64,000 nucleotides of DNA from Candidatus Caldarchaeum sp. GTDB taxonomy: Archaea; Thermoproteota; Nitrososphaeria_A; Caldarchaeales; Caldarchaeaceae. Both the position numbers and the translations under genes were made by a program. The stretch covers positions 10,194 through 74,193 of the forward strand of contig JAWBRA010000005.1 of NCBI GenBank assembly GCA_038844785.1, given 5' to 3'. This document shows, piece by piece, positions 1 to 64,000 of the stretch (positions are counted from its first letter, which is position 1; every line of letters begins with the position of its first letter). The notes under the pieces were generated by a model that saw only the letters and a list, made by a program, of their open reading frames with translations, had not been told where the DNA came from and did not search any database.

Positions 1-1
1 A

Positions 2-379
2 GCTTTATGGGATGAGGTGAGCGACAGGCTTGACGCACCGGCTTACTCGCTTTCCGGAGGACAGCAGCAAAGGCTTTGCATAGCCAGGGCGCTGGCGGTA
101 GACCCCGAGGTCATACTGCTCGACGAGCCGACAGTCTCCCTAGACCCTATCTCCACGGCAAAGATAGAGCAGCTTCTCCGCAACATCTCAAGCAGCTACA
201 CAATAATCATCGTAACCCACAACATGCTGCAGGCTGCAAGAGTCTCAGACTACACGGCTGTCCTCATGCCCGACGAAAACATGGTCGGCAGACTGATAGA
301 GTTCGGGCCGACGAAGGAGATATTCACGAACCCGCGTGACAGGAGGACAGAAGACTACATATCTGGAAGGGTGGGTTGA
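2..379 (+). CDS. pstB: Phosphate ABC transporter ATP-binding subunit, 5'-truncated by the window edge
   Basis: [15 protein letters not shown] signature, LLDEP Walker B, VTHN H-loop, C-terminal [10 protein letters not shown] typical of PstB; frame open from position 2; followed by phoU. Confidence 0.95.
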
Positions 380-386
380 GAAAGGT

Positions 387-1019
387 ATGCCGCGTCTGAT
401 GGACATAGGGCTTGAAAGGCTTGTCCACATGCTTAACGACATGGCTTCTCTGAGCATGAAAGCCGTCGAGCTGGCTGTCCAGAGCTTCATAAAAGAAGTC
501 AACATGCAGGAAGAAGTTTTCCAGCTTTCGGAAAAGCTTCGATGGCTTCAGGACGAGGTTTCTGACCTAGCGGTTGAGCTCATAGCCCGGTACCAGCCCG
601 TTGCAAGCGACCTACGTTTTCTACGCTCCGCCATGGAGGTTGCCTACGGGTTTTCAAGGTTCGGCCGGTACGCGTACGACATATCGCAGATTATACCAAC
701 GTTCGGGGAGTTAAGTGATTGTGAGAAGAACCATGTTGCCGAAGTTAGCCAGGTTGTGAAGGAGATGCTGGAGATAAGCATCAAGAGCTTCATCGAGAAA
801 AAGGTTGATTTGGTGGAAAAGCTTGAACAGCTCGACTCCCTGATTGACAAGGCTTACAGAGACCATGTCGAGCGGAGCATCTCCCAGCCAGGGTCGAAAA
901 AATGCGACATGGCCACCATGCTTATTCTCCGATACCTAGAAAGAATAGCCGACCACGCCACCTACATAGGAGACTCTGTTGAATACATAGTGGAAGGTGT
1001 TAGAAGGCCGAGGAAGTAG
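387..1019 (+). CDS. phoU: Phosphate uptake regulator PhoU
   Basis: ARYQPVASDLR and LERIADHATYI PhoU motifs; ATG at 387 chosen just after the pstB stop. Confidence 0.93.
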   Translation: MPRLMDIGLERLVHMLNDMASLSMKAVELAVQSFIKEVNMQEEVFQLSEKLRWLQDEVSDLAVELIARYQPVASDLRFLRSAMEVAYGFSRFGRYAYDISQIIPTFGELSDCEKNHVAEVSQVVKEMLEISIKSFIEKKVDLVEKLEQLDSLIDKAYRDHVERSISQPGSKKCDMATMLILRYLERIADHATYIGDSVEYIVEGVRRPRK

Positions 1020-1024
1020 CTATT

Positions 1025-1408
1025 ATGCCTCCGAAGAAGGTGGTCATCGAAAAACAGTGTGCCGGCCTTCTCCTCGCCATGGCCAGGGAGGTTCATCCCA
1101 ACGAGGTTATAGCGCTTCTCCACGGCAGTGTTGAAAAGGATGTCATAAGGGTAAGGGAGGTGTATTTAGCTCCTCAGTCGATATACGGCGAAGGCTTCTC
1201 CTCTTTCAACCCATACGCTCTGCCGATAGACCTATCCTATGTCGGGATAGCGCATTCTCATCCTTCTGGTGCAGGAGAACCATCTCTCGAAGACCTTCAC
1301 AACTTCACTGGAAGAATAATGTTAATACTGACAGCTCCTTACAAAGACTCGAGAGACATACATGTCTTTGACGCTGAGGGCAGAAGAATCGCCTTTGAGA
1401 TAGTCTAA
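1025..1408 (+). CDS. JAMM/MPN+ (Mov34) metalloisopeptidase
   Basis: HPNE...HSHPSGAGEPSLED matches the E-xn-HSHP-x6-S-xx-D JAMM motif. Confidence 0.88.
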   Translation: MPPKKVVIEKQCAGLLLAMAREVHPNEVIALLHGSVEKDVIRVREVYLAPQSIYGEGFSSFNPYALPIDLSYVGIAHSHPSGAGEPSLEDLHNFTGRIMLILTAPYKDSRDIHVFDAEGRRIAFEIV

Positions 1409-2085
1409 CGTGTTAACGCTGAGCACATTTCTCTCAAAAGCTTTTCCGGATTGCTGCTTTTCACGTAGGCGCTTGAAAGCAGCACTCCCTCCACGCCGAG
1501 CATAACAGCCTTTTTTACATCCTCCGCCGTTGAAACACCTGCTCCGCACAGCACGATGACGTCTGGGCTGACAGACCTAACCTTCTCAACAGCCTCGGAG
1601 ACAACCTCAGGCTTCACCTGCGACACGGACATTCCAGTGCCTATTAGCTCCGGAGGCTCCACAGCCACCGCATCCGGTTTCATCGACGCTGCTGCAACAG
1701 CGGCTGCAACGTCATCCGCACAAACCACGGACAGCATGTCATTCTGTCTAAGTCTCGCCACGGACAACGCAAGGTCGGAGAGCTTCATCCTTCTCTCGGA
1801 GTGGTTGAGCAGAGACCCGGCCACGCCAATAGTCTTCAAGGCCTCCGCAACTATCGAGCCTGTGAATGGCCCTGGTTGATAGGGGTCGCAGTGCTGGGCT
1901 AGGACAGGGATTGAAACATTCTTCACGACTTTCTCTAGTTCCGTGTAGGTCGGGCATACGGCCAGCTGAACACCTGTCTCAGACGAGACTTTGTCGGCGA
2001 TCTTCGCCAGTTCAAGCCCTTGACTCCCCAAGGCCTCCTTGAAGGATTTGAAATTCAGGATGATGATGGGTGTCTTGAATCTCAT
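1405..2085 (-). CDS. tpiA: Triosephosphate isomerase, archaeal type
   Basis: NFK, LLNHSERR, AVEPPELIGTG and CGAGV motifs. Confidence 0.96.
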   Translation of the reverse strand: MRFKTPIIILNFKSFKEALGSQGLELAKIADKVSSETGVQLAVCPTYTELEKVVKNVSIPVLAQHCDPYQPGPFTGSIVAEALKTIGVAGSLLNHSERRMKLSDLALSVARLRQNDMLSVVCADDVAAAVAAASMKPDAVAVEPPELIGTGMSVSQVKPEVVSEAVEKVRSVSPDVIVLCGAGVSTAEDVKKAVMLGVEGVLLSSAYVKSSNPEKLLREMCSALTR

Positions 2086-2158
2086 GTAACGTGTCAGCTA
2101 TGCCATGTTTTAAACGATATCGGTATAAGTAGCGGCTAACAAAACCTAGTGCGAGGAG

Positions 2159-3535
2159 ATGGTAAAGGACGAGGTTATTCCATATCTTGGACACCACACC
2201 CCGAAAGATATTGCGGAAATGCTTTCGGCGATAGGTGTCAGCGACCCCTTACAACTCTATTCAGACATTCCTTCAAAATACATTTTACAGAAGCCTCCGG
2301 ACATCGGGCCTCCTCTCTCAGAGCAGGAGGTCGTTGAGAGGATTAGAAAGATTCTGGAGGAAAACCGTCGTGGCCTGCGGCTTTTCGTCGGGGGAGGCGT
2401 TTGGCCCCATTACATTCCTGCAGCTGTCAAAGAAATTGTCTCGAGGACGGAGTTTTTGACGAGCTACACGCCATACCAGCCAGAGGCATCACAGGGCATG
2501 TTAACCGCTCTCTTCGAATTTCAAAGCCTGGCTGCAGAGCTTTACGGAGTGGACGTAGTCAACTCCTCGATGTACGATTGGGCGACGGCTTTGGGAGAAG
2601 CTTTCCGAATGGCTTACAAGTATACCGGGAAAAGAAAGGTTATAGCAGCTGGTTTCTGCAGCCCAGACCGTTTGAAAGTCGCACAGACATACATTAAGCC
2701 CTTAGGGATGGAGGTTGTGAAAGCACCGATGGACCGTAAGGCGATGATTGACGAAGAGTTCCTCAAATCAAACATAGACGGCGACACCGCTGCAGTCTAC
2801 GTGGAAAACCCATGCTTTCTTGGCGCGGTTGTACGCAACGTGAAAGCAGCTGCAGAGATATCCCACGACTCAGGAGCGCTTTACATCGTGGGAGCTGAGC
2901 CCACATCACTAGGCCTATTGACGCCACCCGGCTCATACGGAGCAGACATCGTGGTAGGGGAGGGCCAGCCTCTGGGTCTGCCCATGAGCTTCGGAGGCCC
3001 CTTGCTAGGTATTTTGGGATGCGTTTTCGACAGAAAGCTTCTCCACACGATGCCCGGCCGGCTTGTTGGGATGACCGAAACTTTGAAGGACAGGAAGCGG
3101 GCTTTCACCATGGTGCTGAGGGCTAGAGAGCAGGACATAAAAAGGGAGAAAGCTACGTCAAACATATGCACCAACCAAGCTTTGTGTGCCGTCGCAGCAG
3201 CGGCATACCTTTCGCTTCTCGGGAAAAACGGACTTAAACGTCTCGCCAGACACATATTCGACAAGACAGCCTACTTTATAGACCGGCTGTCCACCGTTGA
3301 AAACCTTAAAACACCTTTGTTAGAAGCGCCTCATTACATGGAGTTCAGCTACAGCGTCTCAAACATCGACCACGGGCTTATACTGAAGAAGCTTTTAGAG
3401 AAAAACATCGTCGGCGGGTTAAGACTGTTCGACATGTTTCCTAGCATAGGAGACGGCGTACTAACGTGTGTTACCGAGATCCACAGCAAAAAAGATATCG
3501 ACGAATACGTAAGCTATGTAAGGGAGGCGGTTTGA
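2159..3535 (+). CDS. gcvPA: Glycine dehydrogenase (decarboxylating) subunit 1
   Basis: TSYTPYQPEASQG, NSSMYD and REQDIKREKATSNICTNQAL motifs. Confidence 0.96.
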   Translation: MVKDEVIPYLGHHTPKDIAEMLSAIGVSDPLQLYSDIPSKYILQKPPDIGPPLSEQEVVERIRKILEENRRGLRLFVGGGVWPHYIPAAVKEIVSRTEFLTSYTPYQPEASQGMLTALFEFQSLAAELYGVDVVNSSMYDWATALGEAFRMAYKYTGKRKVIAAGFCSPDRLKVAQTYIKPLGMEVVKAPMDRKAMIDEEFLKSNIDGDTAAVYVENPCFLGAVVRNVKAAAEISHDSGALYIVGAEPTSLGLLTPPGSYGADIVVGEGQPLGLPMSFGGPLLGILGCVFDRKLLHTMPGRLVGMTETLKDRKRAFTMVLRAREQDIKREKATSNICTNQALCAVAAAAYLSLLGKNGLKRLARHIFDKTAYFIDRLSTVENLKTPLLEAPHYMEFSYSVSNIDHGLILKKLLEKNIVGGLRLFDMFPSIGDGVLTCVTEIHSKKDIDEYVSYVREAV

Positions 3536-5052
3536 TGTTTAGACAGGCTTCATGGGATGAAAAGCTAGTTTACGAGATTTCCAAGCATGGCGTTCAAGGG
3601 TTCAGCCCTCCACACACAGAGGACGAAATCCAGCAGGCGGGCAACAAGATGATTGAAAACCTGCCGAAAGAGCTGTTGAGAGAAGACCTCCCGCTGCCTG
3701 AGCTCTCGGAGCCGCAGGTTGTGAGACACTTCACCAGGCTCAGCCAGATGAACTTCAGCATCTCAACATCATTCTACCCTTTGGGTAGCTGCACGATGAA
3801 GTACAACCCAGCCGTAAACAACCAATTAGCATGGTTAGAGGAGGTTGTGAACGCGCATCCGCTGCAGCCTCCGGAAACCGTTCAGGGATGTTTAGAGCTG
3901 CTTTACAACCTTGAAGCCGCTCTCAAGGAGATTACGGGTATGGATGCTTTCTGCCTAGCTCCTGCCGCAGGCGCCCACGGAGAACTTGTCGGCTGCCTCA
4001 TAATGAGAGCCTACCACATGGATAGGGAGGGGAGGCCGAGGAAGAAGATAATAGTGCCTGATTCGGCGCATGGGACGAACCCTGCAAGCGCAGGCATGGC
4101 CGGTTTCGAAGTTGAGGTTGTAAAAACAAGGAGCGATGGATGTCTAGATCTCGACACCTTCGAAAAGATGGTTGACGGCGATGTCGCGGGGATAATGCTT
4201 ACAAACCCCAACACATTAGGCCTTTTTGAAAAAGACATCGAAACCATTGTGAAGATAATGCATTCAAACGACTCGCTTCTCTACTATGACGGGGCAAACC
4301 TTAACGCGATAATGGGAGTGGTCAGGCCTGGAGACATGGGGTTTGACATCATACATCTAAACCTCCATAAAACGTTCTCAACCCCCCACGGCGGCGGGGG
4401 ACCGGGAGCCGGGCCAGTGGGCGTTGTGGCCAAACTCTCCAAATATTTACCGCCTCCACGGATAGTCAGGAATAGAAACGGCGCGTTCGAGCTTGTTGCC
4501 GACGTGGAGAACGGGGTTGGTCCTGTCAAAATGTTTTACGGAAATTTCGGCGTACTTGTCAGAGCATACGCCTACATACTGTCGATGGGGGGTGAGGGTT
4601 TGAGGAGGGCGGCAGTTACCTCGGTAATCGCCTCAAACTACATGCTGTCAAAGATATCCAAGCTGCGTGGGGTCAGCATACCATACGACCCTGCAAGACC
4701 CCGAAAACACGAGTTTGTCATAAGCTTGTCAAGACTCAGGAAGGAAACAGGCCTAGGAGCTTTAGAAGTTGCCAAACGTCTTCTAGACTACGGCTTCCAC
4801 GCGCCAACAATATACTTCCCCCTCATCGTTGAAGAGGCTTTCATGGTTGAGCCCACTGAGACCGAGGCTAAGGAAACGCTCGACAGCTACGTCGAGGCTT
4901 TTGCGAAAGTCATCGAAGAATGCTACAGCAGCCCGGAAGTTGTCAGGACAGCACCCCACAACACGTCTGTTGGAAGAGTGAATGAAGCGAAAGCTTCACA
5001 TCCGTTATCCCTAACGCCGACTTGGAAAACGCTGCGGAGGAGGCGAGAGTGA
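3535..5052 (+). CDS. gcvPB: Glycine dehydrogenase (decarboxylating) subunit 2
   Basis: YPLGSCTMKYNP and HLNLHKTFSTPHGGGGPG PLP-lysine motif; ATG at 3535 overlaps the gcvPA TGA. Confidence 0.96.
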   Translation: MFRQASWDEKLVYEISKHGVQGFSPPHTEDEIQQAGNKMIENLPKELLREDLPLPELSEPQVVRHFTRLSQMNFSISTSFYPLGSCTMKYNPAVNNQLAWLEEVVNAHPLQPPETVQGCLELLYNLEAALKEITGMDAFCLAPAAGAHGELVGCLIMRAYHMDREGRPRKKIIVPDSAHGTNPASAGMAGFEVEVVKTRSDGCLDLDTFEKMVDGDVAGIMLTNPNTLGLFEKDIETIVKIMHSNDSLLYYDGANLNAIMGVVRPGDMGFDIIHLNLHKTFSTPHGGGGPGAGPVGVVAKLSKYLPPPRIVRNRNGAFELVADVENGVGPVKMFYGNFGVLVRAYAYILSMGGEGLRRAAVTSVIASNYMLSKISKLRGVSIPYDPARPRKHEFVISLSRLRKETGLGALEVAKRLLDYGFHAPTIYFPLIVEEAFMVEPTETEAKETLDSYVEAFAKVIEECYSSPEVVRTAPHNTSVGRVNEAKASHPLSLTPTWKTLRRRRE

Positions 5053-6140
5053 AAGAGATACCGCTTCTAAAACACCACCTGTCGTCTCCTAAAGTTGAAG
5101 CGGGAGAGTTCGCCGGATGGAAGACCATCATATCTTTCACGACGGTTAGGGAAGAGCATAGAGCTGTTAGGGAAAAAGCCGGTATCTTCGACATAAGTCA
5201 CATGACACGTGTCAAGTTGTCTGGACCGGGTGCGACATCATTACTTCAGAAGGTCGTGACAGCAGACGTTGATAAGCTCAAACCCGGGAGAATGAAGTAC
5301 GCTTTAATCCTGAACGAACAGGCTGGAATAATCGACGACGTCACAGTCTTCAAGGTTTCGGAGAACAGCTATGTGATGGTCTCAAACGCAGTCACAAGGA
5401 CTAGGGTCTTGGAATGGCTTAGTGAAAACGCTGGAGAAAACGTACATGTCGAGGACTTCACCGACTCCTCTGCGTTTTTCGCAGTCCAGGGCCCTAAAGC
5501 TGTTGAATTTGTCTCCAAGTTTTTCGGTAAAGATTTCACCCCGTTTAAATGGTTCAGCGGCGAGTTTGCAACGGTCGACGGCTGCCAGATTCTCGTGACG
5601 CGAAGCGGCTACACAGGCGGCGACGGGTTTGAGCTAATCATACCGTGCGGCGGCCCATCCTTCTACGGAAGGGTCTGGGACAGGTTTGTTGAGGAAGGGG
5701 TTCAGCCGTGCGGCCTTGCATGCAGAGATATCTGCAGGATCGAAGCAGGATATCTCCTCTCTGGACAGGACTTCGACGAGTCTAAGTCGCCTCTAGAGAC
5801 GAAGCTTATGTGGGCAGTCAACTTAGAAAAGCCCGGGTTCATAGGCAAGCAAGCCCTCGAGAATAAGCTGATAGCCAAGCTGGAAAAAGTGGTTACGCTT
5901 CTTGAGATGGTTGAGCCCGGTGTTCCAAGACATGGATACCCGTTGGTGGATGAAAGCGGGAGAAAAGTTGGCGAAGTAACCAGCGGCGGGGTCATACCTT
6001 CGACGGGTAAGGCGGCGGCGATAGGATACGTCGTGCCAGAGCTCTCCCAAGAAGGGTGTGAGGTTTTCGTAGACATAAGAGGGAAGATTAGAAAGGCTAG
6101 GGTGAGAACAAGGCCATTCATAACGTTTACAAAACCTTAG
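5049..6140 (+). CDS. gcvT: Glycine cleavage system aminomethyltransferase T
   Basis: IFDISHM, TRSGYTGGDGFE and RIEAGY motifs; GTG at 5049 overlaps the gcvPB stop. Confidence 0.95.
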   Translation: MKEIPLLKHHLSSPKVEAGEFAGWKTIISFTTVREEHRAVREKAGIFDISHMTRVKLSGPGATSLLQKVVTADVDKLKPGRMKYALILNEQAGIIDDVTVFKVSENSYVMVSNAVTRTRVLEWLSENAGENVHVEDFTDSSAFFAVQGPKAVEFVSKFFGKDFTPFKWFSGEFATVDGCQILVTRSGYTGGDGFELIIPCGGPSFYGRVWDRFVEEGVQPCGLACRDICRIEAGYLLSGQDFDESKSPLETKLMWAVNLEKPGFIGKQALENKLIAKLEKVVTLLEMVEPGVPRHGYPLVDESGRKVGEVTSGGVIPSTGKAAAIGYVVPELSQEGCEVFVDIRGKIRKARVRTRPFITFTKP

Positions 6141-6924
6141 CGAACCTGCTGAGCTGTTCTCTGCATAAATCCAGCGGATAACCCACCAGAACATCTACAC
6201 CGCTTTCACTCATGCGGCTAACTTTTTGACGAATTTTATGAAGACCGCCTGTCATGCTGAATGCTTCGACTGCATCCCAGAATCCCATCGAGACCCTACG
6301 TCTGGAAACGTATGCTTGCAGCTTTTCCTTAACCTCTCCGTCCATAGTTTCAGCTATGTGGAAAGGAGCGTAAACACCTTTCTGGACACCGTCACCTTGA
6401 TACAGCTTCAACTCTTGGTAAAGGTTGGGGTTCATCAGCACTAACGGCGTGGCCCGGTAGAGTTTAGATGCTTTTGCAGCGGTTTTGACAAGGTTTTCAG
6501 AGCCAACCATGAGCGGTAGCTCGCCGGCAACAGCTCGGAAGTCGGCGGAAGCTTCCAGTATTGGCTTTCCAGGCTTAACCCTCAGCCCGTCCTCGTTCAA
6601 GTAAGCTGGGTTTCCGGCAACCAAGCATACCCCGCCAACCCCATGCTGTGAAACCACTTCAAGAAACTCCTTAAACCTGTCGGCGAAATCACCTCTCCTG
6701 ACGGGAATTGTCAAGATGGGCATGCAGTGGAACAGCTCTCGACACCATCGGAGAATCATGTCGTAATCGCTTATCGACAGATCATCCACCGACTTTTCAG
6801 AATCTAACACGAGATATGAATAGCCCAGGTTGTCCAGCGTTTTGAGAAGATGGAATAGCTTCTCCAGCTTACGTTCATTCAGGATGGAGGGCTTAACAGC
6901 CGCGCCCAGCTGGAAGACATCCAC
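6127..6924 (-). CDS. Uncharacterised TIM-barrel-like oxidoreductase with MetF-like and LLM/Mer-like segments
   Basis: Long ORF; PILTIPVRR...GVGGVCLVAGNP resembles MetF and the C-terminal FSMTGGLHKIRQKVSRMSESGVD resembles LLM/Mer; GTG start at 6924 is uncertain. Confidence 0.45.
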   Translation of the reverse strand: MDVFQLGAAVKPSILNERKLEKLFHLLKTLDNLGYSYLVLDSEKSVDDLSISDYDMILRWCRELFHCMPILTIPVRRGDFADRFKEFLEVVSQHGVGGVCLVAGNPAYLNEDGLRVKPGKPILEASADFRAVAGELPLMVGSENLVKTAAKASKLYRATPLVLMNPNLYQELKLYQGDGVQKGVYAPFHIAETMDGEVKEKLQAYVSRRRVSMGFWDAVEAFSMTGGLHKIRQKVSRMSESGVDVLVGYPLDLCREQLSRFAKVL

Positions 6925-7035
6925 CCTTCTGGAAAACGTCCACCTCCTGCCACCGCCGACACCTTGGCGGAACCGTGTCTGCAACAATATATAAGCATTA
7001 ATTAACTCGTTGGACATAAATAAACGGACTAGACA

Positions 7036-8394
7036 TTGCGGGAGGAAGATCTCGAGAGAGCCATTTTGGAGGCCAACAACGCGCTCACCAAGGATGAACT
7101 GGAGAGAATGGTTCAAGCCAAGCTGAAGACCTCACCCTTTCTCACACGGCTTGGAGCCCTCCTTATCATCCTTGAGGAGCAGAGACTTGCCGCCGAATTT
7201 CTTAAACAAAGGGATTATGGCTTCACGAAAATCTCAAGCTTAACCACAGGCATTCAGAGCGTCAGCGTGGTTGGAAGGACGTTGGGTTCGAGGATTGTTG
7301 TAGGCGTGGATGGGAAGCCTTCCTTAAGGCTGAGGCTCTGGGATGGAACAGCCGCGATCGACGTAATTGTCTGGGAGAACTTCGACAGACTCACACCGCT
7401 CCAGCTGGGCGATGTGGTGGCTGTACGTAACGGATATGTTTCCTCATCACGGCCCGGTCAGGAAATCCTCCTACAAGCTGGTTCAAAGTCGAGGGTGGAA
7501 AAAATGAGCAAATACGAGGGTCTGCCACCAGTCGATAAAGCGTTGTTTAAGCTCCCGAACGAGTCTCGAGACAAGGCTGGGAAGAGGGATGTCTACGCTG
7601 TAGTGGTTCTCAACACGGGTGTTAAGAAGACGAGTAACGGCACCGATGTATGCGAGCTTGTTGTAACCGACGGAGACAGGGAGTCTTTGCTCATAGCTTG
7701 GAGGGAGTGGGCTAATTATTTCTCAAGCGTTGCTGAGGGACAGAGTTTCTTCGCCGCATCTGTCGAGGTGAAGAACGGCGAGCTTTTCACAGCCAAAAGC
7801 ACCATCATCACATTGGCAGGGAAGGATGATGATCTGCTGTCAAAAGCGTGGCAACGAGGTCAGACAGGCCTTCGTGTCAAGGTTTTGGGATTTGGTTTTG
7901 ACGGGCTTCCCGCAGTAACCGACGGAGTCAAAGTAATGAAAATGGCTTCGCCTGCCGTTGCTGACGCTGGAGAATGCACTGTTGTCGAAAAAGCCTTCGT
8001 CATCTATCGACGTGGCATACCCTACGTCTACGGAACAAAATCAACCCCAGCAGTATGCAGCATCGAAACACCGGAGCTCAAAAGATCAATAGAAGAGGTC
8101 CAGGGAAGGCTGGCGGAAGGTGTTATAGAATGCGTGATAGCTAGAAAAACGCCTGTAAGCGTTGTGAACACTAAATACGGACAGAAAAAGCTAACAGGCT
8201 TCTGGGTTAGCTTTGGGGGAAAGACCATCAGCTGCACAGCGTGGGGTAAGGCATCGGAACTCATAGAAAACCTAGCTGAGGGGGCAAACGTCAGATTCGC
8301 CTTCCCGAAGGTGGGGAAAAACAAGTTCGGCGACATCGAGCTTTCTGTTGACGAACTTTCCTTCATCGAAGTGTGTGAAAAACAAGTTAAATAG
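7036..8394 (+). CDS. Multi-OB-fold single-stranded DNA-binding protein (RPA-like)
   Basis: N-terminal helical segment then repeated OB-fold patterns (KISSL...SVVGR, LWDGTAAIDVIVW, ISCTAWG). Confidence 0.7.
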   Translation: MREEDLERAILEANNALTKDELERMVQAKLKTSPFLTRLGALLIILEEQRLAAEFLKQRDYGFTKISSLTTGIQSVSVVGRTLGSRIVVGVDGKPSLRLRLWDGTAAIDVIVWENFDRLTPLQLGDVVAVRNGYVSSSRPGQEILLQAGSKSRVEKMSKYEGLPPVDKALFKLPNESRDKAGKRDVYAVVVLNTGVKKTSNGTDVCELVVTDGDRESLLIAWREWANYFSSVAEGQSFFAASVEVKNGELFTAKSTIITLAGKDDDLLSKAWQRGQTGLRVKVLGFGFDGLPAVTDGVKVMKMASPAVADAGECTVVEKAFVIYRRGIPYVYGTKSTPAVCSIETPELKRSIEEVQGRLAEGVIECVIARKTPVSVVNTKYGQKKLTGFWVSFGGKTISCTAWGKASELIENLAEGANVRFAFPKVGKNKFGDIELSVDELSFIEVCEKQVK

Positions 8395-8426
8395 AGAACC
8401 TTTGTCAGCTCTTCCGGGACATCACA

Positions 8427-9659
8427 ATGCTGATAATCTGCCTCGTGAAGGGTGTTCCCGCCAGAACCACTCAAGTGGTAACAGTCTCGGGCGTGCTTAA
8501 GCGGGAGGAGATGGACCTTGTTCTAAACCCGCATGACGTAAAAGCAATTGAAGCCGCGTACTATGTCAAGAGGATGGTGGGTGGAAAAATCGTCGGCATA
8601 AGCATGGGTCCCGAGCCTAAGATAATGCCCATTATGAACGACTTGGCTGAGCCTAAGGAGGAGAGTTTTTACGTTCCAAGGATTTCGTTCGAAGGTTTTG
8701 ACGAAAGAATCATTCTCAGCGACAGGCGGATGGCTGGGGCTGATACATGGGCCACGTCATACACGCTGGCATGCGGGATAAGCCGTTACATCCAAAACCA
8801 TGTTGAAGCGGTTGACAAGCTTATAGAGGCTGTGAAAAACTCTAGCCCGGAAGAGGCTGCATCATTGGCGGAGAAGCTTTACATGGAAAACTTGTTGCCC
8901 AACTACATCTACTCAAAGCTACCGACTGTCAGGGCTACCTTGGTTGAAAGGTTCTTAAAAGGCGAGGTTGGCAAGGAGGCGGTTATCTCCGAGCTTCAAA
9001 AACACAGACAGAACATCACCAACTTCATAATTCTTACAGGCATGAAGACCAGCGACGGGGAAACAGGCAACACAGGTCCTCAGACAGCTGAAGCGTTGAG
9101 CGGCATGATGGGTAGGCTGATACCCAGCATAGCTTTCGTCAGAGAGTTTGAGATATCACCCGACGCCACCACCATCGTAGCCGTCAGAAAAATCGGCAAG
9201 ACTCTCCAAAAACTGCGTGTTTCGCCTCCATGCCTTCTTACGATAGACAGCCATTACGAGCCGAAAGTTCCTTACGCCTCTCTTCAAAGGAAAGTGAGGG
9301 CAAACAACTACATGGGCAAAATGAGAAAAACCCTTGTCTGGAACGCTGACCATATAGGAGCGGACCCAAACAAAATCGGCTTCATGGGCTCGCCAACCAT
9401 CGTCGGACCCGGATACGAAATAGGGAAACCGCCTTCTCAAAAGTTTGTAGGCGAAACGCTTGTCTTTAAACAGAACGTCGGCAAAATAGAATGGAATGGG
9501 AAAGCTTACGGGCCTTTCAACAAAGGTGACATGGCATCAAACCTTCCCGAAGATCTTTTGAGAAAGCTTAGAGAGGACGGTGTTATTGACTTCTTCAGCC
9601 TTGAAGACTTGGTTGAAGAAATTTTCGGAGGGATCAAGGTTGTCCACAGAGCTGTATAA
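8427..9659 (+). CDS. fixA: Electron transfer flavoprotein beta subunit (FixA-like), enlarged
   Basis: LNPHDVKAIEAA, SMGP, SDRRMAGADTWATS and GMKTSDGETGNTGP ETF-beta motifs. Confidence 0.9.
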   Translation: MLIICLVKGVPARTTQVVTVSGVLKREEMDLVLNPHDVKAIEAAYYVKRMVGGKIVGISMGPEPKIMPIMNDLAEPKEESFYVPRISFEGFDERIILSDRRMAGADTWATSYTLACGISRYIQNHVEAVDKLIEAVKNSSPEEAASLAEKLYMENLLPNYIYSKLPTVRATLVERFLKGEVGKEAVISELQKHRQNITNFIILTGMKTSDGETGNTGPQTAEALSGMMGRLIPSIAFVREFEISPDATTIVAVRKIGKTLQKLRVSPPCLLTIDSHYEPKVPYASLQRKVRANNYMGKMRKTLVWNADHIGADPNKIGFMGSPTIVGPGYEIGKPPSQKFVGETLVFKQNVGKIEWNGKAYGPFNKGDMASNLPEDLLRKLREDGVIDFFSLEDLVEEIFGGIKVVHRAV

Positions 9660-10728
9660 AGACGTATGGGCTTACTGTGTAAAAGAAGGAAACCATCTTA
9701 CAAGGCCAAGCCTCGAGATACTTGCCGCAGCCCGTAAGGTCGCTGACAAGATAGGACAACAAGTTGCCGCCGTCATCATAGGCCATAACTTAGACGGTGT
9801 CCTGGATGAGGCGATAGCGTTCGGAGCTGATAAAGTATTGTACGCCGATGAACCCTGGCTTAAAAACTATCTCTGCCTTCCGTACACGCGTGTGTTGTGC
9901 GAGATGGCTGAGAAGATGAAGCCTTACGCGATTCTTTTCGTAGCGGATGAGCTGGGTAGAGATCTTTCACCGCGCGTGGCTTACAGGCTTAACACCGGCC
10001 TTGCGACAGACAACATAAACCTCGAAGTCGAGGACTATTATTTCGGCCCCACCAACACGACTTACAAAAACGTCCTAGCCCAGATAAGGCCTGACTTCGC
10101 TACGAGAGTAGCTAAAATATTCACGCCGAGACATAGGCCCCAGATAGCCAGCATAAGGCCTGGAAACTTCGAACCACTGCCCGAAGACCGTAGGAGGGTT
10201 GGTGAAAAAATCAGGTTTTACCCGACGCCTGTTCCAGAAGATTTCTCCGTCGAGGTCATTGAAGAGAGAGAGCTTCCTAAGCCCAGTGTCAACCTTGAGG
10301 AGGCCAAGGTTGTGGTCAGCATTGGGTTGGGAATACTTAAGGACGGTAGCGGAAACCCACGCAACCCACGGGAGGGTTTCATGCTGGCTAAGAAGCTTGT
10401 GGACTTGGTCAGGGAGAAGTTTGGTGTCCCGAGCGAGCTTGGAGCCACACGGGCGCTCATATACTCAGAGCTTAAAGAGCTTGAAGGCCTTGTTACGTCT
10501 GAAAGACAGGTTGGACAGACAGGTAAGACCGTGTCACCCGACGTCTACATAGCTGCAGGCATAAGCGGCTCAGTCCAGCACAGAGTCGGAATGATCAAGT
10601 CGAAGAAAATAGTGGCTATAAACAACGACCCTAAAGCACCAATCTTCGAGATAGCCCACTATGGGGTGAAAGCAGACCTTTACGAGGCCCTGCCTAAAAT
10701 CCTTGAAATCATCGAGAGGAGGTACTAA
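9640..10728 (+). CDS. fixB: Electron transfer flavoprotein alpha subunit (FixB-like)
   Basis: RQVGQTGKTVSPDVYIAAGISGSVQHRVGM and AINNDPKAPIF FAD-binding motifs; TTG start at 9640. Confidence 0.92.
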   Translation: MSTELYKDVWAYCVKEGNHLTRPSLEILAAARKVADKIGQQVAAVIIGHNLDGVLDEAIAFGADKVLYADEPWLKNYLCLPYTRVLCEMAEKMKPYAILFVADELGRDLSPRVAYRLNTGLATDNINLEVEDYYFGPTNTTYKNVLAQIRPDFATRVAKIFTPRHRPQIASIRPGNFEPLPEDRRRVGEKIRFYPTPVPEDFSVEVIEERELPKPSVNLEEAKVVVSIGLGILKDGSGNPRNPREGFMLAKKLVDLVREKFGVPSELGATRALIYSELKELEGLVTSERQVGQTGKTVSPDVYIAAGISGSVQHRVGMIKSKKIVAINNDPKAPIFEIAHYGVKADLYEALPKILEIIERRY

Positions 10729-12425
10729 TGGCTGAGAAGTTTGATGCCGTGGTGGTGGGCGCCGGACCGGCTGGTTCCGCAGCCGCTTTGACGCTGGCCC
10801 GGAACGGATACGACGTCTTGATGCTTGAAAAGACACAGCTGCCTGGACAGAGGAACGTGTCGGGAGGCGTTTTGTTCGGCGGATTCACTGATGGGCTGGG
10901 GCTTATAGACCTACTCCCCGAGTTTGAAGAGGAGGCGCCTCTCGAGAGGAAGATCTCGGGCCACGAGCTTTATCTGCTAAGCCAGCACGTAAGGAAAAAC
11001 GGGGACTGGGAGTACAGGTTCGTCAAGTTCGATAAGAGGTCTTTATTGACAAAGGTTGGTTTAACCATGCTCAACGCATCAAGCGGACATGACTACACAG
11101 TCCTGAGGGCGCGTTTTGACAGGTGGATGGCTTCGAAAGCGGTTGAGGAAGGCGCTATGCTCGCCACGTCAAAAACGGTTGAAAACCTCATATTCAAAGA
11201 CGGCAGGGTGGTGGGTGTTGTTACCCAGGATGAGGAGATATATGCTGACATGGTGATAGACTGCGGGGGGGTGACCTCACTTCTCCCCGAGAAGGCTGGA
11301 ATAAGACCTAGGCTTACTCCAGCTCAAGTCTACCATGGTGTAAAACAGGTTTTGAAGCTGTCGCCTCAGAAAATTGAAGAATTTTTCAAGCTTGACGACG
11401 GTTTCAAAACACTCTATCTGCTGGGGCCCTTTATGCACGGCATCGTCGGAGGCGGTTTCATATATCCCAACAAAGACACGCTATCTGTAGGTATAGTGGT
11501 TGGGCTTTCTTCTGCGCTACCCGTGTTCACAAGACGTTTCAACGAGTTGGGCAAACCCTTTGAGATTCTCGAGGAGATGATGTCTCATCCGTTCGTCAGC
11601 CAAATATTACAGGAGGCAAAACCGGTCGAGTACTCGGCTCACAACATTCCAAAAGGCTACAAGGTCCTTCCCGACAAACCTTATGCTCCCGGCTTCCTAC
11701 TGGCCGGCGACGCGTTAGGTGTTTTCTACAAGATTGGAGCCCTTATCGACGGAATCAGACCGGCTATAGCCTCCGGAATTTTAGCCGCGCGAACTTTCAT
11801 CCACGCAAAGAACCAAGGCGACTTCAGCGCTTCGACCCTCTCGATTTACAGAAAGCTTCTAGAACCGTTGTACAGGCTTGTCTCAAAGTCGAGGACAAAC
11901 AGCGCCCTGATTGAGCGTAAGATTTTCTATTCAACAAGCTGCGAGGCCATGTTTAAGCTTGGCTTGGGCAGAAAAGCGGTCGCAAAGATAGCAAACGTTG
12001 GAAACAACGGCAAGGACATGATGCAGACTATACAGCAGATGACCGGGCTTCTCGACTATCAGGAAGACAAGCTTAGGTCGCACATAGAGGTAAACCAAGC
12101 TATGGCATCTTCTGACAGGGAGAAAGCATGGATACCCATGTGCCCCGTCAACTGCTATACCCTGGTGACGGGTAAAGGTGTTTTCGCATCTTTCAAAGAC
12201 CTTTACCGATACAACCTAGAGAGCCTGAAGAAGAATGGTTTGGATGAAAGGACGGCGGCTAGAAAGGCCTTGGAGACAACGTTGGAAGACATTAGGTTGG
12301 GGCAGCTGAAGTTCGACCACGTGGCTTGTGTGGCATGCGGGACGTGCGGCGTGATCGGACCGCCGTCCATGGTTAGGTTTGGCCATGAATGGAATGGGTA
12401 CGGTGTTAAGTTTAAATATGGTTAA
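10728..12425 (+). CDS. fixC: FixC flavoprotein (ETF:quinone oxidoreductase type) fused to a FixX ferredoxin-like domain
   Basis: GAGPAG Rossmann motif, NVSGG, LRARFDRW, LAGDA; C-terminal CPVNCY...CVACGTC...GYGVKFKYG typical of FixX. Confidence 0.88.
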   Translation: MAEKFDAVVVGAGPAGSAAALTLARNGYDVLMLEKTQLPGQRNVSGGVLFGGFTDGLGLIDLLPEFEEEAPLERKISGHELYLLSQHVRKNGDWEYRFVKFDKRSLLTKVGLTMLNASSGHDYTVLRARFDRWMASKAVEEGAMLATSKTVENLIFKDGRVVGVVTQDEEIYADMVIDCGGVTSLLPEKAGIRPRLTPAQVYHGVKQVLKLSPQKIEEFFKLDDGFKTLYLLGPFMHGIVGGGFIYPNKDTLSVGIVVGLSSALPVFTRRFNELGKPFEILEEMMSHPFVSQILQEAKPVEYSAHNIPKGYKVLPDKPYAPGFLLAGDALGVFYKIGALIDGIRPAIASGILAARTFIHAKNQGDFSASTLSIYRKLLEPLYRLVSKSRTNSALIERKIFYSTSCEAMFKLGLGRKAVAKIANVGNNGKDMMQTIQQMTGLLDYQEDKLRSHIEVNQAMASSDREKAWIPMCPVNCYTLVTGKGVFASFKDLYRYNLESLKKNGLDERTAARKALETTLEDIRLGQLKFDHVACVACGTCGVIGPPSMVRFGHEWNGYGVKFKYG

Positions 12426-12488
12426 TATGGTACCAATCTTATTTTATGATAAGAATAGCTTAAATTAAGGCTAAAACAGGCATACCCC

Positions 12489-13340
12489 ATGACCTACGCA
12501 AACCCCAGCGTTCTAGCGGAAGTTGAATGGCTGAAACAAAACCTGGCAGACCCCAGCATAAAAGTCGTGGAGGTTGACTACGACCCGAAGCTGGCTTACG
12601 AACAAGGCCATATACCCGGAGCCTTGCTGATCGACTGGAGGAAAGACATGAACAAGCAGGACGTCCGTGACATAATAGACGCCCGCGAGTTTGAAAACCT
12701 CATGTCACGTTTAGGCATCTCAAACGACACCCACGTAATACTCTACGGCGACTACAACAACTGGTTTGCGACTTTCGCCTTCTGGGTCTTCGAAATGTAC
12801 AACCATAAGAAAGTCCAGCTCCTCAACGGCGGAAGGAAAAAATGGATCGATTCCGGCGGAGAGCTCACAAAAGAAGTGCCAAAGCCAAAGCCAGCGGTAT
12901 ACCGTGTCGAGAAAATCAACCTTGAACAGCGGGTTTTCCTTGATGAGCTTTTGAAGGAGAAAATAGCGGATCCGAACTTGGTTTTAGTCGACGTTAGGTC
13001 ACCTGCGGAGTTTACCGGCGAGATCACGGCTCCTCCGGAATATCCTAACGAGCATGCGCAAAGGGGCGGCCATATCCCAGGTGCGGTAAACATTCCTTGG
13101 GGGCAGGCGGTACGTGAAGACGGCACTTTCAAACCTGCTGAAGAGCTTAGGCAGCTCTACAGCTCAAAAGGAGTTACTCCGGATAAAAACGTAGTCACTT
13201 ACTGCAGAATCGGCGAGAGAGCTAGCGTAACATGGTTTGTGTTGAAACATTTGGTTGGATACCAGCGTGTCCGAGTTTACGACGGCAGCTGGACAGAGTG
13301 GGGTAACCTCGTTAGGTTTCCGATAGAGAGGCAGCGTTGA
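12489..13340 (+). CDS. Two-domain rhodanese (thiosulfate sulfurtransferase)
   Basis: GHIPGA twice, active site YCRIGER, C-terminal VYDGSWTEW signature. Confidence 0.95.
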   Translation: MTYANPSVLAEVEWLKQNLADPSIKVVEVDYDPKLAYEQGHIPGALLIDWRKDMNKQDVRDIIDAREFENLMSRLGISNDTHVILYGDYNNWFATFAFWVFEMYNHKKVQLLNGGRKKWIDSGGELTKEVPKPKPAVYRVEKINLEQRVFLDELLKEKIADPNLVLVDVRSPAEFTGEITAPPEYPNEHAQRGGHIPGAVNIPWGQAVREDGTFKPAEELRQLYSSKGVTPDKNVVTYCRIGERASVTWFVLKHLVGYQRVRVYDGSWTEWGNLVRFPIERQR

Positions 13341-13996
13341 AGTCTGCGGATGGATGTTTCTTACCGGAGGACAGGGGCTACGTCGTTGAACACGACCTAT
13401 GGTTCAAGAACGTTGCGGAGAACAGGTATTTGGTGGGAGCGTGCCAACCATTTCTTTTCATGGCAGGCAGGCCTAAAAAAGTAAACGTAAGAGGTAAAGG
13501 AACCTTAGTCAGACGGAACACAGCCATTGCCCTTGTTGTTTCGTCAAAGATGGAGGGCGCTTTGCTGTCGCCTGTTGACTTAGAAATACTGCATGTTAAC
13601 GATTTTGTGTTGCAAAACCCCGAGGTTTTAGCTGACGACCCTTATGAAAAAGGATGGCTAGCTGAAATAATCTGCCACTCAACCCCTGCATTAACAGGTG
13701 CGGAAACAGCCTCCGTGTTATATGAGCAGTTGAACAGCCGGCGTGGGGTTGTCTGCTTCGACATAGTCCCACATTACCAGATGACTGTGTTTGGGGAAAG
13801 CTGTGAGAGTATTTTGACTAAGATAGGTAATTTCATGAGTCAACACGTGGGTGTAGGCGAGACGCTTTACGTTGTGACGCAGGACCCGGCTACAGAGGTG
13901 GACATGATTAACTGGGCTGAGAAAACAGGTCAGCATCTCCTAGGCATGAAAAGGTTTGGAAAAACCATTCACGTAATGTACAAGCGCATGGTTTAA
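13337..13996 (+). CDS. Lipoyl-carrier (GcvH/LbpA-like) domain fused to a C-terminal TusA/SirA-like domain
   Basis: HDLW, VVSSK (candidate lipoyl Lys) and DPYEKGW H-protein motifs; C-terminal GESC...GETLYVVTQDPATEVDMINWAEKTGQ matches the TusA pattern; 4-bp overlap with the rhodanese. Confidence 0.75.
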   Translation: MKSADGCFLPEDRGYVVEHDLWFKNVAENRYLVGACQPFLFMAGRPKKVNVRGKGTLVRRNTAIALVVSSKMEGALLSPVDLEILHVNDFVLQNPEVLADDPYEKGWLAEIICHSTPALTGAETASVLYEQLNSRRGVVCFDIVPHYQMTVFGESCESILTKIGNFMSQHVGVGETLYVVTQDPATEVDMINWAEKTGQHLLGMKRFGKTIHVMYKRMV

Positions 13997-14532
13997 GCTC
14001 GCCACCATTCAAACATCACATACGTCACCTTATCTTCAGCGGGAACCGCTACTGTAAAATATTTTTTCACCGAGGTAGCGAGCCTTCCGGACCGTATTAT
14101 CTCCAGAGCTGAAATCTTTCCATTCTGTTCCTTAACCTGTATGATGAATGGGGCGTGGTCGATGCCTGGTCCATGCCGGTAGACTGCGAAATCGCTGCCA
14201 AACTTTATCCCGGGGAGAACTATGAAACCCCTATTCCTCAAATCGCTGTAAACTGTGTATTTTTTCAACAGATTCTCGTCCTGGGCTATGGCATGTTTTT
14301 CCAGCTCTTCCGCCGTTAGTTCCTTGCCTGAGCTGAACACTTTCAGAAGGCCGTTTCTATGAAGGTACAGTGCTTCCAGCAAGTCCAAAACGAGGGGTGC
14401 GTCGAAGTTCATGTCCCTTGGCTTGGGTATGCCCAAGGGTTTTCCGAAAAAACCTTTCCTGTAAAGATCTCTGGCCTCTTCCACGTCCCATACTATTACG
14501 CTGTCCTTTAACAGCTCTCCCCGTGCCAACAA
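13993..14532 (-). CDS. endA: tRNA-splicing endonuclease catalytic subunit
   Basis: GIKFGSDFAVYRHGPGIDHAPF with catalytic Y/H/K; GFFGKPLGIPKP loop. Confidence 0.93.
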   Translation of the reverse strand: MLARGELLKDSVIVWDVEEARDLYRKGFFGKPLGIPKPRDMNFDAPLVLDLLEALYLHRNGLLKVFSSGKELTAEELEKHAIAQDENLLKKYTVYSDLRNRGFIVLPGIKFGSDFAVYRHGPGIDHAPFIIQVKEQNGKISALEIIRSGRLATSVKKYFTVAVPAEDKVTYVMFEWWRA

Positions 14533-14539
14533 CTTCAGC

Positions 14540-15205
14540 CTAAAGGATTACAAACGAGAGAACACGCAGGGTTTCAACAGCCTCCTCAGACCTGTCGGCT
14601 ATGTCTTCAAGCATCGAGACTATCTCGCGGACAAGCAGTAGCTGGCCAACCTTCATGTCCGTCTGAAGTATGGTTAGGTCGAGGTTGCGGTAGATTTCGT
14701 CTACGTTTCGCTCAGCCTCTTCAGTCTCTTTAACTTTCTGGAGAAATGTCTCGCTGTTCAGGGTAACGGCTAGAAGAGCCTCTCTTAGCTTTGTCACAGA
14801 CTGTAGCACGGCGTCGCACAGCTTCAACACATTAGCCAAAATCTCCCTATCAATCTTCATACGGGCCTTGGTTAAGCCTAAGATTCTGTACGCCACGCCC
14901 TCCGCAGTGTCTGCTATCCGGTCAATTCCGTTAACCAGACGGATGAAATCTTCTCTGTTGGTGAGTATGGCTCCTATGTCTGACACCTCTTTCTCTACAA
15001 GCCTTCTAGACTCTTTGGCGGCTTCGTCGGCCTTCAGCACGGCCGCGTAAAGCTCCTCCATCTTCTTAATATCATAGTCCTTGTTGAGCGAATCGAGCAT
15101 GAGCGACGTTTTTCTTAAAAGCTCCAAAACATTCCTTATCTGGTCTTGAGCGAGGCTGAGAAGCCTCGACCTATAATCTTCCATCCTTTCTCTTGCAGCA
15201 TACAA
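14540..15205 (-). CDS. DUF47/PhoU-like helical protein
   Basis: REDFIRLVNGIDRIAD, ExxxDEIYR and LEDIADRSE repeats. Confidence 0.8.
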   Translation of the reverse strand: MYAARERMEDYRSRLLSLAQDQIRNVLELLRKTSLMLDSLNKDYDIKKMEELYAAVLKADEAAKESRRLVEKEVSDIGAILTNREDFIRLVNGIDRIADTAEGVAYRILGLTKARMKIDREILANVLKLCDAVLQSVTKLREALLAVTLNSETFLQKVKETEEAERNVDEIYRNLDLTILQTDMKVGQLLLVREIVSMLEDIADRSEEAVETLRVLSFVIL

Positions 15206-15273
15206 GCCGTGGCACCTGCTGTTGATAATGCATTAAACATTTTTAAAGATATCGTGGCTGCGTGATTTGATGT

Positions 15274-15867
15274 ATGAAGGTTGCCGGAGCGGTAGTTGCT
15301 TCTGGTTTTGCTAGACGTTTTGGCGGTGATAAACTAGTCACCCCTTTACTTGACAAGCCTCTTTTAACATGGGCCCTCGAATCCATAGCCCACCTGGATT
15401 ATAAGGCGGTTGTTTTGAAGAAGTTTGATGAGAAGCGAAGACTTGTACCGCCTGCTTTTACTGTTCTAGTCAACCTAAACGCTGAAAAGGGTTTGAGCTC
15501 TGCGTTAAGAGTTGCTGCATCATGGATGCCTGCGGATGCTGACGGGCTGGCGGTGGTGTTAGGAGACATGCCGTTTTCTAAGAAGGTTGTCGACGAGCTT
15601 GTGAAAGCCTTCCATTTAGGCGGGTTCGACGCCGTTTCAGCGGGGCTGAACAGCAATCCTGTAAACCCAGCGGTTTTCTCTAGAAAAATCGTCCACCACT
15701 TGATTTCTCTTGAAGGAGACGTCGGAGCCCAGACAGTCCTCAAAAAAGTTAAAACCCTTGTCATAGATTTTGACAGACGGCTTTTGACAGACGTGGATAC
15801 ACCGGAAGACTTAGCGGAAGCGGTCAAAGCTGTGGAAGAGCTACGTCGTCTCAAGTACCTCGACTGA
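15274..15867 (+). CDS. MobA/MocA-family nucleotidyltransferase
   Basis: VASGFARRFGGDKL, LGDMP, GDVGA and DVDTPED motifs. Confidence 0.85.
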   Translation: MKVAGAVVASGFARRFGGDKLVTPLLDKPLLTWALESIAHLDYKAVVLKKFDEKRRLVPPAFTVLVNLNAEKGLSSALRVAASWMPADADGLAVVLGDMPFSKKVVDELVKAFHLGGFDAVSAGLNSNPVNPAVFSRKIVHHLISLEGDVGAQTVLKKVKTLVIDFDRRLLTDVDTPEDLAEAVKAVEELRRLKYLD

Positions 15868-16767
15868 GTCTATTTTGCCATCACCGTCGAGGTCCAGACC
15901 CTCCACAACCGCTGCCCAGCTTTCCTGACCTTCGTAAGATTCTAACAGTTTCTCCCAACCGGTTGTCAGAGATATTACCGCTGCCTTTGTTCCGGAGGCT
16001 CTGAGCCCCGCTAGAACGATGGCCGTGTTGTTGGGGTTGCTGGGGTTTGGTGTTTTTGCGACGAGGCCGATGAACTCGCTGGTGTAAGTTTGTTTCGGCG
16101 AGACAAGGCCAGCCCAGTAGTTGCTTTCTAGGAAGCTTATCGGCAGGCTGGTGTTCACCATGGCTGTGATTAGGTTGGTGCCCGGCCCTCCCAGCAACAG
16201 CAAGTTGTTTGTGTAAAGCTTCTCCGACTTGACGTCCACGTCAAGCCTTACAGCGAAGTCAGCAGGTAGCCCCACATACCTACCTAGGAAAAGACCAAGC
16301 TGGAAACCATAGTGGCCGTCAGAGGCCACAGACCTGAAGGGGCCGTGGGGATGGGGTGAGCCGACCACAACCAAGCCGTTTAGCTTTCCATCCCTTACAA
16401 ACGGGTGGAGAAAGGCTGACAGCTTTTCAGGCATCTCAACCTTCTTGAAATGACGGCGCCAGGGATGCTTGGGAAAAACTACGGCTATTCCCGAGGAGGT
16501 GGTTTTGTACAACCTTGCCCTCCCACCTCTAACCTCTGTTTCACCAACCTCCGTCAAAAAACCTGTTTTGAGCATCCTCTTCACATACATCCCGACCGCC
16601 TGCTTGCTAACTCCCAGCTTCTCGGCGACGTTGGCAGGGTAGTCTGGCTTGCGAAAAGCCCCAGCTATCTCAGCCGCAAGCCTTGACGAAAATACCTTAG
16701 CTGAATCTGCGCTCGCCAATGCAACGTCTATTTCACGCAGTCCATAGACAAGCCTAGCTCTTCTCAT
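15841..16767 (-). CDS. Winged-HTH transcriptional regulator with an uncharacterised C-terminal domain
   Basis: PANVAEKLGVSKQAVGMYVKRM...RGGRARLY wHTH; C-terminal VVGSPHPHGP and LLGGPGTN; divergent from glmS. Confidence 0.75.
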   Translation of the reverse strand: MRRARLVYGLREIDVALASADSAKVFSSRLAAEIAGAFRKPDYPANVAEKLGVSKQAVGMYVKRMLKTGFLTEVGETEVRGGRARLYKTTSSGIAVVFPKHPWRRHFKKVEMPEKLSAFLHPFVRDGKLNGLVVVGSPHPHGPFRSVASDGHYGFQLGLFLGRYVGLPADFAVRLDVDVKSEKLYTNNLLLLGGPGTNLITAMVNTSLPISFLESNYWAGLVSPKQTYTSEFIGLVAKTPNPSNPNNTAIVLAGLRASGTKAAVISLTTGWEKLLESYEGQESWAAVVEGLDLDGDGKIDSVEVLETT

Positions 16768-16843
16768 AACCAGTAAAAAAAATATTTCACCGGTTAATCA
16801 ACCTTTGAATCGTGTTTATAAACAGGTTGTCCATCGGAACCGT

Positions 16844-18661
16844 ATGTGCGGCATTGTCGGATACGTTGGCGAAGCTAGGGCTGCGCCTATTCTGGTAAAG
16901 TCTCTCAAAAGGCTTGAGTATAGGGGGTACGACTCAGCGGGTATCGCGACAATCTACGACGGCAAGCTTTACATCGAGAAGGACGCGGGAAAAATCGATG
17001 AGATAAACCTAAAGCTTGGGTTTGACACGCTGCCGGGCTTTATAGGAATAGCACACACAAGATGGGCGACCCACGGCGCCCCCACGAAGGTTAACGCACA
17101 TCCCCACACCGACTGCGGAAATACAATCGCAGTCGTCCACAACGGCGTTCTGGAGAACTTTTTACAACTGAAGAAAGAGCTTTCCGACCTAGACCACGTG
17201 TTTGTATCTAAAACAGACACCGAGGCTATTCCGCATTTGCTTGAAGAATACCTGAAGGCTGGCGAAAGCCTGGAGAAGGCGTTCATAAAGATGTTACGTA
17301 GGCTTGAAGGCAGTTACGCCCTGGCAGTTGTCTCGTCAAAACATCCTGACATGCTTCTTACCGCTAGGAAGGAGGCGCCGCTCATCATAGGTGTTGGAGC
17401 GGGATTCAACATGGCCGCGTCAGACATAACAGCGTTGCTTGACATGACCAGGGAGATGGTTTTTCTCCACGACGGTGATGCAGCGATCTTGACAAAGGAT
17501 GGTTACCGCATCATAAGGATAGACAGTGGAGAGGCTGTTGAGAGACCGGTTAAACACGTTGAATTAAGCGTGGAGATGGCTGAGAAACAGGGATATGCCC
17601 ACTTCATGCTTAAGGAGATTTTTGAACAGCCTCAAACGCTCAGAGACTCTCTCCGACTACAGCAGGAATACGTTGACCTGCTGGCGGAACTACTTGACAA
17701 AGGCCGGGTGATTTTCCTGGTTGGTGCCGGAACATCCTACAACGCTTGTTTGGCGGGCTCCTACCAGCTTTCGCACATGGCCCGTATGGCAACCTACCCG
17801 GTCATCGCTTCAGAATTCATCCCAAACTACGGTGGCTCTCTCGGAGCAGACACCGTTGTCTTGGCGGTCAGCCAGTCGGGTGAAACGGCTGACGTCTTGA
17901 ACGCCCTCGAATACGCGAGGATGAGGGCCTGCACGATCTTGGGGTTGACAAACACTGTTGGCTCAACCCTGACCCGAATATCGCGGGCATACGTCCTCCA
18001 AAACTCGGGGCCAGAGATAGGTGTGGCGGCAACGAAAACTTTCACGTCCCAGGTGCTTTCGCTGGCCCAGATTGCATTAAGGCTGGCTAGGCTTAGGGGG
18101 AAGATAGCTCAGTATGAGATGGATGAGTTCAAGTCAGAGCTGGCGAAAGTTCCTAAGATAGTTGAGGAGGTTTTGATGAAATGCGGGCCCCGTGTGCAGG
18201 AACTGGCGCGACTCCTTGCACCTAAAAAATTTTTATTCGTGTTGGGTAGGGGTGTGTCAACCAGCACAGCATACGAAGGCCGTCTTAAGGTGATGGAGCT
18301 TTCCTACATACCGTGCATAGCTTATCCAGCCGGCGAAAGTAAGCATGGACCTATAAGCGTGATAGAGAAGGATGTCCCAGTCATATTCGTCGCACCCAAC
18401 GACGAATACAGAAAATTAAACATCGGAAGCATAATGGAGATGAAGGCTCGGGGAGCCTATGTCGTGGTTTTCGGCGACGCTGCTGACGATGAGCTTAGGC
18501 AGCTAGCTGACTTCTACATAGGGTTGCCTAGGGTCCACCCGCTTTTAACACCAATCCCCTACGCCGTCCCGTTCCAGCTACTCGCCTACCATCTCGCCGT
18601 CTTGAAAGGACTGGACCCCGACAAGCCTAGAAACCTTGCAAAATCCGTAACCGTCCTTTAA
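16844..18661 (+). CDS. glmS: Glutamine--fructose-6-phosphate aminotransferase
   Basis: MCGIVG N-terminal nucleophile, HTRWATHG, SQSGETAD, DPDKPRNLAKSVTV. Confidence 0.97.
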   Translation: MCGIVGYVGEARAAPILVKSLKRLEYRGYDSAGIATIYDGKLYIEKDAGKIDEINLKLGFDTLPGFIGIAHTRWATHGAPTKVNAHPHTDCGNTIAVVHNGVLENFLQLKKELSDLDHVFVSKTDTEAIPHLLEEYLKAGESLEKAFIKMLRRLEGSYALAVVSSKHPDMLLTARKEAPLIIGVGAGFNMAASDITALLDMTREMVFLHDGDAAILTKDGYRIIRIDSGEAVERPVKHVELSVEMAEKQGYAHFMLKEIFEQPQTLRDSLRLQQEYVDLLAELLDKGRVIFLVGAGTSYNACLAGSYQLSHMARMATYPVIASEFIPNYGGSLGADTVVLAVSQSGETADVLNALEYARMRACTILGLTNTVGSTLTRISRAYVLQNSGPEIGVAATKTFTSQVLSLAQIALRLARLRGKIAQYEMDEFKSELAKVPKIVEEVLMKCGPRVQELARLLAPKKFLFVLGRGVSTSTAYEGRLKVMELSYIPCIAYPAGESKHGPISVIEKDVPVIFVAPNDEYRKLNIGSIMEMKARGAYVVVFGDAADDELRQLADFYIGLPRVHPLLTPIPYAVPFQLLAYHLAVLKGLDPDKPRNLAKSVTVL

Positions 18662-18692
18662 AAATATCTAAAACTTACACAGAGGTTAGCCG

Positions 18693-19154
18693 ATGCCCTG
18701 CTGTGTCCTAGTTGTTAAAGACCATTTTGTCGGCAAGGAGGTTATTCCCGCGAGGGAGGTGGCTGAGGTGAGGGTGGGGAAGAAGTTTTGGCTAGTGAGC
18801 AAGCGTGTTGCAGCCATGAAGACTTTGAAAGAAGGAGGGGTTGCAGTTTTCTATGCAACAGGACGTGAAGGCCGTATGTTCTTGGGGGAAGGAAGCTTCT
18901 CGGAGGAGCCTAAACCATTAACGGACGAACTACGTTTCCACGTACGCGGCCTTCCCTCAGAAAAGCTTACACACTTCATAAAGCTTGACCACGCCCGCCT
19001 CTGGGACAGGACTGTCCCGGCAGAGGAGGTTGTCGAAAAGCTTTCCTTCATAAGAAAGAGGGATAAGTGGCAGTCCTACTTTAGAGGTAGCTTAAGGCAG
19101 ATACCTGAGGAGGATTTTAACCTGTTGAAAAGCATGGGCTCGTCTCAGCCGTAG
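18693..19154 (+). CDS. EVE (PUA-like) domain protein
   Basis: W...LKEGGVAVFYATG...LSFIRKRDKWQSYFRGSLRQIPEEDFNLL pattern typical of archaeal EVE proteins. Confidence 0.75.
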   Translation: MPCCVLVVKDHFVGKEVIPAREVAEVRVGKKFWLVSKRVAAMKTLKEGGVAVFYATGREGRMFLGEGSFSEEPKPLTDELRFHVRGLPSEKLTHFIKLDHARLWDRTVPAEEVVEKLSFIRKRDKWQSYFRGSLRQIPEEDFNLLKSMGSSQP

Positions 19155-20524
19155 ACGCTTGATATACCCAAGTCTCTGGCAAGCTGTGTTTCGGTAGCAG
19201 CGATGTCCTCTAGGCTCAGATCCTCCACGTTGTATTTTCCGACGGCAGACGTTAGTAGCTGAATCTCTGTCTTGAGCGTTTCAAGATAGTTTTTAACCCC
19301 CTCCTCCCCTCGCGCGTATGCCGCCACTACCACAGGTCTTCCAACCCCCGCTGCAGCCGCTCCAAAACAGAGAACCTTGACCACATCGCCGCCGTCTACA
19401 ATCCTGCCGGAACAAATGAAGTCTATGCTAAGCTTTCCACACAGCTTGGCGATCTTTCCAAGACAGGCTACAAGAGGAAGACCGAGATCCTTCATAGCCG
19501 TCACCGGGCTGAGCCCGGTTCCTCCCTCTTTTCCGTCAACCCAGAAGGCATCAGCTTTCTCAGCGTCGCAGACGGTGGCAACGTCTTCCAAATCCCTGTA
19601 CGGTCCCGACTTTATCCACACCCTCGCCCTCGGATAGTTATTCCTCATAAGCCTTATCATGCTTCTAAGTATCTCGGGTGTGAAGGTTCCAGGCGCTGAA
19701 TGCCTTTCGTACAATGGTTTTTCAACAGTTTTAGGGTCGGCGTCAAACGAGTACTTGTCGCTGAGCCTAAGAGCCAATTCTCTGTCAACCATTGTTTCGC
19801 CTCCGAGGCCGGGTTTGGAGCCCTGCCCCAGCTTAATCTCGAAACCAACCCTCCCCTCCTCTATGTAGGGTGTTATGTCCGGGTCTGAGTAGACTCTGTT
19901 CCACAGCTCGTCGTAGGCGTCTTCCACGCTTTGCTGTATGAATACACCGCCGTTGCCTTCCGGCGCGTTTTCAAAGTATGACATGACCCTCTCTTTGAAG
20001 CACGGCTGGCTGGGCTTCACTCTCTTAGCATAGCCCCAAACGGTTGCCACGTTTTCTCCAACTCCCATGGGGACGCCGAGCTTCGCCGCAGCCCTTGCAA
20101 CATCCAGCGAGACCTTATTGTATACCGGCGTTGAACCCATCGAAGCTATTGCAACAGGGACCGGTGATTTGAAACCTCCGAAGGAACACGCTGTCTCGAC
20201 GTCTGTGAACAGAGGCTCTCTCATCAGCTCCTCCATTTTCTTAAGCCTTAGCGGTGTGTAAAGTGGAGGGATTAAGAGGATTTTGTCGAGCGTGTCGTGT
20301 CTTGTAGGGGCTGGCTGGTAAATTGGAGCTCCCAACAAAGCTCTGCCGAATTCATCTGCCTCTGTAAATGGGAAGATAGACCGTCTTCCCTGCAGAGCCC
20401 TGTAGGCCACTTCCTTGACCGGATACTGCTCCGTAAACTTGGTCAAGGACTTTAGTGTTCCCGGGCTTCGGAAAAGCTTGAGCAGCAGGTTTAGAAGAGG
20501 AGGTGTACTCAATCCATGTCTCAC
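19145..20524 (-). CDS. Glutamate synthase FMN-binding-domain-like protein, stand-alone
   Basis: SMGS, GEN, FEIKLGQGSKPGLGG, VDGKEGGTG and SGRIVDGGDVVK motifs; GTG at 20524 overlaps the upstream TGA. Confidence 0.82.
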   Translation of the reverse strand: MRHGLSTPPLLNLLLKLFRSPGTLKSLTKFTEQYPVKEVAYRALQGRRSIFPFTEADEFGRALLGAPIYQPAPTRHDTLDKILLIPPLYTPLRLKKMEELMREPLFTDVETACSFGGFKSPVPVAIASMGSTPVYNKVSLDVARAAAKLGVPMGVGENVATVWGYAKRVKPSQPCFKERVMSYFENAPEGNGGVFIQQSVEDAYDELWNRVYSDPDITPYIEEGRVGFEIKLGQGSKPGLGGETMVDRELALRLSDKYSFDADPKTVEKPLYERHSAPGTFTPEILRSMIRLMRNNYPRARVWIKSGPYRDLEDVATVCDAEKADAFWVDGKEGGTGLSPVTAMKDLGLPLVACLGKIAKLCGKLSIDFICSGRIVDGGDVVKVLCFGAAAAGVGRPVVVAAYARGEEGVKNYLETLKTEIQLLTSAVGKYNVEDLSLEDIAATETQLARDLGISSVYG

Positions 20525-21501
20525 GGGGAGTATATTCCGGCGACTTTCGGATAGGGTCTCGCCTCCCAAACCGCCTGAAGTCCACACACATATCTTGTAA
20601 GCCTTTCAAGACCTATTCCGAAGCCAGAGCTCGGCCTAACCCCGTCTCTCAGCATATCTAGGTACCATCCATATTTAGCTGGGTTTTCACCGCTCTCCCT
20701 AAGCCTAGCCAAAACCTTCGCATACTGGTATTCGCGCTCCGCCCCCGAGGCAGCCTCGCCATATCCCTCAGGATACATCAGGTCGAAGTCTTTCAAGATT
20801 CCTGGCTTCTCAGGGTTCTCCATGTCGTAGAAGCCTCGAGCTCCTCTGGGGTAGTCGGTGATGAAGAAAGGTTCTCCCATGTAACGTGAGAGCTTCTCCT
20901 CCTGTGGCCAGGGTATTTCAGCCATGGGGTTTACTTTTTCTCCGAGCGTTTTCAGGATTTCAATCGCTTCGGCGTGAGTTATCTTTTTGAACGGCGGGGT
21001 GAAAACCGGCAGGCTTCTCCCCAGCTCCTTCAGAAGCTCAGCACCATGCTCTCTCGTATAGTTGACAACATAAGACATCAGCTGTTCAGCGGTGTTCATA
21101 GCCGCCTTATAGTCTACGTCAGCCTCCTCTATGTCTATCTGGACAAACTCGACAAGATGTCTTCCAGTAGTAGAGGATTCGATGGGCTCCAGCCTGATGT
21201 TGGGTGAGAAGAAGTATATTTTTCCAAAGGCTGTGGCCAGCATCTGCTTGTAAAGTATTGCGCTGCTCATCACCTTGTACTCTTTTCCATAATAGTCTAT
21301 GGTGGCTTGTTTGGCCCCCCTAATTCCTGGGTCTGTCACAGGTCCTATGATTGGTGGAAGTATCTCTAGGAAGCCATGGGAGTCGAGCCATTCCCTCGCA
21401 GCCCTGCTTATCATCGCTTGAAGCTTCAGGATTAGGTATGACCGTCGGCTTCTGATGGTTTTGTAGTGTTTCTCGAGCTGTTCCAAAGGCGGTTTGAGCA
21501 T
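20521..21501 (-). CDS. Archaeal asparagine synthetase A-like protein (Asp/AsnRS catalytic core with no anticodon domain)
   Basis: TDP, SPNIRLE...GRHLVEF.QIDIE motif 2, GEAASGAERE, GFGIGLERL motif 3; ATG at 21501. Confidence 0.85.
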   Translation of the reverse strand: MLKPPLEQLEKHYKTIRSRRSYLILKLQAMISRAAREWLDSHGFLEILPPIIGPVTDPGIRGAKQATIDYYGKEYKVMSSAILYKQMLATAFGKIYFFSPNIRLEPIESSTTGRHLVEFVQIDIEEADVDYKAAMNTAEQLMSYVVNYTREHGAELLKELGRSLPVFTPPFKKITHAEAIEILKTLGEKVNPMAEIPWPQEEKLSRYMGEPFFITDYPRGARGFYDMENPEKPGILKDFDLMYPEGYGEAASGAEREYQYAKVLARLRESGENPAKYGWYLDMLRDGVRPSSGFGIGLERLTRYVCGLQAVWEARPYPKVAGIYSP

Positions 21502-21649
21502 GTTTCTACCAGCCTTTCTGTTGTATATAGCGTTTATACATATGAGCTGTGTTTTATGCGTCAAACCGCCAAAAAAGCCATTGTTTTTTCGCCTACTTGA
21601 CGGAGAGGCGCGGCGTGCAACCAGCCTCGAAACCTCATGTCCTTCGCCA

Positions 21650-22057
21650 GGCTTAGCTCGCTCACGAGCTGAAGACAGTCGGTCCAGTGATCACTTAAAA
21701 GCAAACGGCGGCACCATTACCGAAATCGTGATATACCTCAAGTCGTCCGTCGGCAAAGGCGAGGTTGACGCCAGGCCAGGCAAGCTTGTCATCACCTACA
21801 GAGATGACGGAACATTCAAGGAAAGCATATACCCCGACAACTCCACCATTACCACCGTCTACAAAATAACCGGCGACAGCGACACAGTTCTAGAATACGA
21901 AGTCTGGGCAGTGAAAATAAACGTTACACAGATACAAGGGTCAAGCCTTAGCACGAACGACATTTTCAGCGTGGATATAAAGCTGCCCCAGAATGCCCTT
22001 CTTAAGGTTGAGAGGAGACTTCCACCATCCTTCGACCCCGTCATGGACCTGACGTAA
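21650..22057 (+). pseudogene. Archaellin (FlaB-like) gene remnant lacking the N-terminal type IV pilin helix
   Basis: EIVIYLKSSVGKGEVD...LVITY...GDSDTVLE...FSVDIKLPQNALLKVERRLPP resembles an archaellin C-terminal domain; an out-of-frame ELKTVGPVI just upstream; no signal peptide or start. Confidence 0.65.
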
Positions 22058-22058
22058 A

Positions 22059-22090
22059 CTCCCCCAAACCCCTCCCTTATTTTTATTGTT
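22059..22090 (+). terminator. C-rich then T-rich archaeal terminator-like tract
   Basis: CTCCCCCAAACCCCTCCCTTATTTTTATTGTT directly after the archaellin-remnant stop. Confidence 0.5.
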
Positions 22091-22148
22091 GCGGCGTGGA
22101 GATAAACCGTGGAGGTAATGTTTTTTATTTAAGCTTCAGTTTAAGCCG

Positions 22149-22820
22149 TTGACAATGTCGGGGCGTTCTCCGGACTCATCTCCTGAAACGATAAAAAAGT
22201 GGCTTGAGGAATGTTTCGACAAGGTTTTAAAACAAGACCATGTAGCCGCGATGAAGCGGTGTGACGTGGTTTATCTTCCCTCGCAAAGCTCAGCTCTTGG
22301 ACGCTACATCGTCAACGTACTCAACAAAACCTACACTGTTGAGCTGGCAGACAGATCTGTTCTGGAGTTGACCACTGGTAAGCCGGCGGGAGAGAAACTA
22401 TCCTACGTCATCCTTGAATATCTTATGGGCGCGGGCACTCAAGTCCAGCAAGACGTTTGGCAGTCCATGGAGACGTTAACAGACAAGCCGCCGTTCAAGT
22501 ATCGTTACCAGAAGTTTGTGGTGCGGCCCCTAGAGAGGCTCTTCGGATATGACAAAGAGTTCTTCTCAACTGTTTCAACATCCCTCGGAGGAAAAAGCGA
22601 GAAACTGGGAGGCGTCGCATATTCGTTCAAGTTTCTCCCCAAGGTTAAGTCGCTTGTCCAGCTTTGGGTTGGAAGCAGCCAAGAACTGACGAAACCTAGG
22701 ATCAACACGTCGTTTAACAAGCAGGCCTTAAGTTTTCTAAAAGAGACATCTCTGCTGTTCGTCTTCGAAACCTTAGTCGAGTTCATGGAGAGGGAGGCGA
22801 AAAAGAAGAGAAGACGCTAG
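22149..22820 (+). CDS. DUF3786-like hypothetical protein
   Basis: VILEYL...W...PLERLFG...FKFLPKVKSLVQLW pattern. Confidence 0.6.
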   Translation: MTMSGRSPDSSPETIKKWLEECFDKVLKQDHVAAMKRCDVVYLPSQSSALGRYIVNVLNKTYTVELADRSVLELTTGKPAGEKLSYVILEYLMGAGTQVQQDVWQSMETLTDKPPFKYRYQKFVVRPLERLFGYDKEFFSTVSTSLGGKSEKLGGVAYSFKFLPKVKSLVQLWVGSSQELTKPRINTSFNKQALSFLKETSLLFVFETLVEFMEREAKKKRRR

Positions 22821-23338
22821 CGGGCTTTCCACTCTTCTTCCTCAAAACCACTTTTTTTGTTAACCAGCCTTGCCAGAAGGAAAAGGAGCAGGCTAAGCTT
22901 GTTTAGGAAGGCTGTCACCGTCTCATCAACTTCCTCGAAATCGGCCAACCTAGCCACAGACCTCTCAGCCCTTCTTGCAACAGCTCTGCACACATGCAGC
23001 AACGAAGCCTCAAACCCACCGGATGGGAAGATGAAACGCTGGAGAGGCGGAAGCTCCGACCCTATTTCAGCTATCCAGTTCTTTATCTTCTCGTTGTTTT
23101 CCCTCAGCTTGTCAAGAGGGTGGGAGGGCAGTGCGAGATAAGAACCTACGTGGAAGAGGCTCTCTTGGACTGTTTTCAGGATGGAGGCTAGGTAAGGGTC
23201 CTTCACCGCCGATCGGGCCAGGCCGATGAACGATGAAAGCTCGTCCACCTCGCCGAAAGCCTCAATTCTCGGATGGCTTTTCCTCACCTTGCCAACGCGT
23301 GGAATAAAGGTTTCCCCCCTGTCGCCAGAGCTGGACAA
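22817..23338 (-). CDS. pduO: ATP:cob(I)alamin adenosyltransferase, PduO type
   Basis: GDRGET, RIEAFGEVDELSS, LHVCRAVARRAER and FLNKLS motifs. Confidence 0.9.
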   Translation of the reverse strand: MSSSGDRGETFIPRVGKVRKSHPRIEAFGEVDELSSFIGLARSAVKDPYLASILKTVQESLFHVGSYLALPSHPLDKLRENNEKIKNWIAEIGSELPPLQRFIFPSGGFEASLLHVCRAVARRAERSVARLADFEEVDETVTAFLNKLSLLLFLLARLVNKKSGFEEEEWKAR

Positions 23339-23341
23339 CGC

Positions 23342-24481
23342 CTACTTGCTCTCCAGTCTCTTAATAATAGATTTAATCCTCGAAAAGCCTAGAGCGGGAG
23401 TCGGCCTGTCGGGAACTATCCCCTGCGGCCTGACTATCAAAACGATTATCAAGGCAACGCCGAACAAAAGCCTGTCAAGCCAGACAAGGCTGAAGGGGAT
23501 TAGCGGTTCAAACACATACCTGTAAGTGTCTATCGTTCTCCTCAAGACGACGAAGATAAGGGTTCCTAGGAGAACGCCTTTGTGGTTGCCAGCTCCTCCT
23601 ATGATGACCATAACCCATGGCCAGAAAGTCCAGTTAAACCTGTCGTAGGTGGATGCTATTACGCTCTGGGAGTTGAAAGCCCATAAGGCTCCTGCAACAG
23701 CCGCCATCGCAGACGACAGCACCAAAACTTTCTGCTTCAACCTTACCACATCTTTCCCAAGAACCTCAGCCGCTATCTCCTGGTCCTTCAATGCTTTAAG
23801 AGCCCTTCCTGCAGGAGAGTAGGCGAGCTGACGCATGTAAACGAAAAACGTCAAGGAAACCAGTAAAATCACGAACGTAGAGGCGTAAAACCTGTAAGCA
23901 CCAAGCCATCCATATGGGTCTGGAGCAAAAACCCCCAGGGTTCCTCCCACCAAAGTCCTCTCCAGATAACCAACCTGCCTGAGAAACTCACCCATAGCCA
24001 GCAAGGTCATGGCTAGATAGTCCTCTCTGAGCCTTATCGCCGGGTAGGAGGCGACAAACCCTAAACCAGCCCCCACCAGAGCTGCTAAACCAACCGTGGC
24101 AAGCAATACTGTGATGGAGAGCACGGGGTCTCCGACCATCACCCTGCGTATACAATCTCCAATGACTGAGTTGTCCTCGATATAGTCCATACCCTCTAAA
24201 ATCTTGGGCTTTATCTGAGCCAAGGTCTTTAGACACTCTGACAGAATAGGGTGGTTTTCCACAGCTCTGAACCCTTTGAGCAAGTTAAGCTGGTCGGCTA
24301 AAGCTCTCCCCGGGACGGCTCCCACCACGAAAGCACCTCCAGCGACTGCGAGAACCTTCCCGAAGTTAGGTATACCCGTAAGTCCGTATTCTATGTTTAA
24401 GCTCGTGTTAACTATTAGGTAGATTGCAAAGTATGCGATGATGTCCAATAAAAAAGTCAAAAGCTGCTGAACCTCCATCAA
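23342..24481 (-). CDS. livM: Branched-chain amino acid ABC transporter permease (LivM-like)
   Basis: GLTGIPNFG, RLREDYLAM, VIIGGAGN and RPQGI motifs; multiple TM segments. Confidence 0.88.
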   Translation of the reverse strand: MMEVQQLLTFLLDIIAYFAIYLIVNTSLNIEYGLTGIPNFGKVLAVAGGAFVVGAVPGRALADQLNLLKGFRAVENHPILSECLKTLAQIKPKILEGMDYIEDNSVIGDCIRRVMVGDPVLSITVLLATVGLAALVGAGLGFVASYPAIRLREDYLAMTLLAMGEFLRQVGYLERTLVGGTLGVFAPDPYGWLGAYRFYASTFVILLVSLTFFVYMRQLAYSPAGRALKALKDQEIAAEVLGKDVVRLKQKVLVLSSAMAAVAGALWAFNSQSVIASTYDRFNWTFWPWVMVIIGGAGNHKGVLLGTLIFVVLRRTIDTYRYVFEPLIPFSLVWLDRLLFGVALIIVLIVRPQGIVPDRPTPALGFSRIKSIIKRLESK

Positions 24482-25422
24482 GCCCTCTCACCTCTGCTGA
24501 CCAAGAGCTTACCCAATCCCCTCCATCTAACGGCTAGCAGGCCTTGGGGTGCTATGATTAGTGTTAGCGCCATCGCCATCAAAGGTATTAAAGGCCGGTA
24601 AACAGTAATCCACGCCCCGAAAGTGATGCCGAGCTGACGCGTACCCAGTATTTCGATGAAGCCTAGCAAGTACCCTCCTGCAACCGCTCCGTAAATGTTC
24701 TGGAGGCCCCCCACAATGCTTGCCGCGAAAATGCTTATCAAAAGCAGGCTGCCGTAGTCAGGGCTTCCCTGAAACCAGAGGGCTAGAAGAGAGCCTGCAA
24801 GCCCTCCTAAGCCTCCTGCGATAAACCATGAATAAGAGTACATGCGTTTGACGTTGATACCCAAGCTCCCTGCTAGCGGCGGGTTTTCAATGGCCGCTCT
24901 CAAACCCACCCCAAACCTTGTCTTTGTCAAAACCATGTGCAGCACTATGACGATTGAAACAGCAAGTGCTGGAGCGGCTAGAAAGACTCCTGGCTGGTCG
25001 AAAATCCTTACATCGTTTCTTCTTATCAAAAAACCCCGGGACTGGATCTTGAAGGTTTGAGTAAAGTAATCGGCGTATATGTTCAACACAGCTATCAGAA
25101 TCAATTCGAACGCGATGGTTGCTATCATCTGTGAGACAAGGCTTGCGTCTCTTGAAATCAAAGGCCTGAGAACAATCAGGTAGAGGACTAGAGCAGCTCC
25201 GCCGCCTAGTAGAAAAGCCGGTATGATAGATATATACGCGTGAAGCTTGAAGACTTCAGTCATGGTGAGCATCGTCATCATACCTATGGAGGCGAAGCTG
25301 CCGTGCGCGAAGTTCGGGACCTTCGTAGTCAGATAGTTGAGCGTCAAGCCGAGTGATAGAAGGCTCAGCATGCTCGCGAAAATGACGGCATCTCTTAGTA
25401 TTGGCTCAAAGACAACCATCAC
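24478..25422 (-). CDS. livH: Branched-chain amino acid ABC transporter permease (LivH-like)
   Basis: VPNFAHG, KTRFGVGLRA, GIN and PQGL motifs. Confidence 0.88.
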   Translation of the reverse strand: MMVVFEPILRDAVIFASMLSLLSLGLTLNYLTTKVPNFAHGSFASIGMMTMLTMTEVFKLHAYISIIPAFLLGGGAALVLYLIVLRPLISRDASLVSQMIATIAFELILIAVLNIYADYFTQTFKIQSRGFLIRRNDVRIFDQPGVFLAAPALAVSIVIVLHMVLTKTRFGVGLRAAIENPPLAGSLGINVKRMYSYSWFIAGGLGGLAGSLLALWFQGSPDYGSLLLISIFAASIVGGLQNIYGAVAGGYLLGFIEILGTRQLGITFGAWITVYRPLIPLMAMALTLIIAPQGLLAVRWRGLGKLLVSRGERA

Positions 25423-25537
25423 TTGAAACTATCCGCTTAACACTAATATTTGTATTTTTGAAGAACGGTTTCCAACTTTGGACAGCCCATCCAATTTATG
25501 AAAACGCTTATATCCCTGAATCTAGCTTCTTCCGGCG

Positions 25538-26875
25538 ATGAAAAAAAGTATTGAAGCCGTATCTTCAACCGTAGCTGGCGTAGCTGCTGTCGTGGCCCTA
25601 ATAATCGGGTTGCTGATAGGCGGTGTAGCACTTGGTCCGACGCTGGGCGGTGGACCGCAGGTCCAGACTGTTTTTAGAACAGCAACTGTTGAGAGAACCG
25701 TGACAACGACCGCCGCAGCAGGGCTGACAGGCGAAGTACAGATAGGTACTTTGCTGTGCCTAAGCGCAGTCCTTTCCTCATACGCTGAAAACGAGAGAGT
25801 CGCCATGGACCTTGCAGCGAAGGAGGTGAACGATTTCCTGCAAAAAGCTGGCGCCGGTTTTAGGATAAAGTTAATCCATGAAGACACCGCATGCGCCCCT
25901 GCTACAGCGGAGGAAAAGATAAGAAGCCTGTATGCAAGGGGGGTTAGACTAATAGTCGGGCCTATGACTTCGGCAGAGGTGAGGCAGATAAAAGGCTTCG
26001 CGGACACGAACAAAATCCTCCTCATATCGCAGTCTTCAACAGCTCCAGACCTTAAGATACCTGGCGACTATGTTTTTAGGTTCACGACGGCAGACGACAT
26101 TCAAGGACCTATCGGCCCTAGGCTTGCAAAGCTACTTGGCGTCACACATTTCATCTACATCTGGAGAGGTGATGCGTGGGGCGATGGGCTACACACAGTT
26201 TCTACAGGGGAGGCAAAGAAGCTTGGACTGAACCTCGCGCTAGAGCTAAGGTATGCGCCTGACAAGACAGAGTTCTCGGCTGAGGTTTCCCAGCTAGCTA
26301 ACACTGTAAAGTCGTTAATCGGTGCGGGAGTTGCGGCAAACAAGATAATGGTTGAGATAGTTGGCTTCGACGAGGTGGTGGCGTTTCTATCTGCGGCAAA
26401 CGAATACCCAGAGCTAAAGCAAATAAGATGGTTCGGTAGCGACGGAACTGCAGTCACCGCCGCTATCTTCCAAGACCCGGCGGCTACGCAATTCGCTGAG
26501 CAGGTAAAGTGGATTAACCCGCTGTTCTTCGCCACGACTCCTGACAGGAAGGCGAGGGTGGACGCTGAGGTTTTACGCGTCCTTGGCCGTTCACCGCCGG
26601 ATGCCTACTCGTACGCCGCATACAGCGCCGTCTGGGCATATGCCCTCGGGCTTATGGCGACGCAGAAGTACGATGCGGAGGCGGTAAGGGCTGTTCTACC
26701 GATGATAGCTCAAGAGTTTCTCAGCTTAAAGCTTGACGACGCCGGAGACCTTCCCTACTCCGACTACATCCTCTGGCTTGTGAAGACTGTGGACGGCAAA
26801 CCACGTTGGGTTGAAGCCGGCCGATACGTGTACGCCACAAACTCCTTCGAGTGGGCAGAGGGCTTTCAGCCATAA
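25538..26875 (+). CDS. livK: Branched-chain amino acid ABC transporter substrate-binding protein, membrane-anchored
   Basis: N-terminal TM helix, Thr-rich linker, IVGPMTS, ISQSSTAPDL...DYVFR. Confidence 0.88.
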   Translation: MKKSIEAVSSTVAGVAAVVALIIGLLIGGVALGPTLGGGPQVQTVFRTATVERTVTTTAAAGLTGEVQIGTLLCLSAVLSSYAENERVAMDLAAKEVNDFLQKAGAGFRIKLIHEDTACAPATAEEKIRSLYARGVRLIVGPMTSAEVRQIKGFADTNKILLISQSSTAPDLKIPGDYVFRFTTADDIQGPIGPRLAKLLGVTHFIYIWRGDAWGDGLHTVSTGEAKKLGLNLALELRYAPDKTEFSAEVSQLANTVKSLIGAGVAANKIMVEIVGFDEVVAFLSAANEYPELKQIRWFGSDGTAVTAAIFQDPAATQFAEQVKWINPLFFATTPDRKARVDAEVLRVLGRSPPDAYSYAAYSAVWAYALGLMATQKYDAEAVRAVLPMIAQEFLSLKLDDAGDLPYSDYILWLVKTVDGKPRWVEAGRYVYATNSFEWAEGFQP

Positions 26876-26905
26876 AACTCATATACCATCTACCCATTTT
26901 TTTAT
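26876..26905 (+). terminator. Oligo-T terminator-like tract after the binding-protein gene
   Basis: CCATCTACCCATTTTTTTAT downstream of the stop. Confidence 0.4.
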
Positions 26906-26908
26906 AGA

Positions 26909-27673
26909 ATGACTGTTGAGAAAATATTAGTCACTCAAGGGCTTTCTAAAAACTTTGGCGGACTCTGGGCTTTAGATGGGGTTGACATAGCTGTGCAAAA
27001 AGGCTCTATGTGTCTTTTGATAGGGCCTAACGGGAGTGGGAAAACTACTTTGGTGAACGTTGTAACAGGTGTTTACAAGCCAGAGCATGGTGTGGTGTTC
27101 TTCGACGGCAAGCCTATAACAGGGTTAAAGCCGCATCAAATCTACGGATTAGGCCTCGTCAGAACTTGGCAGATCCCTCAGCCCTTCCAATCCTTAACAG
27201 TTCTCGAAAACCTTCTCGTCTCAGAAAAACACAATCCAGGGGAAGGCCTTCTCTCAGCCCTTAACAGGTCCAATTGGGATAAGTTTGAGGAGGAGTCCAT
27301 TGAGAAAGCCTTTGGGATTCTAAAGCTTTTGAAGCTTGACAACCTCTGGGACCAGCAGGCCTTCAAGCTGAGCGGCGGTCAGATGAAGCTCCTGGAAACA
27401 GGAAGGGCGTTGATGAGCGGTGCTAAAATGATATTGATGGATGAGCCTGCAGCGGGGATAAACCCGAACCTAGCCCATGAAGTCTTCACCTACTTGAGGG
27501 AGGTTAACAAAAAGCTCGGAATAACATTTCTCCTTATAGAACATAGACTGGACCTCGCAATACCATATGTAGACTATGTGTACGCTATGCATCTAGGTAA
27601 GGTCATAGCTGAAGGCATGCCTAAAGAGGTCTTAAACAACATCCTGGTTGTCGAAAGTTATCTCGGTGGATAG
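26909..27673 (+). CDS. livG: Branched-chain amino acid ABC transporter ATP-binding protein (LivG-like)
   Basis: GPNGSGKT, LSGGQ, MDEPAAG and IEH motifs. Confidence 0.92.
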   Translation: MTVEKILVTQGLSKNFGGLWALDGVDIAVQKGSMCLLIGPNGSGKTTLVNVVTGVYKPEHGVVFFDGKPITGLKPHQIYGLGLVRTWQIPQPFQSLTVLENLLVSEKHNPGEGLLSALNRSNWDKFEEESIEKAFGILKLLKLDNLWDQQAFKLSGGQMKLLETGRALMSGAKMILMDEPAAGINPNLAHEVFTYLREVNKKLGITFLLIEHRLDLAIPYVDYVYAMHLGKVIAEGMPKEVLNNILVVESYLGG

Positions 27674-27676
27674 AGG

Positions 27677-28378
27677 TTGCTCAGGACCGAGAACCTTTGC
27701 GCAGGATATAAAAAGCTTCAAGTCCTCTTCGAGGTCTCGGTCACCGTTCCCGCAAACCTTCTCACAGTGGTCGTAGGCCCTAACGGCAGCGGAAAGAGCA
27801 CTCTCCTCAAGACCGTTTTCGGGCTGACCAAAGTTTATTCTGGTAGGATACGTTTGGACGGCGTTGACATCACGGGGCTTGCCCCGCATCAAGTCGCCTC
27901 CCACGGCGTAGCCTACGTTCCACAGCTAGACAACGTCTTCGCAAACTTAACCGTCTACGAAAACCTGTTAATTTCATCATACGGGCTGGGGAAAGCAGAT
28001 TCGTCAGTCTTGGACGTCATGGAAATCTTCCCGCATCTAAAGAGATATCAAACGAAGAAAGCGGCTTTGATGAGCGGCGGGGAGAGGCAGATGCTAGCCA
28101 TAGCCATGGCTCTCATCCGCAAACCCAAGATAATGCTTTTCGACGAGCCGACCGGTAACCTTTCACCCAAGATGTCAACAACGATACTCGACATAATCAG
28201 AGACTTGAGGGACAGCCACCGCAAAACAATACTTCTGGCTGAGCAGAACGCTAAAAGGGCTTTGGAGATAGGTGACAAAGCCATACTGCTTGTCAGCGGC
28301 CGCACGGCCTTCGAAGGGGATGCGCAGACACTCCTCAGGCATAAGGAGCTTGGCAGGCTGTATCTAGGGATCAGGTAA
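27677..28378 (+). CDS. livF: Branched-chain amino acid ABC transporter ATP-binding protein (LivF-like)
   Basis: GPNGSGKS, MSGGERQMLA and AEQNA motifs, C-terminal YLG. Confidence 0.92.
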   Translation: MLRTENLCAGYKKLQVLFEVSVTVPANLLTVVVGPNGSGKSTLLKTVFGLTKVYSGRIRLDGVDITGLAPHQVASHGVAYVPQLDNVFANLTVYENLLISSYGLGKADSSVLDVMEIFPHLKRYQTKKAALMSGGERQMLAIAMALIRKPKIMLFDEPTGNLSPKMSTTILDIIRDLRDSHRKTILLAEQNAKRALEIGDKAILLVSGRTAFEGDAQTLLRHKELGRLYLGIR

Positions 28379-29000
28379 AGTTTTCTATCTCTGACAGGCT
28401 TTTGAGAAAATAGTCCGCGTAGTCGCATTTGTCGGTGTAGACCGCCGCCGTATACATGCCCAGCTTCTTTGCTGGAGCCAGCTCAACATCGCATCTGTCG
28501 CCCACATACAACGCGTCGGAGGCGTTTACCCCGGCTTTCTCCAGCAGCAGCATGTATCCTGAAGGGTCTGGCTTAGGTTCTGCATCATCGCTCGTCACGA
28601 TAAAATCATAGCATTGTCTGTCAACGCCTAAGCATTCCAAAACCTTTCCCGCAAGCTTTCTACCAGAGTTTGTATGAAGCCCAATCACAACACCCTTACG
28701 TCTCAAGTTTCTCAGCAGCCCAACTACAGCAGCCGAAGGATGTATGTATTTTTTCACATCCGCAACATCAGCGAGCCTGTCGTAGAACCGGCCTCGCTCC
28801 AGCCCAAGAACCTCAACGCTCCTGCTTACCGTCTTCACCTTCTCCTTAACCTCCATAAGCCTTTTGAACGCCTCAGCCCTAGCTAACCCCAGCATCTCAG
28901 CTATGACCGCAACAGCCGACTGAAGGAGATGTTCTTCATACTCCCTGCTCCTGTAAAGTGTTCCGTCTACGTCTAGGAAAACGGCTTTAAACTTCCTCAA
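28371..29000 (-). CDS. HAD-superfamily hydrolase
   Basis: DVDGT motif I, TNS, KPDP and VGD...D motifs. Confidence 0.92.
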   Translation of the reverse strand: MRKFKAVFLDVDGTLYRSREYEEHLLQSAVAVIAEMLGLARAEAFKRLMEVKEKVKTVSRSVEVLGLERGRFYDRLADVADVKKYIHPSAAVVGLLRNLRRKGVVIGLHTNSGRKLAGKVLECLGVDRQCYDFIVTSDDAEPKPDPSGYMLLLEKAGVNASDALYVGDRCDVELAPAKKLGMYTAAVYTDKCDYADYFLKSLSEIENFT

Positions 29001-30007
29001 GATATTTTGAGCGTTGCGTTGGTTTTTTTGATGCTTTTTTCCGCAGGGGTCTCGCCGACCAAAGCTCTTATGGCGTCAACGTTCTCCGGCACAACTATAG
29101 CCTCCTGATGAACACCCATGAAAAAGTACACCTCACGTCCTTCAGCCCTGACCGAGTCACCCCAGACAACAGCCTCATATATATCACCTCGAGGCCGTCC
29201 ACTTTCTCTACCGTATTCAAACACGTTCGCCGTGCTCTTGAAGCCATCCGCCTTCCACACAACCTTCACACGGGTCGTCTCAGACAGTATGCTCCTCACA
29301 TCATCCGCCGAAGCTTTGTCCTTCAGCGTAATGAGCAGGCTGTGTAGATGCATGTGAGTTGTGGGTATTTTCAAAGCCATAGTAACGATATCTAAATGCG
29401 GGAGAACCGTCTTAACATCCTCAGCGTGGTGCGAGGGGATCTCCACAGGATCTAGCACGACAGCGTCTATCAATCCTTTCGAAGCCTCCTCCGGGTCGGA
29501 CGCCCTTCTAGCTATGACAACCCGAGCCTTCTCAACCCCAAACCGCTGGTCGACAGCGTTCAAAACCCTGCACAAAGCCGTTGTGTTGCATGAGACAACC
29601 CTCACGCTTTTTCTTCCCACCGCCTTCTCGTAGTTGCATTGAGCTACGAAGCTAAGGTCTGCGACGTCGGCCTCCTCACCACCTTGAAAGACAGCTTTTC
29701 TGCCAAAGCTTGCGTATTTCTCTCTGTATGTTTTGCCGACGTCGCCAGGTGTGCAGTCAACGATTACATCAACTTCATTCAGCAAGTCGTCAACAACGCC
29801 GTCAACGGCTATGCCGGCTCTCCTAAACTTGTCCACACCAGCTGCGTCGACGCAGAAAAGCCTGTAACCTTTCTCAACCGCCTGCCTCGCCTTGTAGTCA
29901 GGGGTGGTCTTGACAACGCCTACAACTTTCATGTCGTCCTGCAGCTTCACAGCGTCCGCTACCCTTCGGCCAATTGTGCCATATCCGTTAATCCCAACCC
30001 TTATCAT
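28997..30007 (-). CDS. gap: Glyceraldehyde-3-phosphate dehydrogenase, archaeal type II
   Basis: NGYGTIGRRVADAV, VVSCNTT catalytic Cys, HQEAIVVPENVDAIRA. Confidence 0.97.
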   Translation of the reverse strand: MIRVGINGYGTIGRRVADAVKLQDDMKVVGVVKTTPDYKARQAVEKGYRLFCVDAAGVDKFRRAGIAVDGVVDDLLNEVDVIVDCTPGDVGKTYREKYASFGRKAVFQGGEEADVADLSFVAQCNYEKAVGRKSVRVVSCNTTALCRVLNAVDQRFGVEKARVVIARRASDPEEASKGLIDAVVLDPVEIPSHHAEDVKTVLPHLDIVTMALKIPTTHMHLHSLLITLKDKASADDVRSILSETTRVKVVWKADGFKSTANVFEYGRESGRPRGDIYEAVVWGDSVRAEGREVYFFMGVHQEAIVVPENVDAIRALVGETPAEKSIKKTNATLKIS

Positions 30008-31224
30008 GTTAACCCAGCCCTGTAACGTTTAGCGCTGCGGGCTAGGGCTTCAATCAGAGGAAGCCTCTGCCCGGCGAGAAACATCACCAAAGCGCCGCCA
30101 GCCGTGCTTACATGGTCAATCCAATCCTTCACCCCCAGCCTCTCAAGAGCAGCTGAAAGATGGCCTCCGCTCACTATCGACGTCCCCAGCGAGCTGGCCG
30201 TGGCCAGCAAGAGTTCATCCGTCCCCTTTTCAAACCCTTTCTTCTCGAAAGCTCCAGGCGGACCGCTTATGAAAATCGTCCCCGAGCTCTTGATTATCTT
30301 GGAGTATTTCTTGATGGTTTTCTCACCGATGTCGTAGACATAGTTTGGTTTGGAAAGGTTGCTTGCATCGACTTCAACCCTCTCACCATCCTTATCGACA
30401 GCTACATCCTCGGGGAGATGGAACTTATTCCTATGCTCTTGGAGAAGGGATGCAGCTTTCGGAACATACTTCTCCAAATCGTTTGAAAGAGGATGCTTCA
30501 AAACACCTGCGGCCCTTAGGAAAACGAGACCTATCAAACCTGTTAGAAGAACATTGTCTGCTCTTCCGTTGGCGATCAGGGCGTTGATAGCCTCCAGCCT
30601 GTCCGACACCTTTGAGCCTCCCAGAACAGCGGTGTAGGGAGCCTTAGACGTTGTGACCACCCGGTTTAGGGATTTCAGCTCCCTGGCAACCAGATACCCT
30701 GCACATGTGGGCAATACCTCTGGAAAACCCACTATCGTTGGGTGTGCTCGATGGGCTGTTGGAAACGCGTCCAGCACACAGAGGTCAAACAAAGGTGTCA
30801 AATTTTTCACAATATGGGTTTTCAATGCTTCTTGAGGAGTGAACTCGTAGTTCTCCTCGGCCGCAAACCTCAAGTTCTCAAGGAGCAAAATATCCCCATC
30901 TTTAAGGCTTTTTATCGCCGTTCTCGCCGCCTCGCCGAAAACATCTTCTACAAACCTCACAGGCCTGCCTAAAACCTCTGACAAAGCTTTCGAGTGCTGG
31001 CGGAGGGAAACGTAGTCATACCTGCCAACCCTGCCCTGATGCGAGCCTAGAACTATTTTAGCACCGTTCAAATGCTTGACGGTGAACGATGCCTCCCTTA
31101 TCCTGTTCAGCTCAAGCAAGGCTCCAGTCTCTGGGTCTATGGGGGTGTTGATGTCAACCCTCACAAACACAGCCTTCCCCGAAACATCAAAGTCATCTAT
31201 GGTTAGGAAGTCAACAATATTCAC
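30004..31224 (-). CDS. pgk: Phosphoglycerate kinase
   Basis: RVDINTP, SHQGR, LLENLRF, DAFPTAHRAH and HVSTAGGA motifs. Confidence 0.97.
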   Translation of the reverse strand: MNIVDFLTIDDFDVSGKAVFVRVDINTPIDPETGALLELNRIREASFTVKHLNGAKIVLGSHQGRVGRYDYVSLRQHSKALSEVLGRPVRFVEDVFGEAARTAIKSLKDGDILLLENLRFAAEENYEFTPQEALKTHIVKNLTPLFDLCVLDAFPTAHRAHPTIVGFPEVLPTCAGYLVARELKSLNRVVTTSKAPYTAVLGGSKVSDRLEAINALIANGRADNVLLTGLIGLVFLRAAGVLKHPLSNDLEKYVPKAASLLQEHRNKFHLPEDVAVDKDGERVEVDASNLSKPNYVYDIGEKTIKKYSKIIKSSGTIFISGPPGAFEKKGFEKGTDELLLATASSLGTSIVSGGHLSAALERLGVKDWIDHVSTAGGALVMFLAGQRLPLIEALARSAKRYRAGLT

Positions 31225-31271
31225 ATGTCTGAGAAGGCGGGAGAGTTTAAAAACCTTCCCCGCAACATCGA

Positions 31272-31679
31272 GGGACTGTCAACTTAGGTCTATGGGTTGG
31301 GTCTTCCCATTCGTTGGGGTGGATAGAGTTGGGGTTGGCCTAGGCCGTCTTATGGTAGAAGTGTCTTTCCCCGTCTCAGGACATCTCCGTGGGTGAGGGC
31401 TCTAGGCGTTAGGCTGTATGTGGAGGGGCTTAGCCTCAGGGGGGTGGCTGGTATATTGGGAGGGCTAGGATTCCAGGTAAGCCATGGGTCTGTCAGGGAT
31501 TGGTTCCATATCTCGTCGGGAGGGCCTATGTATAGGCTGTATAGCTGACTGCAAAGATTCCTTGAAGTAGTTAGGGATAAAGAGGAGGATAAAACAGCTC
31601 AACACATACCTCCCAACATACAGGCCTAAGGTATCAGAGAAGCGGATAAGGGCATGGATGACCTTAAGTTGACAGTCCC
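31272..31679 (+). mobile_element. 408-bp non-autonomous IS6-family-like element (internally deleted IS / MITE)
   Basis: Perfect 15-bp TIRs GGGACTGTCAACTTA (31272-31286) and TAAGTTGACAGTCCC (31665-31679); 8-bp direct repeat AACATCGA at 31264-31271 and 31680-31687; internal transposase HTH and C-terminal remnants. Confidence 0.92.
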
Positions 31680-31728
31680 AACATCGACAGAAACAATTTT
31701 AAATCTCGGTCCCGCAGGAAAGTGGGCG

Positions 31729-31802
31729 GGGCCGGTAGATCAGCCTGGAAGATCGCCCGTCTGGCGTGCGGGAGGTCCTGGGTTCAAATCCCAGCCGGTC
31801 CA
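31729..31802 (+). tRNA. tRNA-Ala(GGC)
   Basis: GGGCCGG/CCGGTCC acceptor stem with G3:U70, anticodon loop CTGGCGT, GGTTCAAATCC T-arm; no encoded CCA. Confidence 0.95.
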
Positions 31803-31883
31803 AATTTTCCATGCTTTAGATGAATGGATGCCACAAAAGGAATAAAGCCAGCCTTGTTTCATTTGTTTACAGGTAGCCCCTTG

Positions 31884-32390
31884 ATGATAATACTGGATGA
31901 AGAGTCCTGTTTGAGGATTGTTGCAATGATCGGAGGGGAAACAGCCCGCAAGGTTGTTAAAACGCTTTTGAACAAGCCGGCGCTCACGGATGAAGAGATA
32001 TCCGCCATAACGTCTATCGATGTCAAAGAAGTTCGCAAAACGCTCCACAGGCTTAACGATGTTGGAGCCGTTTCTTACGAGGTACATCGGGACAAAAACA
32101 CGGGCCACAGGGTGTTTAAATGGAGGGTCCACCAAGAACAGCTCATAGGGTATACCAAGATTTTGATGCGTAAGGTTTTGGAGAGGCTTAAAGCCCGTCT
32201 AGAGTATGAAATGAGCAACCAAATGTACTGGTGTGGAACGGCTGGCTGTGTTAAATATAGCTTTGAGCAGGCGATGGAGGCTTTGTTTAGATGCCGTGTG
32301 TGCCGAAAGCCTTTGACGCTGTACGACAACACAAAGTTTGTCGAGGCTTTGCGGAAGAAAATAGCCGAGCTTGAGGCCAACGTTAGGTAG
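31884..32390 (+). CDS. tfe: Transcription factor E (TFIIE-alpha homolog)
   Basis: LTDEEIS...VRKTLHRL winged helix, F.W, C..C/CRVC zinc ribbon followed by DN. Confidence 0.92.
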   Translation: MIILDEESCLRIVAMIGGETARKVVKTLLNKPALTDEEISAITSIDVKEVRKTLHRLNDVGAVSYEVHRDKNTGHRVFKWRVHQEQLIGYTKILMRKVLERLKARLEYEMSNQMYWCGTAGCVKYSFEQAMEALFRCRVCRKPLTLYDNTKFVEALRKKIAELEANVR

Positions 32391-32392
32391 GC

Positions 32393-32941
32393 ATGGCCAT
32401 GCTCGCAGTGCTCCGTCTAAGCCACAGAATTGAAAGGGATAAAAGGCTGACAAGCCATGTAGCTTTGGTCGCAAGAGCATTTGGAGCAGACAAGATGTAT
32501 TATACAGGAGACAGAGACGAGAATGTGGAGCTCACAGTCAAAAAAGTTAATGAAAAGTGGGGCGGCACGTTCGAAGTAGAGTATGTTACATCTTGGCGTA
32601 TGCTTCTCAAAAGCTGGAAGGGCTGTATCGTACATCTCACAATGTACGGCATGCCGTTGAAGACGGTTATACAAGAAATCCGAAAAACATATGCTGAAAA
32701 AAAGAAGTTGATGGTTGTGGTCGGCGGTGAAAAGGTTGAGGCTGAAGTTTTTCACGTCGCTGACTACAACGTATCTATAACAAACCAGCCTCACAGCGAA
32801 GCTGCTGCGTTGGCGGTTTTCTTAGACTGGCTCTTCGAAGGAACTGAGCTGGAAAGAACTTTCCCAGACGCATTAATCCAGGTAATTCCATCACCTAAAG
32901 GCAAGATTGTCCAGAGAAGAAACGGATTCATTGAAACTTGA
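32393..32941 (+). CDS. tRNA (cytidine(56)-2'-O)-methyltransferase aTrm56
   Basis: LRLSHRIERDKRLTSHVALVARAFGA, VHLTMYG and NQPHSE SPOUT motifs. Confidence 0.95.
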   Translation: MAMLAVLRLSHRIERDKRLTSHVALVARAFGADKMYYTGDRDENVELTVKKVNEKWGGTFEVEYVTSWRMLLKSWKGCIVHLTMYGMPLKTVIQEIRKTYAEKKKLMVVVGGEKVEAEVFHVADYNVSITNQPHSEAAALAVFLDWLFEGTELERTFPDALIQVIPSPKGKIVQRRNGFIET

Positions 32942-34952
32942 TTTTGGTGAATGAAGTCTCGCTCGAAAGCTTTCTAAAAGGCTGTCCAGTTCCCTCAAAG
33001 AACTTGCTGAAAAACTCGTAGACATGCAGCCTCATCGCCTGTATGAAGACCAGCATGCCCTCCAGAAGCATAATCCCTATGTTTCCGATAATGAGAAGGG
33101 GTAGAGATAACAGCCCGAGGGCCTCCCAGGAGGTGTTGAGGAGCAGCAGTAGCGCTGAATGAACTATTAGTAGGATGGTTATTCGTGAGTAGGAGATGGT
33201 GTTCGATAGGAAATGTATTATGTTCTCGAGGGTTTCCAACAGCCCCATCCCAACCGATGAAACGATGCCTGTTTTATGCCCTATCCCAGCCAACCCAGCT
33301 ACGTATCTGCCCAACATTAAAACAAATATGCAGGCTACGGCCCCATAAACACCAAGGGCTCCGACCAGGTTGGTTGGCATATTTATCAGCGGCGCTGGTT
33401 TTTCAACCGTGAAAATTCCCTGGAGACTTCCGCCAGCGCCGAAGAAGGCCAGCGCAAACAAAATGCCGAAAAAGTACATGGCCAGGGATGGAAGCTTAAC
33501 TGTCAACGCCTCCGCTTTCTCACCCTCCCTCCAATATTTCACGAAAGCAAGTGTATAACCTATGATTAGATGAACCACTCCCAGCATTATGGTGAAGACC
33601 AGAAGCCTCTGGACTTCCGCTATGTTAAACTGCTTCGCTTCGCCGTGTTCTTCTATCAGGTGCAGAAGTTCCGGAGACCCTATAAGCCCTCCTACTTTGA
33701 AGCCGAAAGCCTCTCCAAGCAGAAAGCCGGTTACAGCAGACGCTACACCTAGGTAGGCTAAGAGCTTAGCCCATTCTTTCAACCCTCCCGACACACGGTT
33801 CAGCATGAATAGGGCAAAGATCAGTATGACAAGCCCCTGCCCCAAGTCGGCAAACATGATGCCGTAAAATATCGTGAAGAATATTGAAACGTACGGTGTT
33901 GGGTCTATTTCCCCTTGTCTTGGATGACCTTGTATGAGGGTGATCTTCTCGAACGGCCTTGTGAGAGGCGGGTTGTTCAACACAGAGGGGCTGTTGTGAG
34001 GAATTTGCTCCTCATCAAACAGAACAGGATACTTCACCCCTATCCTTGCCCGGAACTCGTCAACCCTATCCGCCGGGACAAACCCTTCAACCACCGCAAA
34101 AGACTTCAAGCTACCGGCACCCGCTATCCTGGAGAGAGCCTCTTTAACCAGAGAGTAGCCGTCGCGTAAAGCGATCAGCTTAGCCGATTCCATGGATGTT
34201 ATTTTCCTTAGCTCTTCGTCAATCTCAGTCAGTTTTTTCTCCAGCTCATCTATCTCCGACCGAAGCTTTTCCACCGCAAGTTTAATGTTCTGAGGATACT
34301 GGGGAGCGATTGTCAGAGGCTTAATACCAAGTCCCTTAACAATCCTTTCAACGTTTTCGCCGTCAGCCTTCCTCGAAACGACAACAACCATGCTCAGTCC
34401 GTCGACATCCATATCCACCACCGCTGAGAAAGGTAAAGATCTTCTAAGTTCTGCAAGCTCAGAGCCTGAGCAGAAACCGACAAAGACATGAAACCTCTTT
34501 ATTTTCTTTATCGTATCCAAGTCGAGTTCAATGTCCTCAACAGCTTTTAAGACGTTGTAGAGAGATTTCGTTTGACCAAGTTTTTCAACAACGACTTTTT
34601 TTACATCCAGAAGGTTGTTCAGCTTTAAAACCAGAGGCGTCGATTCCTCATCCAGCTTTTGCAAGAGCTGAGGCAGACCCTCAGTAGTTATTGTTATCTG
34701 GCTCAGCTTGTTTGGGTTGATTAGCTGGTCGATCAGGCCGATGGAATCTTTTATTCCAAGCTCCTGTATAATTGCCTGGACCTTTACGTAACCACTTTCC
34801 GCCCTATGCTCTATCTCATGGAGTTTTGTGTCTCTGAAACGCGGTTTCTCGGCGGGGTGGAAGTCTTCAAAACGGAGTAACTCTTCCACAAGCTGGTCAG
34901 CCCGATGACGAGGAGCTATCACTGCAACCTTGACGACTTCCGAAAGCCCCAA
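32928..34952 (-). CDS. atpI: A/V-type ATP synthase subunit I (a)
   Basis: EIDPTP, FYGIMFADLGQG, SNTISYSRI (essential Arg) and RLHVYEFFSKF motifs. Confidence 0.95.
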   Translation of the reverse strand: MGLSEVVKVAVIAPRHRADQLVEELLRFEDFHPAEKPRFRDTKLHEIEHRAESGYVKVQAIIQELGIKDSIGLIDQLINPNKLSQITITTEGLPQLLQKLDEESTPLVLKLNNLLDVKKVVVEKLGQTKSLYNVLKAVEDIELDLDTIKKIKRFHVFVGFCSGSELAELRRSLPFSAVVDMDVDGLSMVVVVSRKADGENVERIVKGLGIKPLTIAPQYPQNIKLAVEKLRSEIDELEKKLTEIDEELRKITSMESAKLIALRDGYSLVKEALSRIAGAGSLKSFAVVEGFVPADRVDEFRARIGVKYPVLFDEEQIPHNSPSVLNNPPLTRPFEKITLIQGHPRQGEIDPTPYVSIFFTIFYGIMFADLGQGLVILIFALFMLNRVSGGLKEWAKLLAYLGVASAVTGFLLGEAFGFKVGGLIGSPELLHLIEEHGEAKQFNIAEVQRLLVFTIMLGVVHLIIGYTLAFVKYWREGEKAEALTVKLPSLAMYFFGILFALAFFGAGGSLQGIFTVEKPAPLINMPTNLVGALGVYGAVACIFVLMLGRYVAGLAGIGHKTGIVSSVGMGLLETLENIIHFLSNTISYSRITILLIVHSALLLLLNTSWEALGLLSLPLLIIGNIGIMLLEGMLVFIQAMRLHVYEFFSKFFEGTGQPFRKLSSETSFTKIKFQ

Positions 34953-35055
34953 CTCTAAGCAAACCCGTCAAGACCCAATAATATTAACCCTTCACACGGA
35001 GAAAGCACATCCATTTATTTCCCCAGTTGACATCCTTAGAGGCGGGTTGGAGGCC

Positions 35056-35301
35056 ATGAATTTGGAGTTTGTGGAGATGTTACTGCTTGCGGTTTCCGTC
35101 CTTTTTGCCGTCATAGCTGTTGAGCAAAGTAGGCTTGTCAGAAGCGTTATGAGCTTGCTGGGCTACACTGCCACGCTCGGGGTCATATTTTTCATACTGG
35201 GCGCATACCCTGTAGCCATATTCCAACTACTCATCTACGCAGGCGGGATAATAGCACTCTTTATCTTCGTTATCATTTTAACCAAGGGGTATGAGGAATG
35301 A
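35056..35301 (+). CDS. NuoJ/ND6 N-terminal-like membrane subunit
   Basis: Three TM helices, AIFQLLIYAGGIIALFIF motif; ATG at 35056 after GGAGG. Confidence 0.75.
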   Translation: MNLEFVEMLLLAVSVLFAVIAVEQSRLVRSVMSLLGYTATLGVIFFILGAYPVAIFQLLIYAGGIIALFIFVIILTKGYEE

Positions 35302-35558
35302 GGTTGGCTGAAGTCTTGGGAGCCGGCACAGCCATATTTTTGGCATTCTTGGTTTTCTCAGCATTGGCGGGACCCTCTCCAGCATACAGGTTCTGGGGCG
35401 ATAACTCAGCCCGTCTCGTCCAAGCAGAGCCTGCGACGCTTTGGCGGAACGTCAGCACCATGCTCTTCAGCAACCTGTTCCCATTGTTCATAGCCTTCGG
35501 CTTAGTACTGCTAACCCTAGTTATTGGGCTTGCGGCCATGCTGAGGAGGGAAGAGTAG
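35298..35558 (+). CDS. NuoJ C-terminal-like membrane protein (split NuoJ)
   Basis: Two TM helices; LFSNLFPLF...LLTLVIGLAAM resembles the last NuoJ helix; lies between the J-like and K-like genes. Confidence 0.55.
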   Translation: MRLAEVLGAGTAIFLAFLVFSALAGPSPAYRFWGDNSARLVQAEPATLWRNVSTMLFSNLFPLFIAFGLVLLTLVIGLAAMLRREE

Positions 35559-35876
35559 ATGGGGTTGCCGGTCATCTACTACGTTCTTGTAGCTTCTTTG
35601 ATTTTCATCATAGGAGTATTCTGCCTAGCTACTCGAAAAAGCCTCATAAAACAGATTATAGGTCTTGAAATAATGGTTAACGCAGCACACCTAAGCTTTG
35701 TAGCGATATCCACCAAGCAGGGGCCAGGGCTTGTCGACCCCTACGCACAATCGTTCATACTGATATCCTTGGGAGTCGGGGCGGCTGTCGTGGCTTTGGC
35801 CCTTCTACTGTCGGTGCAGGTCTACAGAACTTACAGGACCACCGACATCACCAAGCTCAGAAGGCTCAGAAGATAA
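35559..35876 (+). CDS. nuoK: NuoK/ND4L (MrpC-like) membrane subunit
   Basis: IIGLEIMVNAA conserved Glu; C-terminal YRTYRTTDITKLRRLR. Confidence 0.8.
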   Translation: MGLPVIYYVLVASLIFIIGVFCLATRKSLIKQIIGLEIMVNAAHLSFVAISTKQGPGLVDPYAQSFILISLGVGAAVVALALLLSVQVYRTYRTTDITKLRRLRR

Positions 35877-35879
35877 CCT

Positions 35880-36531
35880 TAACCTCGAGGAAGTAATACC
35901 GGGCTACAAGACTTTCGCCGTAGGCTCCGTGCTATAAAGGCCTTAGGAGACAAACCAAGCCATATGCCCTCCCCTCTCAACCTGAGGCTGGCTAGGATAT
36001 CCTTGAACCTTCGAACTTATTTCCCAAGTCTTCACGAACACCTGCCCATCTTAGGTGAAAACCTTTTCGCTCATCAACGCAACAGGTGGATTGGGAGCAG
36101 GAACGTTGGGGATGTTTTTGGCGGCTGCAAAACGTGTTTGTATCAGGCTTCCAAGCATAAAAACAATCCTTCCGCCTGCAGGAGGATGGAAAAAGCTGAC
36201 GTGAGTGTGGTTTTCCTCAAAACGCCAGAAAACTGCGAAGCTGTAGGTGTATGTTCCTGGCTTAGCCGGAAGCCAAACATGGTAGGACTGAAACATCTCG
36301 TAATCCGGATATGTCTCAGCAATCTTCAAGAGGGTGCTCGACGGTACCGAACCGGAACCTTCCCCGACCGTTTTAACCTCCGTAGCGGTATATGTTACGG
36401 TTTTTGTTGAGGTACTGGTGACTTGAGTGTTTGCGTTGGGTTGGAGACAGACGACTGCGGTGAAAAGAGGAAAGCCGTGGAAAAACGGTGAGAGCTAGAA
36501 AAGCAGCAACTAAAACGGCTGCAGGCCTCAA
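35880..36531 (-). pseudogene. Disrupted gene for a membrane-anchored secreted protein
   Basis: TTG at 36531 overlaps the upstream stop and gives LRPAAVLVAAFLALTVF; a frameshift leads to a Thr-rich linker TQVTSTSTKTVTYTATEVKT and the 36051-36329 ORF; stops follow. Confidence 0.5.
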
Positions 36532-37301
36532 CCCATCTCACCCATGATATTAAACTCGCCTAGGCTGAGAAACTCGCCCTGGGGGATCTTAACTTCATTG
36601 ACTTTCACAACACCATCCTCATACACGTCTATTATGTTGAAGCTGTTTCCCAACCTACCTCGAGTTCTGACGCATGATACGGTCCCAGCGTTTACAAGAA
36701 GAGTGTTACCCACCTTTATAGCATTTCTAACATGCCTGTGACCCATCATAACAATGTTGACGCCGACGTCTAAAACCGTTTTAAGGACATCACCAGCATC
36801 CTCTAAAATGTCTTTCTCCCTTCCTGAAAACGGTACAGGGATTAGATGGTGGTGGAAAACAGCTATTTTCAAAACCCTATCCGTAAACTGTTGCAGGCTG
36901 TTCTTTATCAGCTGCTGACGCCATCTTCCAAGCCTTCCAGAATCGCTGTCGGGTATTGCGCTGTCCAGAAGCAAAACAACCGCCTTCTTAACACTTGTCA
37001 TCATATCCACCCGAGAAACCATCTCCTTGAACAAAGAGTCTCCATAGTTTCTTTCATCATGGTTGCCGGGAACGTAGACAACTTCAGATTCAATTCCCTG
37101 CATCTTCTCGACCGCCAGCTCATAGTCGAGCAGTATACCGTTGTCGGTCAAATCACCAGTGTGAACCGTTACGTCGGGGGCTGGGTCAAGGCCGTTCAAA
37201 AGCTTCACGCAAGCATCGAAAGCCTGGGGAAGATGCATTCCGTATTTCGTGATATGCGTGTCTGAGATGTGGGCGATACGCATAGCGATGTCCTTACCCA
37301 T
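36528..37301 (-). CDS. Calcineurin-like metallophosphoesterase (CpdA/Icc-like)
   Basis: HISDTH, TGDLTD, PGNHD, HHH and GHRH motifs. Confidence 0.92.
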   Translation of the reverse strand: MGKDIAMRIAHISDTHITKYGMHLPQAFDACVKLLNGLDPAPDVTVHTGDLTDNGILLDYELAVEKMQGIESEVVYVPGNHDERNYGDSLFKEMVSRVDMMTSVKKAVVLLLDSAIPDSDSGRLGRWRQQLIKNSLQQFTDRVLKIAVFHHHLIPVPFSGREKDILEDAGDVLKTVLDVGVNIVMMGHRHVRNAIKVGNTLLVNAGTVSCVRTRGRLGNSFNIIDVYEDGVVKVNEVKIPQGEFLSLGEFNIMGEMG

Positions 37302-37400
37302 GGCTAACCACCTTGCCACACCTTTATGTAATTAGGTTTCATGTAAGCCGAGGCCGGTTAAGACAAAAAGTTTATCATACACGTTTAGCTTCGACGTGCC

Positions 37401-37844
37401 ATGGATAATGACGGGTTGAGTGATGAACAGATACGTGACATCCTCACGCGATATAGGAAAGTTGCTGTCGTCGGAGCTTCAAGAGAGCCTACCAAGCCCG
37501 CAAACTATGTTCCTCGCTTTCTTATGAGACACGGATATGAAATAATCCCGGTAAATCCTTTCGCCGACGAGGTACTCGGGCTAAAGGCTTACAAAAAGCT
37601 TGAAGACGTACCTAAGCCTGTTGAGATTGTCGACGTCTTCAGACCCAGCGAAGCGGTTTTACAAGTGGCTCATTCAGCCGTCCAAATAATGCCGAAGGTT
37701 TTCTGGATGCAGGAAGGCATCTACAACAGAGAGGCCGCCGAGCTTCTGTCATCGAACGGCGTGACAGTCGTTTGGAACAGATGCATGATGAAAGAGCATA
37801 ACAGGCTGTTTGGCTCAAAGCCTTTAATACCTCTGGGTAAGTAA
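37401..37844 (+). CDS. CoA-binding protein (YccU-like)
   Basis: VAVVGAS, IPVNP, IVDVFRPS, WMQEGI and NRCMMKEH motifs. Confidence 0.92.
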   Translation: MDNDGLSDEQIRDILTRYRKVAVVGASREPTKPANYVPRFLMRHGYEIIPVNPFADEVLGLKAYKKLEDVPKPVEIVDVFRPSEAVLQVAHSAVQIMPKVFWMQEGIYNREAAELLSSNGVTVVWNRCMMKEHNRLFGSKPLIPLGK

Positions 37845-37883
37845 ACACAGTTTAATAACCCCCGATCATAATACATACACGGC

Positions 37884-38969
37884 GTGGAACTTCAAACCCT
37901 CGGAAAACCCGCATCACTCAGCCGCATAGGCTCGGACGGCAGAATAACTTGCACGGCCTGCGCGAGATACTGCAGGCTGAGGGAGGGGCAGGTTGGCCTC
38001 TGCGGGGTTAGAGGCGTTGTAAACGGTGTGCTTCACTTATTTGTGTACGGAAGAGTTATCACGGGACACGTAGACCCCATAGAAAAGAAACCAGTCACAC
38101 ATTACATGCCGGGAACTAAGATATTCAGCATAGCCACCACGGGCTGTAACTGGCTCTGCGCCTACTGTCAAAACTTTGACATCAGCCAGCGGAGAAAGGT
38201 TGAGGGCGTTGAGGCCTCACCCGAACAGGTTGTACAACTGGCTTTAAAATACAGGAGTGACGGAATCGCCTACACCTACAACGAACCCTCCATCTTCATG
38301 GAGTACGCCCATGACATAGGCGTCATCGCCAAGAGCAAGGGTTTGATAAACATCTTTGTGACAAACGGTTACTGGACCCCTGACGCGGTGCGCATGGCGG
38401 CAGATTTTCTCGACTGCGCCACAGTCGACTTTAAGGGCAGCGGAGAGAAAACTTTCGTCCAAAAATACATAGGCATACCTGACGCCGAACCAGTCTTCCA
38501 GACTTTGCTTGAGATGAAGAGAAAGACAAGGATACATATTGAGATAACCGACTTGATAGTTCCCCAGATAGGAGACAACCTAGACGCTGCCCGAAAGCTT
38601 TCCAGATGGGTTTACGAAAACCTTGGCCCTGAAACGCCGATACATTTTCTGAGGTTTCACCCGGACTACAAGCTTCTACATCTTCCGTGGACCCCTGTCG
38701 AAACCCTCGAAAAACACTGCCAAATAGCTAAAGAAGAAGGGCTACTGTACGTTTACGTCGGAAACGTTCCAGGCCATCCTCTGGAAAACACCTACTGCCC
38801 CGGCTGCAACAAAATAGTCGTAAAACGCCACGGTTACGACCTGCTCGACTGGCATCTTGACAAAGACAACAAATGCATCCACTGCGGGTACAAAGTCCAC
38901 ATAGTTGGAAGACCCCCAGCCAAAAAAGTATCGGGAGCGGGAAGGTTCATCCCCGTTAAGCTTCAGTGA
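37884..38969 (+). CDS. AmmeMemoRadiSam-system radical SAM enzyme
   Basis: N-terminal CxxCxxxC...GLCGVR, DPIEKKP, CNWLCAYCQN, AYTYNEP, RFHPDY, C-terminal zinc ribbons. Confidence 0.92.
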   Translation: MELQTLGKPASLSRIGSDGRITCTACARYCRLREGQVGLCGVRGVVNGVLHLFVYGRVITGHVDPIEKKPVTHYMPGTKIFSIATTGCNWLCAYCQNFDISQRRKVEGVEASPEQVVQLALKYRSDGIAYTYNEPSIFMEYAHDIGVIAKSKGLINIFVTNGYWTPDAVRMAADFLDCATVDFKGSGEKTFVQKYIGIPDAEPVFQTLLEMKRKTRIHIEITDLIVPQIGDNLDAARKLSRWVYENLGPETPIHFLRFHPDYKLLHLPWTPVETLEKHCQIAKEEGLLYVYVGNVPGHPLENTYCPGCNKIVVKRHGYDLLDWHLDKDNKCIHCGYKVHIVGRPPAKKVSGAGRFIPVKLQ

Positions 38970-38976
38970 AAATAGA

Positions 38977-39051
38977 AGCCCTGGGAGGGCTTTGAACCCT
39001 CGACCTGCCGCTTACGAGGCGGCCGCTCTAACCCGGCTGAGCTACCAGGGC
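38977..39051 (-). tRNA. tRNA-Thr(CGT)
   Basis: Minus strand: GCCCTGG...CCAGGGC acceptor, anticodon arm GCCGC-CTCGTAA-GCGGC; intronless. Confidence 0.95.
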
Positions 39052-39085
39052 CCTAAAACTCGTGAGCCCTCTCTCTTTTTTAATC

Positions 39086-39379
39086 TTATTCCATGCCTCT
39101 CGACATATAGCCCGTGGTGTTGAAGAACTCCAGTAGTTTTTTCAACACGTGTTTTTGAGGGTTGACGGTGTATTTGGCGGGCTTGTAAGGTGTTTGAACG
39201 ACCCAGCCATGTTTTAGGAGTTTCTGAAGGATGTTCTCGGCTGTTCTCTGGCTAATTCCACATGCCTTGGCCAGCATGTATCTGGTGCAGGGCTCGGGCG
39301 ATGATGCAAGAGCTTTGATAACGCGTATATGTAGGTATGAGCTGAGAGCCTCTTCGACTTCATGTTCAGGCTTAACCAT
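39086..39379 (-). CDS. Small winged-HTH protein
   Basis: TRYMLAKACGISQRTAENILQKLLKHGWV...YTVN; overlaps the cdc6 stop. Confidence 0.75.
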   Translation of the reverse strand: MVKPEHEVEEALSSYLHIRVIKALASSPEPCTRYMLAKACGISQRTAENILQKLLKHGWVVQTPYKPAKYTVNPQKHVLKKLLEFFNTTGYMSRGME

Positions 39380-40526
39380 CGGCCATTCTCCTCTCCCTCA
39401 AATAATGCTCTACAACCTGTGAAACACGTTCGGCGTCAGCTCCCACCAGCTCAACCCTTCCATCTCTGCTAAGCTCAATGAAACCTTTGTGCCTCAGAGA
39501 TCTCACCGCTTTGTCGAAGCCTGTGTCTGAACGGCCATGCTGCTCGCAGATCATTCTGTAAATTTTCTTCACGGCTTCAACCTCCGCGTATGCCTCTCCC
39601 GTAATGGTTAAACATTTTGCGACGGCGAGAAGAGCTGTTTTCTCGTTTTCGGAAAGTTCGGCTAACTCACTGGATAGTGTTGTCTGCCCTGTCTCAGCCA
39701 GCACGTATCTGACGTCGTCGAGTTTCACGTGGTCGTAACCTCTAGACTCTGCCAAGTTGCCTGCATACAGAAGAACGTCTAAAGCGAACCTTACGTCTCC
39801 GTTATGAGGCGGCCTCGTAGCAACGTCTGCGACATATTCTATGACTTGGTGTGAAACGGCTCCTCTTCTAAAAGCCTCCGAAACCCTTTCCTCCAGTATC
39901 TCTTTCATCTGCTCAGTTGTGTACGGCTCTAGCTTTACGATGTTTACTCCGAGGGAGCTGAGTTCAGGCTTTTCCAAAAGACCGCCGTAAGCTGGGTCGC
40001 GTGTTACGAAAACCACTCCGACAACGTTTACCGGCCTTACCGAGAAAACTTCATGGAGGCGTGTGAAGTCGTAAACCACCGTCTCTCTTCCCCTGCATGC
40101 TTTGACGTGGTAGTCGGCCTCGTCGAATGTTATCACGGACTGCTTCCGGTGATTTTTAAGGTATGTTAGAAGATTGTCGAGAAGCTCCTCCGCTGAAAGC
40201 GACTGGCTGTAGGCCTCCTCGGAAAGGGTTCTCACCATGTACCTGTATATTGCTACTTTGCTGGCCGAGAACCTCCGCAGGTTTACGTAAAGATGTATCA
40301 GGTTTTTGTAGGCTGCCTCAAGCTCCTGCCCCACCTTGAGGCATAGAGTTGTTTTGCCAGCCCCTACCCCACCTACCACCTGAGCTTTGGCCACGAAGCT
40401 GTCTGACCGTCTTTCTACTCCCTCTCTCAACAGGGTTGAGAGGAGTTTCCTCTCCCTATCCCGATGGAGGAGAGTTCTCGGTATGTAGGAGGGCGACAGC
40501 TTTGAGGCGTCAACAAATACGGGCAT
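39372..40526 (-). CDS. cdc6: Orc1/Cdc6-family AAA+ ATPase
   Basis: LSPSYIPRTLLHR, GGVGAGKT, FDEAD, PYTTEQMKEILEER, GDVRFALDVL, C-terminal wHTH; start placed about 27 nt after a TATTTAAA box. Confidence 0.9.
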   Translation of the reverse strand: MPVFVDASKLSPSYIPRTLLHRDRERKLLSTLLREGVERRSDSFVAKAQVVGGVGAGKTTLCLKVGQELEAAYKNLIHLYVNLRRFSASKVAIYRYMVRTLSEEAYSQSLSAEELLDNLLTYLKNHRKQSVITFDEADYHVKACRGRETVVYDFTRLHEVFSVRPVNVVGVVFVTRDPAYGGLLEKPELSSLGVNIVKLEPYTTEQMKEILEERVSEAFRRGAVSHQVIEYVADVATRPPHNGDVRFALDVLLYAGNLAESRGYDHVKLDDVRYVLAETGQTTLSSELAELSENEKTALLAVAKCLTITGEAYAEVEAVKKIYRMICEQHGRSDTGFDKAVRSLRHKGFIELSRDGRVELVGADAERVSQVVEHYLRERRMADG

Positions 40527-40806
40527 CTGTAGAAAATGCCTCATTCCTCTTTTTAAATAATACGATAACAATTTTTCCGCAAAACTTCGTTGAATAGGGT
40601 TTGCCCTTCCTATGGATATTCAGATGACGTGGGTGACAACAACCCCTCTGGAAAAGGAAGCTGGTAGGGATGAACTGGTTTTGGGGCAGGAATTCTAATG
40701 AACTATAGCGGCTTGGAGTTGCTTCGGAAAAGCATTTGCCAAAAAAGCGGGCGATGTTTTATGGGTACTTTTAGTTGGACTACCTGTCCGCCTAGCTAAG
40801 CATACG

Positions 40807-41073
40807 TCACCGTAGACCGGCGATTTTCAAGGCTTGGTCTCGTGGGAACGCTGTCAAGGTTTCGGTGGAAAGGTAGTCGGCGAACTGGAGAATGAATTTT
40901 AAATATGTTTCTGGGTCTGGTGCCTCAGCTATCAGTATGCCGTCGTAGGCTCCGAAGGTCCATAGCATTTCACGGACTTTTACCGCAGGGTTCTCTCTGA
41001 TTATTTTATCAGTTCTGTCGACATCCTCACGGCCTAGCTTTCGCCTAAACCTAATCAACGTCACGAAAAGCAT
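40807..41073 (-). CDS. GYD-domain protein
   Basis: WTFGAYDGILIAEAPD...TETLTAF pattern. Confidence 0.85.
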   Translation of the reverse strand: MLFVTLIRFRRKLGREDVDRTDKIIRENPAVKVREMLWTFGAYDGILIAEAPDPETYLKFILQFADYLSTETLTAFPRDQALKIAGLR

Positions 41074-41149
41074 GAACTTTATATGTATTGGATGCAATTA
41101 TGTTTTTCGCCCGCAACGTTGATATACCCTACCTCTTCACACATAACTC

Positions 41150-41416
41150 ATGCCCTACATAACCCGTGAGGAGAGAGCTGAGCTTGACAAGGAGGTTGAA
41201 GCCCTCGTGAAGAAGCTGGCTGCAGCCCCGCCTGAAAAGATGGACGGAAGGCTCAACTACGTGATAACACGCCTGCTGGCACAACTCTATCCGCCGGGCT
41301 ACTTCAACTACAACAGGGCCATGGGAGTTCTTTCGTCAGTGGCCCACGAATACTACAGACGACGCGTAGCCCCATACGAGGACGAAAAGATTAAGCAGAA
41401 CGGCGACGTATACTAG
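41150..41416 (+). CDS. Conserved hypothetical protein (MPYI...GxLNY family)
   Basis: MPYI, GRLNYVITRL and EYYRRRVAPYEDEKIKQNGDV motifs. Confidence 0.7.
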   Translation: MPYITREERAELDKEVEALVKKLAAAPPEKMDGRLNYVITRLLAQLYPPGYFNYNRAMGVLSSVAHEYYRRRVAPYEDEKIKQNGDVY

Positions 41417-41421
41417 CTAAG

Positions 41422-41429
41422 CTATATAT
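41422..41429 (+). promoter_or_regulatory. TATA box for a probably leaderless E1-alpha transcript
   Basis: CTATATAT about 23 nt upstream of ATG 41452, no Shine-Dalgarno. Confidence 0.5.
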
Positions 41430-41451
41430 CGCCTACAAATGATTAGCTGCC

Positions 41452-42441
41452 ATGGCCGAGCAGGAGACTGAAGTAGACAATGCAAGGCTTCTGACTTTTT
41501 TCAGAAAAATGGTTGAGATAAGGCTTTTCGAAGAAAGGGTTGAAAAGCTTTATCGCGAAGGCAAGATAGCCGGTCCAACACATCTCTACGTAGGCCAGGA
41601 GGCGGTTGCGGTGGGTGTGATCGAAGCTCTCGACAAAGACGACGTAATAATCTCAACCTACAGGGGGCATGGACACGGCTTGGCCAGAGGCGTTCCCATG
41701 CGGGCTGTGTTGGGCGAAATAATGGGAAAGTCTATTGGAACATGCAAAGGCCTTGGAGGCTCTATGCATGCTCCAATAAGCGTTGAGAGAAAGATACTGT
41801 TTGCCACAGCGATAGTTGGCAGCGGTCTTCCAATAGCTGTCGGCGTGGCACTAGGCTTCAAACAACGTGGCGAAAAGAATTTGGCAGCAGTGTTTTTCGG
41901 CGACGGAGCTGTCAACACAGGAGCCTTCCACGAAGCATTGAATTTAGCGGCTGTCTGGAGGCTACCGGTCCTATTCGTCTGCGAAAACAACCTTTACGCA
42001 ATGAGCACAGCCCTTTCCAGAGCCTTCGCAGGAGAAAGCATAGCCGCTCGAAGCTCGAGCTATGGTATCAAAACCTTCACAGTCATGGGCAACGACGTCG
42101 TCGAAGTATACACCACAGCATGTTCAGCAGCTTCATACATACGGGAAGGACGGGGTCCTGCTTTCATCGAATGCAGAACATACCGTCAGAAGGGACACGG
42201 CGGATACGACTTGGGAACATGGTATAGACCGAGAGAGGAGATTGAAGAATGGTTGATGAAAGACCCTATAGAGATGTTGTTCAACCGTTTGAAGGCTGAC
42301 GGGTTGCTTGACGAACAGAAAAGAAAGGCGTTGGAAGAGGAGGTTAACAAGATGATTGACGGCGTCGTTGAAGAAGTGCTCAAAGCCCCCTTAACTGATT
42401 TCAGGGTTTTGGAAGAGTTTGTCTACTCATCGAAAACGTGA
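41452..42441 (+). CDS. TPP-dependent 2-oxoacid/acetoin dehydrogenase E1 alpha
   Basis: HLYVGQEA, GGSMH, FFGDGA...ENN TPP motif, TYRQKGH. Confidence 0.93.
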   Translation: MAEQETEVDNARLLTFFRKMVEIRLFEERVEKLYREGKIAGPTHLYVGQEAVAVGVIEALDKDDVIISTYRGHGHGLARGVPMRAVLGEIMGKSIGTCKGLGGSMHAPISVERKILFATAIVGSGLPIAVGVALGFKQRGEKNLAAVFFGDGAVNTGAFHEALNLAAVWRLPVLFVCENNLYAMSTALSRAFAGESIAARSSSYGIKTFTVMGNDVVEVYTTACSAASYIREGRGPAFIECRTYRQKGHGGYDLGTWYRPREEIEEWLMKDPIEMLFNRLKADGLLDEQKRKALEEEVNKMIDGVVEEVLKAPLTDFRVLEEFVYSSKT

Positions 42442-42447
42442 AAGGCC

Positions 42448-43446
42448 ATGGGTGTTAGGGAGATCACATACGTGGAAGCCTTGAACGAAGCTTTGAAGGA
42501 GGAGATGCGTCGAGACAGTTCTGTGATAGTTTTCGGCGAAGAAGTAGCTTTAGCCGGAGGCGTCTACAAGGTAACTAAAGACCTTCTGAAAGAATTCGGC
42601 CCTACAAGGGTTATGGACACGCCTATATCGGAAATAGCCATAATAGGTGCTGCGATAGGGGCTGCGTTGAATGGCTTAAGGCCTGTCGCTGAGCTTATGT
42701 TTTTCGACTTCGCCGGCATAGCCTTTGACCAGATAGTGACGCATGCTTCCAAGATTCGTTTCACATCAGGAGGGCAGGTCAAGCTGCCTCTAGTCATCCG
42801 CACCCAGTACAGCCTTGGACGTTCATACGGTAGTCAGCACACGCAGTTTCTGACGGCTTCCTTCATGCAGGCGCCTGGGCTGAAAATAGTTCTTCCATCA
42901 ACACCCTATGACGCAAAAGGCCTCCTCAAGTCTGCAATCCGTGATGACGACCCGGTTCTTTTCATAGAATCTGGGGCACTCTACGTCAACAGGAGCTACT
43001 ATGGATATAAAGGACCGGTCCCCGAGGAAGAATATCTGCTCCCGATAGGTAAAGCCGACGTCAAGGCTGAGGGGGATGATGTGACTGTTGTCGCTCTGTC
43101 GCGAACGGTGTCTGAGGCCATGGCCGCCGCCGGTCAGCTGAAAGAAGAGGGGTTGAGGGCCGAGGTAGTGGACCTGAGGACGGTTCAGCCGATGGATTAC
43201 GAGACTGTCTTAAGGTCTGTAAGGAAGACGAACCGCTTAATCATAGCGGAGGACAGTGTAAAAACTTGCGGCGTGTCGGCGGAGGTAGCCGCATATGTTG
43301 CAGAAAACGCCTTAGACGCCCTTGAAGCCCCTGTGATAAGGCTTAACTCCCCACCCATGCCGGCACCACAATCACAGCCTCTCGAAAGACAGTACATGGT
43401 TACTGCTGACAAGATAGTTGAGTCCGTCAGAAAACTTTGTCTCTAG
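42448..43446 (+). CDS. TPP-dependent 2-oxoacid/acetoin dehydrogenase E1 beta
   Basis: FGEEV, DTPISE, LRPVAE, PSTPYDAKGLL and DLRT motifs. Confidence 0.93.
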   Translation: MGVREITYVEALNEALKEEMRRDSSVIVFGEEVALAGGVYKVTKDLLKEFGPTRVMDTPISEIAIIGAAIGAALNGLRPVAELMFFDFAGIAFDQIVTHASKIRFTSGGQVKLPLVIRTQYSLGRSYGSQHTQFLTASFMQAPGLKIVLPSTPYDAKGLLKSAIRDDDPVLFIESGALYVNRSYYGYKGPVPEEEYLLPIGKADVKAEGDDVTVVALSRTVSEAMAAAGQLKEEGLRAEVVDLRTVQPMDYETVLRSVRKTNRLIIAEDSVKTCGVSAEVAAYVAENALDALEAPVIRLNSPPMPAPQSQPLERQYMVTADKIVESVRKLCL

Positions 43447-43688
43447 ATTTTCTGGATCTCCGCTATTACCTCCCCCACACTGACCTCGTCCCCAACCTTG
43501 TGAAGTATCCTGACTATTTTGCCGTCCACCTCTGAAGGGATTTCGACAGCGGCTTTCTCCGTCTCAACGATAACTACGACCTCGCCCTTTTTTACTTGGT
43601 CGCCCTCCTTCTTCAGCCATTCAGCTATCTTGCCCGACTCCATCGCAACATCTATCCTAGGCAGTATGAGCTTATACAGCTCGGGCAT
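43443..43688 (-). CDS. Stand-alone lipoyl domain protein
   Basis: WLKKEGDQVKKGE...VETEKAAVEIPS lipoylation motif; 81 aa with no catalytic E2 core. Confidence 0.9.
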   Translation of the reverse strand: MPELYKLILPRIDVAMESGKIAEWLKKEGDQVKKGEVVVIVETEKAAVEIPSEVDGKIVRILHKVGDEVSVGEVIAEIQKI

Positions 43689-43798
43689 GATCCTCTTAGG
43701 GTGTTTAAATAAGGCAGTTTATAAATTCGTATTACTTATTTAGGCTTAACCGCGTCAGAGTCTTATACCTAGCTGCCATGCTAGCTGTGGTGGTGTTG

Positions 43799-43909
43799 AT
43801 GGTCAGCCTTGACACTTTGATAAGCTTAATGATACTTGCCGTGTTGTGTTACGAAACATGGCTGACGCATAAGCTTTACAGGAGCGAGAACGGACGGAGG
43901 TCTAGGTGA
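43799..43909 (+). CDS. Putative 36-aa single-TM small protein (below the ORF-track cutoff)
   Basis: MVSLDTLISLMILAVLCYETWLTHKLYRSENGRRSR; GGTGGTG SD-like element before the ATG, TTATAC upstream; alternative ATG at 43778. Confidence 0.4.
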   Translation: MVSLDTLISLMILAVLCYETWLTHKLYRSENGRRSR

Positions 43910-44222
43910 TGACGCAGCGGCAGCCGTCAAACTCGATGTTTTCATAAAACGTAACAATCCAGCCTCTGTCAACAGTCTGGCCTTCCACAGGTTTTTGGAA
44001 GGCTATCAGCCCGTAAGCCGTGGACTTGATGACAAGCTCCTGTGCTACAAACTCCTCCTCCAAAACAAACTTTCTACCCTGGATTCTTCCAACGCCCACC
44101 AACCATCCCGGCGGGTCGTCGCCGAACTTTTTCCAGTAGTTTATTCTGACGGCTTTACGGCTGCTGACAAGGCTTAATGCCTCCTCGGGAAGCTGAACCT
44201 CTTCGTAGACATACGTAGGCAT
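43902..44222 (-). CDS. Hypothetical protein
   Basis: Clean 106-aa ORF with an upstream TTTAAA box; no recognised motif. Confidence 0.6.
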   Translation of the reverse strand: MPTYVYEEVQLPEEALSLVSSRKAVRINYWKKFGDDPPGWLVGVGRIQGRKFVLEEEFVAQELVIKSTAYGLIAFQKPVEGQTVDRGWIVTFYENIEFDGCRCVIT

Positions 44223-44283
44223 GGTGGGATGGCTGGTTTTCGGTCGTTTTTAAAGTAATATCCCGCCCGCTAGTTCAAATGAC

Positions 44284-45462
44284 ATGCGTTTCGACGTCGT
44301 TGTGGTGGGCGGCGGGTCTACGGGCGCTTCGATAGCCTATTACCTGACTAAAAAAGGCGCTGGCAGGGTTGCGTTGGTAGAAAAAGACCATGTAGGGTGG
44401 GGGCAGACGGGAAGGTCTACGGCGGTGGTTAGGCTTCACTACAGCACGCTTGAAGTGGCTAAGATGGCTTTAATCAGCTGGCGCGTTTTGAAGAATATGG
44501 AGAAGGAGGTAGGCGGGCCTTCAGGATTTACAGCATGCGGATTCGTCATACTCGCGGGCGAGGAAGACTATGAAGGACTGAAAAAGAACGTTGAAATGCA
44601 GAAAAGCCTAGGGATAAAAACAGAGATACTTACCCCTGAGAAGCTGGTGCAGCTTGAGCCGAGAATCAACATAGAAGGGTTGTATGCAGCAGCCTACGAG
44701 CCTGAGTCGGGTTACGCCGACCCCGTCACCACAGCCCAAACCTATGCAAAAGCGGCTGTGAACGAAGGATGTGTTCTGATGGAGTCTTGCGAGGTTAAAG
44801 GAGTGAGGATGGCGGGCAACCGTGTCGAACGGCTTTTAACCACCCGCGGCGAATTTGAGGTAGGCTTGGTTGTTAACGCGACAGGCGTATGGTGTAACAG
44901 TTTTTTGGAAATGTTCGGCGCCGCGTTGCCGGTGAAAGTTATGAAGGAGGAGATAGTTGTTTGGAGTAGGCCTGAGGATTTCAGGGGACAGCATCTTGTC
45001 GTAGGAGACCTTCCCTACAACTATTACATGAGGCCGTTTGGAGACAACCAGACTTACATGGGGAGCATAAACCCCGACATGAGTAGGCAGGAAAAATACC
45101 CCAACGCCTTCGACCTCGAAGCTAAAGTCGGCATCGACACTGCATCGCGGTACGGCGAAGCCTTATCTAAAAGGTTCCCGATCATGGCTGAAGCGAGGGT
45201 GGCCGGCGGATGGATAGGGCTTTACGACGTCACACCCGACTGGCACCCCATAATAGGGTATTCGAAAACCGTTCAAAACCTTTTCAACGCGGTGGGCTTG
45301 AGCGGACACGGCTTCAAACTATGTCCGGCCATAGGAATGCTCGCAAGCGACATCATCCTAGGAAACAAAACCCCATTGGTTGACCCGGAGTTCTTCAACG
45401 AAGAAAGGTTTGAGAAAGGCAAGCTCATCGGCGTATCCTACAAGTATGGCGTCATATCTTGA
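44284..45462 (+). CDS. FAD-dependent oxidoreductase (DAO/sarcosine oxidase beta-like)
   Basis: VVGGGSTG, GQTGRS, GLYDVTPDWHPIIG and GLSGHGFKL motifs. Confidence 0.92.
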   Translation: MRFDVVVVGGGSTGASIAYYLTKKGAGRVALVEKDHVGWGQTGRSTAVVRLHYSTLEVAKMALISWRVLKNMEKEVGGPSGFTACGFVILAGEEDYEGLKKNVEMQKSLGIKTEILTPEKLVQLEPRINIEGLYAAAYEPESGYADPVTTAQTYAKAAVNEGCVLMESCEVKGVRMAGNRVERLLTTRGEFEVGLVVNATGVWCNSFLEMFGAALPVKVMKEEIVVWSRPEDFRGQHLVVGDLPYNYYMRPFGDNQTYMGSINPDMSRQEKYPNAFDLEAKVGIDTASRYGEALSKRFPIMAEARVAGGWIGLYDVTPDWHPIIGYSKTVQNLFNAVGLSGHGFKLCPAIGMLASDIILGNKTPLVDPEFFNEERFEKGKLIGVSYKYGVIS

Positions 45463-45499
45463 GCACATTTTTAAGAAAGCTTCAACAGATAATAGCCGC

Positions 45500-45600
45500 G
45501 CCCTGGTAGCTCAGCCTGGTGGAGCGACCGCTTGGTAAGCGGTAGAACCCTTTAGGCCGGAAGGGTGCCGAGGTCCGGGGTTCAAAGCCCCGCCAGGGCT
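45500..45600 (+). tRNA. tRNA-Thr(GGT) with a 27-nt intron at position 45/46 (45546-45572)
   Basis: GCCCTGG/CCAGGGC acceptor, anticodon arm ACCGC-TTGGTAA-GCGGT; removing AACCCTTTAGGCCGGAAGGGTGCCGAG restores the AGGTC variable loop; the junctions form a bulge-helix-bulge. Confidence 0.92.
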
Positions 45601-45650
45601 TGATCTCCCCCAAACCTACTTTAAATAGAAAACCGCTTAAGAGCCGGTTG

Positions 45651-46208
45651 ATGAAAAAGCCCGGCTTGCTTGTCATCCTTGTCGGCCACGGGCAGTTTCC
45701 CCTAGATATGCCCCATACCCTTCAAACCGAATATCTAACGCTGCTCCACAAGCGCGACAGAACTCCTCAGGAGGAGCAGAGGCTTACAGAGTTGACGAAA
45801 ACTGTTCTGAGCTGGCCTAGAAACGAGGGGAACGACCCTTACTGGTCAAGCGTTAGAAAGTTGGCGTTGCTTCTCGAACAAGCTCTCAAAGACAGTAAAG
45901 TAATGGTTGCTTTCAACGAGTTCTGTCCACCTCTCCTTGAAGAAGCGTTGGAGAACGCCTGCAAGTCAAACCATCGAAAGATCATGGTTTTGACGACCAA
46001 GCTGATACCTGGGGGAGTTCACTCTGAGATTGAGATACCAAGGCTGATAGAAGATTTTAGCAGGAGATACGGCAAGAAGATAGTTTATGTCTGGCCTATC
46101 GACATGCAAAACTTAGTAGAGCTTTACGTCAAAGAGATTGAGGTCCGTTTGAAGCAGCTAGCCTTAGAAACCATGTTTAATAATTCACCGCGACTTAAGC
46201 CGTTGTAA
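45651..46208 (+). CDS. CbiX/SirB-like class II chelatase
   Basis: LVGHG, AFNEFCPPLLEEAL and PGGVHSEIEIP motifs. Confidence 0.8.
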   Translation: MKKPGLLVILVGHGQFPLDMPHTLQTEYLTLLHKRDRTPQEEQRLTELTKTVLSWPRNEGNDPYWSSVRKLALLLEQALKDSKVMVAFNEFCPPLLEEALENACKSNHRKIMVLTTKLIPGGVHSEIEIPRLIEDFSRRYGKKIVYVWPIDMQNLVELYVKEIEVRLKQLALETMFNNSPRLKPL

Positions 46209-47108
46209 TATATAAGGCGTTCGACTTAGGCTTGAGGAGATACCCGAGTCAGAGGCTGGGCCGGGAACGATGCTCGTGAGAGTGAAAGCCTGCGGGGTTT
46301 GTCCTGTAGATGTACGTGTTTTCAACGGGGAGGATGTTTGGGTCTCCCTTCCAGCCATCGGGGTTTGGGACATGAGATAGCTGGAGTTGTGGAGAAGGTT
46401 GGTGAAGGCGTCTTTACCCACAAGCCTGACGACAGGGTCGCCGGCTCGCTCCACAAACCGTGCGGACTCCAAATATTGTTTTACTGAAAGCGACAACATC
46501 TGCTCCAACTCATGTCTCTACAAACCTTGGTGTTCGGTTTTTCTGAATACGTTCTAGCATACGCCGACGAGATGCCTGTTCGGTGAAAGCCTAAGCTTCG
46601 AGGAGGCTGCTTTCACCGAGCCTTTGGCTGCCTGCGTCAACGCCGTCGAAAAATGTGGAATAAAGCCCAGCGACTGGGCTGCTGTCGTAGGCGTCGGCCT
46701 GATGCATGTACAGCTTGCGAAGCTTAAAGGTGCGAAGGCTGTAGCCATCGACCTTCTAGACGAGAGGCTGAGATTGGCTGAGAAACTCGGCGCCGACTAC
46801 TCGGTTAACAGCTCGGACAAAGATGCTGTCGAACGGTGCAGGCTTTTGACCAAGGATGATGGGTTTGACAAGGTTATCACATCTGTGGGAGGAGGTGACG
46901 CCATACGTTTATGATACATTACAAGGAAATAGTCATCACGGGAACCTACGGCGGAACCAAAAAAGACTTCAAAACAGCTTTAACGCTAATCCAGCAAGGT
47001 CTTGTAAAAGTTAAACCACTCATAACCCAAAAGCTGCCTCTTGAGAGAATCGTAGAAGGTTTGCAGCTCCACTCACAGAGAAAAAGTAATAGTCACACCC
47101 TAGCGTAG
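46195..47108 (+). pseudogene. Zn-dependent (MDR) alcohol/sugar dehydrogenase pseudogene
   Basis: Fragments in shifting frames: LVRVKACGVC, GHEIAGVV, AAFTEPLA, AVVGVG and IHYKEIVITG, with several frameshifts and stops. Confidence 0.88.
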
Positions 47109-47109
47109 C

Positions 47110-47875
47110 TGCGACCCTTGCCGGAAAATTCATCCGTCTTAAACGGATATTCCAAGCCGACGGGCGAAGCTTAATCTTTGCATTCGGCCATGGTAATTTC
47201 ATGTGGCCAGTCAAGGGTTTTGAGAGGCCTTCGGAGATTCTCGCCAAAGTCGTGGCGGCTGGAGTCGACGCAGTGATGGCAGGCCTCGGCTCGCTAAAGC
47301 AGTATGCGCCCTCTCTGGCGAGGAAAAACTTGGGCTAGATACTGACTCTTCAAGACAAATCCCCCTCGACAATACCGTGGAGCGTCAAAGCAGCTTCAAA
47401 CCATGGAGCCGACGCCGTCAAATATTTCGTCAAAATTGGTGGCGAAAACGAGCGGCAGGAGCTTGAGACGCTCTGGGCCCTTTCTGTTACGGCAGCCGAT
47501 TATGGAATGCCTGTTCTCGCTGAGATGTATCCCGCCAAGCCGTCCATGGCTTCAGCGGTTGAGATAGCTAAAATGGCTAGGATAGGTGCAGAGTATGGAG
47601 CCGACTTCATAAAAACTATGTACGCTGGCAGTGTGGAAAGCTTCAGATACGTAGTCGACTCATGCCCTGTGCCGGTGGTTGTGCTGGGGGGCGAGTTTAT
47701 GGAGTCTGACACAGAGGTTTTGCGGATGGTTTACGACAGCCTATCCGCCGGAGGAGCTGGGGTTGCCTTCGGCAGAAACATCTTCCAACATTCCAACCCT
47801 GAGAAAATCACAGAAGCTCTCTACGCCTTAATCCATGGAGGGCTTTCTCCTGAAAAGCTTTTACCGCTGACCTAA
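47110..47875 (+). pseudogene. DhnA/LsrF-type class I aldolase pseudogene
   Basis: One frame reads IRLKRIF...AFGHG...KNLG*ILTL...GADFIKTMY...GVAFGRNIFQH; in-frame TAG at 47336; no start codon; the usual DHG reads GHG. Confidence 0.82.
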
Positions 47876-48513
47876 GCTTTGTCGCGTGGTCTGGAAGCTC
47901 TCACAACCCATGGAACCCACACGCTGCTCAAAGCCCTCGCCCTGTGGATCGTGTTCAACACAACCACTGTGGGAGCTAAGCTGAACATCATGTGAAGGAC
48001 GTTATAGGCCGCTGTGAAAAGCAGAACCAGAAACAGGCCTTGTAGGTCTGATGCAAGACGTAGGCTGAGGAAGGCGGAAAGGGTTGCTGTCGCAAAGTTC
48101 AGAAACTCTGGAAACATCACAACCAGCACCACATAGTTTGCCGCGGTCATCACAACGACCCTTAACACCATCCCGACAACCGCGCCGGCTCCAACCATCG
48201 GCCCCATGCCTCTCGAGCTCAGCAGACGCGACCCTGCCCAAAAGCCTGCAACAGACGACAAAACCGCTAAGAACTTCATGGAAGGCCCCAGTGGGGTGAA
48301 CTCGCCCACCGCAAGCAGCGCAAGATAGTAGATGAGCGCGGCCAGCATACCGGAAGAAGGTCCAAACCCAAGCAGGGCGATGAAGACAGGTATCTCAGCC
48401 GGGTCGAACCTGAGGTAGGGAACGGGGGGGAACGGGAAGCTCAGCGGCAGTACTGCGAGGACCAAGGCAAGAGCGGCCATAGAAGCCCCTGAGGTCAAAG
48501 ACGTAATCCTCAT
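47872..48513 (-). CDS. ECF transporter S component
   Basis: FPFPPVPYLRFDPAEIPVFIALLGFGP motif and about six TM helices. Confidence 0.88.
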   Translation of the reverse strand: MRITSLTSGASMAALALVLAVLPLSFPFPPVPYLRFDPAEIPVFIALLGFGPSSGMLAALIYYLALLAVGEFTPLGPSMKFLAVLSSVAGFWAGSRLLSSRGMGPMVGAGAVVGMVLRVVVMTAANYVVLVVMFPEFLNFATATLSAFLSLRLASDLQGLFLVLLFTAAYNVLHMMFSLAPTVVVLNTIHRARALSSVWVPWVVRASRPRDKA

Positions 48514-48687
48514 CTCCGATGACGGCTGGCTGCTTCCTTTTTATTTAACGCTGCGCAGCTACAAACAACCTTAGTTGACATGTTAGCCCAAGCGCGGACA
48601 AGGCGATTAACGAGGGGAGACTTTGGTGTTCCCACCATCCCTTCAAACACTTCAACTTAAATAGAATTTGTTCGATTTCCTAGGAAG

Positions 48688-49845
48688 ATGAATGTAGCAG
48701 ACATAATGTTAACCGACTTTCCACGGGTCTACGACAGCGAGCCTTTGACAAAGGTTCTAGGCCTGTTTGCTGAGAAGAAAGCCGACGTAGTTGTTGTTCA
48801 AAACAAGGAAAACGACAGGCTTGTTGGTGTTGTCACCAAAAGGTCTATGCTCAAGCCGAACCTCAACCCTTCAAAGGTTCCAGCGAGGACGTTGGCTGTA
48901 AAAACCCCACGGTTAAACCCAGAGGACGTGTTACATAAGGCTGCGATGTTTATGGTTGAAAGGAACCTGAAGGCCCTGCCTGTAACCGACTCAGGCAAAC
49001 CTTTAGGACTTGTGACGGCGGCAGACGTGGTTCTAAACTCTCAAGATGCTTTGGGAAAAATAAGCGTGTCAAAAGTGATGACACGGGAGGTGATAACCGT
49101 CGACGCAAAGGACACGATAGGAAGAGCTATATCTGTGATGCGTGACGAAGGTGTTTCAAGGCTTCCGGTTCTGGACAGAGGGAGGCTCGTGGGGATTGTT
49201 ACGGTTACCGACATCGTTGAGAAGGTTGTCAAACCTCGGTTGAAAACTTCCTGGGGTGATGTTGTTGGCGAAAAAGTCAGAACCCTCAGCAACCCTGTGA
49301 AAAGCATTATGACAAGGGATGTCATGACGGTTCAGCCTTCTGAAAACATAGTTGAGGCAGTACGCAGGATGAAGGAGCTCGGGTTCTCATGTTTGGTTGT
49401 TACAGAGAGGCATAGGGTGGTCGGTATCTTCACTTTGATGGATGCTTTGGAGCCCGTCGTGGCGCAGCTTCAAGAGACTGAGAGAAACATAGTTGTGGAG
49501 GTTAGCTACAAGATGGACAGAGTTGACGTGGATGATAAGGAGCGGGTGATGGAGGTTGCCGACCGTTTCGTAAAGAGGTTTAGGAAAACGCTTGGTAACG
49601 GCGTCCTCAGCCTTTATTTCAAAGAGCACAGGGAGAGACATGGCGACCTGAGGCTGATACACTGCAGGGCACGGCTCAACTCCGACAGGTTTCAGTTCGT
49701 AGGCGTTGGAGAGGCTTGGCGACCAGACCTAGCGGCTCGGACGGCTTTGAAAGTTATTGAAAGACAGTTTCTCGTGAAGAAAGAGCTTGCGTCCCAGTAT
49801 CCTTTTGGAAGAGAGTTTTTCGAAAGCCTTGCCGAATCCTACTGA
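48688..49845 (+). CDS. Four CBS domains fused to a C-terminal HPF/RaiA-like domain (archaeal ribosome hibernation factor-like)
   Basis: Four CBS repeats (LVGVVT, LGLVT, LVGIVT, VVGIFT) plus a C-terminal beta-alpha-beta3-alpha segment ending AARTALKVIERQ. Confidence 0.75.
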   Translation: MNVADIMLTDFPRVYDSEPLTKVLGLFAEKKADVVVVQNKENDRLVGVVTKRSMLKPNLNPSKVPARTLAVKTPRLNPEDVLHKAAMFMVERNLKALPVTDSGKPLGLVTAADVVLNSQDALGKISVSKVMTREVITVDAKDTIGRAISVMRDEGVSRLPVLDRGRLVGIVTVTDIVEKVVKPRLKTSWGDVVGEKVRTLSNPVKSIMTRDVMTVQPSENIVEAVRRMKELGFSCLVVTERHRVVGIFTLMDALEPVVAQLQETERNIVVEVSYKMDRVDVDDKERVMEVADRFVKRFRKTLGNGVLSLYFKEHRERHGDLRLIHCRARLNSDRFQFVGVGEAWRPDLAARTALKVIERQFLVKKELASQYPFGREFFESLAESY

Positions 49846-50021
49846 CCCTCGCCCATATCTTTCAACATTGCAAAGTAGTCTTCTTCATCCATCTCAACGA
49901 TGAAAGAGCCCACGTACCCGCATGAAACACATCTGTAGACTTTCCCCAAATATCCGCCGAGGTAGAGGTCGAGGGTTGTTTTCCTACATACGGGACAGAC
50001 TTGGACGTTTCTCTTTTTCAC
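49839..50021 (-). CDS. Small zinc-ribbon protein
   Basis: CPVC...YRCVSCGYVG; GTG overlaps the mrp stop. Confidence 0.75.
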   Translation of the reverse strand: MKKRNVQVCPVCRKTTLDLYLGGYLGKVYRCVSCGYVGSFIVEMDEEDYFAMLKDMGEGQ

Positions 50022-51109
50022 GTTTTTTCAGCTTTGGCTTTGTTTTCATGGGCCATTATGCTTATGCGTGCAGCTATGTTTCTCGAGATTTCGTGAAGGG
50101 CTTTAGAAGCCGGCGATTTAGGGTCCGCCACGACTATCGGAACGCCTCTGTCATAGTGTGTGGATACCTCTGGCAGAAGCGGTATGCGTCCAAGCATGGG
50201 TGAGTCCAGCTCCACAGCCATCTTCTCCGCCACACTGTCCCCGAACAGGTTCGACTCAGACCCGCAGTTTGGGCAGACATAGTAGCTCATGTTCTCCACA
50301 ATTCCTATTATTGGTATGCCAAGCCTTCTAAACATTCTTAAGGCTTTTGCGGCGATGACGGCTGCGGCGGCCTGCGGCGTGGTCACTATGACGACACCTG
50401 TGAGAGGAATGGTTTGCGCAAGAGTCAGGGAGGCGTCACCCGTCCCCGGCGGGAGATCTACAATAAGATAGTCGAGGTCGCCCCATGCTGCATCTGTGAG
50501 CAATTGTTTAACAGCGCTAGCCACCAATGGCCCCCTCCATATTACGGCGGTGTTTTCGTCCACGAACAACCCCAGCGACATGACTTTTATTCCAAGCATC
50601 ATTCTCGCAGGCTCTAATTTGTTGTTTCCCACCATTCTAGGAGGTTGTATGATGTTGACGATTTTCGGTATCATCGGCCCGTAGATGTCTGCGTCCACCA
50701 GACCTACCCTCGCCCCGCTGAGGGCAAGGCTGCAGGCTAGGTTTATTGCGACGGTGGTCTTGCCGACCCCTCCCTTTCCGCTGGCCACCGCTATGATATT
50801 TTTGACCGATGAGAAATTATCCAACGTGGGTGCTAAAGGTCTCGCCGACCAAACACGGGCGGTCACCTTCATGTCTACTTCCTTAACCCCGGGAATTGAC
50901 TCTACCGCTCTTCGTGCGTTCTCCTCTATTTCTTTGTTGAAAGGGCAGGCGGGTGTGGTAAGCTCTAAAGTAAACTGCACCTTTCCTCTTTCGATTTTCA
51001 AATCCTTTACCATGCCGAGGCTCACTATGTCGGTCTTCAAATCTGGGTCTATGACGCGCCTTAGCGAGTCTATGACGGTTTTTTCATCCACCAAAAAGTC
51101 TCCACTCAA
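50018..51109 (-). CDS. mrp: Mrp/NBP35 (ApbC) Fe-S carrier ATPase with an N-terminal DUF59 domain
   Basis: DPDL...LTTPACP, SGKGGVGKT, DADIYGP, WRGP, DLPPGTGD and ENMSYYVCPNC motifs. Confidence 0.95.
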   Translation of the reverse strand: MSGDFLVDEKTVIDSLRRVIDPDLKTDIVSLGMVKDLKIERGKVQFTLELTTPACPFNKEIEENARRAVESIPGVKEVDMKVTARVWSARPLAPTLDNFSSVKNIIAVASGKGGVGKTTVAINLACSLALSGARVGLVDADIYGPMIPKIVNIIQPPRMVGNNKLEPARMMLGIKVMSLGLFVDENTAVIWRGPLVASAVKQLLTDAAWGDLDYLIVDLPPGTGDASLTLAQTIPLTGVVIVTTPQAAAAVIAAKALRMFRRLGIPIIGIVENMSYYVCPNCGSESNLFGDSVAEKMAVELDSPMLGRIPLLPEVSTHYDRGVPIVVADPKSPASKALHEISRNIAARISIMAHENKAKAEKT

Positions 51110-51148
51110 ATGGTTTTGTGTTTGACGTTATTTATATCTTCCGTAGCA

Positions 51149-51631
51149 TCACATGTTGTTGAGGGTCTTCCAGATCAGGTCGTCTACGTGGTGTAGGTTT
51201 TTTACCACACGGCCGTGGGTGGCCGCGGCTGCTTCGACGGAGCTTGTCAAAGCCTTCCCTATTGCCAACGGCTTCGAATACATGTCGTCCCTGACCACAA
51301 CCACGCTGCCTTTCTCGAAGGTGTCCATGCGTGTAATGCCTGGTCTCATTACGTCTGCTCCTGAAGCAATTTTCGGAACAGCCCCGCGGTCAACGTAGAC
51401 GCATGGTAGCCTGTCTATTATGCGGGCGTTAGCCTCGGTAAGCGCTGGGAAAGTGTTTTCACCTATCATCACGAAGGAAAAGCCTGCCGTGAGGATGAGC
51501 TTTGCTTTGCCCATCTCGACGGTGGTGACACCTTGTTTCAGAATTTTTCTGACGTTCTCGCCTTCGAGGAAAGGTGCCAGCCTCGGGGTCAGCTCAGCAG
51601 CCTCTGCCGACGACAGGGTACGACGCCTCAA
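51149..51631 (-). CDS. PUA-domain RNA-binding protein (DUF1947/MCT-1-like)
   Basis: VDRGAVPKIASGADVMRPGI, LAIG and NLHHVDD motifs; TTG start at 51631 avoids overlap with the tRNA. Confidence 0.88.
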   Translation of the reverse strand: MRRRTLSSAEAAELTPRLAPFLEGENVRKILKQGVTTVEMGKAKLILTAGFSFVMIGENTFPALTEANARIIDRLPCVYVDRGAVPKIASGADVMRPGITRMDTFEKGSVVVVRDDMYSKPLAIGKALTSSVEAAAATHGRVVKNLHHVDDLIWKTLNNM

Positions 51632-51708
51632 CGTGTGGAACGCTTGAACCCGGCTTAAAAACCAGTTTGTAAAAATCAAAATACCGCGTGAAAGCCTTTT
51701 ATGCCGAG

Positions 51709-51793
51709 GCGGGGGTTGCCAAGCCCGGTCAAAGGCGCAGGGCTTAGGACCCTGTCCCGTAGGGGTTCGTGGGTTCAAATCCCACCCCCCGCA
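51709..51793 (+). tRNA. tRNA-Leu(TAG)
   Basis: GCGGGGG/CCCCCGC acceptor, anticodon arm CAGGG-CTTAGGA-CCCTG, long variable arm, A73. Confidence 0.95.
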
Positions 51794-52027
51794 GACATTT
51801 GTACATAAGACATCCTGGCTCAAGCAGTTATAAAGTCATCCTCACAGCGCTCGGAAACTCGGTGAAGCATGTTAATAGCCTTTGGAGAGGCTTGATGTGG
51901 GTTCATTTGGCTATTAGTTATCAGAGCTCACAACAGGGTTGCCAGCTATAAGAAAGGACAGTTTCAGAAGCGTTTCCATAACAATTATAACGATCTGTCC
52001 ATGGGTGGTGGACTACTGCTGTATGGG

Positions 52028-52939
52028 TCATGGCACAGTGACCGGAGACCCGTCCCTGATTATTCTGTATCCGCTTTCATAATTTTTCAAATACAGATTT
52101 GCCAAATTCACAATTAGCCTGTGGGTCTCGCCAGAATAGAACCTCAGCCTTCCTCTAACCATCTCGCTAAGCATAGCCTCAACCTCAGAGGTTGTGAGAT
52201 CTCCGCAGCTCCGCTTCTTCGAACCTACTACGAACCCCCAAAGCGATGCGTAGGATGTTACAAACGCCGCCAGCGGCGTGGTCTTGGGGAAAACCGAGCT
52301 AACTGTTTCAAATATCGATCTGAAAACGTATGGGTTGTGGACTATGGAGGTTGCTTGGGTGACAATCACGCCCCCCTCCCTGAGCTTGCTGAAGGCAATC
52401 CTATAGAACTCCTCTGCGTAAAGGGGGATGGATGAAGCATCCTCTGTCGGGTCTGTGGCGTCCACGATTATCACGTCAAGCGAACCGTTCTCCTTGGAAG
52501 CAAGGTACTGCCTTCCCTCAGATATGACCAGCTTCAACCTCTTGTCATCGAATGCGCCGGCGCTCAGCTCAGGCATATGCAGTCTGCACAGCTCAACTAC
52601 TTCACGGTCTATCTCAACCATTTCAACCTCTTCAACCGTCTTCCACCGCTCCACCTCCCTCGCCGTCGCCCCCTCTCCCCCGCCAATTATCAAAACACGC
52701 CTTGCGTCAGATGCTGTAACCATGGCTGGGTGCACCAGCGTCTCGTGGTAGACGTGCTCGTCAAGCCTCGAGGACTGTATCTTCCCATCAATCACGAGAC
52801 ATCTCCCGTACGGAATTGTGTCTATTATGGCGACGTTCTGGTATTTCGTCTTAGCCATGACAACAACGTCTTTTACAGCATAGTATTCCAACAAACCCTC
52901 CGCTATAATCTCTGAGGCCCAAATGAATTTCTCATGCAT
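52028..52939 (-). CDS. speE: Polyamine aminopropyltransferase (spermidine synthase family)
   Basis: DGKIQSS, YHETLVHPAM, IIGGGEGATARE, VEID and DVIIVDATDP motifs. Confidence 0.95.
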   Translation of the reverse strand: MHEKFIWASEIIAEGLLEYYAVKDVVVMAKTKYQNVAIIDTIPYGRCLVIDGKIQSSRLDEHVYHETLVHPAMVTASDARRVLIIGGGEGATAREVERWKTVEEVEMVEIDREVVELCRLHMPELSAGAFDDKRLKLVISEGRQYLASKENGSLDVIIVDATDPTEDASSIPLYAEEFYRIAFSKLREGGVIVTQATSIVHNPYVFRSIFETVSSVFPKTTPLAAFVTSYASLWGFVVGSKKRSCGDLTTSEVEAMLSEMVRGRLRFYSGETHRLIVNLANLYLKNYESGYRIIRDGSPVTVP

Positions 52940-53364
52940 GTACGATCCCTGACAGCTATGCTAGTTCTACTGTTATGGCTCGCTAGAAGCCCGCGTCTTA
53001 TCTCCATAACGCTGACAGATTTAGGGTTCAACAGCTTGAGCAGTTCTTCGAAGGCATTCCAAGGGTTTACATTGTCCCCGCATGTATAAATGTCGACCGC
53101 GGCATAGCTGTGTTCAGGCCATGTATGTATAGAGATGTGGCTTTCTTTTATGGCTAGTATGTATGATACGCCTTCGCCGCCGTCGAACTTGTTGGCTAAA
53201 TCACTTACAATCGTCGACCCGGCTTTCTCAGCTGCTTTTTTCGCAGCGTTCCTTATAAAGCTCGTATCTCTAAGCAGAGCTGGTTCGCATCCGTAGAGTT
53301 CGCCTATCACATGACGGCCAAGTCCATCGAACATTTTACGGTGTCCTTGGCTCCCAGCCCCCAT
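52903..53364 (-). CDS. speH: Pyruvoyl-dependent S-adenosylmethionine decarboxylase proenzyme
   Basis: GRHVIGELYGC, ESHISIHTWPE self-cleavage site, DIYTCG; adjacent to speE. Confidence 0.9.
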   Translation of the reverse strand: MGAGSQGHRKMFDGLGRHVIGELYGCEPALLRDTSFIRNAAKKAAEKAGSTIVSDLANKFDGGEGVSYILAIKESHISIHTWPEHSYAAVDIYTCGDNVNPWNAFEELLKLLNPKSVSVMEIRRGLLASHNSRTSIAVRDRTCMRNSFGPQRL

Positions 53365-53432
53365 TCTCTCACGAAGTTTTTAAAACGCGTTTAAATACCT
53401 ATCGATGATAGGGTAGCGTTTGGCCTAAGCAG

Positions 53433-53846
53433 TTATTTCAACGGTACATACATGCTGCTTCTTGTTGCACCTATTCCGGCCCTTCCGTGGATGACTCTTT
53501 TGTTTGTGATTGCGTATTCGCCAAGCCGGTGGCCGATCATCTCAGGAGTTATCTCGACCGGTTGGAACTCTTTGCCGTTGTGGACGTGGATCGTCAAACC
53601 AACCATTTCAGGCAGTATGAACATGTCTCTGCAGTGCGTTTTGACGGGTTTCTCAGGCTTCTGACCTATCTCCAAAAGCCTTTTGTATTTCCGTATTTTG
53701 AAGAGAAGCTTAGACTGCGCCGGGGTTAAACCTCTCTTGTAGAGGCTGCGTCTAGCTCGGCTGGGCAGTAGCTTTATGAAAGAATCCATGCTCATCGCTT
53801 TTATCTGGTCGAGCGTGTACCCCCTGTAGGTAAACTCTCTCACCAT
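53433..53846 (-). CDS. rps19: 30S ribosomal protein uS19
   Basis: [20 protein letters not shown] and [14 protein letters not shown] motifs. Confidence 0.97.
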
Positions 53847-53880
53847 CTACGTGACGTCTACATCCAACCCATTAATAAGC

Positions 53881-54603
53881 CTACGCCCTTTTCTTTCTCC
53901 CAGCCCGCCTAGCCGCTATGAGCCCCACCTTCCTGCCCGGCGGCGTTGTTCTTTTGACTGTTTCGGGCCTGCCTATCCTTTTGTGGCTTCCTCCTCCGAA
54001 CGGGTGTACCGCGGGAACCATCGCAACACCCCTAGACTTCGGCCAGTAACGATGCCTGGACCTCATCAAGTGGAACTTCGCTCCAGCCTTGAGGAAGGGT
54101 TTCTCACCCCTGCCACCACCGGCCACAACACCGACCAACGCCAAAGCCTTCGCAGAGACTTCAACGTCTTTCTTAGACGGCAGCCGTAGTATGGTTTTGT
54201 CGCCAAGCTGGGCCATGACCACGGCGTAGGCTCCAGAAGACCTTACCAGCTTCCCCCCGTCTCCGGGCAGCCTCTCAACAACCGAGACGATAGAGCCTTC
54301 GGGAAGTTTTCCAACCGGAACGATGTTCCCCGTTGAGGGCTTCGCTGCTTCACCTAGCTCAACCACCTGACCCACATACATACCTTCTACAGCTGGTACG
54401 GCGAACGCCACGCCGTCATGTGCTACAATAGCTACTGGCGCACCTCTTCCAGGGTCGTGCACTATATCACGGACAACCGCCGATTGAATCGTCCCCGCGT
54501 TTATCAGCCCGCTGGGATAGCCTACCTTGTATCTACGGTGTTTTGAGGCTATAAACCGCGGCGAACCCCTCCCGATGCGCTGAGCTCTTATGTTCCTACC
54601 CAA
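53881..54603 (-). CDS. rpl2: 50S ribosomal protein uL2
   Basis: HDPGRGAP, GGGRGEKPFLKAG and HPFGGG motifs; TTG start with a GGGTGA SD. Confidence 0.97.
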   Translation of the reverse strand: MGRNIRAQRIGRGSPRFIASKHRRYKVGYPSGLINAGTIQSAVVRDIVHDPGRGAPVAIVAHDGVAFAVPAVEGMYVGQVVELGEAAKPSTGNIVPVGKLPEGSIVSVVERLPGDGGKLVRSSGAYAVVMAQLGDKTILRLPSKKDVEVSAKALALVGVVAGGGRGEKPFLKAGAKFHLMRSRHRYWPKSRGVAMVPAVHPFGGGSHKRIGRPETVKRTTPPGRKVGLIAARRAGRKKRA

Positions 54604-54614
54604 TTTTCACCCCC

Positions 54615-54875
54615 CTAAAATATTCCAAGCTTGACAGCTAGGTCCGAGGCTTTATACTCTGGCTTGAGGCGGACGAAGGCTTTCTTCTCACCACGCGGCG
54701 TTATCAAAGTGTTCACATCATCCACCTTAACTTCATAGAGCTGTTCAACGGCATGTTTCACGGTTTTTTTGTCGGCTTTTATGTCCACAATAAAGACAAG
54801 CTTGTTCTCCTTTTCTATGAGCGAGACAGCGTCCTGTGTTATGACGACCCTTTTGATAACGTCTTGGGGATTCAT
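54615..54875 (-). CDS. rpl23: 50S ribosomal protein uL23
   Basis: ENKLVFIVD and VNTLITPRGEKKAFVRL motifs. Confidence 0.97.
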   Translation of the reverse strand: MNPQDVIKRVVITQDAVSLIEKENKLVFIVDIKADKKTVKHAVEQLYEVKVDDVNTLITPRGEKKAFVRLKPEYKASDLAVKLGIF

Positions 54876-55690
54876 TCAAGCCTCCCTCTCAGCGCATCCA
54901 GCGAGGACTTGGTAAAGACTGTGAGCCTTCCGGGATGGCCTCCAGGAGCCAGGTCTAGAACGCTCAAGTTTCTAGCCTCAACCACGTCCACGCCTGGAAT
55001 ATTCTCAGCCGCTTTAGACAGGCTGGACTTCCGCGAAACAACTATCAAAGGCCCCCTCGGTTTTTTATACCTTCGGCCACGTATCTTTCCTTTCCCAGCC
55101 CTTATCTTTACTTTCATGCATCTTTTCAGCTCCATGTCAAGCCTGAGCTTAGTGAAAAACAACCTGACATCCTTTGTCTTGCTAAGTGATTCGAATTTAT
55201 CTTCGACAACTATCGGTAGCTGAAGCCCTTCAGGTATCCTGTGCCCCCTCCTCCTCACATGTTCAACACTGGATGTGAAAGCCAGCGCTGCAAGCAAAGC
55301 GTTTCTCAACTCTTTCTTGTTGATTCTTTTGTGGATTTTCTTTTCGGGCACGGGTGGATGGGTGGGCCTGCCTCCCACGGCGGACGGCACCATCCCACCA
55401 GCTCCGTACTTGGGCGTCCCCCTCCCCTTAATTCTTGAGATACGAGCCATTCCAAATCCCGGACCCCACGACTCAACCGAGTGTTTGTGTCCTGAGAGCT
55501 TTGAGGATCCCTTTGGCTGAAGCCGATGGGTGTACAGGTGGACAAAAGCCCTGTGGACAAGGTCTTCCTTCAGCGGTGCTGCAAAGAAGGGAGGCAGGGC
55601 TATTGAGCCTGTTGCATCTCCCTCAGCGTTATAGACTGGGACTTGGACGGGCTGGATTTTGTGCAGCTGCAGGGTTGCCGTGAAATCCAA
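54872..55690 (-). CDS. rpl4: 50S ribosomal protein uL4
   Basis: SVESWGPG, IRAGKGKIRGRRY and LAPGGHPGRLT motifs. Confidence 0.97.
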   Translation of the reverse strand: MDFTATLQLHKIQPVQVPVYNAEGDATGSIALPPFFAAPLKEDLVHRAFVHLYTHRLQPKGSSKLSGHKHSVESWGPGFGMARISRIKGRGTPKYGAGGMVPSAVGGRPTHPPVPEKKIHKRINKKELRNALLAALAFTSSVEHVRRRGHRIPEGLQLPIVVEDKFESLSKTKDVRLFFTKLRLDMELKRCMKVKIRAGKGKIRGRRYKKPRGPLIVVSRKSSLSKAAENIPGVDVVEARNLSVLDLAPGGHPGRLTVFTKSSLDALRGRLE

Positions 55691-55695
55691 TATCC

Positions 55696-56661
55696 CTACA
55701 CCTCGAAAAGGGTTATCTGAGGAGGCTCAAGCGGCTTCGGCGGCCTAGCTGGTGTTCTAATGAACACCGGTCTTAGAGGAGTTCCAGGAAGCGAGCCCTC
55801 AATAACTGCATAGTCTGTCTTGACAAGCCCAAACCTGTGCCATCCAGACTTTGGGTTGATTGCGCTAGTTTCCGATGAGATCTTCAAAATTCTTTTATTG
55901 TATTCTGTCCTTCTGTGAAATCCCATCTGTCCAGAGCGGGGCACTGTATACATGACATAGTGAGGGTTCCAAGGTCCTATGGAGGCCACTCCACGCCTTG
56001 TTTTCCGAGACTTTCTCTGAAGTATTGAAACGCCGTATCTTTTTACGACGCCTTGAAATCCCTTACCCTTCGTCACACCCAGCACATCAACATACTCTCC
56101 TTCTTTGAAAACGTCGGATATTTTAAGCTCTTTACCCAGAAGCTCCAGCCCCTTTTTCAACGCTTCGCTAGGCTCGCCTCCTATCTTTATCTCAGCGATA
56201 TGTGGTTTTTTCCCGGCGTTTGCTAGACGGGGCTGGGTTGCAACTATCAGCCTTACTTCGGAAAACTTTCCTTCGAGCTCCTGCAGCTTCTCAGGCCCAG
56301 GCGAGGGGGTGAACGTCTTGTTTCTTCGAAGTATGTCGTCGCCGGCTTCCTTGCTCCATATCCTTCCGACGTCGACAAGCTTGCCGTCAAGCGCATCATA
56401 GAATGCCAAGCCGACCACTTTTAGTGGGGGTGCAGCCACGACCGTGCATGCTGCGGTTATTTCGCTGCCCTGAGTGGGAGACCCCGGCCTGTTGTCCACG
56501 TAGTGAACGGATGTCATGCCAACCTTGTAGACTATGAACCCGAGTGGTCCTTGCCGGCCATCAGGCCAGTGCTTCACCCTTGGAAGGATGCTTCTAGCTC
56601 TACCTCTGGGTAGATAGGCTAGAGAGCCATGCCTCGGCCTGGAATATTTCCTGCGACCCAA
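55696..56661 (-). CDS. rpl3: 50S ribosomal protein uL3
   Basis: PRHGSLAYLPR, KVGMT, TKGKGFQG and GQMGFHRRTEYNKRI motifs. Confidence 0.97.
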   Translation of the reverse strand: MGRRKYSRPRHGSLAYLPRGRARSILPRVKHWPDGRQGPLGFIVYKVGMTSVHYVDNRPGSPTQGSEITAACTVVAAPPLKVVGLAFYDALDGKLVDVGRIWSKEAGDDILRRNKTFTPSPGPEKLQELEGKFSEVRLIVATQPRLANAGKKPHIAEIKIGGEPSEALKKGLELLGKELKISDVFKEGEYVDVLGVTKGKGFQGVVKRYGVSILQRKSRKTRRGVASIGPWNPHYVMYTVPRSGQMGFHRRTEYNKRILKISSETSAINPKSGWHRFGLVKTDYAVIEGSLPGTPLRPVFIRTPARPPKPLEPPQITLFEV

Positions 56662-56758
56662 TTTGAACTACCTGTCATCCGTGTAGGCATGCATGATAAA
56701 AACCTTAGCAGCAAGCCTTTAGGCTAAACCTTAATTCCAACCATAACTACTGCCAGAC

Positions 56759-57232
56759 ATGCCGGACGCTATCACAGACGAGATAATCCGGTTGATAGAA
56801 TCTGAAGGCGTTGTAGGGTTGGCTACTCACAGGCACTATCCTAGGGAGAAGATAATTTACACAAGGTTCGGCAGATGTGGTTTCGCCATAGACGTTGTAA
56901 AGATCGAGAATGGGCTGAGACGCACCTACTCCGTACTCGTTGAAGCCGAAGCCCAAGCTCCGGGCGACTTTGTTGAAGACTTTCTCAAACTTCCGGGAAA
57001 GGTTCGCTACATTCTGTCTGTTGGGGAGAGCGGCGGCAAAACGTTGAAGGTTAAAAACGACACCTATAGAGATGCGTCAGACTTGTTTGAGAGGGTTGAG
57101 AAGGTTAGACAGGTCTTCTACCGCGTTTACCACGGCCTTAAGCAAAAACACAGGGAGGAGGTTGCAAAAATCGGCGAGGAGGTATTCCATGCCGTCGGGT
57201 TGACTGCCGACGAGCTCCACTTAGGCGTTTAA
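56759..57232 (+). CDS. Hypothetical protein
   Basis: Clean 157-aa ORF divergent from rpl3; no recognised motif. Confidence 0.65.
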   Translation: MPDAITDEIIRLIESEGVVGLATHRHYPREKIIYTRFGRCGFAIDVVKIENGLRRTYSVLVEAEAQAPGDFVEDFLKLPGKVRYILSVGESGGKTLKVKNDTYRDASDLFERVEKVRQVFYRVYHGLKQKHREEVAKIGEEVFHAVGLTADELHLGV

Positions 57233-57246
57233 GCCGACGGACCATT

Positions 57247-57411
57247 TTACCCGTTTTTCTTCTTAACAGCAGGAATACGATAGACCTTAGCCTCGTCCGG
57301 TGTCTGAACAAAGACGTCGCCGCATTTGACGCATCTAAAATACTTGTTGACGCCTTGCTCGGCTTTCTGCTCGCCAATGAACTCCAACGCATGGCTGCAC
57401 TCTTCCGCCAC
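57247..57411 (-). CDS. Putative 54-aa zinc-ribbon protein (not in the ORF track)
   Basis: GTG-AEECSHALEFIGEQKAEQGVNKYFRCVKCGDVFVQTPDEAKVYRIPAVKKKNG-TAA; CxH...CxxC; TTTAAA about 25 nt upstream. Confidence 0.65.
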   Translation of the reverse strand: MAEECSHALEFIGEQKAEQGVNKYFRCVKCGDVFVQTPDEAKVYRIPAVKKKNG

Positions 57412-57490
57412 ATAGCAGGATAGTGGCCGCGGTTTTAAAGCCTTTAGGAGAGTAACGGCTATAAAAACGGCTTAACCGTCTTTCAGCGAA

Positions 57491-58726
57491 GTGTTAAAGT
57501 ATTTTCTAGCCGTAGGCCGTGAGACGCCTTCACCCAAGACGTTCAGGCATGATTTGTGCGAGGTTTTCGATTTAGACAATGGGTTGAAGGCTAAACTCTA
57601 CATCTCCGGCGAGGCTTACGAGTCAGATAATTTTTACGAGGGGTTTGTGAGGGGGAGGGTTGTTGTCCAGCTTATCTCCCCCAACGCCTGTCAAACAGCC
57701 CAGCTCATGTACCACGCCGTTGATTTGACCGAGACTTTGAAAAAGGTGAATGGTTTTTTCGCAGGCATCGTGTTGGGAGAACATGTAATGGTTTTCAGAG
57801 ATCATGTGGGATTGGCCCCCGTCTACCTCGTAGAAAACGAGGTGAAAATTGTTACAAACCTGCCTGCTGAGGCTGCGGAATGGGCGGCCGCCCCAAAACC
57901 AGTAAAACCCGCCACAGCAACGGACATAATCGCCAGCAGGCCCTACAGCTTCTGGCATCCTTCCGTAACTGAGGATGCTTCCGAAAGTCTTCTGGAACGT
58001 TTAACAAGCAGTGTGAAAAAATTGTGTCCTAAAAATCCAGCCGTTTTCTTTTCAGGCGGCTTGGACAGCCTTGTTCTCGCAAAACTTCTCGACCAGCTTG
58101 GTTATAACCCGGTCTTGCTTACTCTGGGCGTTGAGGGCAGCCGCGACTTCGAGCGCAGCGAAAGGGCGGCTAAAACCCTAGGTCTTAACGTCGTCAGAGT
58201 TAACGTGGACAGAGATATGGTTGGAAACGCGTTGGAAAAGCTGAAGCGTTTGTTGGGGAAGATGTCAGTCATGGATGCTTCGATAGCCACAGCGATGTAC
58301 CTACTGTCCGTTGAGGCAGTGGAGATGGGTTGTTCAGCCGCTGTTTCAGGGCAGGGAGCTGACGAGCTGTTTGCAGGCTATAGGAGATACGAAACCGTTC
58401 TAGCTGCAGAGGGATACAAAGGGTTGGATGAAGTTCTTAGAAGAGATTTTCTCAAGCTGCATGAATTCGGTCTGCCGAGGGATTTTTTAGCGGCCCGGGC
58501 CGGCGGAACATATGTCATAACCCCCTACCTAGCTAAAGAGGTCGTCGAAGCCGCTGTCTCCATACCATCCTCCAAAAAAATCGCCGTCGAGGAAGGTGGA
58601 GCAATCAGAAAGAAGGTCTTAAGAGAGGTATGCAGGCAGCTCGGGCTGGGAGAACTAGCCGAAGTAGAGAAAAAAGCGCTCCAGTACAGCACAGGTTTGC
58701 AGAAGATTGTGAGGAAAATGGTTTGA
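57491..58726 (+). CDS. Asparagine synthase B-like ATP-dependent amide ligase
   Basis: RDHVGLAPVY, FSGGLDS PP-loop, SGQGADELFAGY and KKALQYSTG motifs; no N-terminal Cys. Confidence 0.85.
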   Translation: MLKYFLAVGRETPSPKTFRHDLCEVFDLDNGLKAKLYISGEAYESDNFYEGFVRGRVVVQLISPNACQTAQLMYHAVDLTETLKKVNGFFAGIVLGEHVMVFRDHVGLAPVYLVENEVKIVTNLPAEAAEWAAAPKPVKPATATDIIASRPYSFWHPSVTEDASESLLERLTSSVKKLCPKNPAVFFSGGLDSLVLAKLLDQLGYNPVLLTLGVEGSRDFERSERAAKTLGLNVVRVNVDRDMVGNALEKLKRLLGKMSVMDASIATAMYLLSVEAVEMGCSAAVSGQGADELFAGYRRYETVLAAEGYKGLDEVLRRDFLKLHEFGLPRDFLAARAGGTYVITPYLAKEVVEAAVSIPSSKKIAVEEGGAIRKKVLREVCRQLGLGELAEVEKKALQYSTGLQKIVRKMV

Positions 58727-59217
58727 GGCCTGTAGAGTCGGCGCTAATGATGCTCAAACGCATTCCGCGTAGTGGATGGGTTGAGCTAGGTGTGAGACGG
58801 CCCGAGAACGTGGCCAGCCATTGCCTCAGCCTTGCCGTGTTGGTGATGGTTGAGGCTGAGAGAAAAGGTTTGGATTGTTTGAAGGCTGTCAAAATGGCGT
58901 TGCTGCATGATATTCCTGAAAGCTATACAGGCGATTTGACACCCAAGATAAAGAAGAAAATCCCCAGGAAAATCTTGGACAATGTTGAGTTATCGCTTTT
59001 GAAGCAGCTTTTCACCGACTTTGGCGTCAAACAAGCAGAAGACCTTATAAACCTCTACAAAGAATACTTGAGAGGTGTCTCGCCAGAGGCTAAGCTTGTC
59101 CACAGGCTTGATAAGGTTGAGATGATGTTGGAGGCCTCATGGCTTGCATCCAACAAGGTTGTTGACAGACGCAAGCTCGAGAGACATGGCTTCATCCCAC
59201 GCCGTCGTAGAGGGTGA
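58723..59217 (+). CDS. HD-domain hydrolase (YfbR/HDDC2-like)
   Basis: LKRIPRSGW, ENVASH, LLHDIPESYTGD and DKVE motifs; TTG overlaps the upstream stop. Confidence 0.9.
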   Translation: MRPVESALMMLKRIPRSGWVELGVRRPENVASHCLSLAVLVMVEAERKGLDCLKAVKMALLHDIPESYTGDLTPKIKKKIPRKILDNVELSLLKQLFTDFGVKQAEDLINLYKEYLRGVSPEAKLVHRLDKVEMMLEASWLASNKVVDRRKLERHGFIPRRRRG

Positions 59218-60296
59218 AAGGGTTGGCTGAAGACCTCTATGTAGAAGCATTGCTGTCCGGTTTCCCATTCCTCAAGGTAGTAAGGGAATATGTAGCTCAG
59301 CAGAAACTACGTCTGGAAGATTTTGAGCATGCTGAGAACCTAGTTAAGACGGCCGTCAAAAAAGTTGAGGAGGCTCTTGCACCCTGGCCTTCAAGAAAAC
59401 GCGAGGAAGTTTTGACGAGCGATGTTGAGATAATCTCACATCCTCTGGCGATGGCTTTGGTAGCCATGCTCGACAGCCCTTTCGCGAAAAGAAGGTTCGC
59501 AGCCTACGAGGCGGAACGGTATGCCAACCTGCTGAAAAACATCAAAGAAGGACAAAAACAGGCACTACACTACATCTTGGCAAACGTGCTGGGGATGCAG
59601 GTTAGAATCCACAACCCACCCAACGAGTTCTGGATACATTTCGCTGACTACCTCAAGATCGCCGTCAACCTTAACGAACCACGGTTTAAACTCGTCAATA
59701 GATTGCTGGATAAGGGATTTGTAGCTGTGACCAGGAACGAGGCTATTACGCTGGTCAAGAACGGTCTCGAAAGGCTCATCTTCCAAAGGCTGGAGACGAT
59801 GGGCAGGATAGAGCCTCCATCCTTCCTGTTGGAGCATGTAAAGCATTTGAAGAAAATTTTGGAGAATGTTAGCCAGAAAGACCGTTTTGAGTCTGTGAGG
59901 CTCGACCCGAGCATGTGGCCTCCATGCATGAATGCTTTGAGGAACCGTCTGTTGGCGGGAGAACCCGTCAGCCATTTTGGAAACTTCGCCATAGCCTCAT
60001 TCATGCTGAGAATAGGTATGAGCGTCGACGAAGTCATAGCTGTCTATTCTCAAAGAGGTGACTTCGACCCACGCATAGCACGATATCAAGTGGAGCATAT
60101 AGCAGGGTTGAAGGGGAGCAGGACCAAGTACTCGGCCCCACGCTGCACAACAATGCAAGCACACGGTCTCTGCGTGGAGGAGGGGAGGCTGTGCGGCGGG
60201 ATCAGAAGCCCGATGCAGTTTTATAGGAGAAGAGCGAAAGCCGTGAAGGGCCCCGTTGAACTTGAAAGAGATAAGCCTAAACAAAACAATAGCTAA
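59214..60296 (+). CDS. priL: DNA primase large subunit
   Basis: FKLVNR...GFV, WPPCM, DFD...ARYQVEHIAG and Fe-S cysteines in PRC...GLC...LC. Confidence 0.92.
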   Translation: MKGLAEDLYVEALLSGFPFLKVVREYVAQQKLRLEDFEHAENLVKTAVKKVEEALAPWPSRKREEVLTSDVEIISHPLAMALVAMLDSPFAKRRFAAYEAERYANLLKNIKEGQKQALHYILANVLGMQVRIHNPPNEFWIHFADYLKIAVNLNEPRFKLVNRLLDKGFVAVTRNEAITLVKNGLERLIFQRLETMGRIEPPSFLLEHVKHLKKILENVSQKDRFESVRLDPSMWPPCMNALRNRLLAGEPVSHFGNFAIASFMLRIGMSVDEVIAVYSQRGDFDPRIARYQVEHIAGLKGSRTKYSAPRCTTMQAHGLCVEEGRLCGGIRSPMQFYRRRAKAVKGPVELERDKPKQNNS

Positions 60297-61454
60297 AAAC
60301 ATAGCGCTTCTCACATCCTGTCAAGCATTGAACACTGTCGTCCAGTTTTTCATCGTATTTGCTCCAGCGGCGATTCTTCTGCTCGGCGGCTCCGCAGCCC
60401 TAGCACGCCTCGGCTCCGCTTTCATCTGGGGTGGACGTCTAATAAGCACGTACCAGTTCGGCGCTTTGATGGACAGGCTTGGAAGAAGGCCTGTGATAGC
60501 GGGTGGGATGGCTTTGGCGGCTGCCGCGTCGTTGGTTGCTGCCCTGTCCGTCAGCAGCCGCGCTCTGCCGTGGTTTCTGCTCACCCTACTGCTTTACGGA
60601 GTTGGCCGTGGAATGGTTGAGTTTTCACGCGTTGCGGTGGCAGATATGCTTCCAGCAAACATGAGAGGCTTGGGAACAGGCATCATACTTACGGAAGCAT
60701 AGCTGGAACGCTCGCCACCCCGCTGCTCGTCAGCTACATAACGCAACAACCAAACTCAACACATTCATAGAACGTAGTCACCTTCACAACGCAGCGTCCA
60801 TATCGCTAACTGGTTTAGTGCTGTCTCTGGTTTGGCCAGACCCGCTGAAGATGGCTGGACACAGTAACAATCCAATGCGCGGCACACGGGATGTGTTGAG
60901 GAGGCTGCGCGAACCGGGCATTCTCACGGCCGCGGCCTCCATGGCTACGTTAACGGGCGTCATGGTCGCGGTCATGTCGCTCAACACTGTCCTGATGTAC
61001 AGTCACCACCACAGCGCGACAGACATCTCCACAGTAGTCATGATTCACGCCATAGGCATGTACGCTTCTCCATACCTCTCGGCAAACTTTCCGACAAGGT
61101 TGGCAGGCCGGCTGTCATGCTGGCGGGTCTGGTGGTAACGCTTGCGGGAGTCCTGCTGCTGCCGCTGTCGAGCTACATGACCATTGTGACGATGGCGTTG
61201 TTTTTCGTCGGGCTTGGATGGAGCGCCGCCTGGGTTTCCTCGTCGGCTTACATAGCTGACTTACTGTGGTTGAGGGGAGGGGTGGAGTGATGGGTGTCGC
61301 CGACGCCATGGCTGCAGGCTCGTCGATAATCATGCCCATCCTAGGGGGCTTGGCTCTTGAGGCCGGCGGCGCTGGCTTGCTGGCTGCTACGGCTGTGGCC
61401 GCCTCCCTGCCTTCTATAGCTGCGTGCACAAGGGTTTTGAGGGTTAAGCCCTGA
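60256..61454 (+). pseudogene. MFS transporter pseudogene
   Basis: GALMDRLGRRPV motif A; stop at 60702; the rest is in other frames including GKLSDKVGRPAV, with several frameshifts. Confidence 0.85.
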
Positions 61455-62049
61455 CTTTGGAGAACCTCTTGTCCACGTCGTCCCAGTTTACCACGTTCCA
61501 CCAGTTGTCCACGTAGGCCGCTCTGTCGTTCTTATACTGCAGATAATACGCGTGCTCCCAAACGTCCAGAGTTAGGAGCAGCGGAAGGTCTGGCGGATGC
61601 ATGAAGTTCTGTTTCTCCACCTGGTATATGACCAGTGTTTCGGACTCTGCGTCATAGGTTAGCACAGCCCAGCCGACGGCCTCCACGTTCTTGGCGGCGT
61701 CGGAGAACTGCTTCTTGAAAGATTCAAAGTCGCCGAAGTCTTTGTTTATCTGGTCCGCTATGCTTCCGCCGGGCTTTCCACCGCCCTTCCCAGCGGGAGC
61801 CATGTTGGGCCAAAAAACCGCGTGAAGCTTGTGTCCGCTCAGGTTGAAGCTTAAGTCGCGGAGTATGCCTCTTATGTTCTCAGGGTTTTCGCCTTTCCTA
61901 TGTTTCTCAAGCCTCTCCAAAGCGGCGTTGGCACCGTTGACATAGGCTTGGTGATGTTTCGTATGGTGTAGCGTCATGATTTCCGCTGAAATGTAGGGTT
62001 CCAAGGCGTTGTACGCGTAGGGAAGCTGAGGAAGAACGTATTTTTTCAT
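61444..62049 (-). CDS. sod: Fe/Mn superoxide dismutase
   Basis: LPYAYNALEP, HHTKHH and DVWEHAYYLQY motifs. Confidence 0.97.
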   Translation of the reverse strand: MKKYVLPQLPYAYNALEPYISAEIMTLHHTKHHQAYVNGANAALERLEKHRKGENPENIRGILRDLSFNLSGHKLHAVFWPNMAPAGKGGGKPGGSIADQINKDFGDFESFKKQFSDAAKNVEAVGWAVLTYDAESETLVIYQVEKQNFMHPPDLPLLLTLDVWEHAYYLQYKNDRAAYVDNWWNVVNWDDVDKRFSKVRA

Positions 62050-62156
62050 GCATGAGGGTTTTCAAGACGTTTATAAAAAATTATCGCACCAACCATACAA
62101 ACTACAGCTGTAAAAAGGGTTTATCTCATGACGTTTTAATCTCAGCTAAGAAAGGC

Positions 62157-62804
62157 TTGGATAAGGCCGAGTTCAAAGAAGTAGTCAAAATTTTAAAGGC
62201 GCGATACATGTCGAAAGCTCGGCCTGAACATGTTTCAGGAGGCGACCCTTTCAAAGTCCTTGTAGGCGCATTGCTATCCCATAGGACGCGTGACGAGATG
62301 ACCGATATGGCTTACAACAAACTTTTCAGCAGGTATAAAGACCCGGCCCAGCTTGCTAAGGCTGACGTACGAGAGATAGCTCAGACGATAAAAGCAGTTG
62401 GCTTTTACAGGCAGAAAGCAAAACGAATCAAAAGGATAGCTCAAATTATCTATTGGGAGAGGGATGGAAAGGTTCCTGAAAACCGTGAAGAGTTGATGAA
62501 GCTCCCCGGAGTTGGGCCTAAGACGGCCGACATTGTTTTGTCAGTCGGCTTCGGAAAAACCGAGGTTGCTGTTGACACCCATGTTCAAACAGTAGCGGTC
62601 AGGCTCGGCATAGCCTCGGAGAAATCAGGCTACGAAGAAATCAAAAGCAACATAACGAAGCTAGCTCCAGCAGAAGACCTTCATTTGATTAACCAGCTGT
62701 TTGTAAGGTTCGGGAGGGAGATATGCAGAAGGCCTAAACCAAAGTGTAATGTTTGCCCTATAACAGTATACTGCGGATTTTACCGGAAAGGCTTCAAAGC
62801 TTGA
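62157..62804 (+). CDS. nth: Endonuclease III (HhH-GPD glycosylase with 4Fe-4S cluster)
   Basis: DPFKVLV, LPGVGPKTA, VDTHV and CxxxxPKCxxCPxxxxC motifs; TTG start at 62157 is inferred. Confidence 0.92.
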   Translation: MDKAEFKEVVKILKARYMSKARPEHVSGGDPFKVLVGALLSHRTRDEMTDMAYNKLFSRYKDPAQLAKADVREIAQTIKAVGFYRQKAKRIKRIAQIIYWERDGKVPENREELMKLPGVGPKTADIVLSVGFGKTEVAVDTHVQTVAVRLGIASEKSGYEEIKSNITKLAPAEDLHLINQLFVRFGREICRRPKPKCNVCPITVYCGFYRKGFKA

Positions 62805-63252
62805 GCTCTTTGAGCCTGGCGAGCACCTCATCGGCATGGCCTTCTGCCGTAACTTTGTGGAAGGCAGCCCTTATGATGCCTGAGCTATCTATGATGAATG
62901 TTTTACGCAGGCATCTGCCTTTCTCAGGGCTGTAGGCGTTGAAAAGATTCGCGACCCGGCCTTCCTTGTCAGACAAAAGCATGAAGTTTAAGCGGTGTTT
63001 TGATGCAAAACGTTTATGAGACTCGGCGTCGTCAACACTCACCCCAACAACGTTAACGTTCATCTTCCTAAACTTTTCGAGAGAATCACGAAATCCACAA
63101 GCTTCAGCAGTGCAGCCGGGTGTGTCATCGCGGGGATAAAAATAGAGGACTAGGGCCTTATGGCCGGCCAGCAAATCCTTTAAACCATGTTCCCTTCCCT
63201 CTGGGTCGGGCAGCGTGAAATCCGGAGCCCTGTCGCCTGGCTCGGGCTTCAT
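62794..63252 (-). CDS. bcp: Peroxiredoxin, Bcp/PrxQ type
   Basis: LYFYPRDDTPGCTAEAC motif; ATG at 63252 overlaps the erpA stop. Confidence 0.94.
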   Translation of the reverse strand: MKPEPGDRAPDFTLPDPEGREHGLKDLLAGHKALVLYFYPRDDTPGCTAEACGFRDSLEKFRKMNVNVVGVSVDDAESHKRFASKHRLNFMLLSDKEGRVANLFNAYSPEKGRCLRKTFIIDSSGIIRAAFHKVTAEGHADEVLARLKELKL

Positions 63253-63599
63253 CTCATGCTGAATGAATGGCCGCATCCGCATGTAGAAGCGACGTTAGGG
63301 TTGTTGATGGAGAAACCAGACCCCATCACATCCTCAACGTAATCTATCTCCGACCCATCGAGGAACTGGGCGCTAAAAGAATCTACCACTATCTTTACAC
63401 CGTGGGCCTCGACGACGATGTCGTCGTCGTAAACGTTTTCATCCAATGCCATACCATATCTGAAGCCTGCGCACCCTCCTCCAGTGACGTAAATCCTCAA
63501 CGCAAGCTTGTCGTTCTGCTCCTCTGAAACGAGCTGCGCAATCTTCCTAGCAGCCCTCTCCGTTACTTTGAGGCTGAACGGCTCTAGTTTGGCTTCCAT
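63249..63599 (-). CDS. erpA: A-type Fe-S carrier (ErpA/IscA/HesB)
   Basis: GGGCAGFRY and NPNVASTCGCGHSF motifs. Confidence 0.95.
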   Translation of the reverse strand: MEAKLEPFSLKVTERAARKIAQLVSEEQNDKLALRIYVTGGGCAGFRYGMALDENVYDDDIVVEAHGVKIVVDSFSAQFLDGSEIDYVEDVMGSGFSINNPNVASTCGCGHSFSMR

Positions 63600-64000
63600 G
63601 TTACCGACTAACGATGGCTGGCTTTATTAAAACGTTTTGGTTGTACAAATTTAAATGACTGACCTCCAAGGCCTTAAACAATCATAAACCACCTCCTTTA
63701 AGGAAGGGGAAAAATAGGGGGAGGTTTGGCTGGAGGCAACCAGCAGGACAACACCTAAGAACCCCAAAGAGAGAGAGGCCGGTATGTTAAATAGGGTGTC
63801 ATGTACGGGTTTTACACCCATACATGTTAAAGAATAAGTCATAACGGCTTGGGGTTTTTCTCTGCTGTCTATGCCGGTATGACCTGCGGCCTCTCTGATT
63901 CTTCTTATCGTTTCTTCCTCGTCTTTGGCCTTTATCCCTGTTCCTCCTTTTAATGCCATCGTAAGACGCTGTAGCGCTTTTCGGAGGTGTCCAGTGAATA

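Follow-up and report, generated by a model that had tools for sequence, protein, structure and literature searches.

A rhodanese paired with a GcvH-TusA fusion protein in Candidatus Caldarchaeum: a candidate sulfur relay next to an ETF-FixCX unit

Do the five closely packed genes at positions 8427..13996 of a Candidatus Caldarchaeum contig constitute one sulfur-oxidizing system, or do they belong to two units that happen to be neighbors? They lie within a window of 64,000 nucleotides, which is the whole stretch of DNA analyzed here. A preliminary description proposed a compact module in which sulfur is loaded onto a lipoyl/TusA carrier while ETF and FixCX handle the electrons, with no sHdr genes involved. 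Our analysis indicates that the stretch probably consists of two independent units, etfB-etfA-fixCX on the one hand and a rhodanese with its fusion partner on the other, the latter being a candidate sulfur relay. The proposed partnership between rhodanese and fusion protein thus survives, whereas the ETF outlet, the lipoyl carrier and the sHdr-less system do not.

Gene layout and the boundary at 12426-12488

All five ORFs (5/5) were verified on the + strand with unchanged coordinates, and the co-orientation, the overlaps and the 63-bp gap initially described were confirmed by ORF and DNA reading. The first gene (8427..9659, +) encodes a 410-aa EtfB-like protein (Pfam ETF, 4e-11; NCBIfam EtfB, 1e-25), and the second (9580..10728, +) is etfA (Pfam ETF, 9e-32, and ETF_alpha, 2e-18; NCBIfam AcrA-type ETF, 2.4e-75). 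Their overlap amounts to 80 nt with the longest ORF and to 20 nt with a TTG start at 9640, which is located just 3' of GGAGG and, from this sequence context, may be the etfA start rather than 9580. The third gene (10728..12425, +) overlaps etfA at a TAATG (10726-10730) and encodes a FixC of 565 aa with a fused FixX-like ferredoxin tail (NCBIfam FixC, 2.9e-65). An AT-rich intergenic gap of 63 bp (12426..12488) forms the boundary between two modules. It is followed by a 283-aa tandem-domain rhodanese of the thiosulfate sulfurtransferase type (12489..13340, +; Pfam Rhodanese, 4.5e-40, two stretches) and by the GcvH/TusA fusion gene (13337..13996, +; GCV_H, 6e-14; TusA, 4e-4, below the Pfam cut-off), the two overlapping at a TTGA (13337-13340).

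It had been cautioned that the two halves might be separate transcripts, and the nucleotide sequence favors this possibility. The rhodanese ATG is preceded, at a distance of 21 nt, by a TATA-like TTAAATTA (12460-12467), a position that would fit a leaderless or short-leader archaeal promoter. An A/T-rich octamer occurs at that distance in 9/9 aligned genomes, including two without fixCX upstream. RNA-library contigs from two studies span the rhodanese/fusion junction (X10, 13301-13519; X12, 13162-13378) and give a weak hint that these two genes form a unit. The gap between fixCX and the rhodanese is without an RNA contig, which speaks neither for nor against a joint fixCX-rhodanese transcript.

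Independence of the rhodanese-fusion pair from ETF and sHdr

If the five genes were one module, the rhodanese and a lipoylated GcvH-TusA protein would oxidize sulfane sulfur, ETF-FixCX would transfer the electrons to quinone, and sHdr would be replaced. The co-orientation and close packing of the genes would suit such a module, as would the presence of etfAB-emo in type II shdr clusters described in PMC11094781 and the retention of the five-gene order in seven related genomes. However, the survey of gene neighborhoods already contradicts it. The ETF unit adjoins the rhodanese in only 7/20 related-genome neighborhoods, six from genus g1 and one from genus g3, and in these seven genomes the whole block from an OB-fold gene to mobA is syntenic, housekeeping flanks included. 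Because unrelated flanking genes are kept as well, the adjacency is plain synteny. In the other 13 of the 20 genomes the ETF unit is not beside the pair, and in the seven of them where it was located it was always elsewhere. The sister genus g2 retains both halves on different contigs, which places a rearrangement breakpoint exactly at the gap between fixCX and the rhodanese. In six further genomes beyond g2 the ETF unit is either on a different contig or 65-380 kb distant; in family f3, four genomes with both on one contig show distances of 65-380 kb between ETF unit and fusion gene. Matches to etfB, etfA or fixCX near the fusion gene numbered 0/80 in loci from other archaea (E<=1e-5). Co-location in related genomes, on which the original proposal depended, is lost in every f3 genome examined as well as in g2, and with linkage limited to syntenic genera ETF-FixCX is not sustained as the electron outlet of the pair. 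Further arguments against a single module are the conserved TATA-like box of the rhodanese, the lack of conservation of the lipoyl lysine (see below), the resemblance of the ETF to the NADH-dependent EtfABCX, an enzyme that works without a substrate dehydrogenase, and the fact that the module would have no catalyst able to oxidize lipoyl- or Cys-bound sulfur. We consider it highly improbable.

The etfB-etfA-fixCX unit is a self-contained flavoprotein complex of the EtfABCX/FixABCX type, for which a sulfur partner is unnecessary. It is intact in 12/12 genomes whose fixCX neighbors were examined, and the genes flanking it in other genomes are unrelated. All solved structures matching the EtfB-like protein (5/5; best 7KOE_A, 3.5e-26) are bifurcating ETF subunits. 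FixC has its best solved match in Thermotoga maritima 7KOE_C (1.8e-47), and that of the FixX-like tail, T. maritima EtfX (7KOE_D), is weak (E 0.03) and collinear to the C-terminus. As in the complexes of T. maritima (7KOE) and Pyrobaculum aerophilum, EtfB, EtfA, FixC and a FixX-like part are encoded in one operon. Unlike in those systems, FixC and FixX are fused here; families f1 and f3 have fused orthologs in 16/17 and 18/19 genomes, respectively. The EtfB-like protein also contains two parts without counterpart in T. maritima EtfB, an insertion of ~75 residues (126-200) and an extension at its C-terminus. The T. maritima enzyme carries out an NADH-dependent reaction (PMC10734219). Judged by its Thermotoga and Pyrobaculum counterparts, the complex most likely oxidizes NADH and delivers electrons to menaquinone and ferredoxin. 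Other partners for an ETF also exist elsewhere in this genome, which counts against the initial proposal: an sHdr-like island and six acyl-CoA dehydrogenases, together with two further ETF pairs, ETF genes being found at contigs C5, C14 and C25 only.

With respect to sHdr, the reported lack of Hdr genes in the window was borne out, as none of the six CCG-domain (HdrB-type) matches of the genome is on C5, the contig that holds the window. A system without sHdr is nevertheless true for the window only. On contig C6 lies an sHdr-like island that encodes an LbpA, a TusA and two DsrE of its own as well as a lipoate ligase, LplA, which is one of two lipoate ligases in the genome; this LbpA has the usual motif around its lysine and adjoins the ligase. 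The sHdrB1-like protein of the island occurs in only 4/61 genomes of the order, and neither an shdr cluster nor a dedicated lipoate ligase was found near the fusion gene in 20 Caldarchaeales neighborhoods and 80 other loci. Here, we show that the rhodanese-fusion pair is independent of both ETF and sHdr.

The fusion protein and its rhodanese partner

The AlphaFold2 model of the fusion protein (pLDDT 94, pTM 0.86) has two domains. The N-domain (aa 1-140; 13337..13756, +) has a GcvH fold according to Pfam GCV_H, AlphaFold2 and Foldseek, the latter matching H-protein 1ONL_A with a TM-score of 0.90 by target (E 1.2e-10). The C-domain (13757..13996, +) has a TusA fold and superimposes on E. coli TusA with TM-scores by target of 0.85 (3LVJ_C) and 0.89 (3LVK_B) and rmsd of 1.4-1.8 Å. 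With 20.6 bits, its match to Pfam TusA (PF01206) stays under the threshold of 28.6 and spans positions 24-65 of the 70 in the profile; in related Atlas clusters, roughly every second member carries Pfam TusA.

Conservation was counted over 130 distinct fusion proteins, the one in the window included. Cys156 (13802-13804, +), the TusA active-site residue, starts helix 156-170 and is kept in 130/130. The N-domain has an N-terminal and a C-terminal LbpA-type cysteine, Cys7 (13355-13357, +) and Cys140 (13754-13756, +), each kept in 129/130. Two cysteines near the termini set LbpA apart from GcvH (PMC6067878; preprint 10.64898/2026.10.01.755906), and in alignments Cys7/Cys140 fall on the corresponding cysteines of both the nearest single-domain relatives and the LbpA of this genome. 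The passages of the same two sources that deal with the LbpA pair place it at disulfide distance in models and report no known function for it; the preprint also describes mutation of Cys7 and Cys145 in Thioalkalivibrio LbpA2. The lipoyl lysine of LbpA is called strictly conserved in PMC6067878 (2018). Single-domain relatives nearest the N-domain largely have all three residues (N-terminal Cys 13/14, C-terminal Cys 13/14, Lys 13/14). In the fusion family, however, the lipoyl site is Arg in most members (R 95, K 30, T 3, V 1, S 1), and K and non-K residues have switched at least 18 times on the family tree. The protein in the window, with Lys71 (13547-13549, +), is among the K-bearing members. 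As lysine is present in only 30/130, the family does not behave as the lipoyl carrier first proposed. When tested against the features of LbpA, its sequences place it inside for fold and cysteines and outside for the conserved lysine and the shdr cluster.

Lys71 and the two lipoate ligases make lipoylation of the window's own protein possible. Such a protein could be a true LbpA feeding the sHdr-like complex encoded on C6, with the TusA domain as built-in donor. The cysteine signature of the N-domain, the island itself and the ligase beside its LbpA are compatible with this role. An interaction of TusA with LbpA is, moreover, reported for Aquifex in a study that also describes sulfur exchange between TusA and a rhodanese-like protein (Tanabe et al., 2024; PMC11094781). 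However, the island is already equipped with LbpA, TusA, DsrE and ligase of its own, and the few genomes with the sHdrB1-like protein contrast with the presence of the rhodanese-fusion pair in almost every f1 and f3 genome. Besides the repeated K/non-K switches, Arg occupies the site in the closest full-length relatives retrieved, at 57% and 54% identity, and three residues ahead of it the window's protein has Val in place of the Glu found in 119/130. A role in feeding the island is thus very unlikely.

The rhodanese matches Thermus 1UAR (5.8e-101) and then Mycobacterium CysA/SseA-type enzymes. Its sequence identifies it as a tandem-domain enzyme, with two domains and the catalytic Cys in a C-terminal CRxGxR-type loop, and this loop (C239-R-I-G-E-R) is invariant in 27 orthologs (mean column identity 71%). 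Rhodanese and fusion genes are adjacent and co-directional in 17/20 Caldarchaeales loci. They are adjacent and convergent in 63/80 loci of Thermoplasmata and other archaea, 62 of them within 133 nt, many of these 80 loci being from related Thermoplasmata MAGs and hence non-independent. An adjacent rhodanese is missing in 16/80, three of which have <650 nt of DNA downstream; for non-adjacent cases, an ortholog was found elsewhere in 4/4 genomes checked. Across the other-archaea loci the rhodanese is 53-74% and the fusion protein 22-33% identical to that of the window. Adjacency across archaeal phyla in two gene orientations supports the earlier suggestion that the rhodanese and the TusA-containing fusion protein act together. 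No third conserved neighbor hinting at an acceptor appeared in the Caldarchaeales or other-archaea loci surveyed. The best explanation of these gene arrangements would be that rhodanese and fusion are the conserved unit, two genes with their own promoter.

A proposed relay and its relation to known systems

A lipoate-independent relay is the best reading of the pair. Sulfane sulfur of thiosulfate, or of a persulfide or polysulfide, would be accepted by Cys239 of the rhodanese, passed to Cys156 in the TusA-like C-domain and from there to the Cys7/Cys140 pair of the LbpA-like N-domain. Lipoate would not be required because the lipoyl lysine is Arg in most family members. Homology and the pairing of the genes are the grounds on which we infer which way the sulfur moves, that the Cys pair takes part and what finally becomes of the sulfur. 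For the last step we favor, at somewhat less than even odds, resolution of the persulfide by the Cys pair, with release of sulfide and formation of an intramolecular disulfide. The pair would then take the role of dihydrolipoamide as acceptor for the rhodanese, but as part of a protein. With somewhat less likelihood, it would instead carry the sulfur, as persulfide or trisulfide, to an acceptor.

It might also be thought that the pair is a biosynthetic sulfur route for molybdopterin or tungstopterin, thiolated tRNA or Fe-S clusters, delivering persulfide without release of sulfide. In bacteria, TusA has a part in both the thiolation of tRNA and the synthesis of the molybdenum cofactor (PMC2854127; PMC5372717), many archaea with the pair are not known as sulfur oxidizers, and the window contains a MobA-like gene three genes downstream. 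This neighbor, however, is retained only where the whole region is syntenic, and no biosynthetic gene recurs beside the pair in the other lineages surveyed. On chemical grounds, a disulfide-capable Cys pair next to a persulfide carrier would tend to resolve the persulfide. A biosynthetic role is accordingly rather unlikely.

Under the lipoate-independent relay, the archaeal fusion protein is best read as an undescribed variant of known sulfur carriers. The type II sHdr cluster, in which shdrC1B1AHB3 and etfAB form one syntenic cluster (PMC11094781), likewise brings ETF and sulfur-relay genes into one neighborhood. It differs from the present locus in that no shdr gene is in the window, the ETF pairs with FixCX instead of EMO, and the sHdr-like island of the genome has no ETF beside it. 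LbpA (PMC6067878) shares with the fusion protein the GcvH fold, a Cys near the N-terminus and another just past the C-terminal helix. In contrast, 100/130 fusion proteins have Arg or some other residue where LbpA has its lipoyl lysine, the family bears a TusA-like domain, and its surveyed loci are without nearby shdr or lipoate-ligase genes. The fusion also occurs in genomes without an sHdrB1 match, among them five K-bearing Caldarchaeales genomes.

Canonical TusA has prolines after its active-site Cys, and the C-domain of the fusion protein is without them. It has the fold of E. coli TusA (PDB 3LVJ/3LVK/1DCJ) and an invariant Cys opening the first helix, but it is a C-terminal domain below the Pfam gathering score and not a free 80-aa protein. 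Compared with the rhodanese-TusA(-DsrE) relays (PMC11094781), which use a single-domain Rhd, the rhodanese here is a tandem-domain enzyme of the 1UAR or CysA-SseA type, no DsrE or sHdr is attached, and most hosts are not known sulfur oxidizers. TusA and an LbpA-like domain are moreover a single polypeptide. What both have in common is a rhodanese genetically paired with a TusA-type carrier.

Separable ETF and sulfur modules

The five plus-strand genes at 8427-13996 described earlier, in a genome of 1.74 Mb (57 contigs, 95% complete) whose contig C5 carries the window at 10194-74193, were borne out in their reading frames, overlaps and single 63-bp gap. They encode an EtfB-like protein of 410 aa (8427-9659), EtfA (identified by its ORF and domain matches), a 565-aa FixC with a FixX-like tail, a tandem-domain rhodanese of 283 aa and, ending at 13996, a 219-aa fusion protein with an N-terminal GCV_H match and a weak C-terminal TusA match. 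Reading of the DNA gave TAATG as the etfA/fixCX overlap and TTGA as the rhodanese/fusion overlap. The gap at 12426-12488 contains TTAAATTA, 21 nt upstream of the rhodanese ATG. A TATA-like A/T-rich octamer is found about 21-29 nt before this ATG in all nine aligned genomes, including two from a second genus of the family (g2) that have no fixCX upstream.

Two metatranscriptome runs, X10 and X12, were available as contigs only. In X10 (100% identity) all four contigs lie on the rhodanese and fusion genes, and one spans their junction (13301-13519). X12, which derives from a relative at 90-95% identity, has contigs on etfB, the etfA/fixCX junction, the rhodanese, the rhodanese/fusion junction (13162-13378) and the region downstream. 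No contig from these RNA libraries covers the gap at 12426-12488 and none in X10 lies on the ETF genes, missing cover that is uninformative on transcription. The region is present in RNA libraries, where DNA carry-over is possible, and the contigs, which do not define transcript ends, are compatible with co-transcription of the pair.

When the fusion protein was used as query against 301 sampled genomes of the phylum, full-length matches came from 9 of the 10 further members of the window's own family and from all 12 genomes of the sister family within the Caldarchaeales; outside these two families, the matches in the sample were of H-protein size only. Ten proteins of the window were then mapped onto 20 fetched neighborhoods. 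The whole block, in the order DUF7388, OB-fold protein, etfB, etfA, fixCX, rhodanese, fusion, tRNA-splicing endonuclease, PhoU-like and MobA-like, is intact in six genomes of the window's genus and in one genome of a third genus. Because unrelated housekeeping genes are kept alongside, the adjacency of etf and rhodanese genes carries no functional weight. In g2, the rhodanese, fusion, endonuclease and PhoU genes stay together and OB-fold-etfB-etfA-fixCX is found on a different contig, which places a single breakpoint at the gap between fixCX and the rhodanese. In the sister family, etfB-etfA-fixCX is intact as three genes, separated from the fusion gene by 65 to 380 kb in the four genomes that have both on one contig, and its surroundings there are made up of unrelated genes (SAM-cycle enzymes, radical-SAM, DUF763 and transporters). 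Among the best 80 of 152 relatives from a scan of species genomes, neither ETF, FixCX nor any other neighbor from the window except the rhodanese was found (0 of 80 loci).

The two modules are therefore separable, and the ETF genes lie beside the sulfur genes by synteny, not function. It had been proposed that the five genes form an ETF-coupled, lipoate-based module that replaces sHdr. This is not supported, since the two halves are unlinked in g2 and in the sister family, the ETF genes are absent from the 80 other loci, and the lipoyl lysine is not conserved. Close packing had been read as the mark of a functional module; the neighborhood survey indicates that adjacency within one genus was mistaken for one, and the case is a caution against such readings. 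Directly upstream of etfB is a 452-aa OB-fold protein (7036-8394; 4753-6219 in the fetched locus L064). It precedes etfB in seven of nine related genomes of the family that were examined, including the g2 genome G106, from which the rhodanese pair has moved away.

ETF and sHdr-like systems of the genome

The EtfB-like protein has five solved-structure matches, each a subunit of a bifurcating ETF, with that of Thermotoga maritima EtfABCX (7KOE_A, 3.5e-26) as the best. FixC likewise matches 7KOE_C best (1.8e-47), and the FixX-like tail matches the EtfX ferredoxin 7KOE_D, weakly (E 0.03) yet collinearly to the C-terminus. By its closest solved matches, the ETF unit appears to be of the EtfABCX type, and bifurcation is at most predicted. 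EtfABCX oxidizes NADH and reduces ferredoxin and menaquinone, as reported in an excerpt of PMC10734219, and the same reaction is described for a Pyrobaculum enzyme in an excerpt of PMC9127580. A complex of this type needs no substrate dehydrogenase, which fits the free-standing behavior of the unit here. Two stretches of the EtfB-like protein, residues 126-200 and roughly the last 80, have no counterpart in T. maritima EtfB; this long form is kept in both Caldarchaeales families, at 48-71% identity over full length.

The genome also carries two further ETF pairs and six acyl-CoA dehydrogenases. On contig C14 (about 39480-45030; L012:3485-9034), a conventional EtfB/EtfA pair lies near, at a distance of two genes, a 671-aa membrane protein that combines a NarI-like membrane part with a ferredoxin (Fe-S) part and two CCG domains. 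From its domain content, the latter resembles an EMO (ETF:menaquinone oxidoreductase), and the C14 system is the likelier electron collector for the six dehydrogenases. On contig C25 (about 12700-20600; L011:734-8593), a 1654-aa ORF that joins HdrA-like FAD and Fe-S parts to an MvhD/FlpD end is broken by an intein with a LAGLIDADG domain, and is followed by an HdrD-like protein (Fer4 and two CCG domains) and an EtfA/EtfB pair. These genes may encode an Hdr-ETF complex.

An sHdr-like island is located on contig C6 of the same genome (about 56800-64050; L010:4817-12042). Its order is DsrE, TusA, lipoate ligase, an LbpA-type protein (143 aa), DsrE, HdrC-like, HdrB-like (CCG) and a short HdrA-like protein, followed by a split QmoC-like protein (148-aa Fe-S part and 281-aa membrane part) and a 116-aa ORF. 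Neither a second CCG protein nor an ETF was found in the island, so that its gene content corresponds to neither type I nor type II as defined in an excerpt of PMC11094781. Of the 61 genomes of the order, only 4 have the island HdrB-like protein: another species of the genus carries it at 100% identity, and two genomes from other genera, including one from the sister family, carry it at 82-84%. As FixCX is only about 50% identical between the two families, the island gives the impression of having been moved or shared recently, pointing to recent transfer or to a shared contig. The rhodanese-fusion pair is independent of this island.

A conserved rhodanese-fusion pair in archaea

A profile built from 29 Caldarchaeales fusion proteins and searched against 1.84 billion cluster representatives returned 34 proteins at E<=1e-30, most of them 215-250 aa long and matched over full length; those named come from Bathyarchaeia and Methanomassiliicoccales MAGs. 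In the ESM Atlas, eight clusters have this two-domain make-up, and the three with stated taxa are 86-100% archaeal. The best 80 of the 152 relatives from the species-genome scan are mostly from Thermoplasmata MAGs, with a few labelled Thaumarchaeota, Nitrososphaerota, Crenarchaeota or Thermoproteota. In 63 of these 80 loci a rhodanese ortholog, 53-74% identical to that of the window, lies no more than 600 nt from the fusion gene (within 133 nt in 62), always on the opposite strand and tail to tail. One more locus holds only a 30-aa rhodanese fragment, 6.4 kb away, and an adjacent rhodanese is absent in 16 of the 80, three of which have less than 650 nt of DNA downstream. Of the 20 Caldarchaeales loci, 17 have the two genes side by side and in the same direction, with the rhodanese first. 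In the four non-adjacent cases checked (three Caldarchaeales and one other genome), a rhodanese ortholog is found elsewhere in the genome.

That adjacency is kept in two orientations and across phyla makes a good case for a functional link between rhodanese and fusion, though related lineages contribute many of the loci. Beyond local synteny, no third conserved neighbor was found in the 20 Caldarchaeales neighborhoods or in the best 80 of 152 loci. De novo clustering of ORFs across the 80 loci gave recurrent clusters that were rejected as acceptor candidates, being housekeeping or unrelated functions (polysaccharide synthesis, SUI1, Nre, glyoxalase, Zn-ADH, AHSA1, luciferase-like) or antisense ORF artefacts. 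By type, the rhodanese belongs with the Thermus 1UAR and Mycobacterium CysA-SseA enzymes (1UAR match 5.8e-101), and all 27 orthologs aligned share its C-R-I-G-E-R loop. Complex prediction with rhodanese and fusion given as alignments returned a score of 0.00 without a verdict, which is evidence neither way.

Public records list the fusion proteins as 'glycine cleavage system H protein' or 'TusA family protein', an annotation habit to be corrected, as neither name describes them. No description of the fusion or of the two-gene unit was found in the full-text literature, subscription journals being outside the scope. The rhodanese-fusion pair is thus an undescribed, widely distributed archaeal two-gene unit.

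The fusion protein as a candidate sulfur carrier

The AlphaFold2 model of the fusion protein is confident (pLDDT 94, pTM 0.86). With Foldseek, its N-domain matched H-proteins (1ONL, TM 0.90 by target) and its C-domain E. coli TusA (3LVJ_C, 0.85; 3LVK_B, 0.89). Residues were counted at four positions in an alignment of 130 distinct fusion proteins, numbered by the window's protein. Three cysteines are conserved: the N-terminal Cys7 (129 of 130), Cys140 after the last helix of the N-domain (129 of 130) and Cys156 at the TusA active site (130 of 130). The lipoyl site, Lys71, is not, with R in 95, K in 30, T in 3, V in 1 and S in 1; among the full-length relatives fetched, the closest two (57% and 54% identical) carry Arg where the window's protein has Lys. 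The lysine state changes at least 18 times on a FastTree phylogeny of the 130 proteins, whose alignment included the site's own column (1 of about 220). That the lysine tracks sHdr was rejected, since five lysine-bearing Caldarchaeales genomes have no sHdrB1 match. A free-standing 81-aa lipoyl domain (43443-43688, minus strand), the third GCV_H-family match in the genome, is convergent with and just downstream of a gene at 42448-43446 (plus strand) that, by eye, reads as 2-oxoacid dehydrogenase E1-beta-like.

The same cysteines stand at aligned positions in the genome's own LbpA, the sHdr-associated lipoate-binding protein, and in 13 of the 14 nearest single-domain relatives of the N-domain. 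By these shared cysteines the N-domain, as judged by alignment, is of the LbpA type, with the cysteine pair kept and the lysine not. A cysteine close to either terminus is what sets LbpA apart from GcvH, according to an excerpt of Cao et al. (PMC6067878). An excerpt of a preprint (10.64898/2026.10.01.755906) states that the LbpA cysteines are, in models, near enough for a disulfide and that the ligase does not need them for recognition, and leaves their function open.

Exchange of sulfur between rhodanese and TusA, and interaction of TusA with LbpA, are described in an excerpt of PMC11094781. By analogy with the former, sulfane sulfur would pass from Cys239 of the rhodanese to Cys156 of the TusA domain; the fusion itself and the TusA-LbpA interaction suggest that it could then reach the Cys7/Cys140 pair. 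We favor an end in which sulfide would be released reductively as a disulfide forms at Cys7/Cys140. The sulfur might instead be carried as a persulfide or trisulfide to some acceptor, a less favored alternative.

It is tempting to regard the fusion as a 'Rosetta stone', in which the cysteine pair of LbpA would be a TusA-fed, sulfur-accepting site that works without lipoate, either holding a persulfide or trisulfide in a DsrC-like manner or resolving it to sulfide. We hold this broad reading only tentatively and think it rather unlikely as a whole. If true, rhodanese and fusion would be a minimal, widespread archaeal unit for sulfane-sulfur processing, from which the lipoate-dependent LbpA branch of the sHdr pathway might have descended. 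What the LbpA cysteines do is a standing question in the field of sHdr sulfur oxidation, on which the fusion bears directly; its family, genetically tied to a rhodanese, offers a simple two-protein system to probe the pair. Like LbpA, the fusion N-domain has the two conserved cysteines; unlike LbpA, the fusion family does not conserve the lipoyl lysine, and its members carry a TusA domain on the same polypeptide chain.

Follow-up and report, generated by a model that had tools for sequence, protein, structure and literature searches.

A putative sulfur carrier combining LbpA-like and TusA-like domains, encoded next to a two-domain rhodanese in Candidatus Caldarchaeum sp.

Gene organization at the locus

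The window analyzed here is the complete stretch of 64,000 nucleotides from the genome of Candidatus Caldarchaeum sp. It contains on the forward strand an open reading frame (13337..13996) which encodes a protein of 219 aa, in which an LbpA-like and a TusA-like domain are fused. Translation starts with TTG, the sole start codon within the open frame, and the N-terminal residues MK agree with the N-termini of the homologues. The open reading frame is real, and the motifs quoted for it in the initial annotation, including EHDLW (residues 18-22), VVSSKMEG (67-74) and DPYEKGW (101-107), are all present in the translation. A Shine-Dalgarno-like box (GAGAGG) is located 7-12 nt 5' of the start codon, and the TAA stop codon shares nucleotides with that of the convergent endA gene.

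Directly upstream lies the partner gene on the same strand (12489..13340), which codes for a two-domain rhodanese of 283 aa. Both genes share the four nucleotides TTGA (13337..13340, forward strand), formed by the start codon of the fusion gene and the stop codon of the rhodanese gene, which is a signature of translational coupling. Contigs from two RNA libraries span this junction (X10 at 13301-13519 with 0 differences, X13 at 13162-13378), which is weak evidence because carry-over of DNA is possible. The RNA data consist of short contigs only, and stretches without coverage, such as the FixCX region for X10 and some of the fusion gene, are uninformative. Upstream of the rhodanese gene, genes for an EtfB-like protein, EtfA and a FixC-FixX fusion (8427..12425, forward strand) form the local context, and the glycine cleavage genes gcvPA, gcvPB and gcvT are found at 2159-6140.

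Domain architecture of the fusion protein

The N-terminal domain (residues 1-141; 13337..13759, forward strand) has the fold of H proteins (GcvH/LbpA), as shown by Pfam, Foldseek and a phylogenetic tree. Pfam GCV_H matches residues 15-116 with an E value of 6.1e-14 and 52.4 bits (cut-off 22.2). The C-terminal domain (residues 142-219; 13760..13993, forward strand) shows a TusA fold and carries a DPATEVDxxxW motif. The profile search proposed in the initial annotation succeeded for GCV_H and fell short for TusA, which was matched at residues 171-212 with an E value of 4e-4 and 20.6 bits (cut-off 28.6). With a relative from this order, the TusA profile scores 29.0 bits. The AF2 model of the fusion (mean pLDDT 93.9, pTM 0.86) was compared with known structures using Foldseek. 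For the N-terminal domain, the H protein GcvH (1onl_A) was found with a target TM of 0.89 and an rmsd of 1.6 A over 128 columns, and for the C-terminal domain E. coli TusA (3lvj_C) with a target TM of 0.83 and an rmsd of 1.7 A over 73 columns (E value of 1.4e-4). The C-terminal domain was also matched to YhhP, YeeD and Ta1414; the matched entries include 1dcj, 8j4c (YeeD), 1pav and 3hz7. The structure match confirms the weak Pfam call, and the TusA fold of the C-terminal 80 residues, on which the initial annotation had made its reading depend, was found.

Three cysteines and one lysine are of special importance in this protein. Cys7 (13355..13357) within DGCFLPED (residues 5-12) and Cys140 (13754..13756) within GVVCF (137-141), the latter at the domain boundary, correspond to the N- and C-terminal cysteines of LbpA. 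Such flanking cysteines are a hallmark of LbpA proteins according to the available passages of two studies (PMC6067878; 10.64898/2026.10.01.755906), in agreement with the initial annotation. Lys71 (13547-13549) is part of the former lipoyl hairpin (residues 66-77; 13532..13567) and aligns with the lipoyl-lysine of the H proteins of E. coli and T. thermophilus (VSSK vs ESVK). Cys156 (13802..13804), the last residue of GESC (153-156), occupies the persulfide cysteine position of TusA, here in the sequence CESI instead of CPxP. Its counterpart in the alignment is the CPxP cysteine of the three TusA proteins which this genome encodes at other sites, and the AF2 model places Cys156 at the N-terminus of the helix 156-170, so that the earlier assignment to the catalytic position of TusA is borne out by Foldseek and alignment. 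All four residues are encoded on the forward strand.

In the tree, the N-terminal domain falls on the LbpA side, outside the canonical GcvH clade (SH-aLRT 96), as had been proposed in the initial annotation. The NCBIfam GcvH models reach 39.6-49.8 bits, far under their cut-offs of 115.85-117, and the identity to the LbpA of the same genome is 35% over residues 5-140. The protein is a single-chain fusion of an H-fold domain of the LbpA type, not of the canonical GcvH type, and a TusA-fold domain.

The presence of gcvPA, gcvPB and gcvT in the window raises the question of whether the fusion might serve as the glycine cleavage H protein of this organism, all the more as a canonical gcvH was not found in the assembly with PF01597 and the GcvH of a sister genome as queries. 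However, the closest relative (G009), whose fusion protein is 90% identical, has a separate canonical GcvH of 140 aa, and the synteny with its gcvH locus ends at the contig end in the window genome (G000). With this contig end and an assembly which is 95.5% complete and split into 57 contigs, the absence of gcvH is uninformative. Furthermore, most orthologues carry arginine instead of the lysine, and the pI of the N-terminal domain is 5.9 compared to 4.6 for the GcvH of the sister genome. Together with its position outside the GcvH clade, this makes a function as H protein highly improbable.

Association with the rhodanese

Pfam Rhodanese matches the partner protein in two stretches (E value of 4.5e-40). 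Its C-terminal rhodanese domain contains the six-residue catalytic loop CRIGER with Cys239 (13203-13205), which is invariant in the rhodanese alignment and was found in 54 of the 55 rhodaneses neighbouring fusion loci. CRIGER fits the rhodanese pattern CRXGX[R/T] given in the accessible text of PMC11094781. The NCBIfam 3-MST model gave 132.7 bits at a cut-off of 250, and the protein was therefore left outside the 3-MST equivalog.

Within the order, the rhodanese gene is located directly upstream of the fusion gene and in the same direction in 25 of 30 loci. Of the 80 loci from other archaeal lineages, 66 contain the rhodanese gene, mostly in tail-to-tail orientation and 1-100 nt downstream. 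No rhodanese is seen at the other 14, 7 of which are flanked by at least 1.2 kb on both sides. Within the order, linkage of the two genes is lost in genus g6. Among the 76 genomes of the order, 32 have both genes, 3 the rhodanese only and 41 neither, while the fusion alone was found in none (0). Both genes are missing in the genome G006, which belongs to the same genus as the window genome.

A selenocysteine-containing rhodanese in genus g6 was considered, since a single TGA was flagged inside six matches. By tblastn, two of the six flagged copies (L132 and L133) and the unflagged copy of G027 (L134) gave uninterrupted alignments with CRIGER intact. The TGA in L132 and L133 is thus the terminal stop codon, and the candidate was rejected. 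A FixCX match upstream of the rhodanese was found in 13 of the 30 loci of the order, including the window, and all of these belong to the genera g1 and g2. Among the 80 loci from other archaeal lineages, the neighbours of which were clustered and typed with Pfam, no FixCX was seen. EtfAB-FixCX were therefore discarded as functional partners. Elp3 is encoded directly upstream of the fusion in 26 of the 80 loci. These carry either the label Nitrososphaerota or no label, and this synteny may therefore represent a single lineage. Further neighbours linked to tRNA occur at some loci, namely EndA, TiaS, TrmO, Kae1 and Tyw1.

In species-representative genomes 320 relatives of the fusion were found, and the family is archaeal. 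Eight ESM Atlas clusters show the Pfam pair GCV_H and TusA, and the three of them listed are 86-100% archaeal. The family includes lineages labelled as ammonia oxidisers (Nitrososphaera). In the available literature, i.e., listings, the beginnings of abstracts and passages of PMC4075521, no description of a GcvH/LbpA-TusA fusion was found.

Predicted complex of fusion and rhodanese

For the complex of the fusion protein and the rhodanese an ipSAE of 0.77 was predicted (0.77, 0.76 and 0.77 in the three runs), compared to 0.07 for the best control. In the calibration, 116 of 157 solved complexes reached this mark, as did 2 of 215 mismatched pairs. These counts hold only roughly here because the complex was predicted from alignments made in this analysis. 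At least 96% of the contacts are common to the three runs, and the pLDDT of the partners is at least 89. The interface comprises residues 58-63 and 66-77 on the side of the fusion, with residues 66, 68, 70-75 and 77 of the hairpin taking part, and residues 32-40, 116-127 and 179-186 on the side of the rhodanese, many of which are invariant in the rhodanese alignment. This model supports binding of the fusion to the rhodanese via the former lipoyl hairpin. Neither Cys239 of the rhodanese nor Cys7, Cys140 or Cys156 of the carrier appears in the list of confident contacts of the predicted complex. The model therefore shows docking and no geometry competent for transfer.

Conservation of the cysteines and the hairpin

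The conservation of these residues was analyzed in an alignment of 140 members with a few duplicate rows, consisting of the window sequence (1), further members of the order (29), other archaeal loci (80) and cluster representatives (30). The initial annotation had expected both the cysteines and the lysine to be conserved, which turned out to be the case for the cysteines only. Cys156 is present in 140 of 140 members, Cys140 in 139 of 140 and Cys7 in 136 of the 137 sequences with a residue in this column. The sole member without Cys140 (P0035) also lacks Cys7. Position 71, however, is occupied by arginine in 84 members, lysine in 49, other residues in 6 and a gap in 1. Within the order, 19 of 30 members have arginine, and at least 24 switches between lysine and arginine are found on the FastTree tree. 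The hairpin is kept around this position, with glutamate at -3 in 122 of 140 members, compared to valine in the window copy, and with one of the three commonest aromatic residues (Y 51, H 41, F 25) at +1 in 117 of 140. In the TusA-like domain, most members have C-[S/A/E]-x-x-L in place of CPxP. A proline follows the cysteine in 5 of 140, and CPGP or CPET is retained in a few members.

The function put forward in the initial annotation was a persulfide-to-lipoyl shuttle. A lipoylated protein of the LbpA type would pass persulfide sulfur from its TusA domain to a lipoyl or dihydrolipoyl arm carried by Lys71, either for sulfur oxidation of the sHdr type or for lipoate assembly. Rhodanese can use dihydrolipoate as sulfur acceptor, and in the predicted complex it is the would-be lipoate hairpin which sits on the rhodanese. 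The window copy has the LbpA-type cysteine pair and the lysine at the lipoylation position and, as the same genome encodes an LplA-type ligase, this copy may be lipoylated. The gene for this ligase lies in an sHdr island on a separate contig (C6), together with genes for TusA and DsrE. However, this island has its own LbpA of 143 aa in addition to its own TusA, and orthologues of this LbpA (at least 73% identity, full length) are present in 4 of the 76 genomes of the order, compared to 32 with the fusion. Membership of the fusion in the sHdr system was rejected on these grounds. Genes for lipoate ligase or lipoyl synthase were never adjacent to the fusion gene at any locus examined. The glutamate at -3, which is replaced in the window copy, matters for lipoylation of the H protein; a search for literature on Glu(-3) and Gly(+11) as determinants of this lipoylation gave nothing usable. 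In contrast to the family described here, the lipoyl-lysine is strictly conserved in the LbpA proteins covered by the available part of PMC6067878. The shuttle is distinctly unlikely, since the lysine is variable with its many switches, and the fusion gene travels with the rhodanese gene, a partner absent from the initial annotation, and not with sHdr/LbpA or lipoate ligase genes.

The cysteine pair might also point to a redox function, in which the fusion regulates the rhodanese or serves as its thiol-disulfide partner and does not pass sulfur on. It could, for example, reduce or resolve the rhodanese persulfide through a Cys7/Cys140 dithiol in the manner of thioredoxin, with release of sulfide. 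Cys7 and Cys140 are homologous to the conserved pair of LbpA2, which lies within disulfide distance in AlphaFold models (10.64898/2026.10.01.755906, available part), and both were lost jointly in P0035. The prediction of a stable complex is in line with such a function, and conservation is much higher in the rhodanese (53-81% identity to the window copy) than in the fusion (21-60%), which would fit an accessory subunit. Nevertheless, the most conserved residue of the family is Cys156, and the TusA fold is kept, neither of which would be needed by a pure dithiol reductant. We therefore regard this function as unlikely.

Proposed role in sulfur transfer

The best explanation, which we consider moderately probable, is a lipoate-independent, cysteine-based sulfur carrier acting as dedicated partner of the upstream two-domain rhodanese. 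We infer sulfur carriage, the order of transfer and the acceptor as follows. Cys239 in the CRIGER loop of the rhodanese would be loaded with sulfane sulfur, e.g., from thiosulfate or a persulfide, while the former lipoyl hairpin (residues 66-77) would hold the carrier on the rhodanese. The lysine or arginine at the tip of the hairpin would then be a contact residue and not a site of cofactor attachment. Sulfur could be transferred to the TusA-type Cys156 as a persulfide and further to the adjacent pair of Cys140 and Cys7, either as persulfide or trisulfide or with resolution via a disulfide. The likeliest onward acceptor would be housekeeping thiolation, e.g., the formation of tRNA thiouridine, as suggested by gene neighbours. 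TusA has been described to take persulfide sulfur from rhodaneses, and TusA of Aquifex to interact with LbpA (both in the accessible text of PMC11094781).

A wider reading is that the lipoyl hairpin of the H fold has turned into a docking element and that the LbpA/TusA carrier and its rhodanese constitute a module which mobilises sulfur as a housekeeping function in aerobic and soil archaea and feeds tRNA wobble-uridine thiolation. Elp3 and the other tRNA modification genes in the neighbourhood would be explained by such a module. We propose this tentatively and regard it as rather doubtful. The module was also considered as a substitute for a missing cysteine desulfurase, which was rejected since a strong Aminotran_5 match (SufS-like) is present in 73 of the 76 genomes, including that of the window. 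As the module occurs in lineages without a sulfur-oxidizing lifestyle, the rhodanese-carrier pair is probably part of basic sulfur trafficking.

The pair represents a widespread, uncharacterised archaeal module, and it may also have implications for LbpA itself. The family retains the cysteine pair while dropping the lysine, which argues for a lipoate-independent role of the LbpA cysteines. In the available part of 10.64898/2026.10.01.755906, the conserved cysteines of LbpA were reported to be dispensable for recognition by the ligase. As a natural fusion with the TusA cysteine only 16 residues past the C-terminal LbpA cysteine, the protein provides independent genomic support for a direct hand-over from TusA to LbpA. 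If docking and thiolation proceed as proposed, the cysteine pair of true LbpA proteins would receive sulfur from TusA in sHdr sulfur oxidation, and the fusion would be Rosetta-stone evidence for this step.

Comparison with known systems

The closest known relatives are the LbpA proteins described by Cao et al., 2018 (PMC6067878, available part), which share with the fusion the H-protein fold, the N-terminal cysteine in GCxxPED and a second cysteine where the domain ends. The positions are nearly the same, with Cys7/Cys145 in LbpA2 of Thioalkalivibrio (10.64898/2026.10.01.755906, available part) and Cys7/Cys140 in the fusion. The hairpin motif ES-x-K/R-aromatic is also common to LbpA and the fusion family. 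In contrast to LbpA, the fusion family has a variable lysine and an attached TusA domain, and it shows neither linkage nor co-occurrence with sHdr, sLpl(AB) or LipS genes. GcvH is characterised by a conserved ESVK motif, an acidic surface and joint action with the P, T and L proteins, from which the fusion differs by VSSK in the window copy, the lysine which varies across its family and the higher pI of the N-terminal domain. With TusA/YhhP/SirA (PF01206) and YeeD (TsuB), the C-terminal domain shares the two-layer alpha/beta fold and the cysteine which opens helix 1, and the DPxxxxDxxxW motif is found in TusA-type carriers and the fusion alike. In contrast to TusA, it is not free-standing, lacks CPxP and, in the window copy, stays under the Pfam cut-off.

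In Rhd-TusA-DsrE2 modules and the relay from rhodanese to TusA in sulfur oxidisers, a rhodanese gene is likewise located beside the gene of a TusA-type carrier, implying persulfide hand-over, but the rhodaneses have a single domain and the pattern CRXGC[R/T] (PMC11094781, accessible text), whereas the partner rhodanese has two domains and CRIGER. A DsrE2 neighbour is missing here, and the carrier has an additional LbpA-like domain. The two-domain rhodanese Tum1 feeds the Urm1 pathway in eukaryotes. In E. coli, IscS-TusA feeds the synthesis of 2-thiouridine (PMC4075521, available passages). In these systems, early steps of wobble-uridine thiolation are carried out by a two-domain rhodanese and a carrier of the TusA type, which resembles the pair described here, with Elp3 upstream in 26 of the 80 loci. 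DsrC is also a small carrier, and its two cysteines can keep sulfur bound between them. Its fold is unrelated to that of the fusion, its cysteines are located on a flexible C-terminal arm, and it differs from the system presented here, which comes without DsrAB.

Domain architecture and distribution of the fusion

The open reading frame at 13337-13996 (+) encodes a protein of 219 aa. TTG is the only start codon within the open frame and shares nucleotides with the stop codon (TGA) of the gene upstream, giving the sequence TTGA; the N-terminus (MK...) matches those of the homologues. The initial annotation had described a fusion of an H-protein fold with a TusA-like domain. All six motifs that it quoted were found in the translation where it had placed them, and the architecture was confirmed by Pfam, an AF2 model, Foldseek and alignments. 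Pfam GCV_H matches residues 15-116 (E 6.1e-14; 52.4 bits, cut-off 22.2), while TusA matches residues 171-212 below threshold (E 4e-4; 20.6 bits, cut-off 28.6). The NCBIfam GcvH models score far under their cut-offs. The AF2 model, based on a 12-sequence alignment, has a mean pLDDT of 93.9 and a pTM of 0.86. In Foldseek searches of the PDB, the N-terminal domain resembles H proteins (1onl_A, target TM 0.89, rmsd 1.6 A) and the C-terminal domain E. coli TusA (3lvj_C, target TM 0.83, rmsd 1.7 A, E 1.4e-4), with further matches to YhhP, YeeD and Ta1414. In alignments, Lys71 falls on the lipoyl-lysine of H proteins of solved structure. Against three TusA proteins from the same genome, Cys156 lines up with the CPxP cysteine and DPATEVDxxxW with DPAxxxDxxxW. 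Compared with TusA, however, the C-terminal domain is atypical, as it lacks CPxP and scores under the Pfam cut-off.

With a word-indexed search, relatives numbered only 11, each labelled as Candidatus Caldarchaeum and equal in length. Searching 1.84 billion cluster representatives with a profile added about 30 full-length clusters of 215-249 aa. Within the Caldarchaeales, 32 of 76 species genomes carry a full-length copy, 17 of them in family f1 and the other 15 in family f2 (genera g6-g8); genome G006 of family f1 has none. A scan of species-representative genomes gave 320 relatives. The best 80 of these are all archaeal, mainly Nitrososphaerota (including Nitrososphaera and Gagatemarchaeaceae), the rest being Thermoplasmata, MAGs labelled 'Methanobacteriota', Bathyarchaeia, Marsarchaeota and Thermoproteota. 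Eight ESM Atlas clusters combine GCV_H with TusA, and the three listed are 86-100% archaeal. Their automatic names are of the type 'Glycine cleavage H-protein/Sulfurtransferase TusA domain-containing protein', so the architecture is visible to automatic annotation. Another H-fold fusion in the ESM Atlas joins a DGC domain (PF08859) to GCV_H (about 281 aa, 148 members); its record is 50% Bacteria, and the commonest phylum is Candidatus Thorarchaeota.

Conserved cysteines and loss of the lipoyl-lysine

For residue conservation, 140 family rows, a few of them duplicates, were aligned to the family profile: the window's protein, 29 others of its order, 80 from archaea outside it and 30 cluster representatives. 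Cys156 is present in all 140 rows and Cys140 in 139; Cys7 is found in 136, out of 137 rows not gapped at this position. One member only, P0035, lacks Cys7, and it alone also lacks Cys140; it retains a canonical CPGP motif of TusA.

Residue 71, the 'lipoyl' position, is Arg in 84 rows, Lys in 49, another residue in six and a gap in one; within the order (n=30) it is Lys in 10, Arg in 19 and Asn in one. At least 24 Lys/Arg changes are required on a FastTree phylogeny of 133 labelled rows that was made without this column. Residue 71 is thus free to switch between Lys and Arg, and the family has no conserved lipoate attachment site. The persulfide-to-lipoyl shuttle proposed in the initial annotation is not supported by these counts, and a lipoylated LbpA-type shuttle, to which the Lys at this position in the window's own copy had pointed, is accordingly quite unlikely. 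The hairpin around residue 71 is nevertheless constrained: position -3 is Glu in 122 of 140 rows (Val in the window's copy), and position +1 is Tyr, His or Phe, the commonest aromatics, in 117.

Relationship to LbpA and GcvH

Two conserved cysteines flanking the domain are a hallmark of published LbpA proteins, in which the lipoyl-lysine is strictly conserved (Cao et al. 2018, PMC6067878). A 2026 preprint by Kumpel et al. (10.64898/2026.10.01.755906) gives the pair as Cys7 and Cys145 in Thioalkalivibrio LbpA2, where it lies within disulfide reach in AlphaFold models. The sLpl(AB) ligase does not need the two cysteines to recognise its substrate, which leaves their role open. The corresponding residues of the fusion are Cys7 and Cys140. 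In a tree of the N-domain (131 rows, 145 columns kept), for which the stand-alone rows were the top hits of the fusion profile and hence carry a selection bias, the fusions form one group (SH-aLRT 87, including three probable fragments) adjoining two-Cys LbpA-like proteins. Canonical GcvH, including that of the sister genome G009, forms a separate starred clade (SH-aLRT 96). This placement makes the N-domain LbpA-like and not a glycine-cleavage H protein.

The genes gcvPA, gcvPB and gcvT lie at 2159-6140 (+), and a canonical gcvH was found neither by PF01597 nor by the sister genome's GcvH in the 95.5% complete assembly of the window's genome (G000). Both observations would suit a fusion that serves as the organism's GcvH, but its N-domain falls outside the GcvH clade and we regard this role as very improbable indeed. 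Synteny with the sister's gcvH locus ends about 125 nt short of the end of contig C55, and the gene may be hidden in an assembly gap. Elsewhere in the window, a lipoyl domain of about 80 aa with the motif ETEKA is encoded on its own (43443-43718, -), tail-to-tail with a pair of ORFs, each about 330 aa long (41452-42441 and 42448-43446, +), whose translations look like 2-oxoacid dehydrogenase E1 subunits; a full E2 was not seen beside them.

G000 also has an LbpA of its own, 35% identical to the fusion over residues 5-140. It is encoded in a compact sulfur island of the sHdr type (contig C6, locus L119, 1-16500). The island comprises an SQR/FCSD-like flavoprotein, a YeeE-type transporter, a molybdopterin oxidoreductase with a fused 4Fe-4S/NrfD subunit, a TauE sulfite exporter, DsrE, TusA (CPMP), an LplA-type ligase, LbpA, a second DsrE, HdrC/HdrB/HdrA/HdrC-like genes and an ArsR regulator. 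Full-length orthologues of this LbpA (at least 73% identity) occur in four of the 76 genomes (G000, G006, G017 and G025), compared with 32 for the fusion. The G006 copy is 100% identical to that of G000. This pattern points to an island that is mobile or was shared recently, or to a contig common to bins. G006 has neither fusion nor rhodanese. The distribution of the fusion is independent of sHdr.

A conserved rhodanese neighbour

Immediately upstream of the fusion lies a two-domain rhodanese gene (12489-13340, +; Pfam E 4.5e-40, two stretches), whose Cys239 sits in a CRIGER motif. It holds this position, in the same direction, in 25 of the order's 30 loci. The other five all belong to genus g6, whose genomes carry an intact rhodanese at a different place. 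Of 80 loci of other archaea, 66 contain a close homologue (phmmer E <= 1e-30), mostly tail-to-tail with the fusion and 1-100 nt downstream; among the remaining 14, seven are flanked by 1.2 kb or more on each side. The active-site motif is kept in 54 of 55 neighbouring rhodaneses, the exception probably being a fragment. Overall the protein is highly conserved, at 53-81% identity to the window's copy. Across the 76 genomes, both genes occur in 32, the rhodanese alone in three (G022, 66% complete; G044; and G046, gene at a contig end), the fusion alone in none and neither in 41; since the genomes are related, these counts are descriptive and carry no statistical test. Adjacency across phyla, despite changed gene order and orientation, is the strongest functional signal.

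Co-folding of the rhodanese (31-row alignment) with the fusion (35-row alignment) supports, at the level of a model, binding between them. Three runs gave an ipSAE of 0.77, 0.76 and 0.77, compared with 0.07 for the best control. In the calibration, 116 of 157 solved complexes but only 2 of 215 mismatched pairs attain this mark; these figures apply approximately here, as our own alignments were used. At least 96% of contacts were common to the runs, and partner pLDDT was at least 89. The predicted interface on the fusion (residues 42-43, 50, 52, 58-59, 61-63, 66, 68, 70-75, 77, 136, 147, 149, 166, 169-170) is the former lipoyl hairpin, residue 71 included, with adjoining strands. Many of the rhodanese residues involved (32, 34-36, 38-40, 88-89, 116-117, 120-121, 123-127, 179, 182-184, 186) are invariant or nearly so across its alignment. 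Rhodanese Cys239 and fusion Cys7, Cys140 and Cys156 are not among the confident predicted contacts. No solved structure of a rhodanese/H-protein complex, from which the model might have memorised the pairing, is known to us. The Cys7/Cys140 pair and the predicted complex would also suit a dithiol reductant or regulator of the rhodanese, a role that we consider unlikely for the fusion.

Gene neighbourhood and transcription

Contigs of two metatranscriptome libraries cover rhodanese and fusion and span their junction. X10 matches without differences at 12503-13022, 13301-13519 and 13729-13880, and X13, a 95-99% relative, covers 13162-13378. These contigs are compatible with DNA carry-over, and a two-gene contig is no proof of a single transcript. 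Downstream, the tRNA-splicing endonuclease gene endA (13993-14532, -) is convergent to the fusion, an arrangement kept in family f1. The two stops overlap by 3-4 nt (13993-13996), so there is no space for an intergenic terminator. Upstream of the rhodanese, genes for an EtfB-like protein, EtfA and FixC-FixX (8427-12425, +) occur only in genera g1 and g2. This ETF set is unusual: the EtfB-like protein (410 aa) has a split or extended ETF domain, EtfA has 382 aa, and FixC (565 aa with its fused FixX-like ferredoxin tail) weakly matches the ETF-QO ubiquinone-binding domain.

Elp3 is a radical-SAM/GNAT enzyme of tRNA wobble-uridine modification. Of 80 loci, 26 have its gene upstream of the fusion in the same direction; each of these is labelled Nitrososphaerota or carries no label. 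In most of these (L039-L078, Nitrososphaerota MAGs; e.g. L060, 6352-8648) it ends 5-45 nt before the fusion start, and the rhodanese gene converges on the fusion from the opposite flank. At other loci the fusion adjoins TiaS and TrmO, and at further ones Kae1/Bud32, Tyw1, Nop5/fibrillarin or GatE. The repeated tRNA-modification neighbours are suggestive.

Proposed function

We give a slightly better than even chance to the fusion being a lipoate-independent sulfur carrier bound to the rhodanese. It would dock by the former lipoyl hairpin, and sulfane sulfur would pass from rhodanese Cys239 to the TusA-type Cys156, then to the Cys140/Cys7 pair and finally to an acceptor, most plausibly in tRNA or cofactor thiolation. 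The folds, residue conservation, synteny, co-occurrence and binding at model level are observations, whereas the carriage of sulfur, the sequence of transfers and the acceptor are inferred from them. Functions beyond those considered here take the remaining probability.

No paper describing a GcvH/LbpA-TusA fusion was found in the literature searched, mostly titles and abstract beginnings plus PMC4075521. Within this literature, it is not the domain pair, already visible to automatic annotation, but the loss of the lysine with the cysteines kept, the dedicated CRIGER rhodanese partner and the predicted conversion of the hairpin into a docking surface that appear to be new. Archaeal fusion forms might already be contained in the supplementary LbpA alignments of Cao et al. 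(2018). The fusion is not LbpA in the published sense, because it lacks two of the defining features, a conserved Lys and an sHdr context. It can rather be likened to a TusA relay joined to the LbpA cysteine pair.
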